A DNA stretch of 64,000 nucleotides from an uncultured bacterium (lineage in GTDB: Bacteria; Cyanobacteriota; Cyanobacteriia; Thermostichales; Thermostichaceae): positions 14,611 through 78,610 of the forward strand of contig CAYSWV010000011.1 of assembly GCA_964434865.1 (NCBI GenBank), in the 5' to 3' direction. Positions 1 to 64,000 of the stretch are shown one piece after another; positions within the stretch are counted from its first letter, which is position 1, and every line of letters begins with the position of its first letter. A model generated the notes under the pieces. The model ran no database searches. It was not told where the DNA came from and was given only the letters and a program-made list of their open reading frames with translations. The translations under genes were made by a program, and so were the position numbers.

Positions 1-743
1 TCTGTTTCTGGCACTGACTGACTTGTGATCAAAAGATGGCGAGCAGTACCAATCTTGTACTCTACACAGGTGATATTAGGCATGTAAAAGTTGTCAGCAT
101 GCTCAATCTCAGTTCCAGTTGGGTTGAGAAATCGGTGATACCACCCTAAGTTGTCAGTTTCTTGATGGTATTCCACTCGCACAGATCCATTTTGCCGTCT
201 AATGTGCATGGTTAAGGCTTGCTGTCGCTGGGTTCTGAAGACACCGGGATGCACCGATACAGTATGGGGAATGTCAATAAAGTTTTCAGCACAGTTGGTC
301 ACCGAATTATGAAAACGGTTGATCACGCGAATGGTTTGCCAGCCTGGATGACGGTAATAGGGCATCGCAAAGGGAACGATCTCATCTTCTGGGTCTCGGC
401 AGAGTCGGACATACACATACCCATCTTGCTCACATGTGGGGTACGGCTGTATCTTGCGGTTAGGATCAGCTTTAAACGTTGCACCTTCAGCAGGTACGGA
501 TATAACCTCACCCCGAGCATCATAAACCCACCCATGATAGGGACAGTGGAGACAACCTTGTTGGAGTGATCCCTCCGATAAGCGACTGTTGCGATGCAGG
601 CATCGATCTTGTAAAGCTACAGGCTGTCCATCGGCTCCCCGAAAGATCACTAGCCACTCATTTAAGACTTGACGGGCCACTACCGTTTTAGGTTTGAGTT
701 GTTCGCTTAAAGCCACGACATACCAAAAATCCTCAAATTTCAT
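1..743 (-). CDS. Rieske [2Fe-2S] non-haem iron oxygenase, partial (C-terminus lies beyond the left edge)
   Basis: Minus-strand ORF with ATG at 741-743 that runs off the window, so it is absent from the ORF track. My translation begins MKFEDFWYVVALSEQLKPK. Rieske motif CLHRNSRL...CPYHGW. Mononuclear-iron motif ENFIDIPHTVSVH (D-x2-H-x4-H). It starts 8 nt after the ferredoxin gene stop. Confidence 0.8.
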   Translation of the reverse strand, partial: MKFEDFWYVVALSEQLKPKTVVARQVLNEWLVIFRGADGQPVALQDRCLHRNSRLSEGSLQQGCLHCPYHGWVYDARGEVISVPAEGATFKADPNRKIQPYPTCEQDGYVYVRLCRDPEDEIVPFAMPYYRHPGWQTIRVINRFHNSVTNCAENFIDIPHTVSVHPGVFRTQRQQALTMHIRRQNGSVRVEYHQETDNLGWYHRFLNPTGTEIEHADNFYMPNITCVEYKIGTARHLLITSQSVPET

Positions 744-751
744 ACCTGACC

Positions 752-1039
752 TCACACATCAAGGACTTCAATTTGTAAAGGTCCCTTGGGTTTTAACTGA
801 CAGGCCAATCGGGCTTCAGGTTGATGGGGTGCCAAGACATCAAGGACTTCTTGTTCTAGCGTAGAAGCCGGAGCTGCTTTACCCACCACTCGCACTAGAC
901 AAGTGCCACAGATCCCAGTCCGACACCCAAACAACACAGGAGAATTCTCAGCCGTTAGATAATCAGCAAGGGGATGACCGGGGTGCAGTTGAATTGCAGC
1001 AAACGAGGTATTAGGAAACTGGATCTCAACGCCATTCAC
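752..1039 (-). CDS. 2Fe-2S ferredoxin (plant/adrenodoxin-like cysteine pattern)
   Basis: 95 aa. GCRTGICGTCLV gives C-x4-C-x2-C, with a distal Cys in RLACQL. It is embedded between oxygenase genes and overlaps the upstream gene. Confidence 0.75.
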   Translation of the reverse strand: MNGVEIQFPNTSFAAIQLHPGHPLADYLTAENSPVLFGCRTGICGTCLVRVVGKAAPASTLEQEVLDVLAPHQPEARLACQLKPKGPLQIEVLDV

Positions 1040-2192
1040 GAGCTAAGGCCCTCCGGTGCCGCTTTAGAGTAATCTCAATCGAATTACTAGCCATAATGGC
1101 TATGTCTCGATTGCTAGGCCAAAGATAACCGATCTGATCTAGATACGCTTGGTAAGACGCAACAGCCTCTCGATGTGTGGCAAAACTTAGATGTAAGCCT
1201 TCAGTTTCTTCAGCAAAGCAGGCCCAGATCAGTTGCTTCGCTTCACGGTCATCCAGATTGAAAACAGGTGATCGTAAGACTTTAAAAATAGCAGGAACTA
1301 GAGCTGGATCAAACCAAAAAATACCATTGATGGCAGCAGAAAAATAGTAGTGATCCAACTGGCAGCCTCGGATCCCCAAGTTGGCTATCCAAGTTTCCCA
1401 AGCCGTTGGGGGTTTCAAACACCGTACCACCTCTTGGCCAATCAGCGTTGAACTGGTGAAGTGAAAGCTTTCATCTAAGTAATGGTAGTGTGAAATTTGG
1501 CTGGGAATGGGAGCCTGATCAGATGGACAGTAGCGGCTGAGTTTGTACTGGATCAGTTTGCCATTCAGAGTGCGGAGACCTCGGACCGTGAAGTACTGGC
1601 AAGCTAAATAGGGGTTGTCAGCTGAGATGAGGCCAAAGGCGTGCAGTTGCAACTTTTTCCAGAAGGTTTTCAACTGATTTGTATCAGCAAAGATCATGGT
1701 TTCAGTAAACGGACCTCGCATCGCATACGTGAAGATCCGCTCGCCAAATAAAGCTTGTTCAACTGCTGTAGTGATGGTCTTAAATGCATAGATATGAGAG
1801 CGCTCCTGAGTTGACTCTAGATCTAGCATGTCACAAATCAAACGAAAGTCCTCTAGCGCAAATAAGCCAGCGGCGCTGGTTTGATTAAACAGAATCGTGG
1901 CAATCTCAGCTGAAATAATTTGAGTGTAGTAGGCCACCCAATAAAGCTGATTTAAAATCACCCGTTGATGGACACTGGCCTGATCCCACAGAGGGGTCCC
2001 GTAGAGCAATGAAAACTCCTCAGGGTTCCAGTAGTCATGTTGGCAGTCTTGATAGTTAAACTGAGCCACTAACTGATCTAAGTGATCAGACTGATCTTGC
2101 TGCTGATTGCGAGTGTAGTTAAGTTGCAAGCGACGCAGGAGTTTTTGATCGTCTGCCAGTGGAGATTGAAGTGAAGGTGAAGGTGTCAACAT
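1026..2192 (-). CDS. Diiron-carboxylate oxygenase, AurF/CmlI-like family (tentative)
   Basis: Two ExxH motifs (STQERSH, LDESFHF) plus additional Glu-containing helices. ATG at 2192 (MLTPSPS) is preferred over the track's GTG at 2213 because it sits 2 nt after the upstream stop. Confidence 0.5.
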   Translation of the reverse strand: MLTPSPSLQSPLADDQKLLRRLQLNYTRNQQQDQSDHLDQLVAQFNYQDCQHDYWNPEEFSLLYGTPLWDQASVHQRVILNQLYWVAYYTQIISAEIATILFNQTSAAGLFALEDFRLICDMLDLESTQERSHIYAFKTITTAVEQALFGERIFTYAMRGPFTETMIFADTNQLKTFWKKLQLHAFGLISADNPYLACQYFTVRGLRTLNGKLIQYKLSRYCPSDQAPIPSQISHYHYLDESFHFTSSTLIGQEVVRCLKPPTAWETWIANLGIRGCQLDHYYFSAAINGIFWFDPALVPAIFKVLRSPVFNLDDREAKQLIWACFAEETEGLHLSFATHREAVASYQAYLDQIGYLWPSNRDIAIMASNSIEITLKRHRRALAREWR

Positions 2193-2194
2193 AG

Positions 2195-3127
2195 TTAAGC
2201 GCACATAGCACACTGTTCAGGTGTATAAGGTTGAAAATAGCCTTTAGCTTCAAGGGTTTCCAGGATAGTAGTTGATGGAGTTGCCGCTTTTAAGGCTCGG
2301 GCCAGCAGTCCTCGGAGCATTGCCAATCGAGAACCACTGTGGGCTTCAGTATTCAATTCGGTGAAGATAGTGATCTTATCGGTGGCAGAAAGGTAGCCTT
2401 TAACCTGTTCGAGGGCTGAGACCACTTGTTGAGGACCCACTTGAATCATCCCTAAAAAGCGAGTCAGAACCGCCAACAGTACTGGAGTAGACGCCTCCAA
2501 GTTAGGAAGTGCCTGAAATGAGACTATCCCGGTAGCATGATGTTGAGCTTCGTCAGCTAAAAAGCCTTGATAAATAGCTGCCACATGGGGATCCTGGCAC
2601 GCTTGGGCCAAGCTACGATAGTGACTTAAACCCCACCCTTCCAGCACCACCTGGACTAGCAACAGCAGCACAGCTTTATCATTACAGTCAGCCAGATTAG
2701 CCAAAAATTGCAAAAAAGGAAGCCCAGCCAAGTCAGATTCAGGGGCCTCAACTAAACTCGATATCTGAGCTAAGTGAGTCGCCTCCTGAGCTGAAAACAA
2801 CGCATACAACATCCGCTCTTCAATAGAATGAGCTAACAAGATCATCTTGGCTGTATAGCCGACACCAATTTTCTCAACCCCATACGTCTCAAGCAATAAA
2901 TGATGATTGAGGTGTTGTAAAACAAACTGTTGCTCTGCAGGACTAGCCCTGCGAAAAATCTCGACTTGATCTAAACCATAGAAGTCAGGCTGCCACAAGG
3001 TAGCGAGGGTCTCATGGGGTAAAGGAGCAGGTAAAGACTGAGGTAGAGTCGCGTTTAAAATACGATAGCGTCGATCAGAAGATGGCAGGTGAGGTAGAGC
3101 TAAGCCAGCAATTGTAGATTTAGCCAT
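2195..3127 (-). CDS. Ferritin-like diiron-carboxylate protein (unknown oxygenase/hydroxylase)
   Basis: E...ExxH occurs twice: LLETYGVEK...SAQEATH and VLEGWG...LADEAQHH. Start chosen at MAKSTIAG (ATG 3125-3127), which overlaps the upstream Rieske gene stop by 8 nt. The longer track ORF to 3286 would overlap by 167 nt. Confidence 0.5.
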   Translation of the reverse strand: MAKSTIAGLALPHLPSSDRRYRILNATLPQSLPAPLPHETLATLWQPDFYGLDQVEIFRRASPAEQQFVLQHLNHHLLLETYGVEKIGVGYTAKMILLAHSIEERMLYALFSAQEATHLAQISSLVEAPESDLAGLPFLQFLANLADCNDKAVLLLLVQVVLEGWGLSHYRSLAQACQDPHVAAIYQGFLADEAQHHATGIVSFQALPNLEASTPVLLAVLTRFLGMIQVGPQQVVSALEQVKGYLSATDKITIFTELNTEAHSGSRLAMLRGLLARALKAATPSTTILETLEAKGYFQPYTPEQCAMCA

Positions 3128-4157
3128 GATCAGATGCTCCTGTTTGAATCGGTTGCCATGATCCCCACTCCAGAGCTTGTTGGCGTTCCACATGCTGAAT
3201 AAACTGCAGAATTGACCGGTCAGCCTGAATGGGCGTTTGAAGTGTAAATCGAATGGTTTGAAAAACCTGGGTATCGCCTTTGGCAAAGTACTGCCCCACT
3301 TGTTGAGTCAGACCTAAGATCAAGCGGTTCAAGATCCAGCCTAAAGGACCGGGTCGGCGAGGGGTCAGGGCTAAAGTTTGGCCTTCAGTGCCTCCGTTTT
3401 CAAGCATTTTAAGCGCAAACACTAGATAGAAATGCAAGCGATCGGGGCCTAAGGTCACAGTACCCGTTGTGCCAAAGGAGTAGCTCAGATTGTAAGTAAT
3501 GACATCCTGATATAAAGGCCGCAGCAGCTTCACCAACCAAAACTCATCATCACCGCGAGTGGTGTTATGAAATTGGATAGTGTGTTGATTGATCTCTTGC
3601 TTCTGAAAGCTGATTTGAACCGGCAAATTATGAACAGTATTAAAATGTTGCTCATCAATGGCATTGATCATTAGCACATTAGGATGACATTTTTTCACAA
3701 ACCGGGGGCCTAAGACCACATCAACTTCAACACCCGCTAGTTCAGGTACCACCGGCAGATCAGCAGAGGGATCAGATCCTGTCCAAACCCAGATCAGACC
3801 ATAGTGCTCAACCGTTGGCCAGGTTGCAATCGAAACAGGTAGGGGATCACTTAGGCAAGGAATAGTTTGACAACGACCCGATCGATCAAATTGCCAACCA
3901 TGAAAGAAACACTCGACGCTATCCCCTTTGACTTTACCCTCAGCTAAATGAGCACCCATATGGGGACAATAGGCATCTAGAGTCCCCACTTGTCCAGCTT
4001 GAGTCCGGTAGGTGACTAGCTCTCGCCCCAATAAAGAAACAGCCTTGATCTGACCTGGCCGTAACTCCCGAGCCGGCATGATCCAATACCAGCCCTGGGT
4101 AAAATGTTCAGCTCGATTAAAGAGTAGGGGTTGGTGGCTTGAACCAACGACTTGCAT
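3120..4157 (-). CDS. Rieske [2Fe-2S] non-haem iron oxygenase
   Basis: 345 aa. Rieske motif CPHMGAHL...CFFHGW. Catalytic iron motif NAIDEQHFNTVH (D-x2-H-x4-H). Confidence 0.8.
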   Translation of the reverse strand: MQVVGSSHQPLLFNRAEHFTQGWYWIMPARELRPGQIKAVSLLGRELVTYRTQAGQVGTLDAYCPHMGAHLAEGKVKGDSVECFFHGWQFDRSGRCQTIPCLSDPLPVSIATWPTVEHYGLIWVWTGSDPSADLPVVPELAGVEVDVVLGPRFVKKCHPNVLMINAIDEQHFNTVHNLPVQISFQKQEINQHTIQFHNTTRGDDEFWLVKLLRPLYQDVITYNLSYSFGTTGTVTLGPDRLHFYLVFALKMLENGGTEGQTLALTPRRPGPLGWILNRLILGLTQQVGQYFAKGDTQVFQTIRFTLQTPIQADRSILQFIQHVERQQALEWGSWQPIQTGASDHG

Positions 4158-4174
4158 GGATACGATACCTCTTG

Positions 4175-4924
4175 CTAACTCACCAAACTCAGATTTGATT
4201 CGATAGTAACTTCAAAATGAGGAGCTGTTGACCAGATGCGCTGGCCCGCTCGAGTCAAATTGGCTTCCGAAAATTCAGCTAGACAAACCAATTCATCACC
4301 TTGAGCATGGCTAGGGTTGATCTGCTCGAAAAAGTGAATGTGGGGATCGTGCTGTCGAGTCTCAGGTACACCGGCTAGATGTTCCCGTAAAGCGTGGGGT
4401 TGAGCTAGCCGCACTACGCCATGTTCAGGATCATATAGGGGGCCAAAGCGTTCAATCGCTAGGTGATCCATCAGGGCTTGCATAAAGGGTGGCGTGGGTT
4501 GGTCAAAGCAAGGATAAAAGTGTCGACTAAAGGTTGATAGAAACCGATAGGTGCGAAACCCAGATGAGATTAGAAACCAATAGACTTTTTGTTGGCTAGA
4601 CTGGCGGTGTAGCGAGCGAATGGCTCCAATCCAAGCTTTAGCTAGAATAGGACTTGACCAGGCACTGGGATCTACAATCGTATCCCCTGAAAAGATAATA
4701 TGTAAGGTCTCACCCTGAAATATTGTTGGATAAGATACTAATGTCGAAAATCCTTTTAAGTTTTGTGAAGCTGGATCTCTGAGAATCAATGCATGGCTTT
4801 TTTCAGCTAGATCTCGAGCAAACACAAAGGGATCCACCCCATAAAAATGACGATCAAGTAAATTAAACATCTCTACTCGATCAGACCGAGTCAGTTGGTG
4901 AGTTGAAATACAGTCAACTAGCAT
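4175..4924 (-). CDS. Conserved hypothetical protein, first gene of the oxygenase operon (possibly an acyltransferase-like fold; unverified)
   Basis: 249-aa ORF with no TM segments, sitting 18 nt upstream of the Rieske gene. I could not identify any diagnostic motif. Confidence 0.4.
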   Translation of the reverse strand: MLVDCISTHQLTRSDRVEMFNLLDRHFYGVDPFVFARDLAEKSHALILRDPASQNLKGFSTLVSYPTIFQGETLHIIFSGDTIVDPSAWSSPILAKAWIGAIRSLHRQSSQQKVYWFLISSGFRTYRFLSTFSRHFYPCFDQPTPPFMQALMDHLAIERFGPLYDPEHGVVRLAQPHALREHLAGVPETRQHDPHIHFFEQINPSHAQGDELVCLAEFSEANLTRAGQRIWSTAPHFEVTIESNLSLVS

Positions 4925-5393
4925 GACAAGTTATGTCCCTAACGATACAGGCACGGTTGAGCTTAGATCTGGTAGCGGGAAAACTCAGCTATGAGATCTG
5001 TCTATAGCCACCCAGTTTGCCAGTAGGACTGATGGGATAACAAGGAGAGCCAGTGAGGTCAGCGTAAGATGGAGAAGGAACCTGAAGTAGGGTGAAGCAA
5101 ACGTAGCTAGTGAGATCATCCTCCAACCTGGAGTGGTTAGTCAGTCAGGCGTTGACTTTGAGTTGACTTTGAAATCAAATCTCATGTTCAAGCTAAGCTA
5201 GGTGGGTCCATCCACGCTTAAGAATCTACGCTTAAGAATAGACTACAGGCAGACCCGCTACAGGACATGAGCTTGAGATTTCAACGGTATTAACCGATCT
5301 TAGGTTGCAGAATCAAGGGTTGTTGCTATCTTGATAAGGGTCTAATGACTATGAGTATGGTCTTATGATACTAGGTGCAACCTGGAGTGAGAC

Positions 5394-6398
5394 ATGTTGA
5401 CCTATCGTGACGAGATCCAAGTTTCGATTGTTTTACCGTGTTACAACGAAGCTGATAATCTTGACTACCTGTTTGAACGGCTAAGTCGGGTGTTGGATAG
5501 CTTGCAGTTGAAATATGAAATCGTCTGTGTCAATGATGGCAGTCGGGATGCAACCCTTCCTCGCTTGATCAGTTATCATCATCAAAATCCTGCGATTAAA
5601 GTTGTCAATCTGGCCCGCAATTTTGGCAAAGAGATCGCCCTGACTGCTGGGATCGATTTTTCGCAAGGGGCGGCTGTGATTCCGATTGATGCTGACCTGC
5701 AAGATCCACCTGAGTTAATTCCTGAGATGTTGGCTAAATGGCATGATGGGTATGATGTGGTTTATGCGGTGCGCCGAAGTCGACAGGGAGAAGGATGGAT
5801 TAAGAAGACCACAGCCCTTTTGTTTTATCGTTTAATCTCTCGCTTAAGCCAGGTCCCCATACCGCAAAATACTGGAGATTTTCGGTTAATGGATCGGCAA
5901 GTGGTCAATGCCATTCGCCAAATGCGAGAGCGAACCCGATTTATGAAAGGAATCTTTGCTTGGGTCGGCTATAACCAAACAGCTATTTACTATGATCGGT
6001 CCCCTCGTTATCAGGGCCAGACCAAATGGAACTACTGGAAGCTTTGGAACTTGGCGGTTGAGGGCATCACCTCCTTTAGCTCTTTGCCCCTCCGGATCTG
6101 GAGTTATGTGGGCTTAAGCCTATCAGGATTAGCTTTTTTGTATGGGTGTTTCCTGATTGCTCGTACCCTGATTTATGGCGTCGATGTTCCGGGCTATGCT
6201 TCAGCATTGGTAATTGCCCTGTTTATGGGGGGGATTCAACTCATGAGTCTGGGCATTATTGGCGAGTATATTGGCCGCATTTTTGAAGAAGTGAAAGAAC
6301 GTCCTTTATATTTAGTACGAGATTGCTACGGGTTTGATGATCCGGTCGGTCAAAAACGCTTAGAAGCAGGCCAATGGTATGGCAGGCCTTTGATCTAG
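5394..6398 (+). CDS. GT2 polyprenyl-phosphate glycosyltransferase (GtrB/ArnC/DPM1-like)
   Basis: VSIVLPCYNEADNL, IPIDADLQDPPE, and two C-terminal TM helices. This is the typical architecture. Confidence 0.85.
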   Translation: MLTYRDEIQVSIVLPCYNEADNLDYLFERLSRVLDSLQLKYEIVCVNDGSRDATLPRLISYHHQNPAIKVVNLARNFGKEIALTAGIDFSQGAAVIPIDADLQDPPELIPEMLAKWHDGYDVVYAVRRSRQGEGWIKKTTALLFYRLISRLSQVPIPQNTGDFRLMDRQVVNAIRQMRERTRFMKGIFAWVGYNQTAIYYDRSPRYQGQTKWNYWKLWNLAVEGITSFSSLPLRIWSYVGLSLSGLAFLYGCFLIARTLIYGVDVPGYASALVIALFMGGIQLMSLGIIGEYIGRIFEEVKERPLYLVRDCYGFDDPVGQKRLEAGQWYGRPLI

Positions 6399-6425
6399 CA
6401 ATAACCATCTCTGTCTATTTCAATC

Positions 6426-8324
6426 GTGAGTCCTTGGGGTTATGCACACGTGAGTCAACCACAGAAGCTTTCATTACCTGTTAACTGGCTGATCAGATTG
6501 AGCTTGCTCTTGCTAGGCCTGGCCGTGATCGGTTGGGTCCTTAAACCTATGCTCGAAATCAGCTACCCCATGACCCACTCCACCCAGTTCAATTTAAGCT
6601 GGGGATTTCAGTATCAACGCCAATTTTTCCAAGGCCAGTTTTACCCCAGATGGCTGGAATTTTCAAATTTTGGGTTTGGGAATGCTACTTTTGCTTTTTA
6701 CCCGCCACTATGTATGGTGGCCACACTACCCTTTAAGGCTCTGGGCTTGGGATTGAATGATTCGCTTGTTGCCAGTATGGGTTTAGCCGTGGGATGTTTA
6801 GGTTTGGGCATCTGGCTCTATGCTCGCTGCTTTTTTCCGATAGGGATCGCCGCAGGGGTCGCCGGGCTGGGCATGGTTGGGCCTTATTTTTTGGTGGATG
6901 TCTATCAACGAGGTGCCATAGGTGAAGCTTGGGCTATTGCAGTAGTCCCGTGGATTTGGTGGGGCTCTCAGCTGGTGGTGATCTATCAGCAACGAGTTTG
7001 GCCCATCATGGTTTTAGCCCTTGCCTACGGCCTGTTGGTTCTGTCTCACTTACCTACCCTACTGTTATTTACGTTAGCCTGGATACCCTTTCCCTGGATC
7101 ATGGCTCCATCAGGCTCACGATGGAGTACGGTCCGACGTTGCTATACCGGGGCCGCTTTGGCCTTTGGCTGGACCGCTTTTTTTCTGTGGCCCGCTACCG
7201 TTGATCAAATCTTTGTCCAAATTGGATCGGTTAATGCCCTAACAGAGTATGTTCCTCAAAATCGACTGATGATTCAAGGGCTATTACAACTACAACCCGA
7301 AATCACAACACACTGGTTTGAAACCGATCTAATTGGGCCCTGGTGGGTGATGGTGGGGATCATTGGTATAGGCGGTTTGGTTGTGAGTAGTGTATGGCTC
7401 AAATCCCACTTTTCAAAGATAGCCTTAGATCAAACTCATTATTCACAAGTGCTTCATCAAGCGGCTTTCTACTGGTGTATCACTGGCTTGATCACATTGT
7501 TGATGATGACTGATATTTTAAGCTGGATCTATGCGTTATCGACTACATTGAGGCGGATTCAGTTTTCTTGGCGCTGGATGGGAATCACAACTCTGCTGGT
7601 CCCTCTAATCTGGGGCTATCTCCTCTACATGGCCAGGTTAATGATACCTAAAGGCAACCGTTGGCTCCCTATCAGTATCAGCCTTGTGAGTTTAACGATT
7701 CTCAGTCTGGGGATCACAGGATGGCACGCCACTCAGGTTTTAGATCGAGCCACCTTTAATATTAGAGATATTCAACTATTTGAAGCTCTAGCGGATCAAA
7801 AGCAGTTTCCTTATGAACCCGAACAACGCCCGGGGCGCAGCTTTATTCACTGGCACTGGATCTTTCCTGATGGGCTAGCCTTGGTGGATGTGCCTGAGTA
7901 TCGTGCTGATGGGGTAACCAAGCCAATGCCGCCGCCAACCGTAACGCCTCTGCTGCAGTGGCAGCCTGATTCTGAGTTTCCCCTGGAGATCCTGGCCTGG
8001 GATTTTGGGCGCCGGCGATTTGTGGCAACTAATCCCTCAGACTCTGATCAAAGAGTGGTACTTAGAACCTTTTATTATCCAGCCTGGCGCACCCAACTTG
8101 ATCGGCACTTTCAACCCACAGAAAAGACAGCAGACGGTCAATTAGCCGTAACCATTCCCCCAGGAAAACACGATGTAACCGTAACCTACCTAGGTACACC
8201 CATGGATTGGCTAGGTCGAGTGGGAACAGGGGGAACTCTATTAGGTAGCCTGATTTGGTTACTTGTGACCCAGAAATCATTAGCTAAAAGCACAGTTCAG
8301 ACTAGTGATTCGGGATCCTCATAG
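6426..8324 (+). CDS. Large polytopic membrane protein, GT-C/ArnT-like glycosyltransferase candidate
   Basis: 632 aa with a GTG start. More than 10 hydrophobic segments in the first ~430 aa, followed by a soluble C-terminal domain. YPRW...FAFYPPL motif near the N-terminus. It directly follows the polyprenyl-P sugar synthase gene. Confidence 0.5.
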   Translation: MSPWGYAHVSQPQKLSLPVNWLIRLSLLLLGLAVIGWVLKPMLEISYPMTHSTQFNLSWGFQYQRQFFQGQFYPRWLEFSNFGFGNATFAFYPPLCMVATLPFKALGLGLNDSLVASMGLAVGCLGLGIWLYARCFFPIGIAAGVAGLGMVGPYFLVDVYQRGAIGEAWAIAVVPWIWWGSQLVVIYQQRVWPIMVLALAYGLLVLSHLPTLLLFTLAWIPFPWIMAPSGSRWSTVRRCYTGAALAFGWTAFFLWPATVDQIFVQIGSVNALTEYVPQNRLMIQGLLQLQPEITTHWFETDLIGPWWVMVGIIGIGGLVVSSVWLKSHFSKIALDQTHYSQVLHQAAFYWCITGLITLLMMTDILSWIYALSTTLRRIQFSWRWMGITTLLVPLIWGYLLYMARLMIPKGNRWLPISISLVSLTILSLGITGWHATQVLDRATFNIRDIQLFEALADQKQFPYEPEQRPGRSFIHWHWIFPDGLALVDVPEYRADGVTKPMPPPTVTPLLQWQPDSEFPLEILAWDFGRRRFVATNPSDSDQRVVLRTFYYPAWRTQLDRHFQPTEKTADGQLAVTIPPGKHDVTVTYLGTPMDWLGRVGTGGTLLGSLIWLLVTQKSLAKSTVQTSDSGSS

Positions 8325-8503
8325 CTGTATAATTAAATACAAGTCTTGCGGAAACCTTACTAGATCAGCCCTAGTCTTAGGACAAACGATGCACTATGTC
8401 TTATAGAATAAGGCTTCTAAGTCTAGTCAAGAGTCCGAGGCGTTTAAAGTCTTTAACTGAGCTAGTAGTTTCTAATTCGTTCTGTTTTCCTAGGAGTATC
8501 AAC

Positions 8504-9547
8504 ATGAGTATGACCCGTCGCCAGATAATAATCGCTACCTTATCTTCAATTCTACTCGGCTTGGGTGGAATCTGGGCTGGACACAAGCTACTCTCTAAAC
8601 ACCAGGTAGTGGCCCAAGCTCAAGAGCCTTTATCTGGAACGATGACACTTTATACCTCTGATCCAGATAGTATTATTAACCAAGTAATCAATGATTTTAA
8701 TGAAGTCCATCCTGAAATCAAGGTTAATATTTTTCGTTCAGGTGGAACTGAAGTCGTTTCAAAACTCCAGGCTGAAGCCCAGGCGGGTCAAATTCAAGCT
8801 GATGCCATCATGGTGGCGGATGGGGCTTACATTCAAGAAATGATCGAGAACGATGCGTTGCTGTCTTATCGACCCGAAAACGCAGATAAGGTGCCCGATA
8901 TTTACCACTACGGCGATGATCAGGCTCATGAGGTCCGTCTAACGTTTGTGGTGATTGCTTACAACACGTTACAAGTCCAAACGCCACCTCAAGGATATGC
9001 TAATTTGCTGGATCCCCAGTACCGGGGCCGAATTGCTTCGACTAATCCTTTATTTAACGGTACTGCCTTTTCGCAAATGGGAACTTTTGTTAGTAAGGAT
9101 GAGTTTGGGTGGGATTTCTTTGAGAACCTAGAAGCTAATGATGTGAAATTTGAGCAAGGTAACACCGGCTTAGCGGCTAAGGTTGCTAATGGGGATTATG
9201 CACTAGCTAGTACGGTTGATATTGTTGTTCGATCACTGATCCGGGAAGGATCACCGATTCGGTATGTGTGGCCCCAAGAAGGAACACTGCAGATTCAAAC
9301 GCCTTTTGCCATTTTGAAGGATAGTCCGAATGTAGAGCTTGCTAAAACCTTATTGGATTATCTGTATTCTGATCGAGCTCAGAATCTCTACCTAGATTTG
9401 GGATTTGTATCGCCCCGTGAGGATCTGCCAAAGCCTGATGATGAGGCCTTGGGTGAGATCAATGTCATTCAGGTTGACAATGACTATATTAAATTGAATC
9501 GAGAAGCCTTACGAGAGGGGTTTACACAACGCTTTGGTGGGGCTTAA
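8504..9547 (+). CDS. ABC importer substrate-binding protein (Fe3+/family-1 type)
   Basis: Start chosen at MSMTRRQIIIATL (twin-arginine-like signal). It is the first gene of an SBP-permease-ATPase operon. Confidence 0.7.
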   Translation: MSMTRRQIIIATLSSILLGLGGIWAGHKLLSKHQVVAQAQEPLSGTMTLYTSDPDSIINQVINDFNEVHPEIKVNIFRSGGTEVVSKLQAEAQAGQIQADAIMVADGAYIQEMIENDALLSYRPENADKVPDIYHYGDDQAHEVRLTFVVIAYNTLQVQTPPQGYANLLDPQYRGRIASTNPLFNGTAFSQMGTFVSKDEFGWDFFENLEANDVKFEQGNTGLAAKVANGDYALASTVDIVVRSLIREGSPIRYVWPQEGTLQIQTPFAILKDSPNVELAKTLLDYLYSDRAQNLYLDLGFVSPREDLPKPDDEALGEINVIQVDNDYIKLNREALREGFTQRFGGA

Positions 9548-9604
9548 TCTGAGCACCATCTCCTGAAATTGATCTTAATCTCTTAAAAAGAACAAGGATT
9601 TGTA

Positions 9605-11329
9605 GTGTCAAATGTAACTCGACCCCCAGCTGCGATGAAACTATCCACTGGAGTGCTCTACAGCGGAGTTGGCCTGACTGTTGTTCTGGTTTTAGGATTG
9701 ATTATCTATCCGTCCTTACTTCTGGTAGGGCAAAGTTTTTGGGCAGATCAGATCACGTTAGCCAATTATCAAGAGATCTTGAGTCAAACTCAAACTTATC
9801 AAGTGCTGGGAAATAGTCTAGTGGTGTCTGGTACTTCGACAGTGATAGCGACCTTTTTAGGCACTTTATTAGCTTGGTTAGTGGCTCGGACCGATCTGCC
9901 TTGGCAACGGTTTTGGCGGGCAGCCTTGCTAGTACCTTATATGATCCCACCTTTTATTGGGGCGATTGCATGGACCTATTTACTGGGTCGGGCTGGCTAC
10001 TTAAATAAAATTTGGATGGCCGTGACACAATCGTCTGATCCATTGGTGATTTTGTCTGGCCCCATTGGGATTATCTTTGTCATGACCTTGTTTAGCTTCC
10101 CTATCGCCTATCTGGTCACCCTAGGTCCTTTAGAACAAATGGATCCGGTATTAGAAGAAGCAGCACGAATGTCTGGTGCGAATCCGTTACAAACGCTGAA
10201 AGATATTGTAGCCCCTTTAATCTTGCCGAGTATGGGGTCGGCAGCGCTGTTAATCTTCTTACTTCTGATGGCCAATTTTGGGATCCCTTCAGTGATTGGG
10301 CTACCCGATCGATACTACGTGATGACAACCCAGATCTATTCCTTAATTTTAAATTATTCAAAAGCTTACAACCTGCAACTTGCAGCGGCTTTAGCAATGG
10401 TGCTGGTTCTGATTGCAATCTTAGGATTACAGACCCAACACTGGATTTTAAGATCAGATCGATACCAAATTGTCACCGGGCGTAGTACCCAATCCCAGCC
10501 ATTGGCCCTAAAAGGTTGGAAACCTGTGGTGCTAGTGGGGCTAGGAGTGCTACTAGGATTCACCGTAATAGCCCCCTTGATCGCGATCTTATTGAATTCG
10601 TTGTTACGGGCCTTAGGCTTACCGCTAGCTTGGGAGAATTTAACGTTGAAGCACTACCATGCTGTGCTGTGGGGTGTCCCTAAAGTGCGCCGTGCAATCA
10701 TAAACAGTCTCCTTCTAGCCACAGGCTCAGCTAGCGGAATCGCTGCTCTATCTATGTTGATCAGTTATCTAGTAGTACGTCTCAAGATCAGAGGTAGCCG
10801 CTGGTTAGAGGCTATGGTCACCATTCCCTATGCCATTCCGGGTACTGTGGTGGCCCTAGCTTTGATCCTGGCCTTTCTCAACCCAATTCCAGGACTTAGG
10901 ATCACCCTGTACAACACCATTTGGATCTTATTCATTGCTTATCTAGGCCGATTTTTGACCTTTGGTCTGCGGTCTATCAGTGCTGGGCTAGCTCAAATCG
11001 ATCCTGAACTTGAACAGGCGGCTCGGGTTTGTGGAGCGGCGCCAACTCGCGTGATTTGGGATGTCACACTGCCTCTGATCCGAAGTAGTGCCTTTGCAGG
11101 TTGGTTTTTAGCTTTTGTACCTTGCTTGGCAGAGCTAACGGTCTCTATCCTGCTAGCTTCAGTAGGGACTGAAACCCTAGGCACAACGGTCTTTGGTTTA
11201 TATGAAGAAGGGAAAGTTGGTATGACAGCGGCCCTGTCGTTACTGGTAACAGGTTTAATCTTCGGGATCTATGGCTTGGCACGTTGGGCCACTCGAGGGC
11301 AAGCGAGTGTCTGGAGTGGGGGGGGCTAA
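9605..11329 (+). CDS. ABC importer permease, fused two-domain (FbpB/ThiP-like)
   Basis: 574 aa with about 12 TM segments arranged as two tandem MalFG-type halves. GTG start; an alternative ATG lies at 9635. Confidence 0.8.
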   Translation: MSNVTRPPAAMKLSTGVLYSGVGLTVVLVLGLIIYPSLLLVGQSFWADQITLANYQEILSQTQTYQVLGNSLVVSGTSTVIATFLGTLLAWLVARTDLPWQRFWRAALLVPYMIPPFIGAIAWTYLLGRAGYLNKIWMAVTQSSDPLVILSGPIGIIFVMTLFSFPIAYLVTLGPLEQMDPVLEEAARMSGANPLQTLKDIVAPLILPSMGSAALLIFLLLMANFGIPSVIGLPDRYYVMTTQIYSLILNYSKAYNLQLAAALAMVLVLIAILGLQTQHWILRSDRYQIVTGRSTQSQPLALKGWKPVVLVGLGVLLGFTVIAPLIAILLNSLLRALGLPLAWENLTLKHYHAVLWGVPKVRRAIINSLLLATGSASGIAALSMLISYLVVRLKIRGSRWLEAMVTIPYAIPGTVVALALILAFLNPIPGLRITLYNTIWILFIAYLGRFLTFGLRSISAGLAQIDPELEQAARVCGAAPTRVIWDVTLPLIRSSAFAGWFLAFVPCLAELTVSILLASVGTETLGTTVFGLYEEGKVGMTAALSLLVTGLIFGIYGLARWATRGQASVWSGGG

Positions 11330-11331
11330 TT

Positions 11332-12411
11332 ATGGGACAACTGGAGCTCGCCCACCTCCAAAAACGGTATGGATCAACCTTGGCGGTGGCGGATGTCAGC
11401 TTGACGATTGCCCCTGGAGAGTGGGTCACCTTTTTAGGGCCTTCAGGGAGTGGTAAAACGACAACCCTCCGGATGATTGCTGGGTTTATTCAGCCGACAG
11501 TGGGTTCGATTCAATTAGATGGTGAGATTTTGACCTCAGTAGCTGATCGCATCTTTATTCCTCCAGAGCGGCGGCACATGGGTATGGTTTTTCAATCCTA
11601 TGCTGTCTGGCCCCACATGACTATCTTTAAAAATGTGGCTTACCCCTTGAAGTTCACGGGGCTGGATCCAGCAGAACAGCAAACACGAGTAGGTAAAATT
11701 TTAGACTTGGTACAACTATCCCATCTATCAAATCGCTTTCCAGCCCAACTATCCGGAGGCCAGCAGCAACGGGTTGCTTTAGCTCGATCTCTGGTAATGG
11801 AACCTAAATTGTTACTCTTGGACGAACCCTTAAGTAATTTAGATGCCAAATTACGGGACGAATTACGTGCTGAAATTGTTGATCTAACCCGCTGTTTAGG
11901 CGCCACAGTCATATATGTTACCCATGATCAAACCGAGGCCCTAGCAATGTCAGATCGAGTGGTCGTCATGCATCACGGACAGATTCAGCAAGTAGACACG
12001 CCTCAAGTTATTTATCAGACGCCTGTGAATTCCTTTGTTGCTACCTTTGTTGGATCAGCTAATCTACTACCTGGTCGAGTCCTCGATTTTCGAGGGGAGT
12101 GGATGGTGGTCGAAATAGTTCTCAACTCTCCTGTAGTCCTGAAAGTGCTGAATTTACAGGGGGCCCACCTAGCGATTGATCAACAAGTTACTGTGATGAT
12201 CCGACCTGAGAACATCCAGCTCAAACGGCGAGGAGACTCTGAGATCACAGCTACTATTTTGCAACGATCCTATCTGGGGCATCGAGTAATTTATCAAGCC
12301 CAAGTGGGATCTGAGAAGCTACAAGTGAGTACATCAGTCAATCAGTTTCAAGTGGGAGACTCTGTTAGCCTAGGGGTTCAAGATCCAGTGATAGTGCCTG
12401 ATGCATCTTAG
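11332..12411 (+). CDS. ABC importer ATP-binding protein (FbpC/PotA-like with C-terminal TOBE-like domain)
   Basis: Walker A GPSGSGKTT, signature LSGGQQQRVALAR, Walker B LLLLDEPLS, H-loop VTHDQ. ATG at 11332 sits 2 nt after the permease stop. Confidence 0.9.
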   Translation: MGQLELAHLQKRYGSTLAVADVSLTIAPGEWVTFLGPSGSGKTTTLRMIAGFIQPTVGSIQLDGEILTSVADRIFIPPERRHMGMVFQSYAVWPHMTIFKNVAYPLKFTGLDPAEQQTRVGKILDLVQLSHLSNRFPAQLSGGQQQRVALARSLVMEPKLLLLDEPLSNLDAKLRDELRAEIVDLTRCLGATVIYVTHDQTEALAMSDRVVVMHHGQIQQVDTPQVIYQTPVNSFVATFVGSANLLPGRVLDFRGEWMVVEIVLNSPVVLKVLNLQGAHLAIDQQVTVMIRPENIQLKRRGDSEITATILQRSYLGHRVIYQAQVGSEKLQVSTSVNQFQVGDSVSLGVQDPVIVPDAS

Positions 12412-12463
12412 TCAATTCCGATCCGTGGGGATTCTGCGAATGGGAAGGTTAGGATTAAATTAC

Positions 12464-12497
12464 CTCAGATCAAGCCTATCGTCAGGCCAGATCTGAG
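12464..12497. terminator. Inverted repeat between convergent genes (possible bidirectional terminator)
   Basis: CTCAGATCAAGCCT-atcgtc-AGGCCAGATCTGAG forms 8 bp plus 4 bp stems with an internal mismatch. There is no clear U-tract. Confidence 0.25.
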
Positions 12498-12517
12498 TCA
12501 CTACTGAGAGCCTGAGC

Positions 12518-12973
12518 TTACTCACCCCAATCTGCAGGGGCTAAATTCTCACTGTAGGCGATCCCATAGAAATTGCCGCTTTGGCCATAGATAGACCAGT
12601 CTGCGGCTTGATCACCTTGGCTGTATCGAGTGAATTTGGCTCGAAGGGGAATGATGCGTGTCACTTCAGCTGTCATTGAGCCATAGTCACCCAAAAATTC
12701 CTGAGGATCGGGTACAGATTGTTCACGGCTTTGAATCTCAATCTGAAAGACTTGATTTTGGTCATTGGCAATCGCACGCACGAGGCGTGATCCCTGATCC
12801 TCATCCATAGCGCTGTGACCTTTGACCTGTCTTAGACTAACGCCAGATACGTTGTTGGGTAAGGGATCTCCCAAAGCAATAGCATAGGCCGATCCAGCGC
12901 TTACCAACAGTAAAACAGTGACAACTAAGCCAACGACAACATAGCGGCTATAGGTCAAAATGCGTTGCATCAT
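12518..12973 (-). CDS. Secreted hypothetical protein
   Basis: 151 aa. N-terminal signal-like segment VVVGLVVTVLLLVSAGSAYA. Confidence 0.5.
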   Translation of the reverse strand: MMQRILTYSRYVVVGLVVTVLLLVSAGSAYAIALGDPLPNNVSGVSLRQVKGHSAMDEDQGSRLVRAIANDQNQVFQIEIQSREQSVPDPQEFLGDYGSMTAEVTRIIPLRAKFTRYSQGDQAADWSIYGQSGNFYGIAYSENLAPADWGE

Positions 12974-13038
12974 TGAATCTCCGTGATCTCCTACAAAGTG
13001 AATGAAAAACTGCGAAAGCCTAAGGTCAACCCAGGCTC

Positions 13039-14157
13039 TTAAGTCGCGGGTCTAAACCCAACCTGACCTTGGTTGATATCAAATAGAGTATCGGCCCGGA
13101 AAAAGAAGGGCATACCGATAAGCTGCACTCCAAACTGAGAATTGACAAAGATCCGATCTAACCCCGGAGTGGGGGGGGTTTGCACATTGATGGTGAAGTT
13201 AAAAATCCCAGGTACCGTGGCAATAAACTGAGATCCGCCAGGCAAGATAGATCCAAACTGGAGGAAGGGCGCCCCCAGGGCTGAGGTATTGATTGAAATA
13301 TCTGAGGACCCTGTATCGTAGGCAGCCAAGTCAGGCACATTTTGAATAGTAGTATTTGAAATCGTGAAATTGGTTAGGATCTCATCGTCCCAGATCGGTA
13401 CTCCATTGGCAAACGTGGGCAGAGAAGGGGGTTGACCAAGTTGTCGGATTGCAAATCCAGCCCGGTTATTAGAGGTTAGGCCAGCCGTAAATACACCTTG
13501 TGTTGAGTTAAACCCACCTGTTTGAATAATGTAGCCACTGCTAAAATTGCCAGCCAGCTGAGCGATGGGGCTGAAGATCAGCGGTTCTGAGGTGCGATTG
13601 GCCAAAGAGACCCCCACAATTCCAGAAAAGAAGCCCGTCCCATCAAATAATTCATCAGGACAGTTGCCGTCATTACAGCGAACCTGGTCAATGATTTGAA
13701 TATTGATCGCACCACTGCTAGAGGCTGCTCCAATCGAGACTGGGGCTTGACCAATTACTCCGTCAAAGGTGGTGCCATCAGCAAAGGACACAGTAGAGGG
13801 AATATCCGTTCTGATCAATCCAGCTGACCCAATCGCAGAGGCTAACACTCGAATTCCAGCTGATCCGGTATCCAGCAACAACTCGGTGGTTTGCCCCGCG
13901 ACATTAATCGGTAGACCCAGTAGTTTTAAATTAGTACTGCCCAGAAGTACCGTCCGCACAGGCATCCCTACAGCGGTAACACCAGGTTCAAGGGTAGGAA
14001 TCGGAATCGGAGGTAGGGGCGTTGTGACGCTGTTCGATCCACCCCCACAGGCTGTAATTCCCAAGCAATAGACAATCATTAGGATCCAGCTGATCCGCCG
14101 TAAGGATTGCCAAATCGTCTGGACAGATTGCATAACCGATGTCTCCTTGATAGTCAT
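13039..14157 (-). CDS. Pepsin-like (A1-type, two-DTG) aspartic protease homologue, predicted lipoprotein
   Basis: Lipobox GITAC. LLLDTGSAG and YDTGSSD lie ~185 aa apart, matching pepsin D32/D215 spacing. C-terminal FFFRADTLFDINQGQVGF resembles the A1 C-terminal motif (..vFD..nn.vGFA). Confidence 0.6.
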   Translation of the reverse strand: MTIKETSVMQSVQTIWQSLRRISWILMIVYCLGITACGGGSNSVTTPLPPIPIPTLEPGVTAVGMPVRTVLLGSTNLKLLGLPINVAGQTTELLLDTGSAGIRVLASAIGSAGLIRTDIPSTVSFADGTTFDGVIGQAPVSIGAASSSGAINIQIIDQVRCNDGNCPDELFDGTGFFSGIVGVSLANRTSEPLIFSPIAQLAGNFSSGYIIQTGGFNSTQGVFTAGLTSNNRAGFAIRQLGQPPSLPTFANGVPIWDDEILTNFTISNTTIQNVPDLAAYDTGSSDISINTSALGAPFLQFGSILPGGSQFIATVPGIFNFTINVQTPPTPGLDRIFVNSQFGVQLIGMPFFFRADTLFDINQGQVGFRPAT

Positions 14158-14259
14158 GAATAAAGCGTACGAACCTAGTGAGTTGAGGTCAATTGACTAA
14201 AGCCATTAACCCAGTTGCGGCCAAGATCGGCCTGAGATGGGGCTTAAAAACAGGCTAGA

Positions 14260-15345
14260 TTAGCTCGTTCGGCCCCGAAATCCAATTTGTCCCTGATTGA
14301 TGTCAAACAAGGTGTCGGCCTCAAAGAAAAAGGGCATACCGATGAGTTGAAAATCTAAGCTTGAATTGACAAATATCCGATCCTGGCCTGGAGTAGGCTG
14401 AGGGGATCCCACCACAATACGGTAATCAAACCCGCCAGGTAAAAAGGCCCTGAACTCGGAGCCAGAAGGTAATTGAGACACTGTGAGCGGGGTGCTACCC
14501 AAACGAGTTACATTCAAAGCAATATCTGAGGATCCAGTATCAAAAGCAGTGAAATCAGGGGCATTCTGGATAGGCGTGTTTTCGATGGTGTAGTTAATCA
14601 CAGGTGAATCATCATCCCAGATGGGCTTCCCATTGGTAAAAGTAGCTGGGATCCGCTCCAACTGGAGGGTAGCAAAAGTAGATCGATTTTGTGGAGTTAG
14701 ACCTACTGTAAACAAGCCTTGAGCCGAGGAAAACCCCCCTGTTTGAATGATATAGCCACTGCTGAAATTACCCATTAGCTGAGCGACCGGACTAAAAATC
14801 ACTGGCTCTCCGCTCCGATCAGCTAGTGAGGTGCCGATGATACCAGAAAAGACTCCTGATCCATCAAAGATAGCCTCAGAACAGGTCCGACCGGGTCGAC
14901 ATCCTACCCGTTCAATGACCTGAATATTAATCGCACCCGCACTGGTTGCTAGTCCTAACGAAACCGGGGCTTGACCAATTACACCTTCAAAAACGGTATC
15001 ATCGGCAAACTCGACCCTAGAGGGTTGTTGAGTTTTGACTAGACCCACTGTTCCTGCAGCTGATTCCAGAATGCGCACCCCAGCTGATCCAGTATCCAAT
15101 AATAGTTCAGCGGTTTGGCCTGCTACCGTTGTAGGCAAGCTGAGTAATTTAAAGCTATTGATTTGACGCACGGGCATGGGAATGGTGAGGCTCCCAGCTT
15201 CAAGGGGCGGTGGGGTTAAGGCTGTAGGCGCACTTTCAGAATTACTTAAGCCACAAGCTATCAGGCCCACACAGCTGATCACCATCAGAAGCCAACGCCA
15301 ATATCGATGCCTTACACCTAACCTACTACTCATAGTTCTCCCCAC
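14260..15345 (-). CDS. Pepsin-like aspartic protease homologue, predicted lipoprotein (paralogue of 13039..14157)
   Basis: Lipobox GLIAC. LLLDTGSAG, FDTGSSD and FFFEADTLFDINQGQIGF. It is collinear with its neighbour over the whole length. Confidence 0.6.
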   Translation of the reverse strand: MGRTMSSRLGVRHRYWRWLLMVISCVGLIACGLSNSESAPTALTPPPLEAGSLTIPMPVRQINSFKLLSLPTTVAGQTAELLLDTGSAGVRILESAAGTVGLVKTQQPSRVEFADDTVFEGVIGQAPVSLGLATSAGAINIQVIERVGCRPGRTCSEAIFDGSGVFSGIIGTSLADRSGEPVIFSPVAQLMGNFSSGYIIQTGGFSSAQGLFTVGLTPQNRSTFATLQLERIPATFTNGKPIWDDDSPVINYTIENTPIQNAPDFTAFDTGSSDIALNVTRLGSTPLTVSQLPSGSEFRAFLPGGFDYRIVVGSPQPTPGQDRIFVNSSLDFQLIGMPFFFEADTLFDINQGQIGFRGRTS

Positions 15346-15446
15346 CCGATCCCTCGTCAGTGTATTACGGCAGGTGATGTTTGAGTTAGCTAACTTCCGC
15401 AGTTTGGATCAGGTTTATGCCACCAAGCACTGCGGTTAAGGTCGGG

Positions 15447-16433
15447 TTACCGACTCGTTTTTTTTCGGATGGGTTTGATCCAACCTTGATCATTAGAGTG
15501 CTCTTTGATAGGAGCAGCAGGCTTGGTAGTCGAATCTCGCGAGACTAGCTGGGGTCGTTCTGTTGTACCAGGTTTAGTCGGACGTGTGGGTTTCTTACGG
15601 CGCTGAGGTTTTTGAACATTGGCAATAGCAGTAGCTGCTTCAATGGTGAGATCAGCCCCTTTACGTTGAACATCCATTTCCCAAAAATAGCCAACTCCTT
15701 TACTAGGCAGCGTTCCTGTTAATCGCAATTTAAAGGATTGTTCTTTGCCTCTAGCATTTTTCTTAGTGGTCTGACGGATTTTGACAATGATGACATTCTT
15801 ATCCTGTGATTGAAAAATAACTTCACCTCGGATTGAAAAATAATCCGGTATAAGGGGATCGGCTGTTTCAGGCAAGGGAGGTTTTCCCATTTCTTCAGGA
15901 GCCCATACTCCCATAATCTGGACGTGCAATGTTTTACTACCTTGACGAGTCCGAGGGTAAACCACCCACAGATAGGATTGCTCAGTATTCAAGTACTTCC
16001 GTACCAGGTTCATGACTCGGCCTAGAAGGACAGCATCCAGCTCTGTGCCATCCTCTGTTTTTAGAATGCCACGCGTAAACTGCTCATCTGAAGGCTGGTA
16101 TTGACCTCGAACTAGACCAATAGCTCGATACTGAAGCTGCTCACTAGGTGGTGGAATGGGATGGTTAAACGTGCTGTCTGTGTCCTCAGCAGGAGGGTCG
16201 TTAGGTTTGGGATCACTCAGTTTCGGTTTGATCGGGGGAGGTGAAAGACGGGTTGGTGGACGTAAAACAGGTGATGACTCTTGAGTTTCTTCAAGGTTTG
16301 GCCTGGGAGCAGGCTTGGGGGGCAGTCCTTTTTTACCAGCCTCTCGATCTTGACTAGCATCTCGATCAGCCCGTCCTGATGAGGGAGGGGTAGGTGGCGT
16401 GGGACGAATAGGGCGCTTCGGCTCAAGTGGCAT
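15447..16433 (-). CDS. Hypothetical protein with a proline-rich N-terminal third
   Basis: 328-aa ORF. The N-terminal ~100 aa are P/K/S-rich and the remainder looks globular. No motif recognised. Confidence 0.45.
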   Translation of the reverse strand: MPLEPKRPIRPTPPTPPSSGRADRDASQDREAGKKGLPPKPAPRPNLEETQESSPVLRPPTRLSPPPIKPKLSDPKPNDPPAEDTDSTFNHPIPPPSEQLQYRAIGLVRGQYQPSDEQFTRGILKTEDGTELDAVLLGRVMNLVRKYLNTEQSYLWVVYPRTRQGSKTLHVQIMGVWAPEEMGKPPLPETADPLIPDYFSIRGEVIFQSQDKNVIIVKIRQTTKKNARGKEQSFKLRLTGTLPSKGVGYFWEMDVQRKGADLTIEAATAIANVQKPQRRKKPTRPTKPGTTERPQLVSRDSTTKPAAPIKEHSNDQGWIKPIRKKTSR

Positions 16434-16576
16434 TACAGTGATTCCGTTCGTTTACTGCTATAGGACTTAAGCGGTAATCATCTAACCGTGTTCAGTGACC
16501 ACCTTAACTTAAAGTCTCTCTAGGTGCTGACTATTGGTGTGATCGTAACAAGAGCACCCTGCAACAGGAGTGTGCC

Positions 16577-17821
16577 TTATTGAGGGCCTGTAACTAACTC
16601 TGGATGGGCTTCTAGATAAGTTAAAATCGTGGCCAGATCTTTATCACCACGACCCGAACAGTTAATCACCACGTTTTGATCAGGGGTGAGTTGAGGGATC
16701 AGATAATCCAAATAGGCAAAGGCATGTGCTGTTTCCAGAGCCGGTATAATACCTTCTAATTGAGATAATCGCAAGAGAGCTGTAACCGCCTCACGATCAG
16801 TAATACTGTAGTACTCACCTCGGCCACTATCTTTCAGATAACTATGTTCAGGACCCACACCAGGATAATCAAGGCCAGCACTGATCGAATGAGCCTCCTG
16901 AACTTGACCCTCCTCATCTTGAAGTAAGTAGCTCATGGCCCCATGTAAAACCCCAATTTGCCCCTGAGTTAAGGTCGCAGCATGTCGAGATGTATCGATA
17001 CCTTCTCCGGCAGCTTCAATACCAATCAAACGCACAGAGGGTTCTTCAATAAAGTCGTTGAATAGGCCTAAAGCATTGGATCCACCACCAACACAAGCAA
17101 CTAGCACATCTGGTAATCCGCCCCAGGCCTGTAGAGCTTGTTGCCGAGTTTCCTGGCCAATCACGTCGTGGAAAGCTCGCACCATCATGGGGTAGGGGTG
17201 AGGTCCGGCAACCGTACCAATCACGTAGTGAGTCGTTTCTACATGGGTAACCCAATCCCGGATCGCTTCAGATAGAGCGTCTTTGAGAGTTTTAGTACCT
17301 GAGTCTACTGCTCTGACATCAGCTCCTAACAGTTGCATGCGTTTAACATTGGGGGCCTGGCGTTCAATATCGAGGGCACCCATATAAATGATACAATCGA
17401 GGCCAAATCGGGCACAAACAGTAGCTGTTGCAACACCATGCTGCCCCGCACCAGTTTCAGCAATGATCCGTTGTTTACCCATGCGGCGAGCTAAGAGAGC
17501 TTGACCTAAGGCATTATTAATTTTGTGAGCACCAGTATGATTAAGATCTTCACGTTTGAGATACAGTTGAGGCCCGTTATAGTAAGCGGTTAGCCGTTCA
17601 GCAAAGTAAAGGGGACTGGGCCGACCTACATAATCTCGTAACAGATGTTCAAACTCAGTTCTAAAGGAGAGATCTTGCCAGTGGTGCTTAAAAGCCTCTT
17701 CGAGTTCAGTCAGCGCCCCCATCAGTGTTTCTGGAACATATTTACCCCCAAATACACCGAATCGCCCTTGAGCATCGGGACGGGCAGAGCTAATTGAGGA
17801 AGCTATCTGTTGTTGTGCCAT
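16577..17821 (-). CDS. trpB: Tryptophan synthase beta chain
   Basis: HTGAHKINN (PLP-binding Lys) and GGGSNA, with full-length TrpB-like sequence. ATG at 17821 (MAQQQIAS) is preferred over the upstream TTG. Confidence 0.95.
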
Positions 17822-18402
17822 GGTAGAACGGAAATCAGAGGACAAATAAGAGCAGTAATGAGAACAGTGAGCACTAAGGCATCACAAGTAGAGTTCTAAC
17901 TTATCACACTCCCCGAGCTTTCCCTGATCTATCGTTACATCTCATCTACTGATCTCTAACTGGATGATCTTTTGGCCTGAACACAGGTTGAAATGAATAC
18001 TAAACATTAGTTAGCACTTCACCTTTTTCTCAACGTTGTACACCTGACCCCGAGGCTTCCCGATATACCTTGATAGGTCATTTGCACTGGTGATCCTAGT
18101 TGCCACCTTTGCCCGCCTTTTGCCGCCTTCAGTCCGCCTCAGTCCACCCATGATCCAGCTGAACCCTCCCAGCTCTATCCCAGATCCGCGAGGCAAAGTT
18201 AAGCGGTGATCCATCAAAACTTCACAAAGTCCCTAAATTCAAGAAGTTGATCTGGGTTTTTGACTGCAGGATCATGAAAACTGAATCTTTCGATCAGAAC
18301 TTCGATTAAGAGCAATGCTGACGATATTTGATCGATACTTTCACAGGTTATTCATATCCCATTGATACTGTCTTTTCCAAGTAGAAAAATTGAGGTCATT
18401 AG

Positions 18403-18600
18403 ATGACGTATAGACTTGCTGATGCCATAGCTGAGAGTACAGTTGGATCACCCCACTTTCCTATCGCAGCCACGGTAGTGTTAATTGTTGGATTTATTGC
18501 TGCTACTTTGCTTGGATCAATTGCCTGGTTCAACTCTAAGCAGCCTGTGGGCTGGAAGGAAAACGCTGAGCGGCCTGACTTTATTCCAGATCTCAAATAG
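18403..18600 (+). CDS. Small single-TM protein (hypothetical)
   Basis: 65 aa with one hydrophobic helix, FPIAATVVLIVGFIAATLLGSIAW. Confidence 0.4.
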   Translation: MTYRLADAIAESTVGSPHFPIAATVVLIVGFIAATLLGSIAWFNSKQPVGWKENAERPDFIPDLK

Positions 18601-18657
18601 TAACCACTCATGTCTCAGCTTGAGTTGGAGTGAACTGAACTGCCCAAGGAGGTAATA

Positions 18658-18999
18658 ATGACAAATCAGAGTGAAACTTTAAGCAACAGCTATGACCGAG
18701 GTATTGTGCCAGCTGAAGTGCTATCCCGCATAGAGCGTGAGCAAGATAGCTACAAACAGCTTCCAGTTCGAGAAGGTGCTATCGATACCACAAGAGGCTA
18801 CACTGTGGATCAAGAAGGTTTGATCAACAACTACGCCATTGAACCAGAAATGTACATCAATGAGCCTGGTGATCTCCGAGAGCAAGCTGTGGAGCAGGCC
18901 GAAAAGCGGATCAGAGAGTTGAAAGAAATCCGTCGTGACAACGGGGATGGCCCAACTGAAGAGCGAGATCCTCAGCAGAAAGGACCAGGGCTAATCTAA
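18658..18999 (+). CDS. Small acidic hypothetical protein
   Basis: 113 aa. AGGAGG-like SD (aaggaggtaata) upstream of the ATG. No function can be assigned from the sequence. Confidence 0.45.
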   Translation: MTNQSETLSNSYDRGIVPAEVLSRIEREQDSYKQLPVREGAIDTTRGYTVDQEGLINNYAIEPEMYINEPGDLREQAVEQAEKRIRELKEIRRDNGDGPTEERDPQQKGPGLI

Positions 19000-19205
19000 C
19001 CTCGACTCTAATCAGACGATCTTACTCCAATCAGTCTTTGTGGCTGACTAGTGTAATAGATTACCTGGCGGGTCGATTAGCCACTGAACGACCTAGCAAA
19101 CAATTTAGACAGGAGGAGCCCTATGTTCTTCCTGTTATTGTCATTCTCTAGGCTAATGAATTTCTGAGCCTATCCATTGCTGATTATTGTTATTGAAACA
19201 GTGTT

Positions 19206-20201
19206 ATGAGTGATACCTATTCAGAGTCTGAAGCTAAAGTTTGGTCGATGAAATCAATGTTGCCTTTGCCGTTACAAGGCTCAGAGCCGATGGAAGTTCT
19301 TATTGGAATTTATCTCTATGATTTTTTTAAAGTAGATGATAGTCAGCAAACATTTGAGGCTGATTTTTACCTTTCATTCCGGTGGGTGGATCCAAACCTG
19401 GCACAAGTTACTGAGAATACTGATGATCTCATCAAGCTGCAGTCGCGTAAGGTCAATCTAGATGAGATCTGGCACCCAATGATATTTATTTTGAACCGAC
19501 GACAGAACTTAATTCAAACATTTGAATCAGTCGTTGTAGCAACTGACGGTACCGTTGTTGTAGGTAAACGATTTCAAGGATCGTTATCTTCAGTAATGGA
19601 CTTAAAAAGATTTCCGTTCGATCAACAGGTTTTCCCCATTCAGGTTTCATCTTACGTTTATGGACCTGATGAGATTTCATTAGTTGTCGATGAGCAAGTA
19701 ACAGGTAGAACAGAAAGTCTATCAATCCCCAACCAAAAAATTGAGTCGTTCTCGTCTGTTATTAGCTCTCGTCGAACATCTCACCCCTGGAAAAATTATG
19801 TGAACTTCACCTACCAGATTCCAGCAAAACGCCATCCAACCTATTATTTAGGGAAAGTTATTTTGCCGCTAATGCTGATTAATTTGATGGCCTACTTGGT
19901 TTACTGGTTAAACGTTGAACAAACGATGCCTCAGGTGGCTATTTCAGTTGCAACAGTGCTCAGCTTGATCACGTATTGGTTCACGCTACAACAAGAGTTA
20001 CCACGTATCCCCTATCTAACGGCTCTAGATACCTTCATGATTGGATCAATGCTACTTGTATTTGCAGCTCCAATTGAAACCGTCATAACTGTTAATTTTG
20101 CTGAAGTCAAGTTGAATCTCCTTGCTTTTGAACTTGATCAATGGATGAGGTGGTTAATGCCAATGTTATATCTGGGACTGACTATCGTCGCTTTTTGTTA
20201 G
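19206..20201 (+). CDS. Prokaryotic pentameric ligand-gated ion channel (GLIC/ELIC-like, Cys-loop superfamily)
   Basis: ECD motifs FEADFYLSFRWVDPNL and IWHPMIFILN. Cys-less 'Cys-loop' LKRFPFDQQVFPIQVSSY. Four TM helices follow (M1 YYLGKVILPLMLINLMAYLVYWL, M2, M3, short M3-M4 loop, M4). Confidence 0.75.
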   Translation: MSDTYSESEAKVWSMKSMLPLPLQGSEPMEVLIGIYLYDFFKVDDSQQTFEADFYLSFRWVDPNLAQVTENTDDLIKLQSRKVNLDEIWHPMIFILNRRQNLIQTFESVVVATDGTVVVGKRFQGSLSSVMDLKRFPFDQQVFPIQVSSYVYGPDEISLVVDEQVTGRTESLSIPNQKIESFSSVISSRRTSHPWKNYVNFTYQIPAKRHPTYYLGKVILPLMLINLMAYLVYWLNVEQTMPQVAISVATVLSLITYWFTLQQELPRIPYLTALDTFMIGSMLLVFAAPIETVITVNFAEVKLNLLAFELDQWMRWLMPMLYLGLTIVAFC

Positions 20202-22912
20202 TCAGACTTTGAAACCTTATCTTTAGGAAACCTTATCTTTAGGAAACCTTTATCTCTGGGAAATTGTAAGCGTTCCCGTCCACCTAACCCCAATAGCCAA
20301 GCCACTACTACTCCCCAATGCAAACTTGCCACGGTCCACACCGATCCCGTTAGCAGATACACTCCAGTACAAACGGTCCCCAATCCCATCGCCAATCCTA
20401 AAAACCAAGGGTTAACAAACGTTGGCTTGCCTCGAGGATAAACGGTATAGGCCAGTAGCGGATGATAGATCCCAAACAAGACCAAACTAAATCCAACCCA
20501 AAGCAAACGCACATCCGACGAGATCCATTCGCTAGGATGAGGAACCAAGAGCACCCGAAAGCCTATCTCTTCTAACCAGGCAGGTGCCAGTGCTGTTGTT
20601 CCCAAAACCCGTAATATCCCTATGCTGCCTAACTGAGACCTCAAGGCCTGAAATTTTAACGGATCCCAATTTAAAAATCCAGCCTTTAAGCCGATCCCCA
20701 GCGCGATCCCCCCGTAAATTCCGAATCCTGCCAAAGTGATCAGCCAATCAGCCCCAGACGGGATCCGAAGTCCTCCAGCAGCGAGTCGTGCCAATAACCG
20801 AGATCCTAGTGGCCACCCTCCCAATAACCCTGTCGGTGCTAGCGGCAAAATCTGGTCATTTTCTCCCCCTACCTGGAATGTTTGCAGCACCCACAGCGAT
20901 GCTCCATGACTCAAAAACAAACTGGCCAACCGACTCTGAGCAGGTTGTGGTAACAGCGTACGCCAACTTAACAAGGCTGTCGATAATCGCGAATCTCGTT
21001 GAAACAGAGGCACAGACCAGAACCCCAAACTGGTAGTCCCATCAAACTGGATCCCAGCCAATTGTCCCAATACCTCTGCATTTTGAGCCCAATCAGACCG
21101 CACCATCCCTGTTGGCACCAACTCCTGAGAGAGCGCTTGCACAAACTCAACCAACTGTTCAAATCGCTGAGTTTGCGGATGATCTGGGTGTTGCTGAAGC
21201 CATATTTGAAGTTTAGGAGATCTTTGGACCCGCTGCGTCACCTGCTGAATCGCAATATAGAGGGCCTGATTGGAATCTTGAACACAAGATAGTGCTGGTG
21301 TCACCAACGCGGCGCCAGATCCATCTCCCACCCGATAGCGTGCCATCATGATCCGTAGCTGGTGTTGCAGGGCCCTCATCGGTGAAATCACTTCTCCACC
21401 AAAGTCATAATCTTGGGTTACCGGATCCCACTTGATCACCACATCCATCACTGGCCGAGTCCCTAACCACCCCTTCTGTAAATTGCCCATATAACTCGAC
21501 CAATCCTGGGATCCGGCAATAATTCCATTGGTATTATGAGCGTAGACCTGTTGATAAACAGTATCAAACCTTAACTCTTGCGTTAGCGGATCCCGTACCA
21601 CTGTTGCCCGACCATAGGAAAAATGCCCAGTTACTGTAGCTGGCAACGATTGTGGCTCAGCCTTCTCTCCGCCAATACCCCCAAACAGATGAATCACCAA
21701 CGCTTGATCCCCTTCCTGCCATCGCTGTAGCGCCTCTAGCCTAGTTGTTGCCTCCGGGTCTAGAAGTACTGTACGAATGGATCCCTGACGTTTGGGGGTA
21801 TCCTGCCAACTTTCCTGATGAATCCAGCGCAACCCTGTTGTCGGATCCAAAATGACTTCATCTGGATGCAACTCTATCAAACGACGAGGTTGAAGCGCCT
21901 GAACAGTGAAGGTACCCTCTGCGTTCGGCGAGCCGTAGATCATCCAGCCTTGATCTCCAGCTGGAGATAAGTTCAATTGTTGCACAGAAGACGGTGTGAT
22001 CCCTGCTCGATCCGGTGGTTGAATGGGAATGTGGATCTGTTCTGTGCGTCCAGTAAATGCTCCAGACTGAATTTCAAAATGCTGTACTTGAAAGGGTTGC
22101 AGTTGATCATTTGATGCACCTGATCCACCCGATTTAGTACGATCAACCGTATTCCCGACTTCAACTAATTTAGCGACAGGATCCAGGTGACTAACCACCC
22201 CTACATATCGACCACTGACCAGTACTGGATCCTGGCGAATAACCAATATCGGCTCTGATTCCCTCTCCAGAGTGTCACTAAATTGAGTACGAGGATCTGT
22301 TAACGCTACCATGACTCCATCAACTGGCCAGGCACCTGCCAGCGACTGTAATGGACCTACCTGAGGATAACGTTGCAAACGTTCGGGATGAATAATACCT
22401 TGACGTTGGCTCTGACGAGTTTCAGCTGTGAACCTGACAGGCTGCGTCACGGTCTGGACATAAGCTTGGACCTCCGGATCCTGGCTCCAGGTCAACCGTA
22501 ATCGGGATCCGATCCAAGGGGCAAATGGTAACGGAGCATGCTGAACCTCAAACCAGACCCAATCCACAAAATCTGCTGCATCTTTAGGTTTAGTTGTATT
22601 TATAGAATCTGTAGAATCTGCACTGGTAGTATCTGTGATGGATCCCCCAGACTCCGGCAACAGTAACCGTCCCACCCACTCCGCCACTGGACGATATAGA
22701 ACTGGATCAACAGACGCTGCTAGCGGATAATACTCAAATTGATTGAAGGGCGCTTGGGTGATCAGCTCGTAACTGGAACGGCTACTGGATCCTGGTAGCT
22801 CTCCTGGCCTAGCCTGAGCGAATCCCCTGGAGCTGCCATACCCGCAAACTATCAACAGACTGAGGAGACCAATCCATAACCAGAGGTGAAGATGTCGCAT
22901 TTGCCTGCCCAT
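20198..22912 (-). CDS. Large membrane protein with C-terminal CPBP (CAAX/Abi) intramembrane protease domain
   Basis: C-terminal multi-TM region with EEIGFR (EExxxR) and FGIYH motifs, preceded by a ~650-aa soluble domain after a signal-anchor. Start at MGRQMRHLHLWLW is preferred over the track start at 22999. Confidence 0.65.
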   Translation of the reverse strand: MGRQMRHLHLWLWIGLLSLLIVCGYGSSRGFAQARPGELPGSSSRSSYELITQAPFNQFEYYPLAASVDPVLYRPVAEWVGRLLLPESGGSITDTTSADSTDSINTTKPKDAADFVDWVWFEVQHAPLPFAPWIGSRLRLTWSQDPEVQAYVQTVTQPVRFTAETRQSQRQGIIHPERLQRYPQVGPLQSLAGAWPVDGVMVALTDPRTQFSDTLERESEPILVIRQDPVLVSGRYVGVVSHLDPVAKLVEVGNTVDRTKSGGSGASNDQLQPFQVQHFEIQSGAFTGRTEQIHIPIQPPDRAGITPSSVQQLNLSPAGDQGWMIYGSPNAEGTFTVQALQPRRLIELHPDEVILDPTTGLRWIHQESWQDTPKRQGSIRTVLLDPEATTRLEALQRWQEGDQALVIHLFGGIGGEKAEPQSLPATVTGHFSYGRATVVRDPLTQELRFDTVYQQVYAHNTNGIIAGSQDWSSYMGNLQKGWLGTRPVMDVVIKWDPVTQDYDFGGEVISPMRALQHQLRIMMARYRVGDGSGAALVTPALSCVQDSNQALYIAIQQVTQRVQRSPKLQIWLQQHPDHPQTQRFEQLVEFVQALSQELVPTGMVRSDWAQNAEVLGQLAGIQFDGTTSLGFWSVPLFQRDSRLSTALLSWRTLLPQPAQSRLASLFLSHGASLWVLQTFQVGGENDQILPLAPTGLLGGWPLGSRLLARLAAGGLRIPSGADWLITLAGFGIYGGIALGIGLKAGFLNWDPLKFQALRSQLGSIGILRVLGTTALAPAWLEEIGFRVLLVPHPSEWISSDVRLLWVGFSLVLFGIYHPLLAYTVYPRGKPTFVNPWFLGLAMGLGTVCTGVYLLTGSVWTVASLHWGVVVAWLLGLGGRERLQFPRDKGFLKIRFPKDKVSKSD
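20211..20259. repeat. 16-bp tandem direct repeat (2 perfect copies plus 1 imperfect)
   Basis: gaaaccttatctttag x2, then gaaacctttatctctgg. It lies in the last ~20 codons of the CPBP gene, just past the convergent pLGIC stop. Confidence 0.85.
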
Positions 22913-23459
22913 GAACGATAAGCTCAAAGTAGTGGGCCTTGCGGTACGAAGGAGCACCCAATAGTAACACAATATGATCAGCTTGCTGTCCCGACACAAT
23001 CAGTGTTAGAGACCCAAGATGGTTGGAACTTGGCTGAGATTGTCACTGGTTAGGCACTTAATCCTCTCATTAGTTCATACCTCTACTAGGGATGTGAGAT
23101 AAGTAGGTGAGATGCATCATTGACCAAGTTCTGAGCGGGATCTTTTGACGCCGCATTCTAGTTCAACTTAAAGTCTGTAGCCCATAGTATAGTTGCACTG
23201 TACCAGTATAGGAAGTGCTGTAGCAGCATCAAGTCTACATTAAGAGTGGTCAACAAGCATTGCACTAGGCATCATTCACATTTTTTTCACTTCTCCTCAG
23301 TAAATTCAGTACACGTTGGAATAACTCCAGTGCAGCTTGGTTATGTAATTTGGTTATCAGTAATGTTGATCCTATGAAAAGTCTGTCAAGTCATTTGTAA
23401 TACTGCACTCTTTGTTTATCTAGCTAATTTGACTAACTTCTGACTACTGGAGCAAAATT

Positions 23460-24623
23460 ATGGCTCGGATCTTGGTTTTATATGCTTCGCTCGGCTCAGG
23501 GCACATAAGTGCTGCCAATGCATTAGCTGAAGCCTTCAATCACTGTTCTGACATTGAAGTTCAGGTTGAAGATGCTCTAGCCCACGCTAGCCCCATGTTG
23601 CGAGAGACATTAACAAGACTCTACAAGCAACTTAGTGAACGAGCTCCATACTTATATCGAATGCTTTATGAAAGCATGGATACCGAAAATCTAGAGGATT
23701 CATTTGACGAAAACTTGCGATTGGCACGCCTGGAACGTCCTTTCTTTCAAAACCTGGAGCACTTAGTTCTTCGAAATTCGTTTGATGCTATTGTCTGTGT
23801 TCAACAAATCCCCAGTCGAATTTTGCAGTTGTTAGAACAAGAGGGTCACTTGACCCAACCTCACTATGTTGTGGTTACAGATGTGATTGCTCACAGTACT
23901 TGGATCAATCATGGCGTCAGGCGTTATTTCATTCCCAGTGATCTAACAGCAGATGTACTGATACAGCGAGGCGTTGATCCTTCATTGCTGAGTGTCACTG
24001 GAATTCCTATCTCCTTAGAAATTATTGAGCACAAGTCTAAAGATGCTGTTAGAAGTAGGCACAACTTACCCCAAGACAAGCCAGTTGTGACCTTGTTTGG
24101 GGGTGGCTTACACCCAGAGCGTGCTGCTTCAATTGTCAATAAGTTATTGGAAAACTTCGAAGGTTTACTAGTAGTGGCAGCGGGACGCAACGAGAGGCTT
24201 CTAGAGGTTTTACCTGATGATCCCAATATGCTGCAACTGGGTATGATTGACTACGTCGATGACCTAGTAGCTGCTAGTGATTTGGTGATTACTAAAGCTG
24301 GTGGCCTGATTATCAGTGAGGTAACCGCACGAGGAACTCCTATGATTATCATAGATCCATTTCCAGGACAGGAAGAATGGAATGCCGATGCTGTGGCAGC
24401 AGCTGGAGCCGGGATTCAGTTGAGGTTAGCAGAAATGGTAGCACCAACTGTCAAGTCTTTACTGACAAACCCACGGCAACTAGTATTCATGCAGCAGCAA
24501 GCAACCAGCTTTGGTCAACCTGAGGCTGCACTCACTATAGCTGAGAGGATCATCCATGACATGACTAGCTCTTCAGCTCCCGTCCTCACTGCCAGTGTGG
24601 CACCTCAAGGCTACACAAACTAG
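23460..24623 (+). CDS. GT28 diacylglycerol glycosyltransferase (UgtP / MGDG-synthase-like)
   Basis: From memory, it is collinear with B. subtilis UgtP: ILVLYASLGSGHISAANAL, VVTDVIAHSTWINHGV, SVTGIPI, ITKAGGLIISEVTARGTPMIIIDPFPGQEEWNA. Confidence 0.75.
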   Translation: MARILVLYASLGSGHISAANALAEAFNHCSDIEVQVEDALAHASPMLRETLTRLYKQLSERAPYLYRMLYESMDTENLEDSFDENLRLARLERPFFQNLEHLVLRNSFDAIVCVQQIPSRILQLLEQEGHLTQPHYVVVTDVIAHSTWINHGVRRYFIPSDLTADVLIQRGVDPSLLSVTGIPISLEIIEHKSKDAVRSRHNLPQDKPVVTLFGGGLHPERAASIVNKLLENFEGLLVVAAGRNERLLEVLPDDPNMLQLGMIDYVDDLVAASDLVITKAGGLIISEVTARGTPMIIIDPFPGQEEWNADAVAAAGAGIQLRLAEMVAPTVKSLLTNPRQLVFMQQQATSFGQPEAALTIAERIIHDMTSSSAPVLTASVAPQGYTN

Positions 24624-24649
24624 CTCAAATAGACGAAGTGGAATTCCAT

Positions 24650-26218
24650 ATGTCAGCTGTTTCAAAACTATTCAACCGTACATCACAGTCATCAATCCTA
24701 TGGGGAGTAGCAACATCAGGTTACCAAAGTGAAGGTGGTTATAATGGGGCTGGACAGCCTCAAAACAACTGGTCGCAAGCAGAAGATGATGGTAGTGTAA
24801 TGACCACTCGTCAGGCGGCTGACTTTTGGAGTCGCTATGATGACGACTTTGAAACCTGCCAACAACTAGGCTTGACGGCTTTCCGTCTGGGGTTAGAGTG
24901 GGCGCGGATCCAGCCTACCACTGTCAATCAAGCATCTAGTCCTCCAATGTTTGACACAATAGCTTTAGATGCTTACGCAGACCGCTTAGCAAGCTGCATA
25001 TCACATGGACTAGATCCCATTGTAACTCTGCATCACTTTACTCACCCTGCTTGGTTGGGCGTGGATGCCTGGCTTTCTGAAGACACCTTGGATCTTTTCA
25101 TCAACTACGTTCGTGTCACTTTAACTCATATCAATCTAAGACTCACAGAGCACTATTCTCTACAGCCGCTTCAGTGGTTAATTACTATCAATGAGCCTAA
25201 CATATTAGTCCTGAATACCTACTTTAACCAACAGTTTCCAAGTGCAGTAATGCCTGGAGCTAGCCCCATGATGCGGGCTTATGATCTATTGCTGGCAGCT
25301 CATGTCCGCGCTTACAGTTGTATCCGGCACTTGTATGATCAACAAGGATGGCCAACTCCTCAGATTTCATTAAACACTTACTGTAGCGATTTATACTGGT
25401 CTGACAAGATTATTTGGGATTTATTGTTCTCACGCAAACACGAGATTAAAGCCTCAGATTGGCAAAATTATAGTTTTGAACGAGCAAAAGCTCTAGACTT
25501 GGCCTTAGTCGAAGCTCAACTTCCTCTCAGGAAAACCTTATCTTATCAAGTCGGTCGCTTAGCACGTTGGTGCGTCAACCAGTTTAGTCGTCAGCTTGTT
25601 GATTCAGGATCGTTGAGTACCTTTTTTAAAGAGATCGCTGCATCAGACTACAGCATTGTTACTGATTTTATCGGTCTCGACTACTATGATCCCTTCTTTG
25701 CTCACACTATCCGTATTCCTACTTTTTCGGATTTTGAATTCCAAACCCAAGGGTTACGAGCCTGGCTGATGAGTGGTATCACAAGTAAGTGGTGGGATTG
25801 GCGAAGTCTGCCAGAAGGATTGCACTTTTTCTGCAAATATTATTCTAGCGAATTCGGTCAATGTCCTATTTTGATTGCCGAAAATGGTATGGCGTTACGA
25901 CGGAAGCCTGACAATAGTATTGCCTCCCAACGATCAGATCAACTTCTCCGCAGTCAATTTCTTAAAGCTCACGTTGGTCAAGTTATCCAATTAGTTCAGG
26001 AGGGCATTCCCTTAATCGGGTACATGCATTGGTCTTTAACCGATAACTATGAGTGGGGATCATTTACCCCTCGCTTTGGTCTCTTTTCCATTGACTATCA
26101 GTCAGGACTGGATCGTTTACATAGAGATCATTTGGGAGACAATCCTTCAGAAACTTATGCTCAATTAGTCAGAGAAGCTGAACAGGTCATCCCCGCTGAG
26201 TCCAGAACCATCATTTGA
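24650..26218 (+). CDS. Glycoside hydrolase family 1 (beta-glucosidase-like)
   Basis: WGVATSGYQSEGG, ITINEPN (acid/base Glu) and LIAENGM (nucleophile Glu). ATG at 24650 is preferred over GTG at 24638. Confidence 0.85.
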   Translation: MSAVSKLFNRTSQSSILWGVATSGYQSEGGYNGAGQPQNNWSQAEDDGSVMTTRQAADFWSRYDDDFETCQQLGLTAFRLGLEWARIQPTTVNQASSPPMFDTIALDAYADRLASCISHGLDPIVTLHHFTHPAWLGVDAWLSEDTLDLFINYVRVTLTHINLRLTEHYSLQPLQWLITINEPNILVLNTYFNQQFPSAVMPGASPMMRAYDLLLAAHVRAYSCIRHLYDQQGWPTPQISLNTYCSDLYWSDKIIWDLLFSRKHEIKASDWQNYSFERAKALDLALVEAQLPLRKTLSYQVGRLARWCVNQFSRQLVDSGSLSTFFKEIAASDYSIVTDFIGLDYYDPFFAHTIRIPTFSDFEFQTQGLRAWLMSGITSKWWDWRSLPEGLHFFCKYYSSEFGQCPILIAENGMALRRKPDNSIASQRSDQLLRSQFLKAHVGQVIQLVQEGIPLIGYMHWSLTDNYEWGSFTPRFGLFSIDYQSGLDRLHRDHLGDNPSETYAQLVREAEQVIPAESRTII

Positions 26219-26471
26219 TTTGATCTCTTGATTTAGACTACAACTTGGGAATTGGAGATGCTAATAGAAAATGGGTTTCCCTAAGTCTTTGAGTTCTTAA
26301 ATTGACAAGGCTGGTTCACGAAGATTAATTACTCAACTGCACATAATAATGTTGTTGAAGTAACTCCAGCAGCAACCGTTCATTCACGCCACGTTCACAC
26401 AAACTGTCTAAGCTTAATGTACTTGGGAAAAGCGATGTCTAAGCTTTGAAACTTTACCACTTGAGGATTTT

Positions 26472-26999
26472 ATGACTACCAACTATTTAGTTGCTGTCCT
26501 TTCAAACGAACAACGAGCCCAACGGGCCTACCTTGCTCTTGAGGAAGAAAATGTACCCATGAGCAATGTTTCGCTTCTCGGTGACGGGTACATGAGTGCC
26601 GATGACTTTGGTTTGATCAACCCTGATACTGAAGCTGATAAGCAGTCTAGCATGCTCTCAACATGGGTAATCCCATTTGGTTTTGGAGCCGGAGTCGCCT
26701 TTAGCATCTTGGCTGATTTACATACCTTCTCCTGGGCTGGAGTCTGGGGCAATCATTTAATTGGGGGCTTACTTGGAGCCGCATCTGGGGGACTGGGTTC
26801 ATTTGTGGTGGGTCGGATTTCAGGTTGGACAGTAGGTAGTGGTGACGCTATCGCTTACCGGAATCGACTTAATGCTGGCAAGTACCTGATCATTGCTCAA
26901 GGCAACAGAGAGTTAGTTTACAGGGCAACCCGGATTCTTCGCCAGTTTGAGCCAGAAAACATCCAGGGCTATGTTGATCCTGATCCAAGTGCAGCTTGA
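26472..26999 (+). CDS. Hypothetical membrane protein (YflT/general-stress-like N-terminal domain plus Gly-rich TM segments; tentative)
   Basis: 175 aa. Gly-zipper-like hydrophobic stretches GFGAGVAF and GGLLGAASGGLGSFVVG. Confidence 0.4.
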   Translation: MTTNYLVAVLSNEQRAQRAYLALEEENVPMSNVSLLGDGYMSADDFGLINPDTEADKQSSMLSTWVIPFGFGAGVAFSILADLHTFSWAGVWGNHLIGGLLGAASGGLGSFVVGRISGWTVGSGDAIAYRNRLNAGKYLIIAQGNRELVYRATRILRQFEPENIQGYVDPDPSAA

Positions 27000-27129
27000 T
27001 CCCGATTCACGACAACTCCACACATTTTTAATAGTTTAGCTTTGCAACCCTGTTAGTCAGGGATTGTGTTCAACTACTCTCCAGCACTGACATCAACAGT
27101 CACAGTAATTAAAGGAAAAGAGGTTTCCT

Positions 27130-27912
27130 ATGCCAATCACGATCCAAGCCAATTTTGTCTACACTCTGCTCAAGATCATCAAAGATCAATCGCTCGAAAA
27201 ATTAACTGAGGCTCACCTCAATCAACCAACCAACATGTTACTGGGGCACTTAGACTACCTAAACCAGGAAGGATACATTCAAGCTCAGTTTTCAGGCGAT
27301 GCATACGCTGACAAAGGGCCTAATCCACTACCCTCCACAGTTGCCTTGCAGCAGGCTCAGCTCACAGAAAAAGGCCATACACTTCTAACGGAGATGGAGG
27401 CTAATCCCCCTCAGCTATCAAACGCTGATGCTTCTCCCCCCGTACGAGAGCAGGACCTACCCTTTCTGATCAAGGTCAAGGAGCAAGCTGGGTTACCTGA
27501 TCTCTATGATGCTCGGGACCTTACCGTTGTTGTATATCGCAGCATGCGAGATCTCTTACCTACCTACGCTATTGATCAGATAGCAACCGATCTCGGGGAC
27601 AAAGAAGCTATGCAGGCGGATGAACCTGCCTTACAACAAGAGATTGCTACGCTCTGGCAGGATACTAATCCTCTAGTGGCATGGCTAAGTCGACTGCGGC
27701 CCTCTTTCAACAATTCAGGCCCTCTAGGCGTTACAGATGAACTCTTCTTTCGTCGAATTGCACAAGAGGGTGGCTTACCAGCAGGCGTCACGGCAGAAGC
27801 TGTGATTGAAGCAGTGTTCTCAGCTACAAAGCAAGAGTTACCCGATGATTCTAGTCAGCTCATTGCTGCAATCCTACCTGGTAAAGTCCTGCAGTTATGG
27901 AAACAGGCTTGA
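27130..27912 (+). CDS. Hypothetical protein, C-terminal half DUF2267-like (tentative)
   Basis: 260 aa. ARDLTVVVYRSMRDLLP and the terminal LPGKVLQLWKQA resemble the DUF2267 pattern as I remember it. Confidence 0.35.
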   Translation: MPITIQANFVYTLLKIIKDQSLEKLTEAHLNQPTNMLLGHLDYLNQEGYIQAQFSGDAYADKGPNPLPSTVALQQAQLTEKGHTLLTEMEANPPQLSNADASPPVREQDLPFLIKVKEQAGLPDLYDARDLTVVVYRSMRDLLPTYAIDQIATDLGDKEAMQADEPALQQEIATLWQDTNPLVAWLSRLRPSFNNSGPLGVTDELFFRRIAQEGGLPAGVTAEAVIEAVFSATKQELPDDSSQLIAAILPGKVLQLWKQA

Positions 27913-28270
27913 TCTAAACTGCAAATCGGGATTGAATTGAACTGATCGGAACTTGAATATCCATTGGTTCTTGCTCACTCTATAATTTGTGGTGCTGAGG
28001 GGTGCTGAGGACAAAATGGTGTGAGGACAGAAATTAATGCCTTCAAGTTCCCTAGAGTTCTGAATTATCCTACTCAAAACAAGTTCCAAAAATCTGTTTT
28101 TGATCGTCTTTTGATCGTCGGTGTGAGATCTGCTTAGGCCTAATGTAAGGCGTTAAAGACAAGTGTCTAAAAGAATGAGTCTCATTTGGGCTTCCGTGAT
28201 TCATTTCTGCATCAAAGATAGATCTAGATCCTCTTGAATTTTCACTGAATTGACTTTAGCAAACAATACT

Positions 28271-29425
28271 ATGCAATTATCTCTGGTTGAATTTAAACAG
28301 CTGATTGAATCTGTAGGTGATCAACATATCACGATCTATTTACCCACTCACACTGCCGGCCCAGATATCCAACAAGATCCTATTCGACTGAAAAACCTGT
28401 TAGGACAAGCTGAAACTGAGCTACTTGATGCTGGCATTTCGTCACAAGAAGTGAAAAAGATGTTGAAGACAGCTAGCTCACTGCTGGACGACCACCCATT
28501 CTGGCGCTATCAAAGCCAAGGTTTAGCCCTGTTTATAACCTCTCAAGCTACTCGCATCTATCGGCTGCCTCTAGAGTTTGAGCCTTTGGTTACCATCACT
28601 GATCGGTTTCATCTCAAGCCACTGTTGCCTTTATTTTTTAATAACCGATACTATTACATTTTGGCATTGAGTCAGAACCTGGTGCGCCTTTTTCAGGCAA
28701 CACGGCATCAAGTTGTTGAGATACAGCTGCAAAACGTGCCCATTAGTTTGGCTGAAGCCTTAAAGTATGACGACCCAGAGAAGCAGCTGCAATACCACAG
28801 TGGTAGTAGTAACAGTCAACCCATTTATCATGGCCAGGCTACAAGCACAGATGACAGCAAATTAGCTATCAAGCGTTTCTTCACTGAAGTAGAATCGGGT
28901 CTACAGGCTTACCTCAAAAATGAAGATGCTCCCCTAGTGGTTGCTGCAGTGGATTATCTACAACCCATCTATCAGGCAGTGAATACTTATCCACATCTCC
29001 TAGATCAAGGTATTCCTGGTAACCCTGATGTAGCTAAGCCTGATGATCTCCGTGAGGCGGCTTGGTCAAAAGTTGCTGCTCTAATTGAGCGCTCTCATCT
29101 AGAGGCATTGAATCAATATCGGGCCATGCAGGGAACAGGTAAAACGACTAATCAGCTCCCACAACTTCTGCTAGCTGCCTACCGAGGACAAGTTGAAACC
29201 TTGTTTATCCCTGAAAATGCCCATGTTTGGGGACTATTTGATCCAGATTCTGGACAGCTCACAGAACAGGACGGACCTCAACTCGGTAACTATGACTTGC
29301 TAGATCTGGCTGCCATGCAAACCTTCTCACAGGGAGGCATTGTGTATACTTTGGATCCTGATCTAATGCCAGATAGAGTGTCTACTGCCGCAGTTTATCG
29401 CTACAGTAATCCCATAAAGGTCTGA
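28271..29425 (+). CDS. Conserved hypothetical protein (possibly release-factor-fold 'baeRF'-like; unverified)
   Basis: ORF with ATG at 28271 (the track starts at TTG 28250). The N-terminal ITIYLPTHTAGPDIQQDPIRLKNLL pattern is recalled from uncharacterised bacterial families. Confidence 0.35.
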   Translation: MQLSLVEFKQLIESVGDQHITIYLPTHTAGPDIQQDPIRLKNLLGQAETELLDAGISSQEVKKMLKTASSLLDDHPFWRYQSQGLALFITSQATRIYRLPLEFEPLVTITDRFHLKPLLPLFFNNRYYYILALSQNLVRLFQATRHQVVEIQLQNVPISLAEALKYDDPEKQLQYHSGSSNSQPIYHGQATSTDDSKLAIKRFFTEVESGLQAYLKNEDAPLVVAAVDYLQPIYQAVNTYPHLLDQGIPGNPDVAKPDDLREAAWSKVAALIERSHLEALNQYRAMQGTGKTTNQLPQLLLAAYRGQVETLFIPENAHVWGLFDPDSGQLTEQDGPQLGNYDLLDLAAMQTFSQGGIVYTLDPDLMPDRVSTAAVYRYSNPIKV

Positions 29426-29618
29426 CTTCAAGAACTTGAGTAGGAGGATATCAGTCGGCTCCATCTGGCTACCGAAAAAACCTGTTCACAATCAACCTAA
29501 AGAGCACCTGCCAAGATCTCAGGAGTTATTGCTCTTTAATAACTCTAGGACAGGTATAGTTGGTCAACATACCACTCACCTAGCATCTATTGGATGAGAA
29601 GGTATTGATTAAGACTCT

Positions 29619-30092
29619 TTAGCTAGATAAATTAGCTCTGATCTCACTCTCTTGCTCGTGGTAGATTTCCTTCTCGCGGTTGATGAAAATATCTGCCAAG
29701 CTATTGTAAGCTTCCGTCCAGGCTTCCATCACAGATGGAGTGGCAGCATCTCCCAAAACATCTTTCATTGCGGCCAACAAGCATTCCCCAATAACAGGGT
29801 ATTGTTCGGCAATTACACGAGTCTTGACATGAGCTTTGGCAATGTGTTCTACTGCATCGCCTAATTTATCTAGCTCATCAATGTGGTTGGCATAGGCATA
29901 GACAGATGCTGCTAACTTTGCAGCTTGTTTGCGACCTTCTGTTTCACTCTTCATGTGAGTGTTCTCGAAGAACCTTCTATATTCAGGACGCTCATTGAAG
30001 GCAATTTCATACATTCTTTCTGTGATTGCATGGCCATGTTCTTTCACTACAGGAGCAGTTGCTTTAACGATCTCGATGGTTTCTGGTTTCAT
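29619..30092 (-). CDS. Single-domain globin (flavohaemoglobin/Vitreoscilla-type globin domain only)
   Basis: MKPETIEIVKATAPVVKEHG, proximal-His region IAKAHV, QYPVIGECLLAAMKDVLGDAAT, and FINREKEIY (compare Hmp FINREAEIY). There is no FAD/NAD reductase module. Confidence 0.8.
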   Translation of the reverse strand: MKPETIEIVKATAPVVKEHGHAITERMYEIAFNERPEYRRFFENTHMKSETEGRKQAAKLAASVYAYANHIDELDKLGDAVEHIAKAHVKTRVIAEQYPVIGECLLAAMKDVLGDAATPSVMEAWTEAYNSLADIFINREKEIYHEQESEIRANLSS

Positions 30093-30660
30093 GTGAAGTA
30101 GAAGATAAGGATCAATTGATTGGTACCTAACGGCCTCACAATTAGCTTCATCGTTGACCAAGCTGAGAGGCGTGTGGACACCTCAAAACTCTACCCCAGA
30201 AGCTGACTTTGGTCCAACTAAGTAGATCGGGGTAAATAAATTGCACTAAAAATGGCTGAAACCCTTGCTTTACCGTCATCCAACGCAGGATCATAACCTT
30301 GACCTACTTACCTCACAGAAATAGCAATTCTCACCTTGACCATGATGGCCCACTGCAGCATGGGAATGCGGATCCGTTCAGTAGTTGAGTTCTTGAGTTA
30401 CTAGCACTCACTTGCCAAATCTGGTCGACATAGTCATCTGGGTGTGTGTCTCATGCTAGATCGTAGTAACCTGCCACGTGGACACATCTACCCACCCAAT
30501 CTCTTGCTGCCGTTGCTTCATGATGGGGGAAACTCACTGGTTGACAAGGAACCTTGATAGCTTCACAGTCGATCTGGTGCAGCATTGAGTTAGGCCTCGA
30601 AGTGAGATTTATTAGCCTTAAGAAAAATGTTGGTTGTAGTGAAGGATCAGTCTTTCAGAA

Positions 30661-30960
30661 CTATGAATGAGTTACACAAGTCATAGTACCGATAAAACTA
30701 CCTCCTTTGCTTATCCCTATCATTAATCTTGGAAAAACACAGCCTGTTCCACCATTATCATCTCGTATTGCCTCTTGACCAATTGAGATAAACACTGGGG
30801 TTCGCAACTCAGGTTGATTATGAAACCAATCTATCATCGATTGCCAACATGATAGGTATTCTCTACATTCGTCTGCTTCTTTATCTTCTTCAGCAACATC
30901 TTCAACGGATAAGCACTCTTCGATAACATTCCACCATGGAGCGAAAACTTCATCAAACAT
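30661..30960 (-). CDS. Small acidic hypothetical protein in an AT-richer spacer
   Basis: 99-aa ORF with no motifs. The local composition is visibly more AT-rich than the flanks. Confidence 0.3.
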   Translation of the reverse strand: MFDEVFAPWWNVIEECLSVEDVAEEDKEADECREYLSCWQSMIDWFHNQPELRTPVFISIGQEAIRDDNGGTGCVFPRLMIGISKGGSFIGTMTCVTHS

Positions 30961-31236
30961 TTCCTCTGGGTGGGTTGGCTTTAGAAAGACTGAATCATAA
31001 CAAAAAGCTTGAATAAAGGTTGTGATGTGATTGCAGTCACGGTCTAAATTGGCTTAAGCCTTGATTATGAAGTTAGGGATGTACTTGAAGGTTAGAAAGT
31101 CTGCTGACTTGAGTGAGGCTTTAAGTTGATTCTAAATCTAAAGCACTGATATTAAATACTATAAACTTTCAGTACTTTCATCCCAGAGGTAGCTGAAAAT
31201 AAAAGAGATCGCACTAAACCGATCAAGGACCAGTAC

Positions 31237-31920
31237 ATGATCGACCAGGTTGACCACCAGCTGCGAGCGTGGGTGTTAACAGTCTTGGGTCCCGCTATGC
31301 CAGTCTCGCTAGCAGCACCTTCTGATTCAAGAGAGGGGCATGGAGTGAGTCTGTACCTTTTAGATGTCAAGCATCAGCCTCGGAGAACTGATAACCAGCA
31401 GATCGTGCTGCATTTGTCTCTCCTGTATCTAGTTACGACCTGGGCTGAAGAACCAGAGGAATCTCACCGACTCCTAGGTTTACTAATTCTGGCTGCATTG
31501 GAAACAGCTGACTTTGAGGTTCAACTTGATCCGATCCCAATTTCAAGCTGGGCTGCTCTTAAAGTCATACCTCAACCAGCTTTTTTAATGCGGTTGCCTT
31601 TGACCTATCGACAGCCTATGGGCAAAGTTCCGCGTGTGAAAACAATGCGACTACAATCCTCAATCCTGACTCAGTGGTACGGTCAAGTCTTAGACCCAAG
31701 TGATCAGCCCATTTCCCAAGCCAAGGTGGAAGTCCCCTCTCTACACTTAGAAACCTACACCAACATTGATGGCAATTTTCAGCTTGTGGCTGTGCCGCAG
31801 GGGGCTCTCATTCAAACCTTGAAAGTCCAGGTTTACGATCAGGACTTCTCAATTACGTTACCTGAACCTGCTACCCCTCATCACCCGATCATTGTTCGCT
31901 TAGAAGCGATGGAGGTCTAA
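31237..31920 (+). CDS. CIS cap/terminator-like protein (DUF4255 / Pvc16-Afp16 N-terminal domain) with C-terminal CarboxypepD_reg-like beta domain
   Basis: N-terminus MIDQVDHQLRAWVLTVLG...VSLAAP...GVSLYLLDV...LSLLYLVTTW fits the DUF4255 pattern. The C-terminus GQVLDPSDQPISQAKVEV...TNIDGNFQLVAVPQG looks like a carboxypeptidase-regulatory fold. Confidence 0.7.
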   Translation: MIDQVDHQLRAWVLTVLGPAMPVSLAAPSDSREGHGVSLYLLDVKHQPRRTDNQQIVLHLSLLYLVTTWAEEPEESHRLLGLLILAALETADFEVQLDPIPISSWAALKVIPQPAFLMRLPLTYRQPMGKVPRVKTMRLQSSILTQWYGQVLDPSDQPISQAKVEVPSLHLETYTNIDGNFQLVAVPQGALIQTLKVQVYDQDFSITLPEPATPHHPIIVRLEAMEV

Positions 31921-33147
31921 ATGCCAACTTATTTGACCCCTGGTGTATATATTGAAGAAGTCTCCTCTGGAACCCGACCTATAGAAGCCGTTGGAACCAG
32001 TACAGCTGGATTTGTAGGTGTAGCACCCAATCCGTCAGCTCATCACCATCAAGTCATTGCCATCAATAACTGGAGTCACTTTCTCCGAGAGTTCGTGTCG
32101 CCAGGATCTGAAAGTACATTCCTGTCATTAGCTGTCTTTGGCTTTTTTACAAATGGTGGCAGCCGTTGTTATGTCGTTAACTTAGGTCAAGATGGAGCTA
32201 TGACAGGGGATAGTCGGGGTCGCAAAGGACTAGACTTACTGGAAGCTATTGAAGACATTGCCATTGTGGCCGCTCCAGGTCTGTCAGATGCAGCGACCTA
32301 TGAAGCATTATTATCCCATTGTGAAAACCTCCACGATCGTGTTGCTATCCTAGATCCCCCTCCCCAGCTACAATCTATTGATCAACTTAAGCAAGTAGCG
32401 ATAGCTGGAGATTCGGCAGGTTCTGAAGGTTTAGCCACAACAGCAGTTACCCCAGGATTACGACCTCGACAGACTGATGGAGGGTATGGGGCGTTTTACT
32501 TTCCCTGGATCACGATTCGAGATCCATTGGCTACGCAGACAATGATTAATGCCCCTCCATCAGGCCATATAGCAGGTATTTACGCTCGCACCGATGCAAC
32601 TCGAGGTGTGCAGAAGGCACCTGCTAATGAGATCATTCGAGGGGTTCTAGATGTCACCTACCCAGTCACCCATGCCGAACAAGGGGAACTCAATCGTAGT
32701 GGTGTCAACTGTATTCGATTATTTGCAGGAGAAGGGATCCGAGTGTGGGGAGCTAGAACCCTAGCAGCAAGCAGTAGTGAATGGCGGTATCTGAACGTAC
32801 GACGCTTATTCAATATGATTGAAGCATCCATTATTAGAAGTACACGGTGGGTTGTCTTTGAACCTAATGCAGCTCCCCTCTGGAAGGCTATTCGCCGGGA
32901 TGTGAGTGCCTTTTTGACATTGTTATGGCGGCAAGGATCTCTAATGGGAGCTAGTCCGGAAGCCGCCTTTTTTGTGCAATGTGATGCCGAAACTAATCCA
33001 CCTGAGGTGATTGATGCTGGCATGGTCATTACTGTGATTGGCATTGCACCGATCAAACCAGCTGAATTTGTCATTTTCAAGATTAGTCAATCAGCCTCAG
33101 CAGCAGAATCTGAAACACCAGGTATGGAGGTAGCTAGCAATGTCTAA
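31921..33147 (+). CDS. Contractile tail sheath protein (Afp2-4/Cis2-like)
   Basis: Canonical N-terminus MPTYLTPGVYIEEV...GTSTAGFVGVAP. C-terminal IRVWGARTL...WRYLNVRRL...VFEPN...KPAEFVIF. Confidence 0.9.
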   Translation: MPTYLTPGVYIEEVSSGTRPIEAVGTSTAGFVGVAPNPSAHHHQVIAINNWSHFLREFVSPGSESTFLSLAVFGFFTNGGSRCYVVNLGQDGAMTGDSRGRKGLDLLEAIEDIAIVAAPGLSDAATYEALLSHCENLHDRVAILDPPPQLQSIDQLKQVAIAGDSAGSEGLATTAVTPGLRPRQTDGGYGAFYFPWITIRDPLATQTMINAPPSGHIAGIYARTDATRGVQKAPANEIIRGVLDVTYPVTHAEQGELNRSGVNCIRLFAGEGIRVWGARTLAASSSEWRYLNVRRLFNMIEASIIRSTRWVVFEPNAAPLWKAIRRDVSAFLTLLWRQGSLMGASPEAAFFVQCDAETNPPEVIDAGMVITVIGIAPIKPAEFVIFKISQSASAAESETPGMEVASNV

Positions 33148-33589
33148 TGGATTACGTACCGGTCATCGAACGGATCCTTACCGAGCTTATAATTTCAAAT
33201 TAGACATTTTAGGTGTCACGGAGGGACATTTTACAGCGTGTAGTGGGCTGGGTATCAAAGTTCATGCTATCCCTTACCGAGAAGGAGGTACCCGTGGTGT
33301 AATTCATCAGCTACCAGGTCGGGTTGCGTATGGGGATGTGACACTCCGATATGGCCTGACTGACTCTCGGTCGCTATGGGACTGGCTGATGAGTGCAGTT
33401 AGTGGCAAGGTGGTCCGGAAAAATGCTTCTGTGCTCTTGATGGCTAATGATGGTGTGACTGAAGTGATGCGGTGGGAGTTAATTGATGCCTGGCCGTCAG
33501 AATGGCGAGGGGCCCCGCTAGATACGTTAGCTCAAGAAGTTGCCATTGAATCTCTGACACTGGTCTTTGAAGAGTTGAAGCGAGCATAA
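33140..33589 (+). CDS. Tail tube protein (Afp1/5, T4 gp19-like)
   Basis: DPYRAYNFKLDILGV..GHFTACSGLG...YREGG. The start overlaps the sheath stop by 8 nt. Confidence 0.9.
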   Translation: MSNGLRTGHRTDPYRAYNFKLDILGVTEGHFTACSGLGIKVHAIPYREGGTRGVIHQLPGRVAYGDVTLRYGLTDSRSLWDWLMSAVSGKVVRKNASVLLMANDGVTEVMRWELIDAWPSEWRGAPLDTLAQEVAIESLTLVFEELKRA

Positions 33590-33594
33590 GTCTC

Positions 33595-34812
33595 ATGAAT
33601 ACCTTTAAGCGACAATTATTACTAGCTATTGCTCACACCTTACAACAATGGGCAAACGCACTCTTGAGCCTGACTGAAGCCTCTAAGTCCAACTGCAATT
33701 TAGAAGTTGGCTCAGTTGGTGGGCCACCTGCTCATTGGGTAGCACGGGTGCAATCGGCAGCCCCCCACCTCTTAGACCCAGACTTGCTTAACTTTACAGT
33801 AAAAGGCCCTCAATCAATCAATAGAGTAGATTTAATTTCAGAGACTGACCCTAACTCACCCATCCTGAAAACATCTATTGATCAACCTCTTAACCTAGCC
33901 CCAGATCAAAGAAGCCACTCACGCTACAGCCATAATCACGATCAGTTTAGTTACTCACTCCTTCAAAAGAGACGACCTCCCCTTCATGATTCTGTACCTC
34001 CACCTGTGACAACAACCCAGTGGGAACCAAGCGAGTACTCCGAGCCTAATGGTCAGGATGATCTTACTCAGCAGACTCATTCTTATAGGCCACCTCCTCC
34101 AATCTTTCAATCACCAGCCTACTCCCATGAATACAACCAGATTCTGGCAGCCGCGGTTCCTACTGTGTCGCCTCAGACCCAATTTCAACAACAGGAGCAG
34201 CAGTCTCTAATACAACAAGAGTCAAACTTAGACCGAACATCCTCTGAAAACTTACCACTCATTACACAGCTAGATCACTCAACGCCTCCTATTGCCATCA
34301 AACTGATCCCTCCTCCGGTAGGTTCAAACAGATCTCATCAAGTCCGATCTAGTCAGTCCTACTCTGAGGTTATCCCCCATGCAAAAGATACACAGATGCC
34401 TCAAAGGGATCGGCCTATCTTACCTGACTCGCTTCCCAAGCAAGTGGCTATCCAGGATAGTTACAATCAGCAAACAATGCCATATCCTGTGCATCAGGTA
34501 CAAGCCATTCGATCGACTGCAGTAAAAACAACCTTGAGGTCTCAACAATCCGGATTAAGCGTTAGCCGCCAATCGCTAGAGCCTGAGCTTTCCACTCACG
34601 ACCCAAAAACTGAACAGCCTGATCTGAATGAGGTATGCCTAGTCAACTATCACCCGTTTGTTACACCTGAGGTGTCACTTGAATCTATGTGGCCTTCACT
34701 GCCAGTAACCACTGATTCTGATCCTGCTACTTTCTGGCCAACCTTTTGGCACGCTCAGGACCATCAACAGATCTTAGACCAAGAACAAAGAGGTCAGCGA
34801 TGGAACGAGTAG
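33595..34812 (+). CDS. Q/P/S-rich low-complexity protein in the tape-measure/assembly position
   Basis: 405 aa. The N-terminal ~30 aa look helical, followed by >300 aa rich in Q, P and S. The C-terminus is aromatic (FWPTFWHAQDHQQ). It sits between the tube and Afp7-like genes, where P2/pyocin tails place the tape measure. Confidence 0.45.
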   Translation: MNTFKRQLLLAIAHTLQQWANALLSLTEASKSNCNLEVGSVGGPPAHWVARVQSAAPHLLDPDLLNFTVKGPQSINRVDLISETDPNSPILKTSIDQPLNLAPDQRSHSRYSHNHDQFSYSLLQKRRPPLHDSVPPPVTTTQWEPSEYSEPNGQDDLTQQTHSYRPPPPIFQSPAYSHEYNQILAAAVPTVSPQTQFQQQEQQSLIQQESNLDRTSSENLPLITQLDHSTPPIAIKLIPPPVGSNRSHQVRSSQSYSEVIPHAKDTQMPQRDRPILPDSLPKQVAIQDSYNQQTMPYPVHQVQAIRSTAVKTTLRSQQSGLSVSRQSLEPELSTHDPKTEQPDLNEVCLVNYHPFVTPEVSLESMWPSLPVTTDSDPATFWPTFWHAQDHQQILDQEQRGQRWNE

Positions 34813-35555
34813 CTTTTTTACTGGAACCTCTGGGACATCGTATTCCCTGTCTACTCAACCCTGAGAGTCTAGAAATTCGACGGTTAGCTGGACTACAGCC
34901 GTGCCGATCTATAACAGGTGAGATTAAAGGCATTGCTGACGATACGCTATTGTACACAGGTGGAGGCCAGACTGAACTTGATCTCAAATTGTTGTTTGAT
35001 ACTTCAGTTGCAGGAGCCTCAGTAGTTACAGAAGATGTGCGTGACCTCACTGGGCCGCTGTGGCAACTAGCAGAAAACCTAGTGAAGCCTGATCAGTCGC
35101 TGCAACCTCCAATTGTCCGGTTTATTTGGGGAAAGAGTTGGAATATTCCGGGTGTAGTAGCTGCTGTCGCTGAACGCTTGGAGGACTTTACCCGTACCGG
35201 TATTCCCCGGAGATCATGGATGCGAATGCGTTTTCTCCGAGTGCTGCCTTCCAAAGCTGAACGACAACCAGTTTCTTCAGTTGATCAAGTACAAGCTATT
35301 CTAGCGATTGAGTCACCAGGTAGTCTCAAACTAGATGTGCCAGATGAGCAAATTCAGCAGTATGAAGTTACTTACAACAGTAGACCTGACACCATCACTT
35401 CTGATCTAGGCTTGCCCCCCTGGTTATGGAAAGCCCTGATGATTTTCAATCACGTTGAGGATCCTTTACACTTGCCCCCTGGACAAATACTGCGAGTTCC
35501 TCCCCTTCCCTATCTATTGCAAATTCATGCCCGATCCTTGGGGGCCATGTCATGA
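34800..35555 (+). CDS. Afp7/Pvc7-like tube-initiator protein with degenerate C-terminal LysM
   Basis: Start at MERVAFLLEPLGHRIPCLLNPESLEIRR. GGGQTELDLKLLFD and PPIVRFIWGKSWNIPGVV...F fit the CIS tube-N / LysM protein pattern. The C-terminal ...PLHLPPGQILRVPP is LysM-like. Confidence 0.7.
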   Translation: MERVAFLLEPLGHRIPCLLNPESLEIRRLAGLQPCRSITGEIKGIADDTLLYTGGGQTELDLKLLFDTSVAGASVVTEDVRDLTGPLWQLAENLVKPDQSLQPPIVRFIWGKSWNIPGVVAAVAERLEDFTRTGIPRRSWMRMRFLRVLPSKAERQPVSSVDQVQAILAIESPGSLKLDVPDEQIQQYEVTYNSRPDTITSDLGLPPWLWKALMIFNHVEDPLHLPPGQILRVPPLPYLLQIHARSLGAMS

Positions 35556-37036
35556 AATCTATCGTAACCCTACCTCCACTTCAGGTTCAGGTTGCTGGAC
35601 ATTCATTGTTGCTAAGTGATCAGTGTCAACTCTTGGAAACTCGGATTCAACAGCGACTCTCCTTACCAACCCTTTGCGAAGTCAGGTTGTTAGTCACTGG
35701 GGATCATCAACCTAACTTAAGCTTGGGATCGGCATTAAATCTATCTCTACCTACACACCCAGCACCATTATTTATAGGACAGATCACAGCTGTTGAACAG
35801 ATTTACACTACCCAATATCAACGAGAGATCCGGATCCGGGGGTATGATCAGCTCTATCAACTGCGGCAAACGTCTACAACTGGTACGTATATCCAAGTGA
35901 CTGTTGCTGAACTGGCACAGGAGATGGTTACCAAGTTAGCCCTGGTGGTAGCTGCAACAGAATCAGGACCCTTGTGGGAACAAATCATTCAAGCTGGCCA
36001 GTCTGATGCTGAGTTACTGAGAACTATAACTGATCGATGTGGTCTTTATTTTACCCTTCGTCAACATGTGCTGCATCTATTCTCACTCAAAGGATTTGGC
36101 CCAGCCCAGCCCCTTCAGTTGGGAGATACCTTGGTTGAAGCTCGGATTGAATCCAACAGCGATCCAGTAACTACAGCGGTTTCGCTATTGGGTTGGAATC
36201 CTCAAAGTGTAGAGACTTACACCAGTCAAGCAGAACAGCTCGTACAACATTATCAGAAAAGCCATTACCAGCAACGCTCGCTGATTAATATGACAGTACA
36301 AGATCAAGGGCAAGCCGATGTATTTGCTCAACGTGAGTTGTCCTTACGTTCAGCTCAAGCGGTAACTTTGTGGGGAGTAGCCGTGGGTCAACCCGCCCTC
36401 CAGCCAGGGACACCTGTTGATATTGATGGAATGCCTGGATCCCCTTGTAGTCGCTTTGTTCTAACGTCGGTTAATCATCTAATCAATCCCCATCAAGGCT
36501 ATATTTCTGAGATTTCTTCAGTTCCTCCTCGATCCCATGATCGTTCTGAAGTGCCGACTCTAGCACCAGGAGTTGTCAGTGATGTTGATGATCCAGAGCA
36601 AGAGGGGCGTGTGAAAGTAACTCTGCCAACACTGCAGGATGTCGAATCTAGCTGGATGAAGGTCCTGTCTCCCTTAGCAGGGATGCAAAAGGGCTGGGTG
36701 GCTTTGCCAAATGTGGAAGATACTGTGTTGGTGATCTTTCCACAGGGTCTTTATACTCAGGGTATTATCCTTGGTTGTTTATATGGACCTGCAACTCAGC
36801 CAGATTGGGGCTTAGATCAGGGGCGGGTATGCCGCTACACTTTTGTAAGTCCAGGTCAACAACAAATACAGATTGATGATACCCAAGGTAAAGTGCGCCT
36901 AGAGAATGTCACGGGCAGTTATGTTGAGTTAAGACCGGAATGCTCAGTTGTTCATGCACAAGGAGATCTACAGTTAGAAGCTCCTAATCATACCGTCTGG
37001 ATTCGTGGACAATCGATTGAGTTCGAGAGAGCCTAA
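35552..37036 (+). CDS. Baseplate hub/spike (phage late control gpD + VgrG/gp5 OB-fold, Afp8-like)
   Basis: 494 aa. gpD-like N-terminal two thirds. C-terminal DDPEQEGRVKVTLP...SWMKVLSPLAG...WVALPNVEDTVLVIF matches the VgrG/gp5 OB-fold pattern. ATGA overlap with the upstream gene. Confidence 0.8.
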   Translation: MKSIVTLPPLQVQVAGHSLLLSDQCQLLETRIQQRLSLPTLCEVRLLVTGDHQPNLSLGSALNLSLPTHPAPLFIGQITAVEQIYTTQYQREIRIRGYDQLYQLRQTSTTGTYIQVTVAELAQEMVTKLALVVAATESGPLWEQIIQAGQSDAELLRTITDRCGLYFTLRQHVLHLFSLKGFGPAQPLQLGDTLVEARIESNSDPVTTAVSLLGWNPQSVETYTSQAEQLVQHYQKSHYQQRSLINMTVQDQGQADVFAQRELSLRSAQAVTLWGVAVGQPALQPGTPVDIDGMPGSPCSRFVLTSVNHLINPHQGYISEISSVPPRSHDRSEVPTLAPGVVSDVDDPEQEGRVKVTLPTLQDVESSWMKVLSPLAGMQKGWVALPNVEDTVLVIFPQGLYTQGIILGCLYGPATQPDWGLDQGRVCRYTFVSPGQQQIQIDDTQGKVRLENVTGSYVELRPECSVVHAQGDLQLEAPNHTVWIRGQSIEFERA

Positions 37037-37038
37037 CT

Positions 37039-37386
37039 ATGTACATCTTGACTGAAAATGCTGTGATGGTCTGTCAACATCGCCTCGGGTATGTGAATCT
37101 AGTTGCATCTCAGAACTGGGTCAAAATGGCAGGACAGAAGGTGTTAGTTGAACGAGATCCTGAGGGTAGACCTATAGGGGGCTGCCCCAACTATGGAGCT
37201 ACTATCAAGCCCTGTACATCAACACTAGCTGTGCACGTTGGCTACTCCAGCTTGATCAAAATTGCAGGTAGACGTGTCTGTTTGGATACAGTAAGAGGCC
37301 TTACAGACGGCACACCTCCTGGGACCGTGGAGTACGAAGTGAGTCAAGCTGGACAGTCTTTAGTTATAGAACGAGGACCATCATGA
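37039..37386 (+). CDS. PAAR-like / DUF4280-like spike tip protein (Afp10 position)
   Basis: 115 aa and Cys-containing (VCQH, GGCPN, KPCTS, RVCLD). It lies directly after the spike gene. Confidence 0.55.
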   Translation: MYILTENAVMVCQHRLGYVNLVASQNWVKMAGQKVLVERDPEGRPIGGCPNYGATIKPCTSTLAVHVGYSSLIKIAGRRVCLDTVRGLTDGTPPGTVEYEVSQAGQSLVIERGPS

Positions 37387-37790
37387 GTCGCTTTAATGCC
37401 TGGCAATTGGTGCCTCGTGACGGGTCATTGGCTGGATTCAGTCTTTCAGCTACAGGAGGGATGGCTACAGTTTCAGATCAGGCTTCTGTAAGGCAAGCCA
37501 TTCTACTCTTACTAGCCACTCGACGAGGGGAGCGGGTCATGCATCCTGAGTATGGCTGTGATCTTCATGATCTAGTGTTTGCACCTAATGATGATACAAC
37601 AGCAGGACTGGCCATTTACTACGTCCGGCAAGCTTTAGAACGTTGGGAACCCCGAGTTACTATTCTGCAACTAGATGCCAGACAAGATCCAGAACAACCA
37701 ACTCAGCTCCAGATTATCCTTGACTATCAATTACGTACCCCGAGTTCGCCGGAACGACTAGTCTTTACCCTGGATCTCACAGGAGGCTAA
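37383..37790 (+). CDS. Baseplate wedge protein gp25/GPW (Afp9-like)
   Basis: SVRQAILLLLATRRGERVMHPEYGCDLHDLVFAPN is the canonical GPW/gp25 motif. Confidence 0.9.
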   Translation: MSRFNAWQLVPRDGSLAGFSLSATGGMATVSDQASVRQAILLLLATRRGERVMHPEYGCDLHDLVFAPNDDTTAGLAIYYVRQALERWEPRVTILQLDARQDPEQPTQLQIILDYQLRTPSSPERLVFTLDLTGG

Positions 37791-37794
37791 CAGC

Positions 37795-40317
37795 ATGTCA
37801 CTCCCCTCGCCTAATTTAGATGATCGGACCTTTGATCAATTGGTGGCAGAGGCCAAACGACGTGTTAGGCAAACCTGTCCCCAGTGGAGTGACTTATCAC
37901 CCAGCGATCCAGGATGGGCTTTGTTAGAGTTATTTGCCTACTTAACCGAGATCATGCTGTATCGGCTTAATCAAGTACCGACTAAAGCTTACATTGAATT
38001 TTTAAAACTGATCGGGGTAACATTACATCCACCTAGTGCGGCCAGTGTAGAGCTTAAGTTTTATTTAACCCAGCCCCGAGAGCATCCGGTCATGATCGAA
38101 AGAGGGACACGAGTGACTGTGGCTCGTGCGAGGGCAGCAGCTAATGCTCCAGTCTTTATCACTGACCATAGCGTAACTATTCCTGCTGGACAAACAGATG
38201 CTAGAGTAACCGCTCATCACTGCGAGCAGATTGAAGCTGAGTTAGTGGGGTATGGGACAGGTCAACCAGGTTTATCCTTACAGGCTCAACAGCCACCTTT
38301 GATAGCACCTACAGGTGATCCACTGGATTTATTAGTTGGGATCGAAACCGACCCAGACGAACTGGATACTCACTACCGCTCAGTGACCCATCAGGGTAGA
38401 TGCTTTCAGATCTGGCAGGAAGTTGAAACCTTTGCCAATCAAGCCCCAACCACATGTATTTACACAGTTGATCGCTATAACGGGCGGATCACGTTTGCCC
38501 CTTGTGTGCCCTCCTCTGCTGACAAGGATCCCTTTTCACCTAAGGTACCGTTAGAAAACCGTGAGGTCCGCTTGTGGTATCGCTGTGGGGGAGGTCCTGC
38601 AGGGAATGTTGCAGCTGATACTTTGACAGTTTTGAAAGATTCACTACCTGGTGTTCATGTGACCAACCCAGAGGCTGCTACTGGGGGCCGAGTGGCTGAA
38701 ACGTTAGATCAAGCGCTGATTCGAGGGCCACTGGAGTTTCGATCACTAGAGAGAGCTGTCACCGCCAGCGATTATGAATTATTGGCACTCAAGAGCTCTG
38801 GAGCAGTCAGCCGGGCCAGAGCCTTCACCCAAAAGCAGTATTGGACTTATGCTCAGCCTGGCACTGTGGAAGTTTTATTAATTCCAACACTACCTGATAA
38901 TTTAACAGCGGCGGTTCAAACCAGTGCAGAACAGTATCAAGCCGCGGCCACCGAAGAGAGTCGGAATCAAGTGCAGCAAGCGTTACACCTGCGTCGTCCA
39001 TTGGGAACAACCTGTTTGGTCCATTGGGCCCGCTTAAAAACAGTAACGGTCAAAGCCCTGATTGTTGTGCATCGAGGTGAAGATCGACAAGCTGTTCAAT
39101 CGAGAGTATTACATCGTTTGTATCAAGCCATTAACCCAACCGTGTGGGAATTTGGACAACCCTTACGCGAAGATCGAATTTATAACATCATTGGTCAAGA
39201 ACCTGGTGTGCGTTACACCGAACAAGTCCGGTTTAGAGTCAATGAAGCGCCTGATCAACACGTCAAACTCCTAACAATGGATCCTAATCAGCCACGGACA
39301 TGCTACGCAGCATCTGGGCACACCCTATTTCGATCTATGAATAACGGAGACAGTTGGGAGTTAGTGAAGCGGTTTCCGGAACAGGTAATCAAAGTCATTG
39401 AAGCTCATCCAGCCATTCCAGGTCTAGTGGCTATAGCCACCTGTCAACCACAAACTTCTCAGCTGCATTTTTCGCAAGACTGTGGTGAAACTTGGGTGGC
39501 TGGCCCTCAAATGGCTTTTCAAGTTGAAGATCTAGCTTGGGTCTTACACTCAGATCGGCGGCCCATTTTACTCTTAGCGACTACAGTAGGGCTTTATGCA
39601 TTGCCAACTTTAGCTGGTGCTGATTTAGTCCAAGTCTTAGTAGATCCGACAGACCAGGATCGGGGGTTTTATGCTGTGGTCACGTCGGAAGATGCTCGTG
39701 GTTTGATCAATGTCGCTGTTGCCGCTCAGGGAATGGGTGGTGTGTATCTCTCTAGTGAAGCAGGGTACTCAGGTACTTTCAGCCCGATTGGGTTGCTAGG
39801 AGAAGATATCCGTGTCTTGGAGATTCAGAAACAGGGTCCACGACAATTTTTATGGGCGGGCAGCTATGTTGCCGGTAATGAAATGGGGCGGGGCTGTTTT
39901 CGGTGGGAATTACCTCACTCAGTAGAAGGGTGGCAGTCGTTTCAGTCAGGCTGGTCGGGTGGTAGTTGTCGGTCGCTGACATTCCGTGAATCCAACGTGA
40001 TCGCTGGTACCTATTTTTCGGGGATTCTCACCCTAGATTCCAGTAGAAGTGAGGCTAACTGGCAGACCTCAACCATGCGATGTGGCTTACCTATTCGGGA
40101 TCAAGAACATAATTTCTATCCGATTGAGGCTGTAGGGTACACGGCTAGTCCTGAGAGTGTCGGGTTGGTTGCTGGTCCTGAAGGGATCTATCGCAGCTTG
40201 GATGAAGGTAGTAGCTACCACTATTGTTCTGGACAAGAGTTCAATGACAAAGTGATGTTGCCAGAGTCTTGGTTGTTTTGTTCTGGACAGCATGAAATTG
40301 AGGTTAAGAGCGAATGA
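37795..40317 (+). CDS. Baseplate J-like protein (Afp11/gp6-like) with ~340-aa C-terminal Asp-box (BNR) propeller-like extension
   Basis: N-terminus LDDRTFDQLVAEAKRR...WSDLSPSDPGWALLELFAY is typical of eCIS gpJ. The C-terminal region contains SMNNGDSW, SQDCGETW and SLDEGSSY (S-x-D-x-G-x-T/S-W/Y). Confidence 0.8.
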   Translation: MSLPSPNLDDRTFDQLVAEAKRRVRQTCPQWSDLSPSDPGWALLELFAYLTEIMLYRLNQVPTKAYIEFLKLIGVTLHPPSAASVELKFYLTQPREHPVMIERGTRVTVARARAAANAPVFITDHSVTIPAGQTDARVTAHHCEQIEAELVGYGTGQPGLSLQAQQPPLIAPTGDPLDLLVGIETDPDELDTHYRSVTHQGRCFQIWQEVETFANQAPTTCIYTVDRYNGRITFAPCVPSSADKDPFSPKVPLENREVRLWYRCGGGPAGNVAADTLTVLKDSLPGVHVTNPEAATGGRVAETLDQALIRGPLEFRSLERAVTASDYELLALKSSGAVSRARAFTQKQYWTYAQPGTVEVLLIPTLPDNLTAAVQTSAEQYQAAATEESRNQVQQALHLRRPLGTTCLVHWARLKTVTVKALIVVHRGEDRQAVQSRVLHRLYQAINPTVWEFGQPLREDRIYNIIGQEPGVRYTEQVRFRVNEAPDQHVKLLTMDPNQPRTCYAASGHTLFRSMNNGDSWELVKRFPEQVIKVIEAHPAIPGLVAIATCQPQTSQLHFSQDCGETWVAGPQMAFQVEDLAWVLHSDRRPILLLATTVGLYALPTLAGADLVQVLVDPTDQDRGFYAVVTSEDARGLINVAVAAQGMGGVYLSSEAGYSGTFSPIGLLGEDIRVLEIQKQGPRQFLWAGSYVAGNEMGRGCFRWELPHSVEGWQSFQSGWSGGSCRSLTFRESNVIAGTYFSGILTLDSSRSEANWQTSTMRCGLPIRDQEHNFYPIEAVGYTASPESVGLVAGPEGIYRSLDEGSSYHYCSGQEFNDKVMLPESWLFCSGQHEIEVKSE

Positions 40318-40853
40318 GACGTACTGAGATTGCGCAGTTACTCCCTACAATCTTTCAACAAACGTTACAAGATGGATCGATTCTCTGGGTTATTCTAGAG
40401 GTGATGGAAGCTATGCACGCTCCTTCTGAAGCCGCCTTAACCCAACTTGACGCTTTTTTTGATCCACGTCGAACACCGGCTACCTGGTTACCCTACCTAG
40501 CCTATTGGCTCAATCTGGATCGACTGTTTAATCCCTCAGCTACATCTGGAGACTCAGCTCCACTACTTTCAACTGGCACAGGACCTCTGCGGGAATTGAT
40601 GGCTCAGGCTGCTTATCTGTCAAATTGGCGGGGCACAGCCCAGGGATTAATTGTATTTTTAGAAACAGCTACCAATACTAAGGGGTTTGGTGTTGAGGAA
40701 CTAGTCTTCAACCCTGAGCATAATCAACTGTGTCCCTTTCACATTAAGGTTGTGGCCCCCTCTTCTACACAAGCTCACCAGGTTTTAATTGAACGGATTA
40801 TTAACTCTGAAAAACCTGCTCATGTGACCTACGAATTAGTATTTGATTCATAA
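40314..40853 (+). CDS. Phage tail protein I-like baseplate protein (P2 gpI / Afp12-like)
   Basis: LLPTIFQ...LLDAFFDPRRTPATWLPYLAYWL...WRGTAQGL fits the TIGR02242-type tail protein pattern. ATGA overlap with gpJ. Confidence 0.7.
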   Translation: MRRTEIAQLLPTIFQQTLQDGSILWVILEVMEAMHAPSEAALTQLDAFFDPRRTPATWLPYLAYWLNLDRLFNPSATSGDSAPLLSTGTGPLRELMAQAAYLSNWRGTAQGLIVFLETATNTKGFGVEELVFNPEHNQLCPFHIKVVAPSSTQAHQVLIERIINSEKPAHVTYELVFDS

Positions 40854-40868
40854 ATAGAGGTTCAAGTA

Positions 40869-42419
40869 ATGGCTCACCTTTTTTCGATATCGACCACTCA
40901 ACCCCAAGCTTATTTGGATGGCCAGGGTCAAGGAGAAGTCTCCTTTGTAGTAACCAATACTACGGCTTATCCAATTAAAGGCCGTCTTGCAATTAAACCC
41001 CTAGGCTCAACTGATCCCAGCTGGCTACGGCTAATTGGAGATACAGAACGAAACTTTGCTAGTAACACAGCAGAACAAATCACTGTAACAATAAACCTGC
41101 CGGCAGACACTCCACTGGGCACTTATAGCTTTCGCTTAGATGTCATCTCTGTTTTGAATCCTGATGAAGACTATACGGAAGGTCCAGCGGTAGCGATGGA
41201 AGTGCAGTCCAGTCCAGTTGAGCAGTCAGCTTTCCCCTGGTGGATTCTGGTGGTTGTGGGTGTTCTAATAACAGTAGGAGGTGTTTTAGCTTATGTCTTT
41301 TGGCCTCGTTCCACCTTTGAGCCTGAAGATTTAGTGGGTCTATCTATTGCTCAGGCTGAGAACATTTTAGAGCAAGAAAGATTAGAGGCTGTGATCAGCA
41401 ATGAATTGATCAGGGTTTGTGATCCAGACTCAGCAACACCTCATCAGGTAGTCTCAGCTAATTACATCAATGACAGTCAAGTTGAAGTTGTTGTGGCCAG
41501 CTGGGATCCACAAGAGTTAGTGGGTTTAACTCAAGATGAAGCTACCCAATGCCTAGATCCACATCAATGGACATTAGCTGTCCAAGATCAGCCGATCATC
41601 CTCTGTGACTCGCTTGAATCTCTGCCTAATCAGATTCTTGAAGTGGGTGACATTGATCAGACACAGGTGGATGTTGTTGTTGCAAGCTGGAATCCTGAAG
41701 AGTTACTAGGAATGCACAAAGATGAGGCCCAAGCCTGCCTAGCAGCTCATGATTTAACATTGACAGCCGCAGAGAAACCCATCACCCTTTGTACTAACGG
41801 CACTCACACTCCTGATCACATTGTTCAGATCCAAGACTCGTCCTCAACTACAGTGAATGTTGTAGTTGAAGCTACCACATCTGTTCAGGTGCCTAGAGTT
41901 AAGGATTTGCCTTATCAGCAAGCTCAGAGACAACTGGAAGAGTGCTCACTGCAATGGTCGATTAACGAAGTCTATCCGTCATTCAGTGCCAGTGATATTG
42001 CTATTGATCCTGGGACCGTAGTTAAACAAACTCACCTGGGACAGACTGTGAACCCTAATCAAGTGATCACTTTAGATGTAGTTGCCAGCAAAACTTTTCA
42101 TAATCCCAGACGCAATAACCAGTTCAATACCTCACTGGGCATATGGCTATCTAACACCAATGGCAATCAGTATTGTAAAGAGCATGGAGGATCCAAGATG
42201 ATTAGCCATACAGTCGGCTGCGGTGAAGACGAAAGCTCCTATGTTGAATTTAAAAATGGTAAGTGGCTTTCTAAAAGTAGTGGGAGTACTAACCAGTGTT
42301 ACGATATCTTCAAATCTATCACTTGTGATGTTGGCATCGATCCGTCTAGATTCCAGCCTGGCGATATTGAACACATAAAGTTGGAAAACTCGCTATTGAA
42401 TAGAATTATTTCTGAATGA
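40869..42419 (+). CDS. Single-pass membrane protein: N-terminal Ig-like domain, TM helix, 4 PASTA-like repeats, Cys-containing C-terminal domain (in the tail-fibre slot)
   Basis: No signal peptide. TM at aa 122-146 (FPWWILVVVGVLITVGGVLAYVFWP). Three 62-aa repeats at aa 151-212, 213-274 and 275-336 (P-E/Q-E-L-V-G-L..DEA..CL....TL......I.LC....P..I......V.VVVASW), plus a fourth PASTA-like unit at aa 340-407. The C-terminal ~110 aa contain four Cys. Confidence 0.6.
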   Translation: MAHLFSISTTQPQAYLDGQGQGEVSFVVTNTTAYPIKGRLAIKPLGSTDPSWLRLIGDTERNFASNTAEQITVTINLPADTPLGTYSFRLDVISVLNPDEDYTEGPAVAMEVQSSPVEQSAFPWWILVVVGVLITVGGVLAYVFWPRSTFEPEDLVGLSIAQAENILEQERLEAVISNELIRVCDPDSATPHQVVSANYINDSQVEVVVASWDPQELVGLTQDEATQCLDPHQWTLAVQDQPIILCDSLESLPNQILEVGDIDQTQVDVVVASWNPEELLGMHKDEAQACLAAHDLTLTAAEKPITLCTNGTHTPDHIVQIQDSSSTTVNVVVEATTSVQVPRVKDLPYQQAQRQLEECSLQWSINEVYPSFSASDIAIDPGTVVKQTHLGQTVNPNQVITLDVVASKTFHNPRRNNQFNTSLGIWLSNTNGNQYCKEHGGSKMISHTVGCGEDESSYVEFKNGKWLSKSSGSTNQCYDIFKSITCDVGIDPSRFQPGDIEHIKLENSLLNRIISE

Positions 42420-42913
42420 ATCGATCTAAGATTGTGATTATAAGTTTAACGGTTTTGGCTCTGGCCTTTGGTTTGAGCATTGGCCTCAGTGGCCTTAACC
42501 TGCATCGCAATGATGAGATTACAGCAGACGATTATGCTCAACGAGGTCAGTTTCCAGAGTGGATCAGCACTATTGGGGATCTAGTCGTCCCTTTCGGTCC
42601 GAGAGTGAAGCAGCTCCCACCGCTTATTGAGATCGACCCACTCTCCCAATCTAACAAACGCATATTGATCAAACCGGCAACAGCTTCTTTTCGAGTAGCT
42701 AGTTTCAAATTAGTCTCAGGCCAAAGGATTAAAATCGATTACCAAGATCAGTCGACCAACGCTGAAACTTATGAGTTAGAAGCACAGAGTTTTTCGTTAC
42801 CCAAGGAGCAGGGGCGAAATCGCCAGTCTGGATCCATCGTAATCCTCTCAGAGGGGGGACAGCTAACCTTAACTTGTTATGGTCACCAGGTTTGTCAGGT
42901 GCAGTTAAATTAA
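42416..42913 (+). CDS. Small membrane-anchored/secreted hypothetical protein, translationally coupled to the PASTA protein
   Basis: 165 aa. N-terminal hydrophobic anchor IVIISLTVLALAFGLSIGL. ATGA overlap with the upstream gene. Confidence 0.45.
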   Translation: MNRSKIVIISLTVLALAFGLSIGLSGLNLHRNDEITADDYAQRGQFPEWISTIGDLVVPFGPRVKQLPPLIEIDPLSQSNKRILIKPATASFRVASFKLVSGQRIKIDYQDQSTNAETYELEAQSFSLPKEQGRNRQSGSIVILSEGGQLTLTCYGHQVCQVQLN

Positions 42914-42940
42914 AGTGTTTTAATCTAAGGCATTGTAATC

Positions 42941-43630
42941 TCAAGCAACAGCACGAACCATAGAGATCAAGGAGCCAATCAGTAGAAACAAGGACCAAAT
43001 TACAGCAAAAATCGCTACTACAATGCCAGCAATAGCATCAGTAATACTAACTAAAAACTCTGGAACAAAGCCATGAAGGATACTAACCACCAAAGTCCCA
43101 ATTAAAGATGTCAAAAGGATGAGAACCAGCCCATTATTTTGAATAAATCGTTGTTGAGCACCTAATAAACAAGCAGCAGCTCCTAACTTTAACATCATAA
43201 TTAAGCTAAGGATAACTTTAGCACCTACAGTATCAAAAGACCCATAAATAGCGAAATAAGCTAGAGTGCCAAAGATCGGTGAAATGAGTAAGGTTACCAT
43301 TAATACTAACAAACCTAACGTGACCAGAATAGTTCTAATGCCAACTATCCCAATCACTAAAGCTGCTATAAAAGTAAGTAAGCCTTGGATTCGACCTTGA
43401 AATCGATGTGAAATCAGAAAGGGTAATCCCATTAGTAATCCAGTAAATAACACTAGACTATCCATTAAAGCCAATGAAGATATTCCATAACCAGAAACCG
43501 GTGCAGCCAGTTCTGCCATAGTTGTTGGAGAGTATTGAGTCAGTAGTAGAGCTGAGATCAATTCCATCAAGACAACAATCATCAATAAGGCAATAGCTAA
43601 AAAGAAAAAAGGCTTGCGGAGGCTTTCCAT
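42941..43630 (-). CDS. Polytopic membrane protein (hypothetical)
   Basis: 229 aa with ~6 hydrophobic helices. It is convergent with the CIS operon. Confidence 0.5.
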   Translation of the reverse strand: MESLRKPFFFLAIALLMIVVLMELISALLLTQYSPTTMAELAAPVSGYGISSLALMDSLVLFTGLLMGLPFLISHRFQGRIQGLLTFIAALVIGIVGIRTILVTLGLLVLMVTLLISPIFGTLAYFAIYGSFDTVGAKVILSLIMMLKLGAAACLLGAQQRFIQNNGLVLILLTSLIGTLVVSILHGFVPEFLVSITDAIAGIVVAIFAVIWSLFLLIGSLISMVRAVA

Positions 43631-43952
43631 ACCTTTAAGGTTTATCTGTAAGACTTATTAATAGTGTCGCAAAAACAGAGTCAAAATTCCAACAAAGTGA
43701 TGGACTAAGAAACTATTTTTATTGATTTCTGCTTTGCTTGTGCCCTCTACCTCTCCGTTTAAATACTGTCATCTTAAACTGAATTCAGACTAACCTGAAC
43801 CCATACGACTTACTCTCAGGATGGCATCTCCGTTATGCCCTTAGCTACTGGGATTGGATGTACCCGTTTTCTTCCCGTTTTTGATCCTCTTTCTCTTACT
43901 TTAGATCCTTACAGTTCAAGCTTGGAAATATCGTTCAGCATAGGTCAAAAGG

Positions 43953-45308
43953 ATGATAGAGACACGGCCTATTCCTAACTCTCAACAGCCAATCCATTGG
44001 CTACAGATTAAACCCACCACTCTGATCACAGCTTTAACTAGCCTAGGGGTTTCAGTACTAGCCTTGATGACTGTGGGCTCATTGGGGCAGCGGTTGCATC
44101 AACTGCAAATTGAAACTGCGTTCGTTGTGCAACCGATGGAGCCAATTATTGCTACAGACTGGGGTACTCTACACCACATTTATGTTCAGGAAGGTGAAAT
44201 TGTACAGGTAGGCCATCCACTAGTCCGAGTCGATCGGGATCTAGCCATCGAAGATGAGATTGCCCGTTTGGAGGGTTGGATTTTAGCTCAAAGAAGAGAA
44301 CGGTTCCGACTTCAAGAGCAACTGCTCACACTTGAACGACAACAGCAGCAGGCCCACCTCAATTTAGAAGCTGCCACCAGTGCCATTGCTCTGGAGCAAC
44401 AACAAATCCCGGCTCGCAGTGCGATTGCTCAATCTCAAGTTGATGCTGCCCGCCAAGAGGTAGATGCCCTAGCTCAGCAACTGAATGTAGCCGAAGCTCA
44501 ACATGATCGACTCAAGGCCCTTTTGGATCAAGGGGCTATTCCTCAAATGGCTTTTGACGAAACGGTTGCTGAGCTTGCCCATTTACAAGGAGCATGGCAT
44601 AAAGCTCAGGAGACACTCACCATTGCTCAAGCTGTTTTGATCGGCACGATACGAGGAGATTTTGTGGAGCAAGATCAGTTACAGGGACAACTCCCCACCC
44701 TCGCGTTACAACGAGATATGGCAGAAAAACGTCTCAAGACTCTCACTGATCAGAGACAAGGTTTAACAGTTCTAATTGAGGACCTCGATCAAGAGATAAC
44801 GACTCTTCAAACCAGGCAAGATCAGCTGTTAGCTCGCCGTGATTTGGGTTCTGAGCTAGCCAAAATCTATGCAGCTCCAGTCACAGGAGTTGTGGCTAAG
44901 ATCTTGCGCTCACCAGGTAACTCCGTCAGTCGTGGAGCCACTCTAGTAGTTGTGCAGCATCAGAAAGATCAGCCTCAAATCACAGCCTACCTAACTCATG
45001 ATCAAGCTCAACAATTGGCCCTAGAGCAACCTGCCTCAATTTATATCCCTACAACTGGACAAACGTATCCCGCCCATATATCAAAGATTGATTGGACTGG
45101 TGGTCGAGTAGCTGATGCTCTTGATCCACTAGCACCTACTTGGAGCATTGATCCGTTGGTTCCCCCATTGCCTGTACAGGTTCATCTCACTATTCAACAT
45201 AATAATCTTGACATACCCAACGGATCTCCAGTTGTTGCCACTTTAGAGAAGCGTCAGAGTGTAGTACAACGACTTCAGCAGGGCTTTCAACTCAGCCGCC
45301 GTTACTAG
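43953..45308 (+). CDS. HlyD-family membrane-fusion (periplasmic adaptor) protein
   Basis: N-terminal TM. Lipoyl-like VQEGEIVQVGHPLVRVD. A long Q/L/A-rich coiled coil. C-terminal AAPVTGVVAKILRSPGNSVSRGATLVVV. Confidence 0.65.
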   Translation: MIETRPIPNSQQPIHWLQIKPTTLITALTSLGVSVLALMTVGSLGQRLHQLQIETAFVVQPMEPIIATDWGTLHHIYVQEGEIVQVGHPLVRVDRDLAIEDEIARLEGWILAQRRERFRLQEQLLTLERQQQQAHLNLEAATSAIALEQQQIPARSAIAQSQVDAARQEVDALAQQLNVAEAQHDRLKALLDQGAIPQMAFDETVAELAHLQGAWHKAQETLTIAQAVLIGTIRGDFVEQDQLQGQLPTLALQRDMAEKRLKTLTDQRQGLTVLIEDLDQEITTLQTRQDQLLARRDLGSELAKIYAAPVTGVVAKILRSPGNSVSRGATLVVVQHQKDQPQITAYLTHDQAQQLALEQPASIYIPTTGQTYPAHISKIDWTGGRVADALDPLAPTWSIDPLVPPLPVQVHLTIQHNNLDIPNGSPVVATLEKRQSVVQRLQQGFQLSRRY

Positions 45309-45378
45309 CATAAGCTGATTGATCTACCACTCAATCATAAATCAACTAGGGACAGAGCTTGCAGTGAGGAACGACCTG

Positions 45379-46638
45379 ATGGTTTTATTTCTGATGTCCT
45401 TGACAGGTGTGCTTCTGGTAGCAACCATCGCCTCTCAATTTTCCGATCGATTTGCTCAACGTCGTCAACATATTCAGTGGCGGGTACATGTCAATGGCAT
45501 TCGCGGCAAGTCAACTGTCACTCGCTATGTCAGCGCCATATTTCGAGTAGCTGGCTATCATACTTTTGGCAAAACAACGGGAACAGCAGCCCGTATCCTA
45601 CTACCCAATGGTATGGATTTTGACTTTGGTCGCAAGGGGGAAGCAGACATTAATGAGCAGGTCACCATCCTAAACCAATTTATGCAACAAGGAGCTGAAG
45701 CTGTAGTCATGGAATGCATGGCTGTTAACCCAGCTTATGCTGAATGGCTAGAGCGGAAAGTGATGCAAGCCCACATCGGCATTATTACTAACGTTCGTCT
45801 GGATCACACTGACTACATGGGTGAAACACTACCTGAAATTGCTCAATCACTCGCAGTGACAATACCCACCAGGGGGCTTTTCATTACCTCAGAAACCAAC
45901 CCGGAACTCCTACAAATTTTAGCTGAACAGGCCACTGCAAGAGGATCTCAACTGTTAACGGCTCATGCTAATTTGATCACTCCAGAGGATATGCAGGGAT
46001 TTGACCACTTTGCTATTGAGGAAAATGTAGCTATAGGTTTGAGAGTGGCTCAGTTTTTGAAAGTTCCTCGAAACTTGGCCCTGCAAGCTATGCAAACAGC
46101 GGTTCCTGATCCAGGCGCATTTACAGTCCAGCATCTTGAATTCCAAGGATATTCAATAGCTTGGGCTAATCTCTTTGCTGTCAATGATCGCGAAAGCTTT
46201 ATCTTCATTTGCAATCGTTTATTTCAGCAATACCCTCATCATCATAGGGTTATCATTCTCAACAATCGTCATGATCGACCGACTCGAGTTGAGTTGTTCG
46301 CTCGCATAGCTCAGGATCTCAAGTTTGAGCGAGTAATTACTTTTGGAGACTATGAGGCAGGTGTCAATGCTATGTTTCCGGCTGACCCCAATTGTGTCAT
46401 CAACCTGGGTAACTCTACCCCCTACAAGTATGCACAAGGTGAGGATCTACTCAGCCGTATGATTGCAGATTTAAAGGCACAGCCCATTTTGTTGATGGGT
46501 ACTGTCAATATCCACACACACCAGGCTGAGACCCTGCTGCACTTTTTAGCTGATGTTCCCGACTCAAAGGTTCAACAAACCTTAGAACCTGTTAGCTGCC
46601 TTACGGCCCCTCCCGGGTTATATAGAGATCTTGGTTAA
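45379..46638 (+). CDS. pgsB: Poly-gamma-glutamate synthase PgsB/CapB (Mur-ligase-like amide ligase)
   Basis: VHVNGIRGKSTVTRY, GKTTGTAAR, ECMAVNPAY and PDPGAF are all collinear with B. subtilis PgsB as I remember it. The N-terminal TM is as in PgsB. ATG at 45379 is preferred over TTG at 45319. Confidence 0.85.
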   Translation: MVLFLMSLTGVLLVATIASQFSDRFAQRRQHIQWRVHVNGIRGKSTVTRYVSAIFRVAGYHTFGKTTGTAARILLPNGMDFDFGRKGEADINEQVTILNQFMQQGAEAVVMECMAVNPAYAEWLERKVMQAHIGIITNVRLDHTDYMGETLPEIAQSLAVTIPTRGLFITSETNPELLQILAEQATARGSQLLTAHANLITPEDMQGFDHFAIEENVAIGLRVAQFLKVPRNLALQAMQTAVPDPGAFTVQHLEFQGYSIAWANLFAVNDRESFIFICNRLFQQYPHHHRVIILNNRHDRPTRVELFARIAQDLKFERVITFGDYEAGVNAMFPADPNCVINLGNSTPYKYAQGEDLLSRMIADLKAQPILLMGTVNIHTHQAETLLHFLADVPDSKVQQTLEPVSCLTAPPGLYRDLG

Positions 46639-46645
46639 TGTCACC

Positions 46646-47647
46646 ATGCTCAATATTCTCAGCACTCTTCATACAGCAGATAGCTACCGACTGACTTTAC
46701 TACTAGGGGTCTTTATCACGATTACCTATCGCAACATGTACGGCATTATTCCAGGCGGTTTGATTGTGCCAGGGAGCTTAGTTGTCCTACTTATCTTGTC
46801 TCCGGTCTGGTTTGTGACAGTGTTAGGACTATCCTTTATAGTTTATGGGATCTATCAGTATGGGTTCCGCAGCACTGACTATAAGCGTCGAACTCCTATG
46901 TATATTCTGGCTTGCCTCTCGCTAAGCCTTTCTAGTATTGTTGCCTTCTACTACAGCCGGTGGGGCTTGATGCCCTTTTCACTAGATAGCCAGGTAGGCA
47001 GTATTTTACCTGGGGTGATTGCTTTTAACCTGAGCAAGCAGAAAGTAGGCCGGAGCACCTACGCACTTGTAGTTTGTACAGGTCTTACCTTTATTTGTGT
47101 TCTGGGAATAGTAGGTTTTCTACATTACCTTGGGATCCAACAACCATTTGCTGCAGCAACCTCACCCCAGATCGTTTTACAGCTGAACTATCCCCTGATT
47201 CATTTTTTCTTAGCATTAGGTGTGGGCTATTTAATTTATCGACAACAGGATATACGTTCAGGCGGGTATATGGTAGCACCAGTTGTAGCCCTGGCCTTGC
47301 TGAACCCATTCACGGCACTTTACTTCTTATTAGGCTGTGGAATGGTTTATACTTTGGCGCAGCTCTATTGTGAATGGACACTCACTGTAGGGTTACGCCG
47401 TTATGTTGTTGTCCTCAGTTTAAGTACCCTTTACCTGTGGGGGACTGATCTAGCGCTACAATCTATTGATCCAACCCTGCCCGTACTGCAAGGGGGATCC
47501 TATATATTGAATATTGCCATGCTTTCCTATGTAAATGATGCTATCGTGTATCGCGATCGGCCTGTTTTGAAATATATGATACTTCTGACTGGAATTTCAA
47601 TGGTCGGCATTGTGGTTGTAGATATAGTCAGCTACTTACTGGTTTAA
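46646..47647 (+). CDS. PgsC/CapC-like membrane protein, about twice normal length (internal duplication or fusion)
   Basis: First half: YGIIPGGLIVPGSL, YKRR and ILPGVIAFNLSKQK, matching CapC GIVPAGLVVPGYL / YGRR / IVPGLIANTIQKQ. The second half carries a weaker echo (GGYMVAPVVALALL). Confidence 0.65.
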   Translation: MLNILSTLHTADSYRLTLLLGVFITITYRNMYGIIPGGLIVPGSLVVLLILSPVWFVTVLGLSFIVYGIYQYGFRSTDYKRRTPMYILACLSLSLSSIVAFYYSRWGLMPFSLDSQVGSILPGVIAFNLSKQKVGRSTYALVVCTGLTFICVLGIVGFLHYLGIQQPFAAATSPQIVLQLNYPLIHFFLALGVGYLIYRQQDIRSGGYMVAPVVALALLNPFTALYFLLGCGMVYTLAQLYCEWTLTVGLRRYVVVLSLSTLYLWGTDLALQSIDPTLPVLQGGSYILNIAMLSYVNDAIVYRDRPVLKYMILLTGISMVGIVVVDIVSYLLV

Positions 47648-47834
47648 CCTCTAAATCCGTAGCATGAAGTGCTGGGTTAGTTAATACTAGTATCCCGACG
47701 AAACGTTGATCCCCTAGATACCAAAGTCAATCTCAAATCTCCATCTTAAACGCAACCCCTGATCATCCAAACCTTCGATGGTGACCTTACCCTTCTGACC
47801 GCGAGATCCTCTCTGTGACTACTTTCTACAGGAA

Positions 47835-47907
47835 TGGAGCTTAGCGGATTCGAACCGCTGACCCCTTCAATGCCATTGAAGTGCTCTACCAACTGAGCTA
47901 AAACCCC
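47835..47907 (-). tRNA. tRNA-Ala (anticodon GGC)
   Basis: The reverse complement GGGGTTTTAGCTCAGTTGGTAGAGCACTTCAATGGCATTGAAGGGGTCAGCGGTTCGAATCCGCTAAGCTCCA folds as a cloverleaf. Anticodon loop is AT-GGC-AT. The G3:U70 alanine identity pair, the GTTCGAATC T-loop and discriminator A are all present. CCA is not encoded. Confidence 0.9.
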
Positions 47908-47943
47908 TCGACCTTTTAGTTTAGAAGCTAACAGTAATGAGTG

Positions 47944-48540
47944 TCAAGCCTTAGACCAGGCAACATAAGGTAATCGATCTGCAGTTTGGTGAATTTGATC
48001 CCTACTGGCTAGCAATTGACCACAAGCATCCCAAGTTCCAGATAGAAACATTTGCTGGGGCCCTGAAATCATCTGAACTTGAGAAATCGAACTTCCCCAT
48101 TGCAATGATAGGGTCGACAGATCTAGAGTTATAGACATTAGTGGATCAATCGTGATGGCCTCTTGAAGTTGATGAACTAGTTCAGGAGTAGCTGTGACAC
48201 AAGGGATCCCTAGAGCAACGCAATTCCCAAAAAAGATCTCCGCAAAACTTTCACCGACCATGGCCTGGATACCCCAGCGACTGAGGGCTTGTGGTGCATG
48301 TTCTCGACTGGATCCACACCCAAAGTTAGCGTTGACAACCAAGATAGATGCATCTTGAAATTGAGGCTGATCGAACGAATGACAGCCTTGGGATTGTTTA
48401 CGATCATCTAAAAAAACTTGCTCTCCCAAGCCATCAAATGTGACACATCGCAAAAAACGAGCTGGAATGATCCGATCGGTATCAATGTCATTTCCTTTTA
48501 AAGGGATACCTTGGCCATGAATCTTAACTATCTTACTCAT
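47944..48540 (-). CDS. leuD: 3-isopropylmalate dehydratase small subunit
   Basis: MSKIVKIHGQGIPLKGNDIDTDRIIPARFL and GCGSSREHAPQAL. Start trimmed to MSKIV. Confidence 0.9.
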   Translation of the reverse strand: MSKIVKIHGQGIPLKGNDIDTDRIIPARFLRCVTFDGLGEQVFLDDRKQSQGCHSFDQPQFQDASILVVNANFGCGSSREHAPQALSRWGIQAMVGESFAEIFFGNCVALGIPCVTATPELVHQLQEAITIDPLMSITLDLSTLSLQWGSSISQVQMISGPQQMFLSGTWDACGQLLASRDQIHQTADRLPYVAWSKA

Positions 48541-48663
48541 TGACTCCAATACCCCTGTTAGAGAAGGTCCATCGCACAGTATAGAATAACTCACCGAGCT
48601 AAGATCAAGCAATTGGCGTGAGTTGAGACTTCTCTAGGCTGTTACCCGATGAAGTAGTTATTT

Positions 48664-50583
48664 TCAAACTAGGATCTCTCCACTTTCTTGTAGAGCATGC
48701 AGACGACTATATAAACCTGGTTGTTGCAATAGATCAGTGTGGCTACCCATTTCTGCAATGCGACCTTGATCTAGCACCACAATTAGATCAGCATCTCGAA
48801 TGGTACTGAGGCGGTGAGCAATAATAATCGTTGTCCGTGTACCCAAGATGCCCTGCATGGCTTGTTGAATAGCTCGCTCAGATTCATAATCGAGGCTAGA
48901 GGTAGCTTCATCAAAAATCAGAATTTCAGGATCTTTGATCAAGGCTCTGGCAATGCCTAGACGTTGCTTTTGCCCACCAGACAGTCGGATCCCTCGTTCA
49001 CCTACCATCGTGGTGTAACCCTGCGGGAGATCCCGAACAAACTGATCAACCTGAGCGATTCGACAGGCAGCCTGCACTTGTTCAAAACTAGCCGCTGGGT
49101 CCCCATACACTAAATTTTCCAAGATCGTGCCATTAAACAGATCAACATCTTGATGCACAATAGCCAGGCGTTGTCGAAACTCGGCGACATCAAGGGTCTG
49201 GATATTTTGGCCATTTAATAAAATTTGGCCTGCTTGGGGTTCAAAATAGCGAAACAAGAGCTTCACTAACGTTGACTTTCCTGATCCTGACCGCCCCACT
49301 AAAGCAACGGTTTGCCGGGGTTTGATCATGAGATTGAACTCTTGTAAAACAGGCCGGTTGGTATGATAGCCAAAGGTAACCCAACGAAATTCAAGTTGGC
49401 TAGCAATGGTAGGTTGCTGAACGGTTGTTTGTGCACCTCTCCAGGCGTTCTCTCCCAACGAGACAGCATCGGCGCCAGCTGGCAATTTCAAAAACTCGTC
49501 TAGTCGGGCCATTGCTGCATATCGCCGGGCAAAGTACTCCGCAAACGTGCCAATGGGGATCACCTCTGTAAAGGCCATACCCGAAACCGTTAAAACCATC
49601 ACAAAGTGCCCTAGGGAGATCACCCCTCTTAAGGTGGCCACTAGAGCAAACAGTAAGATCAAAAAGGTACAACCTTGAACTACAGTAGTTCGCAGCACAT
49701 TCAGTTTCACATAGCCATGATGGATACGATAGTTCAAAATCTTAAATTCTCGATTCAATCGCTCCTGCTGCCGTTTTAACTCGCGGGATTCGGTGGCAAA
49801 GGCTTTGATGGTTTTAATGTTAGTAATGATTTCAGAGGTTCGGCTGCTAGTTTCCTCGCCGTAGTCTTCTAACTGTTTTTCCCATCGGCTCAGCTTGCGC
49901 AACTGTTGTAAGCTCAACCCCAAAATCATGGTGAAGGAAATCAAAAAGACAATGCCAATCCGCCATTCAGTCACCAGGATCATGCTAAAGATCGCCATTA
50001 CTCGCACTAGCTTCGGGATCATCTGCCCTACAATTTGGGGAAAAGTCCACGTATGGTTGGAAATACCTCGTGCGACTAAAGCAGCGATGCGGCCTGAATT
50101 ATTTTCATCAAAGTAATCGAGAGGCAAGGTCAAGAGCTTCATATGAGCTTCAGTATAATGATCTCGCTTAGCTCGATGTGAAATATCCCAGTGCATCCAG
50201 TGAGTTAACCACGGTTGAATTGGAGCTTTGAGCACAGTCACGATAAAAACCGTTCCCATTAAGACTGCTAGCGTTAAAGCCGATCCTTGTGGCCACTCTA
50301 CCCTGGCTGCTAGGGGCGTCACGATAGATTGAACTAAGGGATCAGGGGGATGTTGGGAGAGCACATTGAGAATTTGACCAATAGCATAGGGAACCACAAG
50401 ATCAATAATTTCAAACAGGCTGCTAGCTACTAGCGTAAACAGCGAAGGGGTCCAATAGCGACGATAGTAAGCCAGAATATCTTGTAAAGTAGCCATAATG
50501 GGATCGAGTGATGCAAAGCGCCACGGTTTTAACATATCCGTGATGTCAGCGACATCAGGTGTTTTAGATTGGGTTGAATCCAA
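48664..50583 (-). CDS. ABCB-type exporter (fused 6-TM permease plus ATPase, MsbA-like)
   Basis: GRSGSGKST, LSGGQKQRLGIARAL and ILIFDEATSSLD, with an N-terminal TMD. TTG start; an alternative ATG lies at 50535. Confidence 0.85.
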   Translation of the reverse strand: MDSTQSKTPDVADITDMLKPWRFASLDPIMATLQDILAYYRRYWTPSLFTLVASSLFEIIDLVVPYAIGQILNVLSQHPPDPLVQSIVTPLAARVEWPQGSALTLAVLMGTVFIVTVLKAPIQPWLTHWMHWDISHRAKRDHYTEAHMKLLTLPLDYFDENNSGRIAALVARGISNHTWTFPQIVGQMIPKLVRVMAIFSMILVTEWRIGIVFLISFTMILGLSLQQLRKLSRWEKQLEDYGEETSSRTSEIITNIKTIKAFATESRELKRQQERLNREFKILNYRIHHGYVKLNVLRTTVVQGCTFLILLFALVATLRGVISLGHFVMVLTVSGMAFTEVIPIGTFAEYFARRYAAMARLDEFLKLPAGADAVSLGENAWRGAQTTVQQPTIASQLEFRWVTFGYHTNRPVLQEFNLMIKPRQTVALVGRSGSGKSTLVKLLFRYFEPQAGQILLNGQNIQTLDVAEFRQRLAIVHQDVDLFNGTILENLVYGDPAASFEQVQAACRIAQVDQFVRDLPQGYTTMVGERGIRLSGGQKQRLGIARALIKDPEILIFDEATSSLDYESERAIQQAMQGILGTRTTIIIAHRLSTIRDADLIVVLDQGRIAEMGSHTDLLQQPGLYSRLHALQESGEILV

Positions 50584-50638
50584 TGGGCTACCATTAAATC
50601 AATAGCAGCCTTTAGCCTTCAACCTTGAATTGAGCGAT

Positions 50639-51853
50639 TTAGTCTAAGATCCGAGCATCTTGACTGACCTGAAACTCTCGATCTCGCCACTGGATCGTAT
50701 TGTTGCTGTAGGCTCCTATGATTGCCGACAGTTGTTGGAGATCCAGCTGGAATAGCCACACGAGATCACGAATCGGGCCTCCCCGTTGCCAATAAGCCAA
50801 CCCATTTAAACCCCAGCCCAGAACCCCAGTACTTAGGAGAGCTAGCCCCCCTAAAGGGAATCCTAGGCTCCACCAGACGCCCCCCATCAAGCACCAAAAT
50901 GTACCATTCCAGATCAACAAATTGAGCGGCCCCAAAGGATGGAGAAATCGGATGAGTCGGGCCCACCGCAACAACTGACTCCAAGCCTCTGCTACAGTCC
51001 AGGTGCCTAAGGAAATCTCAATTAGATCAGGAATAATAGCCCCCTGCCAGCCAAAAGGACTGAGTAGTTTACCCGTCAAGCCATCGGCAGCTAGATACTG
51101 ACTAAGTTCAGCAAACCCACCCATATCGCGCAAGGCTTGGCGCCGAAACACCATCCACTTCCCCATAATAGGAGCTACGCCGACTAGCTGGTATATCCCA
51201 CAGATCCATGACACCAGTTGAATCCCGATATGGAGTGATCTCAGCTTGGCACCTACCGTCTGGGAGCCTCTAACGACAAAGGGAGCACACCCATAACCCA
51301 CGCTAGGTTGTTTAAAGGCTTGGACTAATCGGCACAAACTATCCGGATGAGGTCGGGTATTGGCATCACTGATCAGCACTAACTCACCCCGAATTCGAGG
51401 TTCAAGGCCCATCAGATTGATCATTTTTGGATTGCGACCTGGGATGGCCTCAGTGAAAAATAGGGAAAAGGGAGCTTGGGGATGATCAGCTATTAATTGT
51501 TCCACCACTGCAACGGCAGGATCAGTGGGATCGGCAATACCAAACAGCACTTCATAGCTAGGCCCCTGCAAATCAACAAAAGCTCGTAAGTTACGATCTA
51601 GCTCGTGCTCCAGGCCTTTGAGTGGCTTTAAAATAGTGACCCTAGGCTTTTGCTCAAGATGATGATCAGAACTTTCATAGACCCGCTGAGGTGATCTTAA
51701 AAACTGCCAGGTGACGGCAATCAGAGTGATTAAAGTAAGACTGACAAGGCCAGCTAGAATCATCCCGATCCAATCGCCTAGGGTGATCTCTGTAGCTGAT
51801 CTCGATGTGACTTCAAGACTGTTGATGATCATATTGAAGACCTGCCTGACCAT
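50639..51853 (-). CDS. GT21/GT2 glycosyltransferase, ceramide-glucosyltransferase/HpnI-like
   Basis: VTILKPLKGLEHELDRNL, ISDAN and QLLRWAR (Q/RxxRW), plus an N-terminal TM and C-terminal TM helices. Confidence 0.65.
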   Translation of the reverse strand: MVRQVFNMIINSLEVTSRSATEITLGDWIGMILAGLVSLTLITLIAVTWQFLRSPQRVYESSDHHLEQKPRVTILKPLKGLEHELDRNLRAFVDLQGPSYEVLFGIADPTDPAVAVVEQLIADHPQAPFSLFFTEAIPGRNPKMINLMGLEPRIRGELVLISDANTRPHPDSLCRLVQAFKQPSVGYGCAPFVVRGSQTVGAKLRSLHIGIQLVSWICGIYQLVGVAPIMGKWMVFRRQALRDMGGFAELSQYLAADGLTGKLLSPFGWQGAIIPDLIEISLGTWTVAEAWSQLLRWARLIRFLHPLGPLNLLIWNGTFWCLMGGVWWSLGFPLGGLALLSTGVLGWGLNGLAYWQRGGPIRDLVWLFQLDLQQLSAIIGAYSNNTIQWRDREFQVSQDARILD

Positions 51854-51868
51854 GCTAGATTGATGAGC

Positions 51869-51925
51869 AAATTATTGACCAATTATTGAGTGACCAATTA
51901 TTGAGTGACTAATTATTGAGTGACA
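51869..51925. repeat. 15-bp tandem direct repeat (3 full copies plus a partial) in a divergent promoter region
   Basis: aaattattgacc / aattattgagtgacc / aattattgagtgact / aattattgagtgaca, between the starts at 51853 (-) and 51973 (+). Confidence 0.85.
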
Positions 51926-51972
51926 ATGGGGTAAGTAACTATAGATGCAATAAACACTAAATCCCCAGTGCT

Positions 51973-52917
51973 ATGTCTTTGATCCAGCCTACTCCTGTTG
52001 AGTCTAAGATTCTGTTGAGAGCCTTATTGACTGTGGTTCAAAGCAGAACAGCTCTCTCATTAATTCAAGCAGCACAACGGCTCTGGCTAAACACGGATTA
52101 TAACCTTGAGACTCTGGATCCGATTTCTCCAGCTACATTGGCGGCCCGGCTGACTCATTCAGAACTGCGGGTGTATTTGATCCAAGCGATGGTGGTGCTG
52201 GTTATTCTCGATGATCAACCCGACTGGCAGATCTACAAACAGGTTCAACATTATTGTCAAGCCTTGCAGATCTCAGAGAGCTACTTGCGTCCGCTTTGGT
52301 TATGGTGTGCTCAGCTTCATAGCCTCCTAGCCTTAGAGGTATATAGCCGTTGCTTTGTGATTGAAAAATATGGGTATGAATGGCAACAACGGGGCTGGGG
52401 GTGGCTATTGCAGGGTGCCCTACAGTATTTAGGTCTTTGGCCCGATCCCGAGCTGGCCCGTCGCTATCATCAACTTCAATATCTACCTCAGACGACTCTA
52501 GGATACTGTTACTGGGCCTTTTGTACTCAACGTCATTATGCGTTTCCAGGAGAGCCAGGTGGCTTACATGAGGGCTTATCGTTTCATGACATGACTCATG
52601 TCCTCGCCCACTATGACACCAGTGCACTGGGAGAGTTACAAGCTTTTGCCCTCACGGCAGGTTACAAACAATCGGGTGATCCCGTGGCGTCTCTGTTGTT
52701 TATTCTGCTGCAACAACACTTAGGTATTCAGGTAGGGTTTCTCTCCCAGGCTCAGCGGGGTGCCCTCAATCAACCTCAAGCTCCAGAGTTATTGATTCAG
52801 GCTTTACTGATGGGCGCTACCATGACTGTCGATCTCTCAGAAAACTGGGATCCATGGCCCGTGATGGATCAATCTATTGAAGCTTTGCGTTCTACCTACA
52901 ACCTTAAATTGAATTGA
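51973..52917 (+). CDS. Hypothetical protein
   Basis: 314-aa ORF with a His-rich patch HEGLSFHDMTHVLAHYD. No family recognised. Confidence 0.4.
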   Translation: MSLIQPTPVESKILLRALLTVVQSRTALSLIQAAQRLWLNTDYNLETLDPISPATLAARLTHSELRVYLIQAMVVLVILDDQPDWQIYKQVQHYCQALQISESYLRPLWLWCAQLHSLLALEVYSRCFVIEKYGYEWQQRGWGWLLQGALQYLGLWPDPELARRYHQLQYLPQTTLGYCYWAFCTQRHYAFPGEPGGLHEGLSFHDMTHVLAHYDTSALGELQAFALTAGYKQSGDPVASLLFILLQQHLGIQVGFLSQAQRGALNQPQAPELLIQALLMGATMTVDLSENWDPWPVMDQSIEALRSTYNLKLN

Positions 52918-52954
52918 AATATCCTGTGAACTCACGGACATAGGTCTGGGTGAA

Positions 52955-54430
52955 TTAGGGATCCCAATAAGTTTTGATCAGTGGCTGAGGTACACCGCGA
53001 CCCTCTCCAGCTTGCCCTTCCTCTAGATAGGCAGCATCCTGATTCACTTGCCACAGATCATACTTATACTCGCCAGCTAATAGATTACGAGCTGCCAGCA
53101 ATCCTGTCATCATGGCATGATCTTGGTTATTGTAGCGATGCATGCCATTACGACCTATCAATTGTAAATTTGGAATATGCTCTGCCAGATACGTTCGGAC
53201 ACGGTTGACATGCTGCTGATACTGGTGATCATACACAGGATAAGCCTTGGGCACGCGGACGACCGTTCCATCAATGACCCGAGCCGTACCTGCTAATCCC
53301 AAGAGGCCTAATTCATGAGTTGCTAACTCAATTAAGTCTGCATCGGGGCAATTCCACAGCTGATTGGAGGTGAAACAGAAGTACTCCAGGCCTAAACATG
53401 TTGTTTCAGGAATCGGGACTAGATCAAGACTCCAGTTCTTGAAATTTTGAATGCGGCCAACTTGTACAGAAGCATCATGAATATAAATCCAATTATCAGG
53501 AAATAAATGAGGTTGATCTAAAATAAGAGCGACAGTCAAAAAATCTCGATAGGTTAACCGGTTGGCAGCCTCGATCACAAAATCAGGAGGAGCTGGCTGT
53601 AAACCTGAAACCAGGGCTTGAATGGGCATTGAGGAAATCACCTGATCGGTCCCATAGACCTGCTCTTGGCCTTGGCTTGATCGAGTTTGGATGGCAAAGA
53701 TCCCCGTTGAGTTCCAACGTAGACTCACCGCTTTATGATCCATTAGGACTGAACTTTTGGCTGCTTCAATAGAGTCTCGCACGTGTTCCCACATCTGCCC
53801 TGGACCGAGGCGAGGATAGCGAAATTGGTCAATTAAGGTTTTGATAACTTGATCACCCCGCCGTTTTTGGGGCAGTAAAGTTTGGCGAATCAGCGACACC
53901 ATGGATAAGCCTTTAATCCGTTGGGCGGCCCAATCAGCACTGATTTGATCACATGGGATACCCCACACTTTTTCAGTATAGGTTTTAAAAAAAGTTTGAA
54001 ACAACCGTTCACCAAATTGATTGATCACCCAGTCTTCAAAGGAAACCACAGGCCGCCGCGGCATTAATCGAGCTTGCAAGTAGCTTAAAACACAAAGGCT
54101 AGTGTAAGGTAGCCCCAGTTTGGCAAACACATCAAGCGGTCGGATGGGATAATCAAAAAAGGTGTGACGGTAGTAAATTCTAGATAGACGTTGACAAGTC
54201 AGCATTTCAGCACCCAGCCAATCAGTCCACAATTGCTCAATTTCAGCTGACTTTGAAAAGAACCGATGGCCCCCAATATCAAAGCGATAGCCCTTGTAGG
54301 TCACCGTCCGAGAAATGCCCCCCACCCAGATTGGATCTTGCTCTAATACCATGACAGGCCAGCCGTGTTGGGTCAGTTCGTAAGCCGCTGTCAGTCCGGC
54401 AGGTCCAGCTCCGATAATTAAAGTTGACAT
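52955..54430 (-). CDS. FAD/NAD(P)-dependent oxidoreductase (amine-oxidase / UDP-galactopyranose-mutase-like fold)
   Basis: N-terminal MSTLIIGAGPAGLTAAYEL...VLE dinucleotide-binding motif; 491 aa. Confidence 0.7.
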   Translation of the reverse strand: MSTLIIGAGPAGLTAAYELTQHGWPVMVLEQDPIWVGGISRTVTYKGYRFDIGGHRFFSKSAEIEQLWTDWLGAEMLTCQRLSRIYYRHTFFDYPIRPLDVFAKLGLPYTSLCVLSYLQARLMPRRPVVSFEDWVINQFGERLFQTFFKTYTEKVWGIPCDQISADWAAQRIKGLSMVSLIRQTLLPQKRRGDQVIKTLIDQFRYPRLGPGQMWEHVRDSIEAAKSSVLMDHKAVSLRWNSTGIFAIQTRSSQGQEQVYGTDQVISSMPIQALVSGLQPAPPDFVIEAANRLTYRDFLTVALILDQPHLFPDNWIYIHDASVQVGRIQNFKNWSLDLVPIPETTCLGLEYFCFTSNQLWNCPDADLIELATHELGLLGLAGTARVIDGTVVRVPKAYPVYDHQYQQHVNRVRTYLAEHIPNLQLIGRNGMHRYNNQDHAMMTGLLAARNLLAGEYKYDLWQVNQDAAYLEEGQAGEGRGVPQPLIKTYWDP

Positions 54431-54485
54431 TTCATCTCAAGTGACGGTCGCTTACAAATTTTAGCGGAAAGCTGTCATTTTAAGG

Positions 54486-55007
54486 CTAGCCACCCCAACT
54501 GCGATGGATTAATCTCATGGCTGTGCTGATCACAAGTAGTGTTAAAGCTATTGCACTCAGTAAGATCAAGAGTAAGCCACCCAAAAGGATCATGATAAAA
54601 GCCAAGTCAGCTTTGTGAGCAGCTTCAGGGGAGTCTAGCAATTGTCGTTCTAGCAAGGCTAGATTTTTGAGATTAGCTTTCCAGGCCACATCAAAGAGAT
54701 CACCTAAAACAGGCACAACACCAACCAGAGTCTCAATAATAACGTTAAGTCCCATTCTTAAAAGAGACGCTTTAGAAGCTCCCAAGAGGGCTGCTTGCCA
54801 GATCAAATATAAAGAGAGTATCCCTCCCAAGATATCTCCTCCACCTGGAACTAATCCCAAAAGTGGATCTAAGCCCAACCGATAATTCGTGCCTGGGATG
54901 GGAATAGCATTATCGAGAAGCTGACTAAGCCAACGGAGTCGAGCCAACAGCTGAGTATTGGCTGCAGACGATAGGGTGGCAGATTGAGCGTGGGGTGGAT
55001 CTGTCAT
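54486..55007 (-). CDS. DUF4112-like small membrane protein
   Basis: GLDPLLGLVPGGGDILG motif plus TM helices. Confidence 0.55.
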   Translation of the reverse strand: MTDPPHAQSATLSSAANTQLLARLRWLSQLLDNAIPIPGTNYRLGLDPLLGLVPGGGDILGGILSLYLIWQAALLGASKASLLRMGLNVIIETLVGVVPVLGDLFDVAWKANLKNLALLERQLLDSPEAAHKADLAFIMILLGGLLLILLSAIALTLLVISTAMRLIHRSWGG

Positions 55008-55084
55008 GGTGATGAGGCGGTTTAGGTCTCTGACTTTTTAGATGACTTTTTAGATCTCTGGCTGTAGCTTGAATCTCACTTCAC

Positions 55085-56158
55085 CTAGGCTGGTACTTTA
55101 AAAAATTGATAAAGCTGATCAGGGGCTAATCGAACCTTACTGCCCACAGGTAGCTTGACTGGACTCCGCGCATGCAACTCACGTCCCGAGGCGGCTATCA
55201 AACAGTAGCGGTACTCACGCCCCAGAAATTGGCATTGCCGAACCATAACGGGACCATCAGGATCAGGTTGAATCACTAGATCTTCTTGGCGAATCATAAG
55301 CTCTCCTCGATCACTATTCCCATGATCACCAGCTTCACTATCGCCTAATAGAGTAAAGGATCCAACCTCAGTTTGCCAGTGCAGCCCCTGGCGTTGGGCG
55401 GGCACAAAGTTTGCCTGAGTCACAAATTCAGCCACAAACCGAGACCGGGGATGATAGTAAATCTCCTCAGGTGGACCGAATTGCTCGATCTGCCCCTGAT
55501 GCATCACAGCAACCCAATCTGAAATCGCTAAGGCTTCTTGCTGATCATGGGTTACAAAAATAGCCGTTGTTTGAGTTTCTTTTAAAATGCTACGAATTTC
55601 ATCTCGTAAATAATGTCGGACTTGGACATCTAAGTTGCTCAAAGGTTCATCCAACAGAATCAGTGAAGGCTGGGGTGCCAGGGCTCTGGCCAAGGCTACA
55701 CGTTGCTGTTGCCCACCCGATAGCTCATGGGGGTACCGATCCTGCAGTCCCTGTAAATCAACTAAGGCAAGGACAGCCAGGGCCCGCTGGTAGCATTCAT
55801 CTTGATGATGTTTTGTTTTTTTTCTACCTTGCTTCAACCCAAACAAGATGTTGTCAAGAACACTTAAATGGGGAAATAATGCATAATCTTGAAAGACGAG
55901 ACCAATCCCCCGCTGCTCAGGTGGCACCCAAACCCCTGGACCACTCACGCGTTGCCCCTGCAGCACAATAGTGCCCGTCTTAGGTGTTTCAAAGCCAGCG
56001 ATCACTCGAAGTAAGGTTGTCTTACCGCAACCAGATGGACCTAAGATGCCTAGTAGATCTCCTTTATTGAGATCCAACGTCACATGAGCTAAAGCCGGGA
56101 CCTGAGAGCGGGGAAATTGTTTCCCAATCTGGTGGAGTGAGAGCACAGGTTGCTGCAT
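55085..56158 (-). CDS. Orphan ABC importer-type ATP-binding protein (FbpC/CysA-like)
   Basis: GPSGCGKTT, LSGGQQQRVALARAL, LILLDEPLS and VTHDQ. There is no adjacent permease or SBP. Confidence 0.85.
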   Translation of the reverse strand: MQQPVLSLHQIGKQFPRSQVPALAHVTLDLNKGDLLGILGPSGCGKTTLLRVIAGFETPKTGTIVLQGQRVSGPGVWVPPEQRGIGLVFQDYALFPHLSVLDNILFGLKQGRKKTKHHQDECYQRALAVLALVDLQGLQDRYPHELSGGQQQRVALARALAPQPSLILLDEPLSNLDVQVRHYLRDEIRSILKETQTTAIFVTHDQQEALAISDWVAVMHQGQIEQFGPPEEIYYHPRSRFVAEFVTQANFVPAQRQGLHWQTEVGSFTLLGDSEAGDHGNSDRGELMIRQEDLVIQPDPDGPVMVRQCQFLGREYRYCLIAASGRELHARSPVKLPVGSKVRLAPDQLYQFFKVPA

Positions 56159-56297
56159 GAACAAAACTATCCCACTTAACTAAAAATGAGTGTCATCTAG
56201 GTAGTCTTGATCATAGTCTAAAAGTCAGATACTCCTGTAGCCTTTCTCACAAGCAATTTAGATCGCTCATTTGGCACAGTAGTGCTGTTATCTTGGG

Positions 56298-57053
56298 TTA
56301 GTTTAATTGCCGAGTAACAATCCGCTCCACTAAGTCTTTACAGGCTTCTGGGGTTAGTTGATCAGGATGTTTGACTTGGTAATCACGCAACAAAACGTCA
56401 CGGATAAGGGTTTGTTCTACACCTACTGATTCTCGAGCTAGCCGCACTCGTTCTGCATTACTTAGATCTTCAGGAGGTAATGGCGGGGTGCTGATCAGAG
56501 TCTCATCTCCCTGGTTAACTAATTGAAGAGCCGTCTGAATAATCGGTTCAAAATCAGTTTCACTGTTCCATTGAGAAGATTCCACCATAACTCCGTGAAG
56601 CCAGACCTGGCAAAACAGTACTTTCTCATCTTCACCAGGCAGAGGTACGATCTGAATAGGACTTTGAAGTTGCTCGGGCATGAGCATGACAAGAGCTGAG
56701 AGGAAGCTTTTCGCAAATACTGACGTTTCAGAGCATTCTAAAATCCAATGTTGATCAGCTTCAACTGTAATATGTAATTTGTTGGTTTCTTTACCACGAC
56801 GCTCAGTGGTGACTACCGCTAAACGACGGAGATAACCTGTCAGCGATCCGTATTCAAGACCCTGATTTTCACCATTAATCCGACGATACCAGAGATAAGG
56901 AGGACATTGTGTTCGGTTGCAATAGATGACAGGAGCCCCCGGTGGTGGACCCAATCCTAAGGGCTGGCGTTGAGTTTGCAATTCAATTAACTGTTGTAGA
57001 AGCTGATTCTGTTGACGCAATAGGGGAATGATCTCTCCAGATAGCTGATCCAT
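56298..57053 (-). CDS. Hypothetical protein
   Basis: 251-aa ORF with no motif recognised. Confidence 0.4.
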   Translation of the reverse strand: MDQLSGEIIPLLRQQNQLLQQLIELQTQRQPLGLGPPPGAPVIYCNRTQCPPYLWYRRINGENQGLEYGSLTGYLRRLAVVTTERRGKETNKLHITVEADQHWILECSETSVFAKSFLSALVMLMPEQLQSPIQIVPLPGEDEKVLFCQVWLHGVMVESSQWNSETDFEPIIQTALQLVNQGDETLISTPPLPPEDLSNAERVRLARESVGVEQTLIRDVLLRDYQVKHPDQLTPEACKDLVERIVTRQLN

Positions 57054-57312
57054 AATTAGGCCTCCCCGAGCTGTGACTTATTGAAGTTGAGAATGGTGAA
57101 CTTAATAAAAATTTGAAGGCAAAGATGTTGATATTTCAACTCCACAAGATTAACAAGATCATGAACATCTTGTCAAGCAAACTTGTCAAGCAAAAGGGAT
57201 CATCAAGCTAGCGTTACAGTTAAAAGTGTTGACTTTGATTCATGTTTTTACGAATGACTTCAGGCTTGCGTTCAATTTCAGCTATGCTATATGCTCAATT
57301 TTGTCTGTAGAC

Positions 57313-57714
57313 TTACTGCTTAGGTTCAGCTATTTCTTCAAGGCCCAGAGAGTCAATATCAAGAGCAGCAGATCCACCTCTGACCAAGAGTTCTAGCAGT
57401 GATCCTAGCTGCCACCAGACTAATCCTGCCGTACTGAGCACCATGATCAGAGCAGTGACCAGAGCAACTGGGGTAGTGAAGCCGATAACTTCCAAACAGC
57501 TCGCTAGAAAGGCCATTGTAAATACACAGGTCAACAGATAGGTCAATATAATCAGAGGCTTTTGGTAATAAATCTGAGGCTGAGACTCACGGTACTGCTG
57601 CCACTCTCCAACTTGATACTCCAACATATCCTTGAAAATAATGCCAAAGATAATTGCTAAAAAGTTGGTGATAGCAATAACGGAGGTCAGGGGTAGGTGG
57701 AAGAAGGTGTCCAT
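57313..57714 (-). CDS. Small membrane protein (hypothetical)
   Basis: 133 aa with 3-4 hydrophobic helices. Confidence 0.45.
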   Translation of the reverse strand: MDTFFHLPLTSVIAITNFLAIIFGIIFKDMLEYQVGEWQQYRESQPQIYYQKPLIILTYLLTCVFTMAFLASCLEVIGFTTPVALVTALIMVLSTAGLVWWQLGSLLELLVRGGSAALDIDSLGLEEIAEPKQ

Positions 57715-57928
57715 ACAGTCTCCAGGATGATGATAATGGTGCTAATTCTTTAGATCACTGATGTAAGCTTAGCAGTTCTTCGCATTTCTTAAAATTGGTA
57801 ACGGCTCAAGCTAAAGCCAGATGAGATTGCCAAATGAGGCATAGGGCTGCTTTTTTCCTGTGGTAGCAAGCCTGTACCTAATTCTAGGCTCTGGTCTCGC
57901 CAGTTTGGTCAGATTTCGATCAAAAGGA

Positions 57929-57957
57929 TTGACAAGGATCCGGATTATGTGTATACC
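57929..57957 (+). promoter_or_regulatory. Sigma70-type promoter candidate for the tandem sRNA units
   Basis: TTGACA (57929-57934), a 17-nt spacer, then TATACC (57952-57957). This puts the predicted start ~7 nt downstream, right at GGTGAGGAGTG. Confidence 0.4.
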
Positions 57958-57964
57958 TATTACT

Positions 57965-58030
57965 GGTGAGGAGTGAAGAGAAAAAGCTCTGGAGTCGAAA
58001 CACGGCAAGACGCCTGGGGCTTTTTCTTTC
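57965..58030 (+). ncRNA. Yfr2-family-like sRNA candidate, copy 1
   Basis: 5' GGUGAGGAGUGAA, then a bulged hairpin GCUCUGGAGUC-GAAACACGGCAA-GACGCCUGGGGC, followed by UUUUUCUUUC. Confidence 0.45.
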
Positions 58031-58038
58031 TTAAGAGT

Positions 58039-58116
58039 GGTGTGAGGAGTGAATACAATAAGGTAGGGTCCTGGAGTCGAAACATGGCAAGACGCCCAGG
58101 ACTTTACTTTATGTTT
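58039..58116 (+). ncRNA. Yfr2-family-like sRNA candidate, copy 2
   Basis: 5' GGUGUGAGGAGUGAA, in which GUGUGAGGAGU is the exact complement of the Yfr1 core ACUCCUCACAC. The hairpin GUCCUGGAGUC-GAAACAUGGCAA-GACGCCCAGGAC has compensatory changes relative to copy 1, and is followed by a U-rich tail. Confidence 0.45.
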
Positions 58117-58372
58117 AAGTTTATTTGATAGCTTGCTGTTGGATTATGAAACGATCTGAAGATGGTCGATTTCTGCCTGAGGGGCCTCTTGAGAAGACTA
58201 TTGACCTAAGAAGATTTCGAGACCTAGCTAAGAACCAAAATTTATCATCGATTGAATTGAGTAGTAAAGCCTATACGAACCGATTAACCCCAAGAGCCTC
58301 CCTCTTACCGTTCGATGGATTGGCCCGGATCTTCACCTCGAATAATCGGGTCTGGCTCATTCAAGGTTGCCT

Positions 58373-59146
58373 ATGCACTCTATCTTAATGGGATTTGCAG
58401 CTAGCTTACTGGCTGGCTTAGCCACTCCTGTAGGCGCCTTGCCGATTTTGCTAACTCCCCAAATAGATGAACGGCTTCAAGGTATCTTTTTAGGCTTTGG
58501 GGGAGGGGTAATGCTAGCGGCAACATCCTTTTCTCTGATTGTGCCAGGCACCGAAATTGCAATTGAACAAGGCTCTCCGCGATGGGAGGCTGCTTTGATT
58601 CTGCTAGCTGGCATAGTGATCGGGGCTTTGTTTTTAGAGTTTGCACATCGCTGGTTTCCGCATGAGCACTTTTTCAAAGGCAACGAAGGCCGAACACCCG
58701 CTCAATTAACTCGGATCTGGTTATTCGTCACTGCCATAACCATTCATAACTTTCCAGAAGGCCTCGCAGTAGGTGTTGGGGTCGGCTCGCAACCTATTCA
58801 TGAAGGGTTGGTATTAGCCACTGGGATCGGGTTGCAAAATATGCCAGAAGGGTTGGTCGTGGCTGTATCTTTACTGAGTCAGGGGTACTCTGTAATCTAT
58901 GCTCTGGGGATCTCATTGTTAACAGGGCTGGTCGAACCTATTGGCGGCTTGATTGGAGCTAGTGTGGTGAGTTTAGCTCAAGATATTTTACCGTGGGGGA
59001 TGGGGTTTGCCGCAGGAGCCATGCTTTTTGTGATCAGTGATGAAATTATCCCTGAAAGCCATCGGCAAGGCTTTGAACGAGAAGGCACCTTTGGGATTAT
59101 TGTTGGGTTTGTGGTCATGATGGTGCTGGATATTTCCTTCGGTTGA
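58373..59146 (+). CDS. ZIP-family divalent metal transporter (ZupT/GufA-like)
   Basis: HNFPEGLAVG and NMPEGL motifs with ~8 TM helices. ATG at 58373 is preferred over TTG at 58367. Confidence 0.85.
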   Translation: MHSILMGFAASLLAGLATPVGALPILLTPQIDERLQGIFLGFGGGVMLAATSFSLIVPGTEIAIEQGSPRWEAALILLAGIVIGALFLEFAHRWFPHEHFFKGNEGRTPAQLTRIWLFVTAITIHNFPEGLAVGVGVGSQPIHEGLVLATGIGLQNMPEGLVVAVSLLSQGYSVIYALGISLLTGLVEPIGGLIGASVVSLAQDILPWGMGFAAGAMLFVISDEIIPESHRQGFEREGTFGIIVGFVVMMVLDISFG

Positions 59147-59147
59147 A

Positions 59148-60401
59148 ATGGATCTAAAGGTATTCAACCCAATGAAAGTAGTTGTCATTGGCGGCGGGGC
59201 AGCCGGGTTTTTTGGAGCTATTACCTGTGCAGAAACCTATCCTGATGCTCAAGTTACCCTCTTAGAAGCGGGCCGTGAGGTTTTGACTAAAGTTCGAATC
59301 TCAGGTGGGGGTCGGTGTAATGTTACGCATGCTTGCTTTGATCCGGCCTTACTCATTCACCAGTATCCTAGAGGAGGCAAAGCCTTACGGGGAGCGTTTA
59401 CTCGATTTCAACCTCGGGATACCATTCAATGGTTTGAGCAACGGGGGGTTTCTTTAAAGACCGAATCAGATGGTCGTCTATTTCCAACTACCGATCAATC
59501 AGCCACCATTATCCAAGCCCTAACTCAGGCTGCTAAGCAAGCAGGGGTCAATATTTGGACGGACTCTACTGTCGAGAATCTGCAGGTCAACCCTAATCAG
59601 ATACCAGCTTTCCAGATTCAATTAAAACGAGGATCCTGGCTTCAGGCTCACCGAGTTCTGTTAGCAACAGGTAGTCATCGACAGGGCTATCGTCTGGCTC
59701 AAGCACTAGGACATCAGATTGAATCACCGGTTCCCTCTTTATTCACCTTCAATATTTCTGACCCCAACCTGACTGAGTTGGCCGGAATTTCTGTCAATGC
59801 CGTTCAGCTCAAGCTTAAGGTCAAGGATTGGAAATTAGACCAAAGCGGATCGCTCCTAATTACCCATTGGGGCTTGAGTGGTCCGGCTGTTTTGAGGTTA
59901 TCCGCTTGGGGAGCTAGACCCTTACATAAAGCTCAGTATCAAGCTCAATTGGATGTGAATTGGGTTCCCCAGTCTTCTCAAGCAGCTTTACGGGATTGCT
60001 TAAATCACCAACGCACGCAAGCAGCCCGGCGCCACCTCGGATCTCAGAACCCTTTAGCTCTACCTCAACGATTATGGCGGTACTTGATCAGCTGCTCAGA
60101 TCTTGATCCTGAGACTCGTTGGTCAGACCTTTCAAAGTCAGCGGTGAGCATCCTGATCAAAACCTTAACCCAGTCCGAGTTTGAGATATCTGGTAAAGGC
60201 ATTTTCAAAGATGAATTTGTTACCTGTGGTGGAGTGAACCTGAAGGATGTTAACTTTAAGTCTATGGAGAGTCGACAATGTCCTGGTTTATTTTTTGCTG
60301 GAGAGATTCTCGATATAGATGGCATTACCGGGGGATTCAACTTTCAAAATGCCTGGACAACAGCCTGGATCGCGGGTCAAGCCATGGGAGTATCAAGTTG
60401 A
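59148..60401 (+). CDS. HI0933/YhiN (BaiN-like) family flavoprotein
   Basis: VVVIGGGAAGFFGAI and ISGGGRCNVTH motifs, with a C-terminal GLFFAGEILDIDGITGGFNFQ. Confidence 0.85.
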   Translation: MDLKVFNPMKVVVIGGGAAGFFGAITCAETYPDAQVTLLEAGREVLTKVRISGGGRCNVTHACFDPALLIHQYPRGGKALRGAFTRFQPRDTIQWFEQRGVSLKTESDGRLFPTTDQSATIIQALTQAAKQAGVNIWTDSTVENLQVNPNQIPAFQIQLKRGSWLQAHRVLLATGSHRQGYRLAQALGHQIESPVPSLFTFNISDPNLTELAGISVNAVQLKLKVKDWKLDQSGSLLITHWGLSGPAVLRLSAWGARPLHKAQYQAQLDVNWVPQSSQAALRDCLNHQRTQAARRHLGSQNPLALPQRLWRYLISCSDLDPETRWSDLSKSAVSILIKTLTQSEFEISGKGIFKDEFVTCGGVNLKDVNFKSMESRQCPGLFFAGEILDIDGITGGFNFQNAWTTAWIAGQAMGVSS

Positions 60402-60488
60402 TATCTACGACAGGTTAGAGGTAAAATTATAACTCCTTGATCTGACTATGGTTGAGAAAAAGCTTAATTATTTGATACAGGTACAGCT

Positions 60489-63400
60489 ATGGTGAGTTCG
60501 ATTAGGCAGTTTGCTGGGTATCAGCTAATTGAGATTCTAGATCAGATCTCATCTTGGACACTCTACCGAGGACAACGGGCTACAGACACCCAAACAATAC
60601 TGATAAAAGTACTTAATGATACCTATCCTGCCCTGACAGATTTATTACAGCTTTATCATGCTCACTCTATGACCAACAGCCAGACTGCCTTTTTAGCCTT
60701 GGGTGTTTTAAGGTCTATTGAGATTAGAAGTGAAAGTAATTATTTTGGTCTCTTAATCGAAGATGCCGGAGGTATCTTACTACACCACTTTTTAGAACAG
60801 CATTCAAAGCTGGATATTCAGCGCTTTCTCAAGATCGCTATTCAACTAGCTGCGATCATTGAAGGGATTCATCTACAGCAGATCATCCATAAAAATATTA
60901 GACCTCAAACTATTATGATCCAGCCAGAGACTCTGCAAGTCTGGTTGACAGGATTTGAACTAGCCTCCCAAAAAATTCAAAGTGAACGTCTTGTTAATCC
61001 TTTAGTAGAAACGCTCTGTTATGTATCACCTGAGCAAACAGGTCGAATGAACCGTGGAGTTGACTACAGAACTGACTTCTATTCTCTAGGGGCTACCTTC
61101 TATGAACTGTTGACAGCCCACCCCCTCTGCACGAGCCAAGATCCTATGGAGTTGATCTATTACCATCTAACCCAAGTTCCAGCTCCTCCTAAAAAACTGA
61201 ATGCTCAGATTCCACAGGTACTAAGTGATATTATTTTGAAGTTAATCGCTAAAGCGCCTGAAGATCGATATCAGAGTGCTTTGGGTCTGCGTACAGACTT
61301 AGAACAATGTTTACACTACTGGACTCAATCCCAAACTATTCCAGCTTTTCCCTTACAACAACTGGATAGATCCGATCAATTTATCATTCCAGAAATTGTA
61401 GTTGGGCGGGGAGCTGAAATTGAACTATTGTTGTCGTCGTTTGAGCATGCTAGTCAGGGAAGTTGCACACTGATGTTGATCACTGGTTATGCTGGCATTG
61501 GAAAATCAGCATTGGTTCAAGAAATACACCGCCCTGTTGTACGACAGCAAGGTTATTTTATTTCAGGTAAATTTGATCAGTTTAAACGCGACATTCCCTT
61601 TTTTGCCTTCAAACAAGCCTTTCATCAATTAATCCGACAACTTCAGACCCATAGTCAAGCTGATTTGAGTCACTGGAAAGCTCAGATCCTCAGCTGCATT
61701 GCAGGACATGGACAAGTGCTACTAGATTTAATTCCAGACTTGGAGATGATCATTGGACCTCAACCTGAACTAAGCCCTGTTGATCCAGCTTCAGCTGAGC
61801 AGCGCTTTCATCAAGTGCTATCTGAGTTCATCACCGTTTTTGCAACAGCCTCCCATCCCTTAGTCCTATTTTTGGATGATTTACAATGGGCTGATCCTGG
61901 CTCGTTGCGACTTTTGAAATCATTGCTGGGCACAACTCAGTATCTGCTTATTATAGGAGCTTATCGGGATCATGAAATTGAAACCAGTCATCCCTTACGT
62001 GTAGCTTTGAGTGAGATCAAACAACAGACTGATGCTAATGTGATCGAACTAGAGTTAGGTCCCCTCGATCGTTTAGCTTTAAATCAATTAATTGCTACCA
62101 GTTTAAGCTGTCCAGAACCGATTGCCTTACCTTTAACTGACTTGATCTTTAATAAAACTCAAGGCAATCCCTTTTTCAGCACCCAGCTACTCTCAACTTT
62201 CTTCAAGCAGAATCTACTCTTTTTTAACCAGGAACAGGGGTACTGGGAATGTGATATTGCTAAAGCGAAGACACTAGACCTCAGTGATGATATTGTGGAA
62301 TTTATGGTCTTTCGGTTACAACAATTATCGACTGAGACCCAATCGATTTTGAAGCTAGCCGCTTGTATTGGCAATTGTTTTAACCTGAGTCTACTTGCTC
62401 TAGTAAGCCGTCATGATCCATTCGAAGTTGGTAGGTTGCTAGAGCCGGCTTTAAAGCAAGGATTGATATTACCCTCAAATGAGATTTATAAGTTTTTTCA
62501 AGATGTATCCCTACCATCTATGACAGAATCTTACCAGGATTTAGCTGCTGAGGTTGAATTCAGATTTCTGCATGATCGGGTTCAACAAGCTGCTTACAGC
62601 CTGATACCAACTAAGGATCAGCCGGCTATGCATTTAGCAATTGGTCGACTATTTCTGCAAGCCACTTCAACTCCTGATCGAATAGATTCTTTGTTTGAGG
62701 TGGTTAATCAGTTAAATAAAGGCATCCCTTTGATTCAAGATCAACACGAAAAAGATCAGTTAATTCAATTAAACTTGACAGCAGGCTTAAAAGCAAAAGC
62801 AGCGACTGCCTATGCTGCTTCTAGCCACTATCTTTTCACAGCGATTACATTACTACCTGAAACCTGCTGGGAGCGATCCTACAATCTAACTCTTCAGTTG
62901 TATCAGGCTGCAGCTGAATCTCACTACCTCAATGCTCAATTTGAGATGTCTGATCAATTAATTCATGTGGCCTTGGCGCAAGTCACATCTGTATTGGATC
63001 AGGCTAAACTCTATAACTTGCTTGTCGTTCAATGGAGCAATTTATCAGACTATGAACGAGCTGTACATATAGGTCTTCAAGCTCTTCGATTACTAGGTAT
63101 TGAAGTTGAGGTAGATACGATCGCAACTGAGCTACAGACTTGTGTTAGCAATATTGAACACTTCCTTAGAACCCATCCTCCTGAAAGTCTAATTCAGGCT
63201 GCGGAAATGCAAGATCCAGTTCAAATTTGTTTACTGCAGCTCTTGATGAACATGGCCGCCTCAGCCTATTTTGTCAATTTAGATCTGTATTGTTTTCTCA
63301 ATGCTCGAGGTGTGCTAAACGCGATCCATCATGGGGTATCTTCACTGGCTGCCAAGGTTATATCCAGCTATGGCGTCATCTTCGGTGATCGATTTAGAGA

Positions 63401-64000
63401 TTATGAGATGGGCTATCGATTGGGTCAAGTGGCGATGCGATTGTGTGAGCGGTTTCAGGACTTAGCCCAAACGTGTAGAGTTTACCAAACCATGAATCGA
63501 ATTATTCCTTGGGTTCGGCCAATTCGTGAGACTGAGGCTATTATTCGAGAAGGCTATCGAGCTGGTTTAGAATCTGGTGAGCTCTTATACGTAGGGCATA
63601 CTCTGATGTACAAATTCCTACATCCTCTAATTCAGGGTGATCCTTTGAGGGCTATCTTAGAGGAAACAGATGATTACTTGCAGTTTTCCCAAAAAATTCA
63701 AAACTACTCAGCCATCGATACCATTTTGGGACATCGGTTAATTTTGCACTATCTATTAGGTGACACCTCTGATGCTGTAACGTTTGCAGATCCGATCCTA
63801 AACTTAACTGAAGCTGAGTATGTGGCCGGCTGCCAATCTCGTAAAACAACGGGATCGTTATGTCTTTATTGGATCCTACGGTCTCAAGCTTTATTCATGA
63901 TGCAGCACTATGAGCTAGCTTATGAATCTATTCAGGCAGCGGCTGATCTGCTGGATTCCATTTCTGGCTTTATTGCAGTTGCTCTCTTCAATGTGATGCA
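60489..64000 (+). CDS. Multidomain sensor protein: degenerate Ser/Thr-kinase-like domain, AAA_16 (STAND-like) ATPase and helical repeats; partial (runs off the right edge)
   Basis: ATG at 60489 with an open frame to the window end, so it is not in the track. Kinase-like YQLIEIL...ILIKVL...HKNIRPQTI...TGFELAS...YVSPEQ. P-loop ITGYAGIGKSAL and LFLDDLQWAD. Confidence 0.8.
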   Translation, partial: MVSSIRQFAGYQLIEILDQISSWTLYRGQRATDTQTILIKVLNDTYPALTDLLQLYHAHSMTNSQTAFLALGVLRSIEIRSESNYFGLLIEDAGGILLHHFLEQHSKLDIQRFLKIAIQLAAIIEGIHLQQIIHKNIRPQTIMIQPETLQVWLTGFELASQKIQSERLVNPLVETLCYVSPEQTGRMNRGVDYRTDFYSLGATFYELLTAHPLCTSQDPMELIYYHLTQVPAPPKKLNAQIPQVLSDIILKLIAKAPEDRYQSALGLRTDLEQCLHYWTQSQTIPAFPLQQLDRSDQFIIPEIVVGRGAEIELLLSSFEHASQGSCTLMLITGYAGIGKSALVQEIHRPVVRQQGYFISGKFDQFKRDIPFFAFKQAFHQLIRQLQTHSQADLSHWKAQILSCIAGHGQVLLDLIPDLEMIIGPQPELSPVDPASAEQRFHQVLSEFITVFATASHPLVLFLDDLQWADPGSLRLLKSLLGTTQYLLIIGAYRDHEIETSHPLRVALSEIKQQTDANVIELELGPLDRLALNQLIATSLSCPEPIALPLTDLIFNKTQGNPFFSTQLLSTFFKQNLLFFNQEQGYWECDIAKAKTLDLSDDIVEFMVFRLQQLSTETQSILKLAACIGNCFNLSLLALVSRHDPFEVGRLLEPALKQGLILPSNEIYKFFQDVSLPSMTESYQDLAAEVEFRFLHDRVQQAAYSLIPTKDQPAMHLAIGRLFLQATSTPDRIDSLFEVVNQLNKGIPLIQDQHEKDQLIQLNLTAGLKAKAATAYAASSHYLFTAITLLPETCWERSYNLTLQLYQAAAESHYLNAQFEMSDQLIHVALAQVTSVLDQAKLYNLLVVQWSNLSDYERAVHIGLQALRLLGIEVEVDTIATELQTCVSNIEHFLRTHPPESLIQAAEMQDPVQICLLQLLMNMAASAYFVNLDLYCFLNARGVLNAIHHGVSSLAAKVISSYGVIFGDRFRDYEMGYRLGQVAMRLCERFQDLAQTCRVYQTMNRIIPWVRPIRETEAIIREGYRAGLESGELLYVGHTLMYKFLHPLIQGDPLRAILEETDDYLQFSQKIQNYSAIDTILGHRLILHYLLGDTSDAVTFADPILNLTEAEYVAGCQSRKTTGSLCLYWILRSQALFMMQHYELAYESIQAAADLLDSISGFIAVALFNVM

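What the first reader, a model, noticed from the sequence alone, without database searches (positions are those of the whole stretch)
40869..42913. PknB-like topology protein (Ig-like domain, TM, 4 PASTA-like repeats, Cys-containing domain) in the tail-fibre slot
The gene directly after gpI, where Afp13-type fibres normally sit, has no signal peptide. It has a ~120-aa Ig-like N-domain and one TM helix at aa 122-146. Three near-identical-length 62-aa repeats and a fourth unit follow, all fitting the PASTA pattern (..ELVGL..DEA...L......V......P..I......V.VVV). The last ~110 aa contain four Cys. This topology places the N-domain in the cytoplasm, where the baseplate is, and the PASTA repeats outside the membrane. 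PASTA domains are best known as peptidoglycan/muropeptide-binding modules of PBPs and PknB kinases. A translationally coupled 165-aa membrane-anchored protein follows. My inference is that this pair tethers the baseplate to a membrane or to peptidoglycan, or senses wall damage to trigger firing. It would then not act as a free receptor-binding fibre.
Basis: partly seen in the sequence, partly recalled or inferred. Interest (0 to 1): 0.85.

Follow-up and report, generated by a model that had tools for sequence, protein, structure and literature searches.

The report
Membrane-spanning PASTA protein in CIS fibre slot
The gene where a phage-tail-like injection machine normally encodes its tail fibre instead encodes a membrane-spanning protein: a baseplate-side Ig-like domain inside the cell and PASTA-type cell-wall-binding repeats outside. 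It belongs to a large, unnamed family, always found with two further membrane proteins, that probably fastens this class of machine to the cell's own membrane.

Summary
ORF 40869-42419 (516 aa, called X516 here) directly follows Baseplate_J and Tail_P2_I. It has no signal peptide. It has an Ig-like N-domain, one TM helix (aa 122-146), three significantly similar 62-aa repeats, one bona fide PASTA unit and a 4-Cys C-terminal domain. A 165-aa TM-anchored ORF (Y165) overlaps its stop codon (ATGA). One correction: only repeat 4 passes Pfam PASTA. Repeats 1-3 are divergent and PASTA-like by profile and model only.

The N-domain+TM defines a family with no Pfam or NCBIfam model: 2,432 representatives at 50% identity. 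In 22 of 27 genome loci, from five phyla, 1-5 paralogs follow BaseJ and gpI in a fully syntenic CIS. Paralogs keep the N-domain (median 69% identity) but swap ectodomains; PASTA occurs in about half and lectin-like domains in others. Cysteines lie almost only after the TM and mostly in even numbers, which argues for an N-in/C-out topology.

The closest solved CIS is the Streptomyces cytoplasmic CIS, whose bitopic CisA sits in the same slot. I read this as a new variant of a known kind, a CIS membrane adaptor. Peptidoglycan binding and sensing remain untested.

The parts
31237..37790 (+). Core CIS genes. In order: cap (Pvc16_N), sheath, tube (gp19), 405-aa ORF with no family hit, CIS_tube protein, VgrG-like spike (GPD + base_V), conserved 115-aa ORF, gp25.
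   Evidence: Pfam hits. Same gene order in 22 related loci. The sheath is closest to Streptomyces CIS 8bky/9gtp (E 1e-107).
37795..40317 (+). Baseplate_J / Cis11-like wedge protein (840 aa). It has a C-terminal extension of about 360 aa (aa ~480-840) that is absent from Streptomyces Cis11.
   Evidence: PF04865 1.1e-17 and weak Sortilin-Vps10 hit. Alignment to 9gtp Cis11 stops at aa 479. Full-length 40-60% identity across the related loci with an intact gene.
40314..40853 (+). Tail_P2_I / Cis12-like baseplate adaptor (179 aa).
   Evidence: PF09684, 25.9 bits against cut-off 20.6. Weak match to 9gtp chain E (E 7.6e-4).
40869..41213 (+). X516 aa 1-115: Ig-like beta-sandwich N-domain with conserved motifs FTVTN, FRLD and PDEDYTEGP. 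Proposed cytoplasmic domain that docks on the baseplate.
   Evidence: AF2 pLDDT 70-86. Generic Ig-like fold matches. Conserved columns. No significant Pfam family. Profile search finds 2,432 representatives.
41232..41306 (+). X516 aa 122-146: single transmembrane helix (FPWWIL...).
   Evidence: Kyte-Doolittle peak 2.69 at aa 126-144. Helix 124-144 in the model. 136 of 153 family members have exactly one such segment.
41319..41876 (+). X516 aa 151-336: three 62-aa repeats (151-212, 213-274, 275-336). They are divergent and PASTA-like. Repeats 2 and 3 each carry a Cys pair; repeat 1 has one Cys.
   Evidence: Shuffle test z 8.6-23.7. Partial PASTA profile hits. Repeat 2 model pLDDT 86.5 with PASTA domains as best fold matches.
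41877..42092 (+). X516 aa 337-408: bona fide PASTA domain (repeat 4).
   Evidence: PF03793, 45.9 bits against cut-off 23.2, aa 339-404. 30.5 bits when scanned alone.
42093..42419 (+). X516 aa 409-516: C-terminal orphan domain with four Cys (436, 451, 477, 486), then the stop codon.
   Evidence: Cys positions. No relative apart from the protein itself among 5.8 billion proteins. Only a sub-threshold 'Bubble protein' hit (E 0.012). AF2 pLDDT below 50.
42416..42913 (+). Y165: 165-aa bitopic protein. It has an N-terminal TM at aa 6-24 and a conserved C-terminal Cys pair (154, 160). Its start overlaps the X516 stop (ATGA).
   Evidence: Homologs next to X genes in L003, L005-L009, L014 and L029 and in Leptolyngbya L030 (34% identity, E 2e-34).
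42941..43630 (-). Z229: 229-aa membrane protein with six predicted TM segments, convergent with the operon.
   Evidence: 42% identity (E 1e-42) to the gene at the same place in L001. Present in 20 loci. 346 clusters, all named 'hypothetical', with no Pfam hit.

Best explanation
X516 is a membrane-spanning replacement for a tail fibre. Together with Y165 and the 6-TM protein Z229 it forms a membrane platform for a compact CIS.

Proposed mechanism:
- The cytoplasmic Ig-like N-domain docks on the gpJ/gpI wedge. The likely sites are the gpI adaptor and/or the lineage-specific C-terminal extension of gpJ.
- The helix crosses the membrane.
- The disulfide-bonded ectodomain (a PASTA-type rod plus a Cys-rich head) sits outside the cytoplasm. 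There it holds on to envelope glycan, most plausibly peptidoglycan.
- The baseplate is therefore held against the producer's own membrane, most likely the cytoplasmic membrane. Contraction then drives the spike into or through that membrane.
- By analogy with the closest solved relative (Streptomyces CIS with CisA), the most likely outcome is stress-linked firing from inside the cell, not release as a free particle.

Status of each step:
- Shown here: domain anatomy, family size, synteny, modular N-domain, cysteine asymmetry.
- Inferred: docking partner, which membrane, glycan ligand, trigger and outcome.
For: - Anatomy.
- Family size: the N-domain+TM profile finds 2,432 representatives (1,908 at E <= 1e-10). 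The domain is near the N-terminus in all 150 listed (start residue 1-22, once 62), and total lengths run from 136 to 988 aa.
- Synteny: 22 of 27 genome loci place 1-5 paralogs right after BaseJ and P2_I. These loci come from Acidobacteriota, Actinomycetota, Chloroflexota, Cyanobacteriota and Gammaproteobacteria. A metagenome locus has six paralogs.
- Z229 follows in every locus whose downstream DNA is present. Y165 homologs occur in 8 of the tblastn-scanned loci and in Leptolyngbya L030. In L030 the three genes stay together despite a strand rearrangement.
- Within-locus paralogs: N-domain median 69% identity in 41 of 41 pairs, while 30 of 41 ectodomain pairs show no similarity. This is the signature of a conserved attachment end joined to swapped binding ends.
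- Ectodomains are PASTA (69 of 134) or lectin-like.
- Cysteines: 0.10 per 100 aa before the TM against 1.2 after it; even in 83, odd in 7. K+R: 2.13 before the TM against 1.74 after it.
- Closest solved CIS is Streptomyces CISSc: sheath E 1e-107, Cis11 E 1.3e-58.
- Published precedents: CisA is bitopic, N-in, encoded in the slot 'that usually encodes tail fibers', and needed for firing (PMC12237407). Anabaena Cis13 binds the baseplate through its N-terminus and anchors through a TM helix at aa 122-154 (PMC8894136).
Against: - No experiment or complex prediction links the N-domain to the baseplate.
- X516's own flanking charges are uninformative: 0 K/R before the TM and 1 after it.
- Repeats 1-3 fail Pfam PASTA, and the fold model used an alignment containing true PASTA units.
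- PASTA domains do not all bind muropeptide (general knowledge).
- Half of the family carries non-PASTA, lectin-type ectodomains, and loci hold several paralogs. That looks like target recognition as much as binding to the cell's own wall.
- Three of 27 loci have an N-domain gene with no CIS gene within 10 kb.
- In a cyanobacterium the membrane could be the thylakoid, where there is no peptidoglycan.
Confidence: 0.6

Rival explanations
1. T6SS-like mode. X, Y and Z form a membrane complex that fixes the CIS to the cytoplasmic membrane and wall. The CIS then fires outward through the envelope into neighbouring cells or the medium. The variable ectodomains anchor to the wall, as the peptidoglycan-binding parts of the T6SS membrane complex do, or they sense contact.
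For: The anatomy and synteny are the same as for the best explanation. A conserved 6-TM partner recalls the 6-TM putative anchor Hbor_38620 of the haloarchaeal T6SS-like CIS (PMC11566945). Variable lectin-type ectodomains and several paralogs per locus suggest recognition of different glycans.
Against: No hit to any TssJ, TssL or TssM family in X, Y or Z. No AAA+ recycling ATPase anywhere in the 64 kb. No toxin-immunity pair was recognised next to the window's cluster. The closest solved relative acts inside the producer cell.
Confidence: 0.22
2. Thylakoid anchoring, as in the Anabaena tCIS. In this cyanobacterium X516 inserts into the thylakoid membrane with its ectodomain in the lumen. The CIS is then displayed after ghost-cell formation.
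For: The window is cyanobacterial: Cyano-1 RNA, and the closest loci are in Xenococcaceae and Leptolyngbya. The TM position (aa 122-146) nearly coincides with that of Cis13 (aa 122-154; PMC8894136). The thylakoid lumen is also oxidising (general knowledge), so the cysteine pattern fits it too.
Against: The same module occurs in non-photosynthetic Acidobacteriota, Actinomycetota, Chloroflexota and Gammaproteobacteria. There is no sequence relation to any 7b5h chain. The baseplate type differs: short gpI with no Cis12 extension and no Cis19. A PASTA domain has no known ligand in the lumen.
Confidence: 0.1
3. Ordinary receptor-binding fibre of an extracellular CIS. Either the hydrophobic stretch is buried in a fibre core, or the protein is only a membrane-stored fibre. 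The particle works after release by lysis, and the PASTA or lectin domains bind target cells.
For: The position is the fibre slot. A conserved N-end joined to variable glycan-binding C-ends is the classic fibre pattern (PMC12923769).
Against: The conserved 23-24-residue hydrophobic helix, flanked by Trp and basic residues, is present in 136 of 153 members. The cysteine asymmetry is strict across that helix. Two integral membrane partners are obligatory. The N-domain is not DUF6519 (eBAP5).
Confidence: 0.06
4. Chance neighbour: a cell-wall PASTA protein unrelated to the CIS.
For: Three of 27 loci show the N-domain gene without CIS genes nearby.
Against: Twenty-two of 27 loci from five phyla keep it directly after gpI. 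The stop-start spacing is tight, and the following gene overlaps by ATGA.
Confidence: 0.02

Closest known systems
CisA (SCO4242), membrane adaptor of the Streptomyces coelicolor cytoplasmic CIS (PMC12237407)
   Same: Encoded just after the baseplate genes, in the slot that normally holds tail fibres. Single-pass, with a cytoplasmic N-terminus and an extracytoplasmic C-terminal domain. Belongs to the CIS lineage closest to this one among solved structures.
   Different: The CisA N-terminus is long (285 aa) and largely unstructured, and its C-terminal domain resembles substrate-binding proteins. X516 has a compact, conserved Ig-like N-domain and PASTA-type repeats. It also occurs in 1-6 paralogs with swapped ectodomains and travels with Y165 and Z229. 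Homology could not be tested because no CisA sequence was on hand.
Cis13 (All3316) of the Anabaena thylakoid-anchored CIS (PMC8894136, PDB 7b5h)
   Same: A tail-fibre-like protein whose N-terminus binds the baseplate and whose TM helix (aa 122-154) anchors the particle in a membrane. In X516 the TM helix is at aa 122-146. Both are cyanobacterial.
   Different: No detectable sequence relation. The baseplate type differs: this system has short gpI, no Cis12 extension and no Cis19 crown. By its published TM position, Cis13 has little beyond the helix, whereas X516 has a 370-aa ectodomain.
PknB/PrkC/Stk1 PASTA kinases and PASTA-bearing penicillin-binding proteins
   Same: Topology: cytoplasmic domain, one TM helix, then tandem extracytoplasmic PASTA units. 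Repeat 4 passes the Pfam PASTA threshold.
   Different: No kinase or transpeptidase domain. NCBIfam PknB_PASTA_kin scores 37 bits against a cut-off of 450. Three of the four repeats are divergent. An orphan Cys-rich domain follows.
eCIS tail fibres with eBAP1-5 baseplate anchor domains (PMC12923769)
   Same: Located downstream of Tail_P2_I and Baseplate_J. A conserved N-terminal attachment domain is joined to highly variable glycan-binding C-terminal modules, often with several fibre genes per locus.
   Different: X516 has a TM helix between the anchor and the binding part, which that catalogue does not describe: its main text contains neither 'transmembrane' nor 'PASTA'. The N-domain is about 115 aa and Ig-like. 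It is not DUF6519.
Hbor_38620, putative 6-TM anchor of the haloarchaeal T6SS-like CIS (PMC11566945)
   Same: A conserved six-TM protein whose presence in CIS clusters correlates with membrane attachment. Z229 also has six predicted TM segments.
   Different: Hbor_38620 has a cytoplasmic domain of about 150 aa and lies upstream of its cluster. Z229 is almost entirely membrane-embedded. Relatedness was not tested.

Membership tests
PASTA domain (Pfam PF03793) | Match to the family HMM above the gathering score (23.2 bits) | tested here: met
   Repeat 4, aa 339-404: 45.9 bits in the whole protein and 30.5 bits alone.
PASTA domain (Pfam PF03793) | The same HMM threshold for repeats 1-3 (aa 151-336) | tested here: not met
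   Repeat 1: 14.9 bits, partial. Repeats 2 and 3: no hit. Only half-domain hits (1.0-10.5 bits) with a family-built PASTA HMM.
PASTA domain (Pfam PF03793) | Fold of one alpha-helix packed on three beta-strands | tested here: inconclusive
   Repeat 2 model: pLDDT 86.5, helix plus three strands. Of the top 12 PDB matches, 9 are PASTA domains (TMq 0.54-0.66), but E >= 0.12, and the input alignment contained true PASTA units.
PASTA domain (Pfam PF03793) | Binding of muropeptide, lipid II or beta-lactam | not testable with these tools
   Needs binding assays.
PknB/Stk1 PASTA Ser/Thr kinases | Cytoplasmic protein kinase domain | tested here: not met
   No kinase family hit. NCBIfam PknB_PASTA_kin scores 37.1 bits against a cut-off of 450, and only the PASTA end aligns.
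tCIS Cis13 (All3316) | Sequence homology to All3316 | tested here: not met
   Neither phmmer nor a profile search of all PDB sequences (including 7b5h) matched any CIS chain at E <= 1 and E <= 10 respectively.
tCIS Cis13 (All3316) | Baseplate-binding N-terminus followed by a TM helix near aa 120-155, encoded with the baseplate genes | tested here: met
   TM at aa 122-146. The gene follows gpI. Baseplate binding itself is only inferred.
CisA-type CIS membrane adaptor | Bitopic protein, N-in/C-out, encoded directly downstream of the baseplate genes of a CISSc-related cluster | tested here: met
   Single TM. Family-wide cysteine and charge asymmetry. Position. Relatedness of the cluster to 9gtp and 8bky. 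The topology is statistical inference, not experiment.
CisA-type CIS membrane adaptor | Unstructured N-terminal region and a C-terminal domain like substrate-binding proteins; sequence homology to SCO4242 | not tested
   No SCO4242 sequence was on hand. The architecture described in PMC12237407 differs from X516, which has a folded Ig-like N-domain and PASTA repeats.
eCIS tail fibre (eBAP classes) | N-terminal eBAP5 = DUF6519 | tested here: not met
   No DUF6519 hit in Pfam scans of X516 or of its N-domain.
eCIS tail fibre (eBAP classes) | eBAP1-4 anchor domains | not testable with these tools
   No models of these domains were available. The sizes given in PMC12923769 (about 50 aa helical, or about 200 aa) differ from a 115-aa beta-sandwich.
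T6SS membrane complex (TssJ/TssL/TssM) | Homology of the membrane proteins to TssJ, TssL or TssM | tested here: not met
   No such Pfam or NCBIfam hits for X516, Y165 or Z229.

The most novel reading that the evidence does not exclude
X, Y and Z define a separate, widespread class of contractile injection system, found in soil and aquatic bacteria of at least five phyla. In this class the 'tail fibres' are integral membrane proteins. Their periplasmic PASTA or lectin ectodomains report the state of the cell wall (or contact across it) to the cytoplasmic baseplate, so that wall damage or phage attack triggers firing. That would be a wall-integrity-coupled suicide or defence device, and a mechanistic answer to how cytoplasmic CISs are triggered.
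Probability: 0.2. Interest if true: 0.85.

Novelty: new variant of a known kind. Interest (0 to 1): 0.66.

Why it matters
How non-T6SS contractile injection systems meet a membrane, and what sets them off, is an open question. So far there are three unrelated case studies: Cis13, CisA and Hbor_38620.

This finding adds a fourth solution, and a much more widespread one:
- a family with no Pfam or NCBIfam model and only generic or 'hypothetical' source names, with thousands of members;
- a recognisable baseplate-side domain, a TM helix and exchangeable wall- or glycan-binding ectodomains;
- two conserved membrane partners.

It gives a sequence marker for predicting a membrane-bound mode of action from genomes. 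It also names tractable hosts: Acidobacterium sp. S8 and Leptolyngbya sp. AN02str. PASTA domains have a known ligand class, so the trigger hypothesis can be tested directly.

Tried and rejected
- Single-sequence AF2 of the whole protein. Only aa 1-145 were usable; the ectodomain had pLDDT below 50.
- Homology search with the ectodomain alone (aa 147-516). It found nothing but the protein itself, so the Cys-rich C-terminal domain stays unassigned. Its 'Bubble protein' hit (E 0.012) is below threshold and was disregarded.
- PDB sequence searches with the protein and with the N-domain profile. They returned only stray TM-helix matches.
- Fold searches with the N-domain. Only generic Ig-like folds appeared among the 50 best matches shown per library, and no CIS or phage attachment domain was identifiable.
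- A tandem-pair repeat alignment (A5). MAFFT put it out of register, so it was replaced by a single-repeat alignment.
- Tandem Repeats Finder on the DNA. It found no array, so the repeats are old.
- Promoter and terminator scan of 40200-44000. Nothing rose above shuffle expectation.
- Comparison of Y165 with the 154-aa protein at the same position in L001. There was no similarity, so that protein is only a positional analogue.
- A conserved HEAIH-motif membrane protein that follows the module in 9 related loci. It is absent from this window and has no Pfam family.
- Exact-sequence contig look-up for the protein. It is not on record, so the organism could not be named.
- Literature. No paper in the held library contains both 'PASTA' and 'contractile injection'.
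Full report
1. What is in the sequence

The window carries a compact CIS island of about 12.4 kb on the + strand. The genes run in this order:
- cap (Pvc16_N, 31237);
- sheath (31921);
- tube (33140);
- a 405-aa ORF with no family hit;
- a CIS_tube protein (34746);
- a VgrG-like spike (35552);
- a conserved 115-aa ORF;
- gp25 (37383);
- Baseplate_J (37795-40317);
- Tail_P2_I (40314-40853).

The flanking genes are ordinary chromosomal genes, and no AAA+ ATPase occurs anywhere in the 64 kb. A Cyano-1 sRNA and the closest related loci (Xenococcaceae and Leptolyngbya) point to a cyanobacterium. The species could not be named.

Directly after gpI lies ORF 40869-42419 (516 aa, called X516 here). Sixteen bases upstream of its start is the gpI stop, and an AGAGG lies 8 nt before the ATG. 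ORF 42416-42913 (Y165) overlaps the X516 stop through ATGA.

2. Checking the observation

- The N-terminus is not hydrophobic. The single hydrophobic stretch is aa 122-145.
- aa 1-115 fold as a beta-sandwich with pLDDT 70-86. The structural neighbours are generic Ig-like folds.
- The repeats have a period of 62, 62 and about 65 residues.
- Repeats 1-3 are related to each other well beyond chance: z 8.6-23.7, with 0 of 2000 shuffles.
- The last 108 residues hold four Cys.

One correction concerns the word PASTA.
- Repeat 4 is a certified PASTA domain at 45.9 bits against a cut-off of 23.2.
- Repeats 1-3 do not pass Pfam on their own and show no pairwise similarity to repeat 4.
- Their link to PASTA rests on four weaker lines. 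The first is half-domain profile hits. The second is an NCBIfam PASTA-kinase alignment over aa 277-404. The third is a full-length, in-register alignment with 16 PASTA units of relatives, showing a 5-residue insertion and a 7-residue deletion. The fourth is an AF2 model of repeat 2 (pLDDT 86.5) whose best PDB matches are PknB, PonA2, PrkC and PBP2x PASTA domains.
- The Foldseek E-values are not significant for so small a domain, and the alignment given to AF2 contained real PASTA units. I therefore call repeats 1-3 'PASTA-like, divergent'.

3. What it belongs to

A word-indexed search found only five relatives. All have the same plan: N-domain, an FPWWIL helix, then PASTA units. A profile of the N-domain plus helix was scored against 1.84 billion representatives.
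- It found 2,432 proteins at E <= 1e-3 and 568 at E <= 1e-30.
- The domain starts within the first 22 residues in 149 of the 150 listed, and at residue 62 in the other.
- Total lengths run from 136 to 988 aa.

Neither Pfam nor NCBIfam has a model for this domain. There are only sub-threshold GEVED, NPCBM_assoc and MG2-type Ig hits.

Among 134 top members, 69 carry PASTA. Others carry ricin-B, B-lectin, LamG, tectonin, CBM96, PAN, PD40 or substrate-binding-protein domains.

Of 153 members, 136 have exactly one hydrophobic helix, with a median start at residue 126. Cysteine is twelve times denser after the helix than before it (1.2 against 0.10 per 100 aa). The ectodomain Cys count is even in 83 members, odd in 7 and zero in 46. 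Basic residues are slightly enriched before the helix (2.13 against 1.74). This pattern is what disulfide-bonded extracytoplasmic domains behind a cytoplasmic N-domain would give. It is the best available evidence for the topology, because X516's own flanking charges are uninformative.

4. Genomic context elsewhere

A scan of one genome per species returned 27 loci. They come from Acidobacteriota, Actinomycetota (Thermoleophilia), Chloroflexota, Cyanobacteriota and Gammaproteobacteria. tblastn with all the window's CIS proteins gave the following.
- In 22 loci, one to five N-domain genes directly follow BaseJ and P2_I. Wherever the fetched upstream DNA reaches, the cluster runs in the same order: cap, sheath, tube, an unidentified ORF, CIS_tube, VgrG, orf115, gp25, BaseJ, P2_I.
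- Two further loci are cut off at the contig end.
- Three loci have no CIS gene within 10 kb.

A metagenome locus (L001) has six paralogs in a row. These include versions with only the TM helix and a multi-TM version.

It has six predicted TM segments and no family hit. Its homologs (38-52% identity where the gene is intact) lie after the X genes in 20 loci, that is, in every locus whose downstream DNA is present, and on either strand. The Z229 family has 346 clusters at 90% identity. All are called 'hypothetical' apart from two JGI 'VanZ family protein' labels.

Y165 homologs share the N-terminal TM and a C-terminal Cys pair. They occur in 8 of the loci scanned by tblastn and in Leptolyngbya sp. 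AN02str. There Y lies on the strand of Z, yet the three genes remain adjacent. High-GC loci have a non-homologous small TM protein at that position.

Within a locus, paralogs keep the N-domain: median 69% identity in 41 of 41 pairs. By contrast, 30 of 41 ectodomain pairs share no detectable similarity. A conserved end fixed to swapped binding ends is the hallmark of baseplate-attached fibres.

5. Relation to known systems

Among solved structures, the sheath and Cis11 are closest to the Streptomyces cytoplasmic CIS: 8bky/9gtp, E 1e-107 and 1.3e-58. gpI weakly matches its Cis12. BaseJ has a C-terminal extension of about 360 aa that Streptomyces Cis11 lacks and that all the syntenic loci conserve.

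The literature offers three precedents for membrane adaptors of non-canonical CISs.
- Anabaena Cis13: its N-terminus sits on the baseplate next to a Cis11 C-terminal extension, its TM helix is at aa 122-154, and truncating the helix frees the particles (PMC8894136).
- Streptomyces CisA: bitopic, N-in, encoded in the fibre slot and needed for contraction (PMC12237407).
- The 6-TM Hbor_38620 of haloarchaea (PMC11566945).

X516 shares position and topology with the first two. It has no detectable sequence relation to any deposited CIS chain and a different domain make-up. The recent catalogue of eCIS fibres defines five N-terminal anchor types, and its main text mentions neither transmembrane fibres nor PASTA. 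No paper in the held library contains both 'PASTA' and 'contractile injection'.

6. Mechanism

My best reading, at confidence 0.6, has five steps.
- The Ig-like N-domain docks on the gpJ/gpI wedge in the cytoplasm.
- The helix spans the membrane.
- The disulfide-bonded PASTA-type rod and the Cys-rich head sit outside and hold on to envelope glycan, most plausibly peptidoglycan.
- With Y165 and Z229 this forms a platform that keeps the baseplate against the producer's own membrane.
- Firing therefore goes into or through that membrane. By analogy with CISSc and CisA, this most likely happens on stress.

The anatomy, family, synteny, modularity and cysteine asymmetry are shown here. The docking partner, the membrane, the ligand, the trigger and the outcome are inferred.

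The main rival (0.22) keeps the same architecture but has T6SS-like outward delivery. The diversity of ectodomains and the multiple paralogs favour it. The lack of TssJLM or ATPase homologs and the affinity to CISSc count against it. Thylakoid anchoring (0.10), a conventional free fibre (0.06) and chance adjacency (0.02) are less likely, for the reasons listed under the rivals.

7. Verdict

The tether idea is strongly backed by comparative data and precedent, while the peptidoglycan and sensing parts are untested. The module has three genes, not two.

It is a new variant of a known kind, a CIS membrane adaptor occupying the fibre slot. It is notable for its breadth (thousands of family members in at least five phyla), for its lack of any Pfam or NCBIfam model, and for offering a ligand-defined ectodomain with which CIS triggering can be tested.

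Noticed in passing
window 42941-43630 (-): A 229-aa protein with six predicted TM segments and no Pfam or NCBIfam hit, convergent with the CIS operon. Homologs occur in 20 related CIS loci, and the family has 346 clusters at 90% identity, nearly all called 'hypothetical'. The finding did not mention it.
   Followed up: yes
window 37795-40317 (+), aa ~480-840: Baseplate_J carries a C-terminal extension of about 360 aa that is absent from Streptomyces Cis11 (9gtp). It gives a weak Sortilin-Vps10 (propeller-like) hit and is conserved in all syntenic loci. It is a candidate docking site for the X516 N-domain.
   Followed up: partly
window 31237-43630: The CIS island lacks an AAA+ ATPase (Cis15-type). 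No DUF4157-type effector was seen among the ORFs scanned anywhere in the 64 kb. The 405-aa ORF 33595-34812 and the 115-aa ORF 37039-37386 have no family hit. The 115-aa ORF is 48-72% identical across related loci.
   Followed up: partly
L001 9754-10914 (-) and 8 further loci (e.g. L027 12667-13788): A multi-TM protein of about 380 aa with an HEAIH (HExxH) motif follows the membrane module in 9 related loci. It has no Pfam family and is absent from this window. It could be an effector or a processing protease.
   Followed up: partly
L001 11171-15509: Downstream of the related high-GC CIS locus lie an Endonuclease_NS gene and two caspase-like Peptidase_C14 genes. These are possible effector or cell-death genes.
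   Followed up: no
L030 10001-13111 (Leptolyngbya sp. AN02str, JBNXVR010000013.1): Here the Y165 homolog (34% identity) lies on the strand of Z and is convergent with the X homolog (391 aa, three PASTA-like units). The three genes stay adjacent despite the rearrangement. This strain may be an isolate in which the system could be studied.
   Followed up: partly
window 19206-20201 (+): A prokaryotic pentameric ligand-gated ion channel of GLIC/ELIC type (Neur_chan_LBD 1.7e-24, Neur_chan_memb 7.4e-14).
   Followed up: no
window 27130-29425 (+): A DUF2267 protein followed by a bacterial eRF1-like protein (baeRF family 7/3, 3e-47). The pair lies a few kb upstream of the CIS island. baeRF domains are usually linked to conflict systems.
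   Followed up: no
window 20198-22999 (-): A 933-aa protein whose only recognisable part is a C-terminal Rce1-like CAAX protease domain.
   Followed up: no
window 57967-58029 (+): A Cyano-1 sRNA (Rfam RF01701) at 45.1 bits against a gathering score of 41. It supports a cyanobacterial origin for the window.
   Followed up: no
window 43953-47647 (+): A HlyD-family protein followed by CapB-like (Mur_ligase_M) and CapC-like genes, a likely poly-gamma-glutamate synthesis and export set. It lies right after the CIS module. A HlyD/AprE-type gene also lies next to the Z homolog in L031.
   Followed up: no

Follow-up and report, generated by a model that had tools for sequence, protein, structure and literature searches.

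The window analysed here, a 64-kb stretch of cyanobacterial DNA, carries on its plus strand three closely spaced genes encoding a periplasmic adaptor of the membrane-fusion type (MFP), the poly-gamma-glutamate (PGA) synthase PgsB and PgsCC, a protein with two CapC/PgsC domains. The genes and the two CapC repeats are positioned as follows:

43953..45308, plus strand: HlyD/EmrA-type periplasmic adaptor (MFP), 451 aa (PF13437, AF2 model, Foldseek)
45319..46638, plus strand: PgsB, Mur-ligase-type ATP-dependent synthase, 439 aa (TTG at 45319) or 419 aa (start at 45379) (TIGR04012)
46631..47647, plus strand: PgsCC, two CapC/PgsC domains, 338 aa or 333 aa (ATG at 46646) (two PF14102 matches, hhalign)
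46703..47053, plus strand: CapC repeat 1 (PF14102, 62 bits), with the canonical-like motifs GIIPGGLIVPG, YKRRTPMY and LPGVIAFNLSKQ in the alignment
47216..47476, plus strand: CapC repeat 2, diverged (PF14102, 36.9 bits), with the motifs RSGGYMVAP, GLRRY and SYVNDA

The first-pass annotation had named an MFP, PgsB and a long PgsC, and the three open reading frames are indeed present at the coordinates it gave; the gene caller on record adopts the shorter forms of PgsB (from 45379, 419 aa) and PgsCC (from 46646, 333 aa). Since only 10 bp separate the MFP gene from pgsB, and pgsB and pgsCC overlap by 8 bp (or are 7 bp apart), the three genes can be regarded as a single operon. A scan for promoters and terminators returned counts not above those of shuffled sequence.

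The identity of the synthase is well defined. In profile searches, PgsB scores 312.6 bits against the equivalog model TIGR04012 (cutoff 222.7), with a match spanning window positions 45403-46527, while the runners-up are folC with 46.1 bits and MurE with at most 25 bits; the Mur_ligase_M domain (PF08245) is matched as well. By score the protein is thus a true PgsB equivalog, predicted to polymerise glutamate through gamma-amide bonds. This agrees with the assignment of the first-pass annotation, and the possibility that it had left for a ligase of the folylpolyglutamate or cyanophycin type finds no support in the profile scores, which do not point to a Mur ligase either. The translation shows the P-loop G60-I-R-G-K-S-T66 and a hydrophobic stretch at about residues 21-41, a predicted N-terminal membrane anchor; PgsB homologues have a single transmembrane (TM) helix (PMC6029982). 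Among the 2610 PgsB homologues retrieved, those bearing a name are called PgsB. The 5.14-Mb assembly contains one PgsB gene. Searched by sequence against the PDB, the protein gives only weak matches to FPGS (E = 3e-3).

PgsCC, also encoded by one gene in the genome (profile search), consists of two CapC/PgsC domains fused in tandem. The whole protein scores 79.7 bits against PF14102 (cutoff 27), and the genome search places two separate matches on it, each above the cutoff (62 and 36.9 bits). When the two halves are compared with hhalign, 134 columns align co-linearly (E = 1.1e-3), pairing IPGG with RSGG and YKRR with LRRY. Both halves contain residues that are invariant in an alignment of 17 homologues, those of repeat 2 being R209, G211, G212, Y213, P217, R257, Y258, N302 and D303. 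The AF2 model (pLDDT 81.3, pTM 0.82) shows two sets of five helices with a disordered linker between them (residues 173-181). According to the positive-inside rule, the orientation of repeat 1 is clear, with the YKRR and KQK loops inside, and that of repeat 2 is ambiguous (K+R 3.6 vs 2.4). The first-pass annotation had recognised CapC in the first half of this long PgsC, which holds; the second half, which it had read as additional TM helices, is a diverged CapC domain and not an unrelated membrane segment. With its 338 aa and two repeats the protein departs from the single-domain PgsC of about 150 aa, and it remains below the cutoff of the NCBIfam PgsC equivalog TIGR04011 (53.3 vs 96.45 bits), so that its function could have shifted. 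PDB searches with PgsCC gave no sequence match and a best Foldseek TM-score of 0.23; sequence and fold searches of the PDB returned no PgsB or PgsC structure.

In Bacillus, PgsB and PgsC are accompanied by PgsA (CapA) and PgsE. The first-pass annotation had reported the operon to be devoid of PgsA/CapA, and indeed no PGA_cap gene is found anywhere in the 64-kb window. A standard pgsBCA operon elsewhere in the genome was not found either: the assembly (5.14 Mb, 96% complete) holds one PGA_cap gene, located on the 2.9-kb contig C155 and uncoupled from pgsB. This gene was considered as the missing PgsA and was ruled out on phyletic grounds, as its orthologues occur in three relatives that all lack pgsB, and it has no orthologue in G025, which carries the same module. 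In fact, no PGA_cap gene at all was found in G025, G440 and G441, three independent genomes encoding PgsB and PgsCC. As for PgsE, a protein too short and variable for homology searches, no plausible plus-strand frame lies downstream of PgsCC, where the sole frame (20 aa) overlaps a tRNA gene. CapA-family proteins could act as PGA epimerases, an idea drawn from HMM similarity and from the D/L shift described in PMC6029982; the paper on the MslH structure does not discuss CapA/PgsA.

The module therefore resembles the Bacillus PgsBCA(E)/CapBCA(E) system in its equivalog-level PgsB, its CapC/PgsC-family partner, the pgsB-pgsC gene order and the tight coupling of the two genes. It differs in the fused, duplicated PgsC, in the lack of PgsA/CapA and PgsE from the operon, in the MFP gene that comes first in it, and in the two-membraned host. 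In B. subtilis, PgsB and PgsC are both essential and by themselves make and excrete PGA, which makes PgsBC the minimal functional unit of that system, and strains devoid of PgsA produce L-rich PGA (PMC6029982). The module is best described as a rare variant of the Bacillus system that most likely makes PGA. Alternatively, the same enzymes could form another product, either a different amide-linked polymer containing mixed or modified amino acids or a glutamylated envelope acceptor. This would fit the sub-cutoff score of PgsCC with its diverged second repeat, and the accessory genes unlike those of Bacillus, given the missing PgsA and the unknown proteins of related clusters. Moreover, some Gram-negative bacteria carry capBCA homologues for which, to our knowledge, no PGA product has been demonstrated. 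On the other hand, PgsB exceeds by 90 bits an equivalog cutoff that was built for PGA synthases, and the operon encodes neither a second ligase nor an acceptor protein nor a modifying enzyme; we consider another product unlikely.

The first gene of the operon encodes an adaptor matched by HlyD_3 (PF13437; 44.9 bits, cutoff 22.2). A short, predicted cytoplasmic N-terminus of about 22 residues is followed by one TM helix (residues 23-49) and, in the AF2 model, by a split lipoyl-type beta domain, a long alpha-helical hairpin and a beta-barrel domain. The hairpin is formed by a helix of about 94 residues (99-192), which returns via residues 198-233 and 247-296; the pLDDT is 79 overall and above 90 over the hairpin. 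Foldseek matches the model to EmrA (4tko, E = 1e-18), EmrAB-TolC (8zar), MacA and HlyD (5c21), with E values from 1e-18 to 1e-10 across these adaptors. The modelled fold is thus that of a TolC-docking adaptor, sharing with EmrA, HlyD and MacA the TM anchor, lipoyl domain, long alpha-hairpin and beta-barrel. Unlike these, it is encoded together with no ABC, MFS or RND transporter, and the NCBIfam models of adaptor subfamilies (type I HlyD, RND, EmrA and DevB) give 25-38 bits, far below their cutoffs of 95-391. The genome encodes one canonical TolC-type protein (524 aa, contig C15), whose participation is suggested by the modelled adaptor fold and by analogy with other systems.

Most lineages in which an MFP is linked to pgsB-pgsCC have an adaptor with an N-terminal PilZ (c-di-GMP) domain. 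The strict PilZ motif RxxxR...[DN]xSxxG occurs in 10 of the 13 long adaptors (570-603 aa) and in 10 of 18 adaptor frames overall; in the adaptor of locus L018 the domain scores 23.0 bits (cutoff 22.5). Profile and motif searches find no PilZ domain in the window MFP. Its orthologues at loci L005 and L006 (53-58% identity) also lie upstream of pgsB, and the MFP of this clade is a derived form, devoid of PilZ and placed upstream.

The PilZ-bearing adaptors have the order cytoplasmic PilZ, single TM helix and periplasmic MFP that is known from Alg44 (PMC3815931). Alg44 itself works with AlgK/AlgE and not with TolC (PMC3815931, PMC4436075). The window MFP differs from it in that PilZ and AlgK/AlgE-type genes are both missing and in being partnered with an amide-polymer synthase. 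The window MFP could still be an Alg44-like co-polymerase or periplasmic scaffold working without TolC, with a polymer that is periplasmic, held at the surface or exported by other means, and the operon does lack an outer-membrane gene. However, the very long and confidently modelled hairpin is of the EmrA/HlyD type, the best matches being EmrA, MacA and HlyD in TolC complexes. Furthermore, a TolC-type gene is present in the genome, and the comparable BgsAB system depends on TolC (PMC13438883). For these reasons an Alg44-like role appears distinctly improbable.

Closer precedents are provided by two published systems composed of a synthase, an MFP and TolC, namely the cyanobacterial cellulose system XcsA-XcsB-TolC (PMC12430437) and the rhizobial mixed-linkage glucan system BgsA-BgsB-TolC (PMC13438883). 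The module has in common with them an inner-membrane synthase encoded with an HlyD-like MFP, a TolC-type gene elsewhere in the genome (its use here being presumed) and, in the relatives of the module, a predicted c-di-GMP control via PilZ. In contrast to them, its synthase is an ATP-dependent amide ligase with CapC instead of a GT2 glycosyltransferase, and PilZ is found on the adaptor of the relatives rather than on the synthase, and is missing in the window. The first-pass annotation had suggested MFP-led export across a Gram-negative envelope, a view strengthened by these precedents together with the modelled fold and the synteny of the adaptor gene.

This synteny emerges from the 32 cyanobacterial-type loci that were fetched. 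In all of them pgsB and pgsCC are adjacent; 24 also have an MFP gene at a distance of up to about 3 kb, and no partner of the ABC, RND or MFS type is encoded close by. Linkage of the adaptor is not universal, because no MFP is seen in the vicinity at five loci whose flanking sequence is long enough to tell (L007, L008, L024, L025 and L027). The HlyD-like gene could in principle be part of a common efflux or type I secretion pump and be a chance neighbour of pgsB, the candidate partner being the MsbA-like ABC half-transporter gene (48664-50583) found 1 kb downstream, on the other strand; but this gene is convergent, separated by a tRNA gene and leuD, paired with a GT21 gene and missing from related loci that keep MFP, PgsB and PgsCC, which, with the 24 transporter-free linkages, renders such a pump highly implausible.

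The flanks of the module vary from locus to locus (P450 and radical SAM genes; a two-component system; the CIS locus and leuD), which identifies the module itself as the conserved unit. The first-pass annotation had stressed its position directly beside the CIS locus. This adjacency exists in the window and recurs at none of the related loci, so it looks coincidental. A functional tie of the module with either the CIS locus or the GT21/ABC pair was rejected, since all of these genes are missing from its surroundings at related loci. At the tRNA-Ala site beside the module, an empty-site comparison with the same-genus genome G001 (about 70% nucleotide identity, heavy rearrangement) is uninformative on island insertion.

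The module is rare, being present in 2 of 41 relatives and 1 of 401 genomes of the phylum. Clusters of other lineages include in addition an unknown 349-aa protein or a CapA-family protein of 700-790 aa; both are absent here, and therefore the minimal gene set of the window may work differently or less completely. All three genes have remained intact in the face of saturated synonymous sites, with dN of 0.17-0.40; PgsB gives a dN/dS of 0.056 against L005, a value to be taken qualitatively, as dS is saturated in 5 of the 6 comparisons. The patchy distribution and the missing accessory genes might suggest that a horizontally acquired cluster is decaying here and has lost its function, but this is very improbable in view of the intact frames, the conserved catalytic and family motifs, these substitution rates and the retention of the same three-gene form at L005 and L006.

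Taken together, we consider it moderately probable that the three genes constitute a self-contained, envelope-spanning, synthase-dependent secretion system for PGA or for a gamma-amide polyanion very similar to it. PgsB, held by its one N-terminal helix, would add glutamate to the chain with ATP at the cytoplasmic face of the membrane. PgsCC, comparable to a covalently linked pair of Bacillus-type PgsC subunits, would be its obligate membrane partner and the probable path of translocation. The MFP may oligomerise around the synthase in the periplasm and dock, through its long alpha-hairpin, onto the TolC-type channel encoded on contig C15, so that the nascent polymer would leave through both membranes by this MFP/TolC-type conduit. 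Because a CapA/PgsA partner is missing, the prediction is an L-rich polymer that is released instead of anchored. The PilZ domain on most adaptors of other lineages would imply gating by c-di-GMP there; in the clade of the window, where PilZ was lost and the adaptor gene moved upstream, control is presumably transcriptional. As a whole, an unstudied c-di-GMP-gated route in which a PilZ-MFP delivers a polyamide through a TolC-type channel from a CapC-dimer translocon, with the window as its minimal, L-PGA-making form, is a tentative picture that is possible rather than probable. If true, the existence of a fused CapC-CapC protein would mean that a CapC dimer forms the PGA translocon, and the five helices per repeat could make the CapC pair one of inverted topology, the first structural logic for the movement of the polymer by PgsC. 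The window would then hold a minimal form, devoid of PilZ and CapA, that makes L-PGA.

The literature searched contained nothing relevant on cyanobacterial PGA or pgsB, nor on PilZ in conjunction with PGA, and no paper on the PgsB-PgsCC-MFP module, in agreement with the earlier remark that cyanobacteria are not recognised as producers of PGA. In many cyanobacterial genomes, automatic annotation by the NCBI pipeline already gives these genes the names PgsB and PgsC/CapC. The 'capB/capC' genes of PMC9967302 are lasso-peptide genes and irrelevant here.

How PGA crosses the membrane is unsettled even in Bacillus. The natural CapC-CapC fusion suggests a stoichiometry for the membrane unit, and the dedicated MFP adaptor offers a concrete export route in a two-membrane bacterium. 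With the PilZ-bearing relatives, a polyamide would be added to the exopolysaccharides as a target of c-di-GMP control. Confirmation of the product would place PGA among the extracellular polymers of cyanobacteria, with consequences for metal binding, desiccation tolerance and aggregation, and would make the three genes a CapA-free cassette for the photosynthetic production of probably L-rich PGA.

The poly-gamma-glutamate (PGA)-type module lies on the plus strand as three ORFs, followed by a tRNA gene:

43953-45308, plus strand: MFP, an HlyD/EmrA-type membrane-fusion protein, co-directional with the next two ORFs
45319-46638, plus strand: PgsB (recorded gene-caller start 45379)
46631-47647, plus strand: PgsCC, the double-length PgsC (recorded gene-caller start 46646)
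46703-47053, plus strand: CapC repeat 1 of PgsCC (PF14102, 62 bits, cutoff 27)
47216-47476, plus strand: CapC repeat 2 of PgsCC (PF14102, 36.9 bits, cutoff 27)
47835-47907, minus strand: tRNA-Ala(GGC), 188 bp past the PgsCC stop codon and before leuD

MFP and PgsB are separated by 10 bp, while PgsB and PgsCC overlap by 8 bp, or are 7 bp apart with the recorded starts. A divergent gene for a 229-aa membrane protein is found upstream, and leuD is convergent downstream. The genome (5.14 Mb, 96% complete) encodes PgsB, PgsCC and a PGA_cap protein once each. PgsB scores 312.6 bits against the TIGR04012 equivalog model (cutoff 222.7), the next best model being folC with 46 bits. This bears out the identity proposed in the first-pass annotation, and by its scores the protein is not a folylpolyglutamate synthase or a cyanophycin-type ligase, the outcome named beforehand as speaking against it. 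In its translation, residues 21-41 form a hydrophobic N-terminal anchor, and the P-loop of Mur ligases reads G60-IRGKST. By its family, PgsB would polymerise glutamate on the cytoplasmic face; a different amide product or acceptor instead of PGA is an unlikely alternative, albeit the strongest of those considered. We read the system, which contains a true PgsB, as working like PgsBC.

The first-pass annotation described the second half of PgsC as additional transmembrane (TM) helices. The double length stands, but the extra half is a second CapC domain. Since PF14102 matches twice and the two halves are co-linear over 134 columns in a profile-profile alignment (E = 1.1e-3), with IPGG paired to RSGG and YKRR to LRRY, the protein is, judged by sequence, a tandem CapC-CapC fusion, named PgsCC. 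Both halves contain invariant residues among the 17 homologues compared, and the strict PgsC equivalog cutoff is missed (53.3 vs 96.45 bits). The AlphaFold2 model, a confident one (pLDDT 81.3, pTM 0.82), displays 2 x 5 helices with a disordered linker between them; for Bacillus PgsC, five TM helices have likewise been predicted (PMC6029982). Searches of the PDB by sequence and by fold returned no resemblance. Counting charges by the positive-inside rule gives a clear result for repeat 1 and an ambiguous one for repeat 2, so that the repeats may be parallel or inverted in the membrane. Given the CapC fusion and the Bacillus genetics, PgsCC would be the essential membrane partner and conduit, equal to two PgsC subunits.

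Compared with canonical PgsBCA(E), the module is without a single-domain PgsC at equivalog score, without PgsA and apparently without PgsE. The sole PGA_cap protein of the genome (449 aa, TM-anchored) is encoded on a separate 2.9-kb contig (C155). Its orthologues occur in three genomes devoid of PgsB (G004, G036, G037), and it has none in G025, although this genome, from the same organism as locus L006, carries the same MFP-PgsB-PgsCC module. Furthermore, no PGA_cap gene is found anywhere in G025, G440 (the 5.3-Mb chromosome record holding locus L018) or G441, all of which have PgsB-PgsCC. Therefore, the absence of PgsA noted in the first-pass annotation holds for the system, beyond the window alone. 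In B. subtilis, pgsBC alone make and excrete PGA, both genes being essential, and loss of pgsA changes the D/L ratio of the polymer from 75/25 to 5/95 (PMC6029982). By this analogy, the absence of PgsA appears compatible with function, and an L-rich polymer is predicted. No PghP-type PGA hydrolase is encoded in the genome. PGA_cap proteins also match the model of the lasso-peptide epimerase MslH, the C155 protein with 76 bits, far under the cutoff.

The window MFP is of HlyD type (PF13437, 44.9 bits, cutoff 22.2) and falls far under the cutoff of every named NCBIfam adaptor subfamily. Its AlphaFold2 model (pLDDT 79 overall, >90 across the hairpin) comprises a TM helix (23-49), a split lipoyl-type domain, a beta-barrel domain and a hairpin made of a 94-residue helix (99-192) returning via helices 198-233 and 247-296. 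The closest structures are EmrA (E = 1e-18, with chains from the EmrAB-TolC complex among the matches), MacA, AcrA/MexA and HlyD, all of which dock TolC-type channels by such a hairpin; a single canonical TolC-type protein is encoded in the genome, on contig C15. The long MFPs of other lineages start with PilZ (PF07238, 23.0 bits in L018, cutoff 22.5; 18.2 bits in L009), and 10 of 13 long forms contain the strict RxxxR...[DN]xSxxG motif, the other three having near-motif variants. They share the domain order of the alginate co-polymerase Alg44, namely cytoplasmic PilZ, one TM helix and periplasmic MFP (PMC3815931), whereas the window MFP has only about 22 residues ahead of its TM helix and no PilZ domain. 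An Alg44-like scaffold operating without TolC is a reading that we consider improbable beside the TolC-docking fold. In the PgsB tree, the window clade lies within types that bear PilZ, so its compact form is apparently a derived one.

Scanning 185,579 species genomes yielded 34 loci, 32 of which are of cyanobacterial type. PgsB and PgsCC are adjacent in all 32, and an MFP-family gene lies within ~3 kb in 24. Of the other loci, several are cut off by the end of their contig; five with adequate flanks (L007, L008, L024, L025, L027) have no MFP nearby. Cluster architectures track PgsB clades:

Window, L005 and L006 (= L039): MFP (~450 aa)-PgsB-PgsCC, the MFP-first order
Paraphyletic basal set: PgsB-PgsCC followed by a 349-aa protein without family match and next by a 570-603-aa MFP
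Microcoleus type: PgsB-PgsCC-MFP followed by a 709-aa CarboxypepD_reg+PGA_cap protein
Picocyanobacteria: large CapA gene divergent, MFP-like 526-aa gene convergent
Moorena and Okeania: large CapA-PgsB-PgsCC

All three window genes are intact even though synonymous divergence from the nearest relatives has reached saturation (dN/dS 0.056 where computable). Synteny and sequence conservation make it very improbable that the MFP is the adaptor of an unrelated pump, and equally so that the module is a decaying remnant.

Additional genes accompany some of these loci:

L018 9029-10078, plus strand: ~349-aa protein with N-terminal anchor or signal
L009 10727-12856; L027 4263-6638; L029 4422-6623 (minus strand): large CapA-family genes linked to pgsB-pgsCC
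L029 9712-11292 and 8978-9736, minus strand: 526-aa and 252-aa proteins, convergent to pgsCC

The ~349-aa protein directly follows PgsCC in 13 loci (L018, L010, L011, L013-L017, L019-L023). It matches nothing in Pfam or NCBIfam, the window's genome does not encode it, and in PilZ-MFP-type clusters it is a candidate for a periplasmic processing role. The large CapA-family proteins (709-791 aa), found in Microcoleus, Moorena, Okeania and picocyanobacteria, combine a CarboxypepD_reg-like domain, PGA_cap and a ~300-aa C-terminal extension. The 252-aa protein has no family match; the 526-aa protein has no Pfam match, yet it can be aligned to MFP adaptors from other loci (L009: 27% identity, E = 2e-38).

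The flanks vary by locus, with P450 and radical SAM genes in L005, a two-component system in L007, and the contractile-injection (CIS) locus and leuD in the window, and none of the window's CIS, ABC and GT21 genes accompanies the module in related loci. Hence, the conserved unit is the module itself and its adjacency to the CIS locus is coincidental. G001, a genome of the same genus without the module, has a copy of the tRNA-Ala(GGC) with 99% identity. The tRNA gene may mark a site of island insertion, although gene order is heavily scrambled between the two genomes.

Fused PgsCC is rare (22 clusters among 5.8 billion proteins, all named ones cyanobacterial). An exhaustive HMMER search gave 61 representatives, ~35 of which are more distant (~320 aa, 22-30% identity; P0153, P0157-P0204); since these align over both CapC repeats and a Candidatus Saccharimonas MAG supplies one of them, doubled CapC exists outside cyanobacteria too. 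Hosts of the 32 loci include Leptolyngbyaceae-like MAGs, Microcoleus, Pleurocapsales, Moorena producens 3L, Okeania, freshwater picocyanobacteria and a Sericytochromatia MAG. PgsB was detected in 2 of 41 relatives, a same-genus genome being without it, and in one of 401 evenly drawn phylum genomes, the window's own. Two loci labelled as a Tatlockia (Legionellaceae) MAG (L011) and a Chitinophaga pinensis MAG (L031) have PgsB near-identical to that of cyanobacterial L010 and L030, respectively (branch lengths 0-0.04); mis-binning of cyanobacterial contigs is the most likely explanation, rather than transfer between phyla. In L016 (633-1818, the Sericytochromatia MAG), PgsB matches as two pieces in different frames meeting at ~1204-1208, a frameshift or assembly error. 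In line with the view of the first-pass annotation that PGA is not a recognised cyanobacterial product, no paper on cyanobacterial PGA or this gene set was found among the open-access literature, though NCBI annotation already uses the names PgsB and PgsC/CapC for these genes, cultured Chroococcidiopsis thermalis and Coleofasciculus being among the carriers.

The suggestion that the HlyD-like protein serves export over a Gram-negative envelope gains support from the synteny, the predicted fold and two precedents, namely XcsA-XcsB-TolC, a published model for cellulose in cyanobacteria (PMC12430437), and the BgsA-BgsB glucan system, whose TolC dependence was shown by experiment (PMC13438883). 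On these grounds, the MFP would bridge to TolC for polymer release, the same kind of adaptor as in synthase-MFP-TolC exopolysaccharide systems being added here to PgsB-PgsCC. In relatives, the process is probably gated by c-di-GMP through PilZ; in the window's clade, control would presumably be transcriptional.

Follow-up and report, generated by a model that had tools for sequence, protein, structure and literature searches.

We found that the gap ahead of a ZIP-family metal transporter gene very probably encodes two adjacent Yfr2 small RNA (sRNA) genes arranged head to tail, with each unit matching the Rfam Cyano-1 covariance model, folding into the hairpin typical of Yfr2, and carrying a 5' seed complementary to the Yfr1 sRNA of the same genome. 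The two units repeat with a period of 76 nt behind one recognizable promoter, a compact layout that is fixed in this genus and was found nowhere else among 401 sampled cyanobacterial genomes. The simplest reading of this layout would be that both copies are transcribed as one unit, by reading through the terminator and possibly with processing. Coordinates refer to the window, i.e., the whole stretch of 64,000 nucleotides that was analyzed; G000 denotes the genome from which it comes and G001 a second genome of the same genus. The features are the following:

57929-57934, plus strand: -35 hexamer TTGACA, read directly; identical and at the same distance in G001
57952-57957, plus strand: -10 hexamer TATACC, read directly, after a 17-nt spacer; identical in G001
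57963-58032, plus strand: Yfr2 copy 1 (Rfam Cyano-1), with a putative start at 57963-57966 and a putative end in the U-tract CUUUUUCUUUCUU
57965-57977, plus strand: seed of copy 1, GGUGAGGAGUGAA, unpaired in the MFE fold and 7 nt past the -10 hexamer
57977-58029, plus strand: hairpin 1 from folding, with the loop GAAACACGGCAA at 57997-58008; doubles as the terminator stem
58024-58035, plus strand: linker TTCTTTCTTAAG between the units, a putative U-tract and/or processing site
58036-58116, plus strand: Yfr2 copy 2 (Cyano-1, 40.9 bits), conserved in G001
58038-58053, plus strand: seed of copy 2, UGGUGUGAGGAGUGAA, complementary to Yfr1 and ~9 nt past hairpin 1
58058-58112, plus strand: hairpin 2 from folding, with the loop GAAACAUGGCAA at 58079-58090 and a weak U-rich tail after it
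58367-59146, plus strand: ZIP-family metal transporter gene (PF02535, E = 9.4e-25), 250 nt downstream of copy 2

Two tandem units of the Yfr2 family

Using the Rfam covariance models, we identified copy 1 (57967-58029, plus strand) as Cyano-1 (RF01701), with model positions 1-69 matched and a score of 45.1 bits (gathering score 41 bits). When the whole 64-kb window was scanned, this was the only sRNA match above threshold (E = 1.5e-4). Copy 2 (58036-58111, plus strand) reached 40.9 bits in a local search, 0.1 bit under the cut-off, its score being reduced by a 13-nt insertion between its seed and stem; the E-values of the local search were 1.8e-6 for copy 1 and 1.6e-5 for copy 2. Throughout the 5.1-Mb assembly, which is 96% complete, these two units were the only Cyano-1 matches, and, upon searching the genome with a regular expression for seed plus loop, only these two matches displayed the Yfr2 layout. 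PMC8400943, citing Gierga et al. 2009, gives the Cyano-1 motif as the hallmark of the Yfr2 family, and the kinship with Yfr2 that the first-pass annotation of this DNA had proposed is borne out by the matches on both units.

Both units also fit the published description of Yfr2, in which a long helix carries a 12-nt loop with a bulge near the loop at position -4, the first 8-13 nt are unpaired, and the 5' end and the loop form the two highly conserved stretches (PMC2662882): each consists of an unpaired 5' GUGAGGAG seed, a long interrupted stem, and a 12-nt GAAACAYGGCAA loop. Folding placed the two bulged hairpins with 12-nt loops, which had initially been drawn from the sequence by inspection, at 57977-58029 and 58058-58112, and in both of them three pairs close the loop, followed by an unpaired A on the 5' side and an unpaired G on the 3' side. 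The seed of copy 2 was unpaired in the MFE fold except for a weak 4-bp helix, and the fold z-scores were -1.6 for copy 1 and -4.5 for copy 2. Furthermore, reverse-complementing bases 1-16 of the published RT primer for Synechocystis Yfr2a (PMC2662882) yields exactly the loop region of copy 2, CGAAACATGGCAAGAC.

The window contains the 12-mer GTGAGGAGTGAA just two times (57966 and 58042). The shared start of the two seeds was recovered as first described; the difference between them, which had been given as a single U, is actually a 2-nt insertion (GGUG-UG-AGGAG). The changes between the lower stems, GCUCU/GGGGC versus GUCCU/AGGAC, had been called compensatory, and they comprise one fully compensatory change together with wobble-to-Watson-Crick changes. 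At its 3' end, copy 1 reads CUUUUUCUUUCUU, in agreement with the U-tract ascribed to it, and with its five U's this tract looks as good as the terminators of single-copy relatives. The U-tract of copy 2 is weak.

Predicted pairing with Yfr1

Yfr1 was present in all 31 genomes searched (this genome and 30 relatives) and occurs as a single copy here (G000:C7:115297-115361, minus strand), where the RF01116 model gave 45.7 bits (cut-off 38 bits) and a TATGAT -10 hexamer lies upstream of the gene. Copy 1 contains GUGAGGAGUGAA, a 12-nt perfect complement of UUCACUCCUCAC in this Yfr1, and the copy 2 seed UGGUGUGAGGAGUGAA is a 16-nt perfect complement of UUCACUCCUCACACCA. The first-pass annotation had singled out GUGUGAGGAGU in copy 2 as the exact reverse complement of ACUCCUCACAC, which we confirmed in the sequence, and had put the odds of a chance 11-mer match in the two-strand sequence of the window at ~3%. 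We counted ACUCCUCACAC five times in the 5.1-Mb genome, with ~2.5 occurrences expected by our own arithmetic and one of the five being the bona fide Yfr1. The 11-mer is not diagnostic alone; the weight is carried by the covariance model and the structure.

Upon predicting the duplexes with the Yfr1 loop, we obtained energies of -22.4 kcal/mol for copy 1 and -31.8 kcal/mol for copy 2, and cofolding with Yfr1 yielded gains over the separate folds of ~19 and ~29 kcal/mol, respectively. The background was provided by the 5' regions of 1500 long open reading frames (ORFs) of this genome, for which pairing with the Yfr1 loop gave a mean of -12.1 kcal/mol (sd 3.7); 0.7% of these regions were as strong as copy 1 and none of the 1500 (0%) was as strong as copy 2. 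Both units are thus predicted to pair with Yfr1 far more strongly than ordinary mRNA 5' regions do.

In the proposed mechanism, the seeds would base-pair with the single-stranded ACUCCUCACAC region of Yfr1, over 12 bp for copy 1 and 16-17 bp for copy 2, and this pairing would sequester Yfr1 and lift its repression of target mRNAs. We suggest, by homology, that both RNAs act on Yfr1 as decoys or antagonists: Yfr1 and Yfr2 of Prochlorococcus MED4 co-purify, a reporter repressed by this Yfr1 recovers when Yfr2 is co-expressed, and RNase E cuts free Yfr2 but not Yfr1-bound Yfr2 (PMC6778093), while Yfr2 of Nostoc 7120 shifts Yfr1 in EMSA (PMC6974561).

Promoter and transcription of the second copy

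A Yfr2 gene is typically an independent unit that is transcribed from its own promoter into an abundant RNA of ~65-90 nt, and, judging from sequence and conservation, the cassette appears to have such a promoter. The near-consensus TTGACA-17-TATACC that had been described ahead of copy 1 was read at 57929-57957, and its hexamers and spacing are the same in G001. Across 23 relatives, TTGAC(A/T) precedes GGTGAGGAG by a constant 36 nt, and the -10 hexamer is also found at a fixed distance from GGTGAGGAG; these constant distances support the promoter assignment and place the seed right at the 5' end of the transcript. A strong sigma-70-type promoter of this form would start the RNA ~7 nt past the -10 hexamer, so that copy 1 would open directly with the conserved GGUGAGGAG seed. 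A promoter/terminator scan listed neither the cassette promoter nor the hairpins, and these misses are uninformative because the rules of the scan demand a T at position 6 of the -10 hexamer and loops of 3-8 nt. Upstream of the -35 hexamer, a comparison with the relatives by eye revealed no conserved element that would mark a CGRE1/PlmA-type site.

For copy 2, neither direct reading nor the scan found a recognizable sigma-70-like promoter between or within the units. The best -10-like hexamers ahead of it, TCTTAA and AAGAGT, match TATAAT at 3/6 positions and would start transcription inside the seed, and TTGACA is absent ahead of copy 2 by direct reading, whereas the Yfr2 promoters of all 23 relatives have one at the fixed distance. 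TTAAGA-17-TACAAT in copy 2 (58031-58059, plus strand) was considered as a promoter and rejected, since the match is at chance level and the start would fall after the seed. The G001 counterpart of this stretch reads TTAAGT-17-AAGAAT; its conservation may simply reflect constraints on the RNA.

We propose that each unit has an intrinsic terminator in the U-rich 3' side of its hairpin and that copy 2 most likely arises from read-through of the copy 1 terminator, after which a cut in the invariant UUCUUUCUUAAG linker would free it, or it would stay joined to copy 1 in a dimer with two seeds. Both copies would then be co-transcribed and expressed. Whether the pair is indeed transcribed as one unit, making it a compact 'double-headed' Yfr2 with two Yfr1-binding seeds of unequal strength (12 and 16 nt), is in our judgment evenly balanced. 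The product of such a unit could be either one ~150-nt two-site sponge or two RNAs cut apart in the UUCUUUCUUAAG linker, and copy 2 would be expected to carry a processed 5' end.

A tentative alternative, which we consider possible though doubtful, is that the units are two independent Yfr2 genes, with a promoter for copy 2 (-10-only or of an unrecognized kind) located inside the 3' half of copy 1. A -35 element is missing from many cyanobacterial promoters, for which the -10 element alone suffices, and the copy 1 terminator looks efficient in this genome: as it seems to match those of single-copy relatives in quality, it may let little transcription through to copy 2. Units of Nostoc-type arrays, moreover, each have their own promoter and terminator (PMC6974561; arrays inspected here). 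However, merely ~9 nt lie between hairpin 1 and the copy 2 seed here, which adds to the poor -10-like hexamers (3/6, with a start inside the seed) and to the missing TTGACA, for which 23/23 relatives have a fixed-distance TTGAC(A/T), in speaking against two separate genes.

Conservation of the cassette and its relation to the ZIP gene

Among 41 genomes (the present one plus 40 relatives), 40 gave Cyano-1 matches, as did 344 of the 401 sampled genomes of the class. The cassette of the same-genus genome G001 consists of TTGACA-17-TATACC, copy 1, the linker TTCTTTCTTAAG, and copy 2, and, when it is compared with G000, the conserved stretch has its precise beginning at the -35 hexamer and extends as far as the end of hairpin 2, with unalignable flanks on the outside and a diverged promoter spacer between the hexamers. 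For both units, loops and seeds are invariant in G001 and the stem substitutions are compensatory, with paired changes such as AAAAAGC/GCUUUUU versus AGAGGC/GCCUCUU, and the 12 bases of the linker TTCTTTCTTAAG are invariant while the adjoining stem bases have changed. Using RNAalifold on 17 related sequences, we recovered the family hairpin with 18 pairs, 11 of which show compensatory changes. Three small ORFs overlap the RNA region (57973-58128 on the plus strand; 57960-58085 and 57811-58008 on the minus strand) and were rejected as coding: indels of 1 nt and 5 nt between G000 and G001 rule out a coding reading, and the substitutions are paired.

The genomic position of the cassette is not conserved, as its flanking genes differ even in G001, where, by our reading of the ORFs, it is placed between a glycosyltransferase-like ORF and a putative acetyltransferase ORF. 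This bears on the alternative raised by the first-pass annotation that the units act in cis as a 5' leader of the ZIP gene, e.g., a metal- or RNA-responsive attenuator, rather than as free sRNAs, a reading that we now regard as very unlikely. The units do share the strand of the ZIP gene and lie 250 nt ahead of it, with no convincing promoter detected in between by the scan; the U-tract of copy 2 is weak; and Synechocystis Yfr2b and Yfr2c share a transcription start with the downstream gene (PMC2662882). However, no ZIP gene lies within 1.5 kb of the G001 cassette, and, over the same distance, 30 other Cyano-1 loci in relatives likewise lack a ZIP gene (0/30) and any other neighbor of the present locus. 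Conversely, the 1.5 kb upstream of the ZIP orthologues in G001 (82% identical) and G003, the two relatives with readable upstream sequence, contain no Cyano-1 match. Conservation furthermore ends with hairpin 2, and the ZIP 5' region pairs with Yfr1 below average (-9.3 kcal/mol versus the mean of -12.1 kcal/mol). The unconserved association with the ZIP gene hence makes a dedicated ZIP leader unlikely. Incidental read-through into the ZIP gene is possible, of the kind reported for Synechocystis Yfr2b/Yfr2c (PMC2662882).

The ZIP mRNA itself was rejected as a target of Yfr1, as its duplex of -9.3 kcal/mol is weaker than the background mean. An 87-aa ORF that fills the stretch behind copy 2 and overlaps the ZIP start (58125-58388, plus strand) has no Pfam match and no homologue in 20 relatives and is therefore probably not a gene; the 250 nt between copy 2 and the ZIP gene more likely represent the promoter and 5' UTR of the latter. 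On the other side of the cassette, the divergent neighbor is a 133-aa hydrophobic ORF (57313-57714, minus strand), followed by a 251-aa ORF (56298-57053, minus strand); neither has a Pfam match, and in relatives both are absent from the surroundings of the Yfr2 cassette and of the ZIP gene.

Finally, that one or both units are non-functional, through chance resemblance or as a decaying duplicate, is barely credible: the copy 2 score 0.1 bit under the Rfam cut-off and the copy 1 fold z-score of just -1.6 could be cited for it, but the local E-values of 1.8e-6 and 1.6e-5 and the retention of both units in G001 with compensatory stems, invariant loops and seeds, and unalignable flanks contradict it.

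A Yfr1-linked paralogue and the role of the tandem pair

In many genomes of the same family, Yfr1 is preceded, at a distance of roughly 115-270 nt and on its own strand, by a divergent Yfr2-like gene; examples are found in G001, G002, G003, G008, G012, G014, and G016. This gene has the same plan of seed and hairpin as the tandem pair and yet is a different paralogue, with the seed GGUGAGGAGUGGACG, the loop GGAACAAGGAUA or GAAACACGGACA, and its linkage to Yfr1. The Yfr1-linked copy of G001 folds strongly (z = -5.9). At the corresponding position of the present genome (G000:C7, ~115.50-115.56 kb, minus strand), there is a degenerate remnant, in which a TACAAT -10 hexamer is followed by ...GAGUGAGGACUAAACG..., with no significant fold (z = +0.6). 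A remnant of this kind suggests that the Yfr1-linked paralogue was lost in this genome, and, as it is all that is found at the Yfr1-linked position, the tandem pair is probably the only intact Yfr2 here.

If the paralogue was lost, as it appears, the tandem pair would be the sole Yfr1 antagonist of this genome. The analysis confirms that this lineage has the genes for both sRNAs of the Yfr1/Yfr2 pair, and it assigns the 650-bp gap ahead of the ZIP gene to sRNA genes instead of a metal-sensing leader. While the Yfr2 family and tandem Yfr2 genes are already known, what is unusual here is the closeness of the copies and, probably, their one shared promoter. Provided that the promoter is shared, a dimer with unequal seeds would offer a simple natural system for studying how the dosage and affinity of a sponge tune Yfr1 activity.

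Comparison with known Yfr2 systems

A close precedent for the layout is Nostoc sp. PCC 7120, which has four Yfr2 repeats (PMC6974561) and shares with the present locus the head-to-tail arrangement of Yfr2 copies on one strand. Arrays comparable to that of Nostoc were also found in our survey of genomes of the class. We inspected three of these (G175, G191, and G183), which were taken as Nostoc-type: their units recur every 161-173 nt and individually comprise a -10 region, a clean terminator, and a ~85-nt spacer, whereas the units described here are separated by a spacer of ~9 nt lacking a recognizable promoter and repeat with the period of 76 nt. Upon searching the 401 cyanobacterial genomes with a compact-dimer pattern, we obtained true dimers only in G000 and G001; the 7 other matches were not Yfr2-like, and a reversed-pattern control gave 8. 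A stricter tandem pattern returned no cyanobacterial match in a species-representative collection, outside of which this genome and its near relatives may fall, and its 5 non-cyanobacterial matches compare with ~4 expected by chance according to a hand estimate.

The tandem pattern also caught two similar stretches of ~80 nt each, 2.5 kb apart, in a distant cyanobacterium (G150:C1:2209524-2209603 and 2211991-2212070; L086 and L089). These read GTGAGGATTGGAAC...GTTGCACCTGGCCTTCGGGCTGGGTGAGGA and were rejected as Yfr2, being another kind of repeat.

Decoy function has been demonstrated only in distant cyanobacteria, namely MED4 and Nostoc, and is predicted by homology in the present case. With Yfr2-5 of Prochlorococcus MED4 and Yfr2a-c of Synechocystis PCC 6803, the tandem pair has in common the 5' GUGAGGAG seed complementary to Yfr1, the long interrupted stem with its 12-nt GAAACAnGGnAA loop, a strong promoter of its own (putative here), the presence in multiple copies, a non-conserved genomic position, and an occasional location directly upstream of a same-strand gene. 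The difference from these systems is that here two copies are fused, with a 76-nt period and one recognizable promoter.
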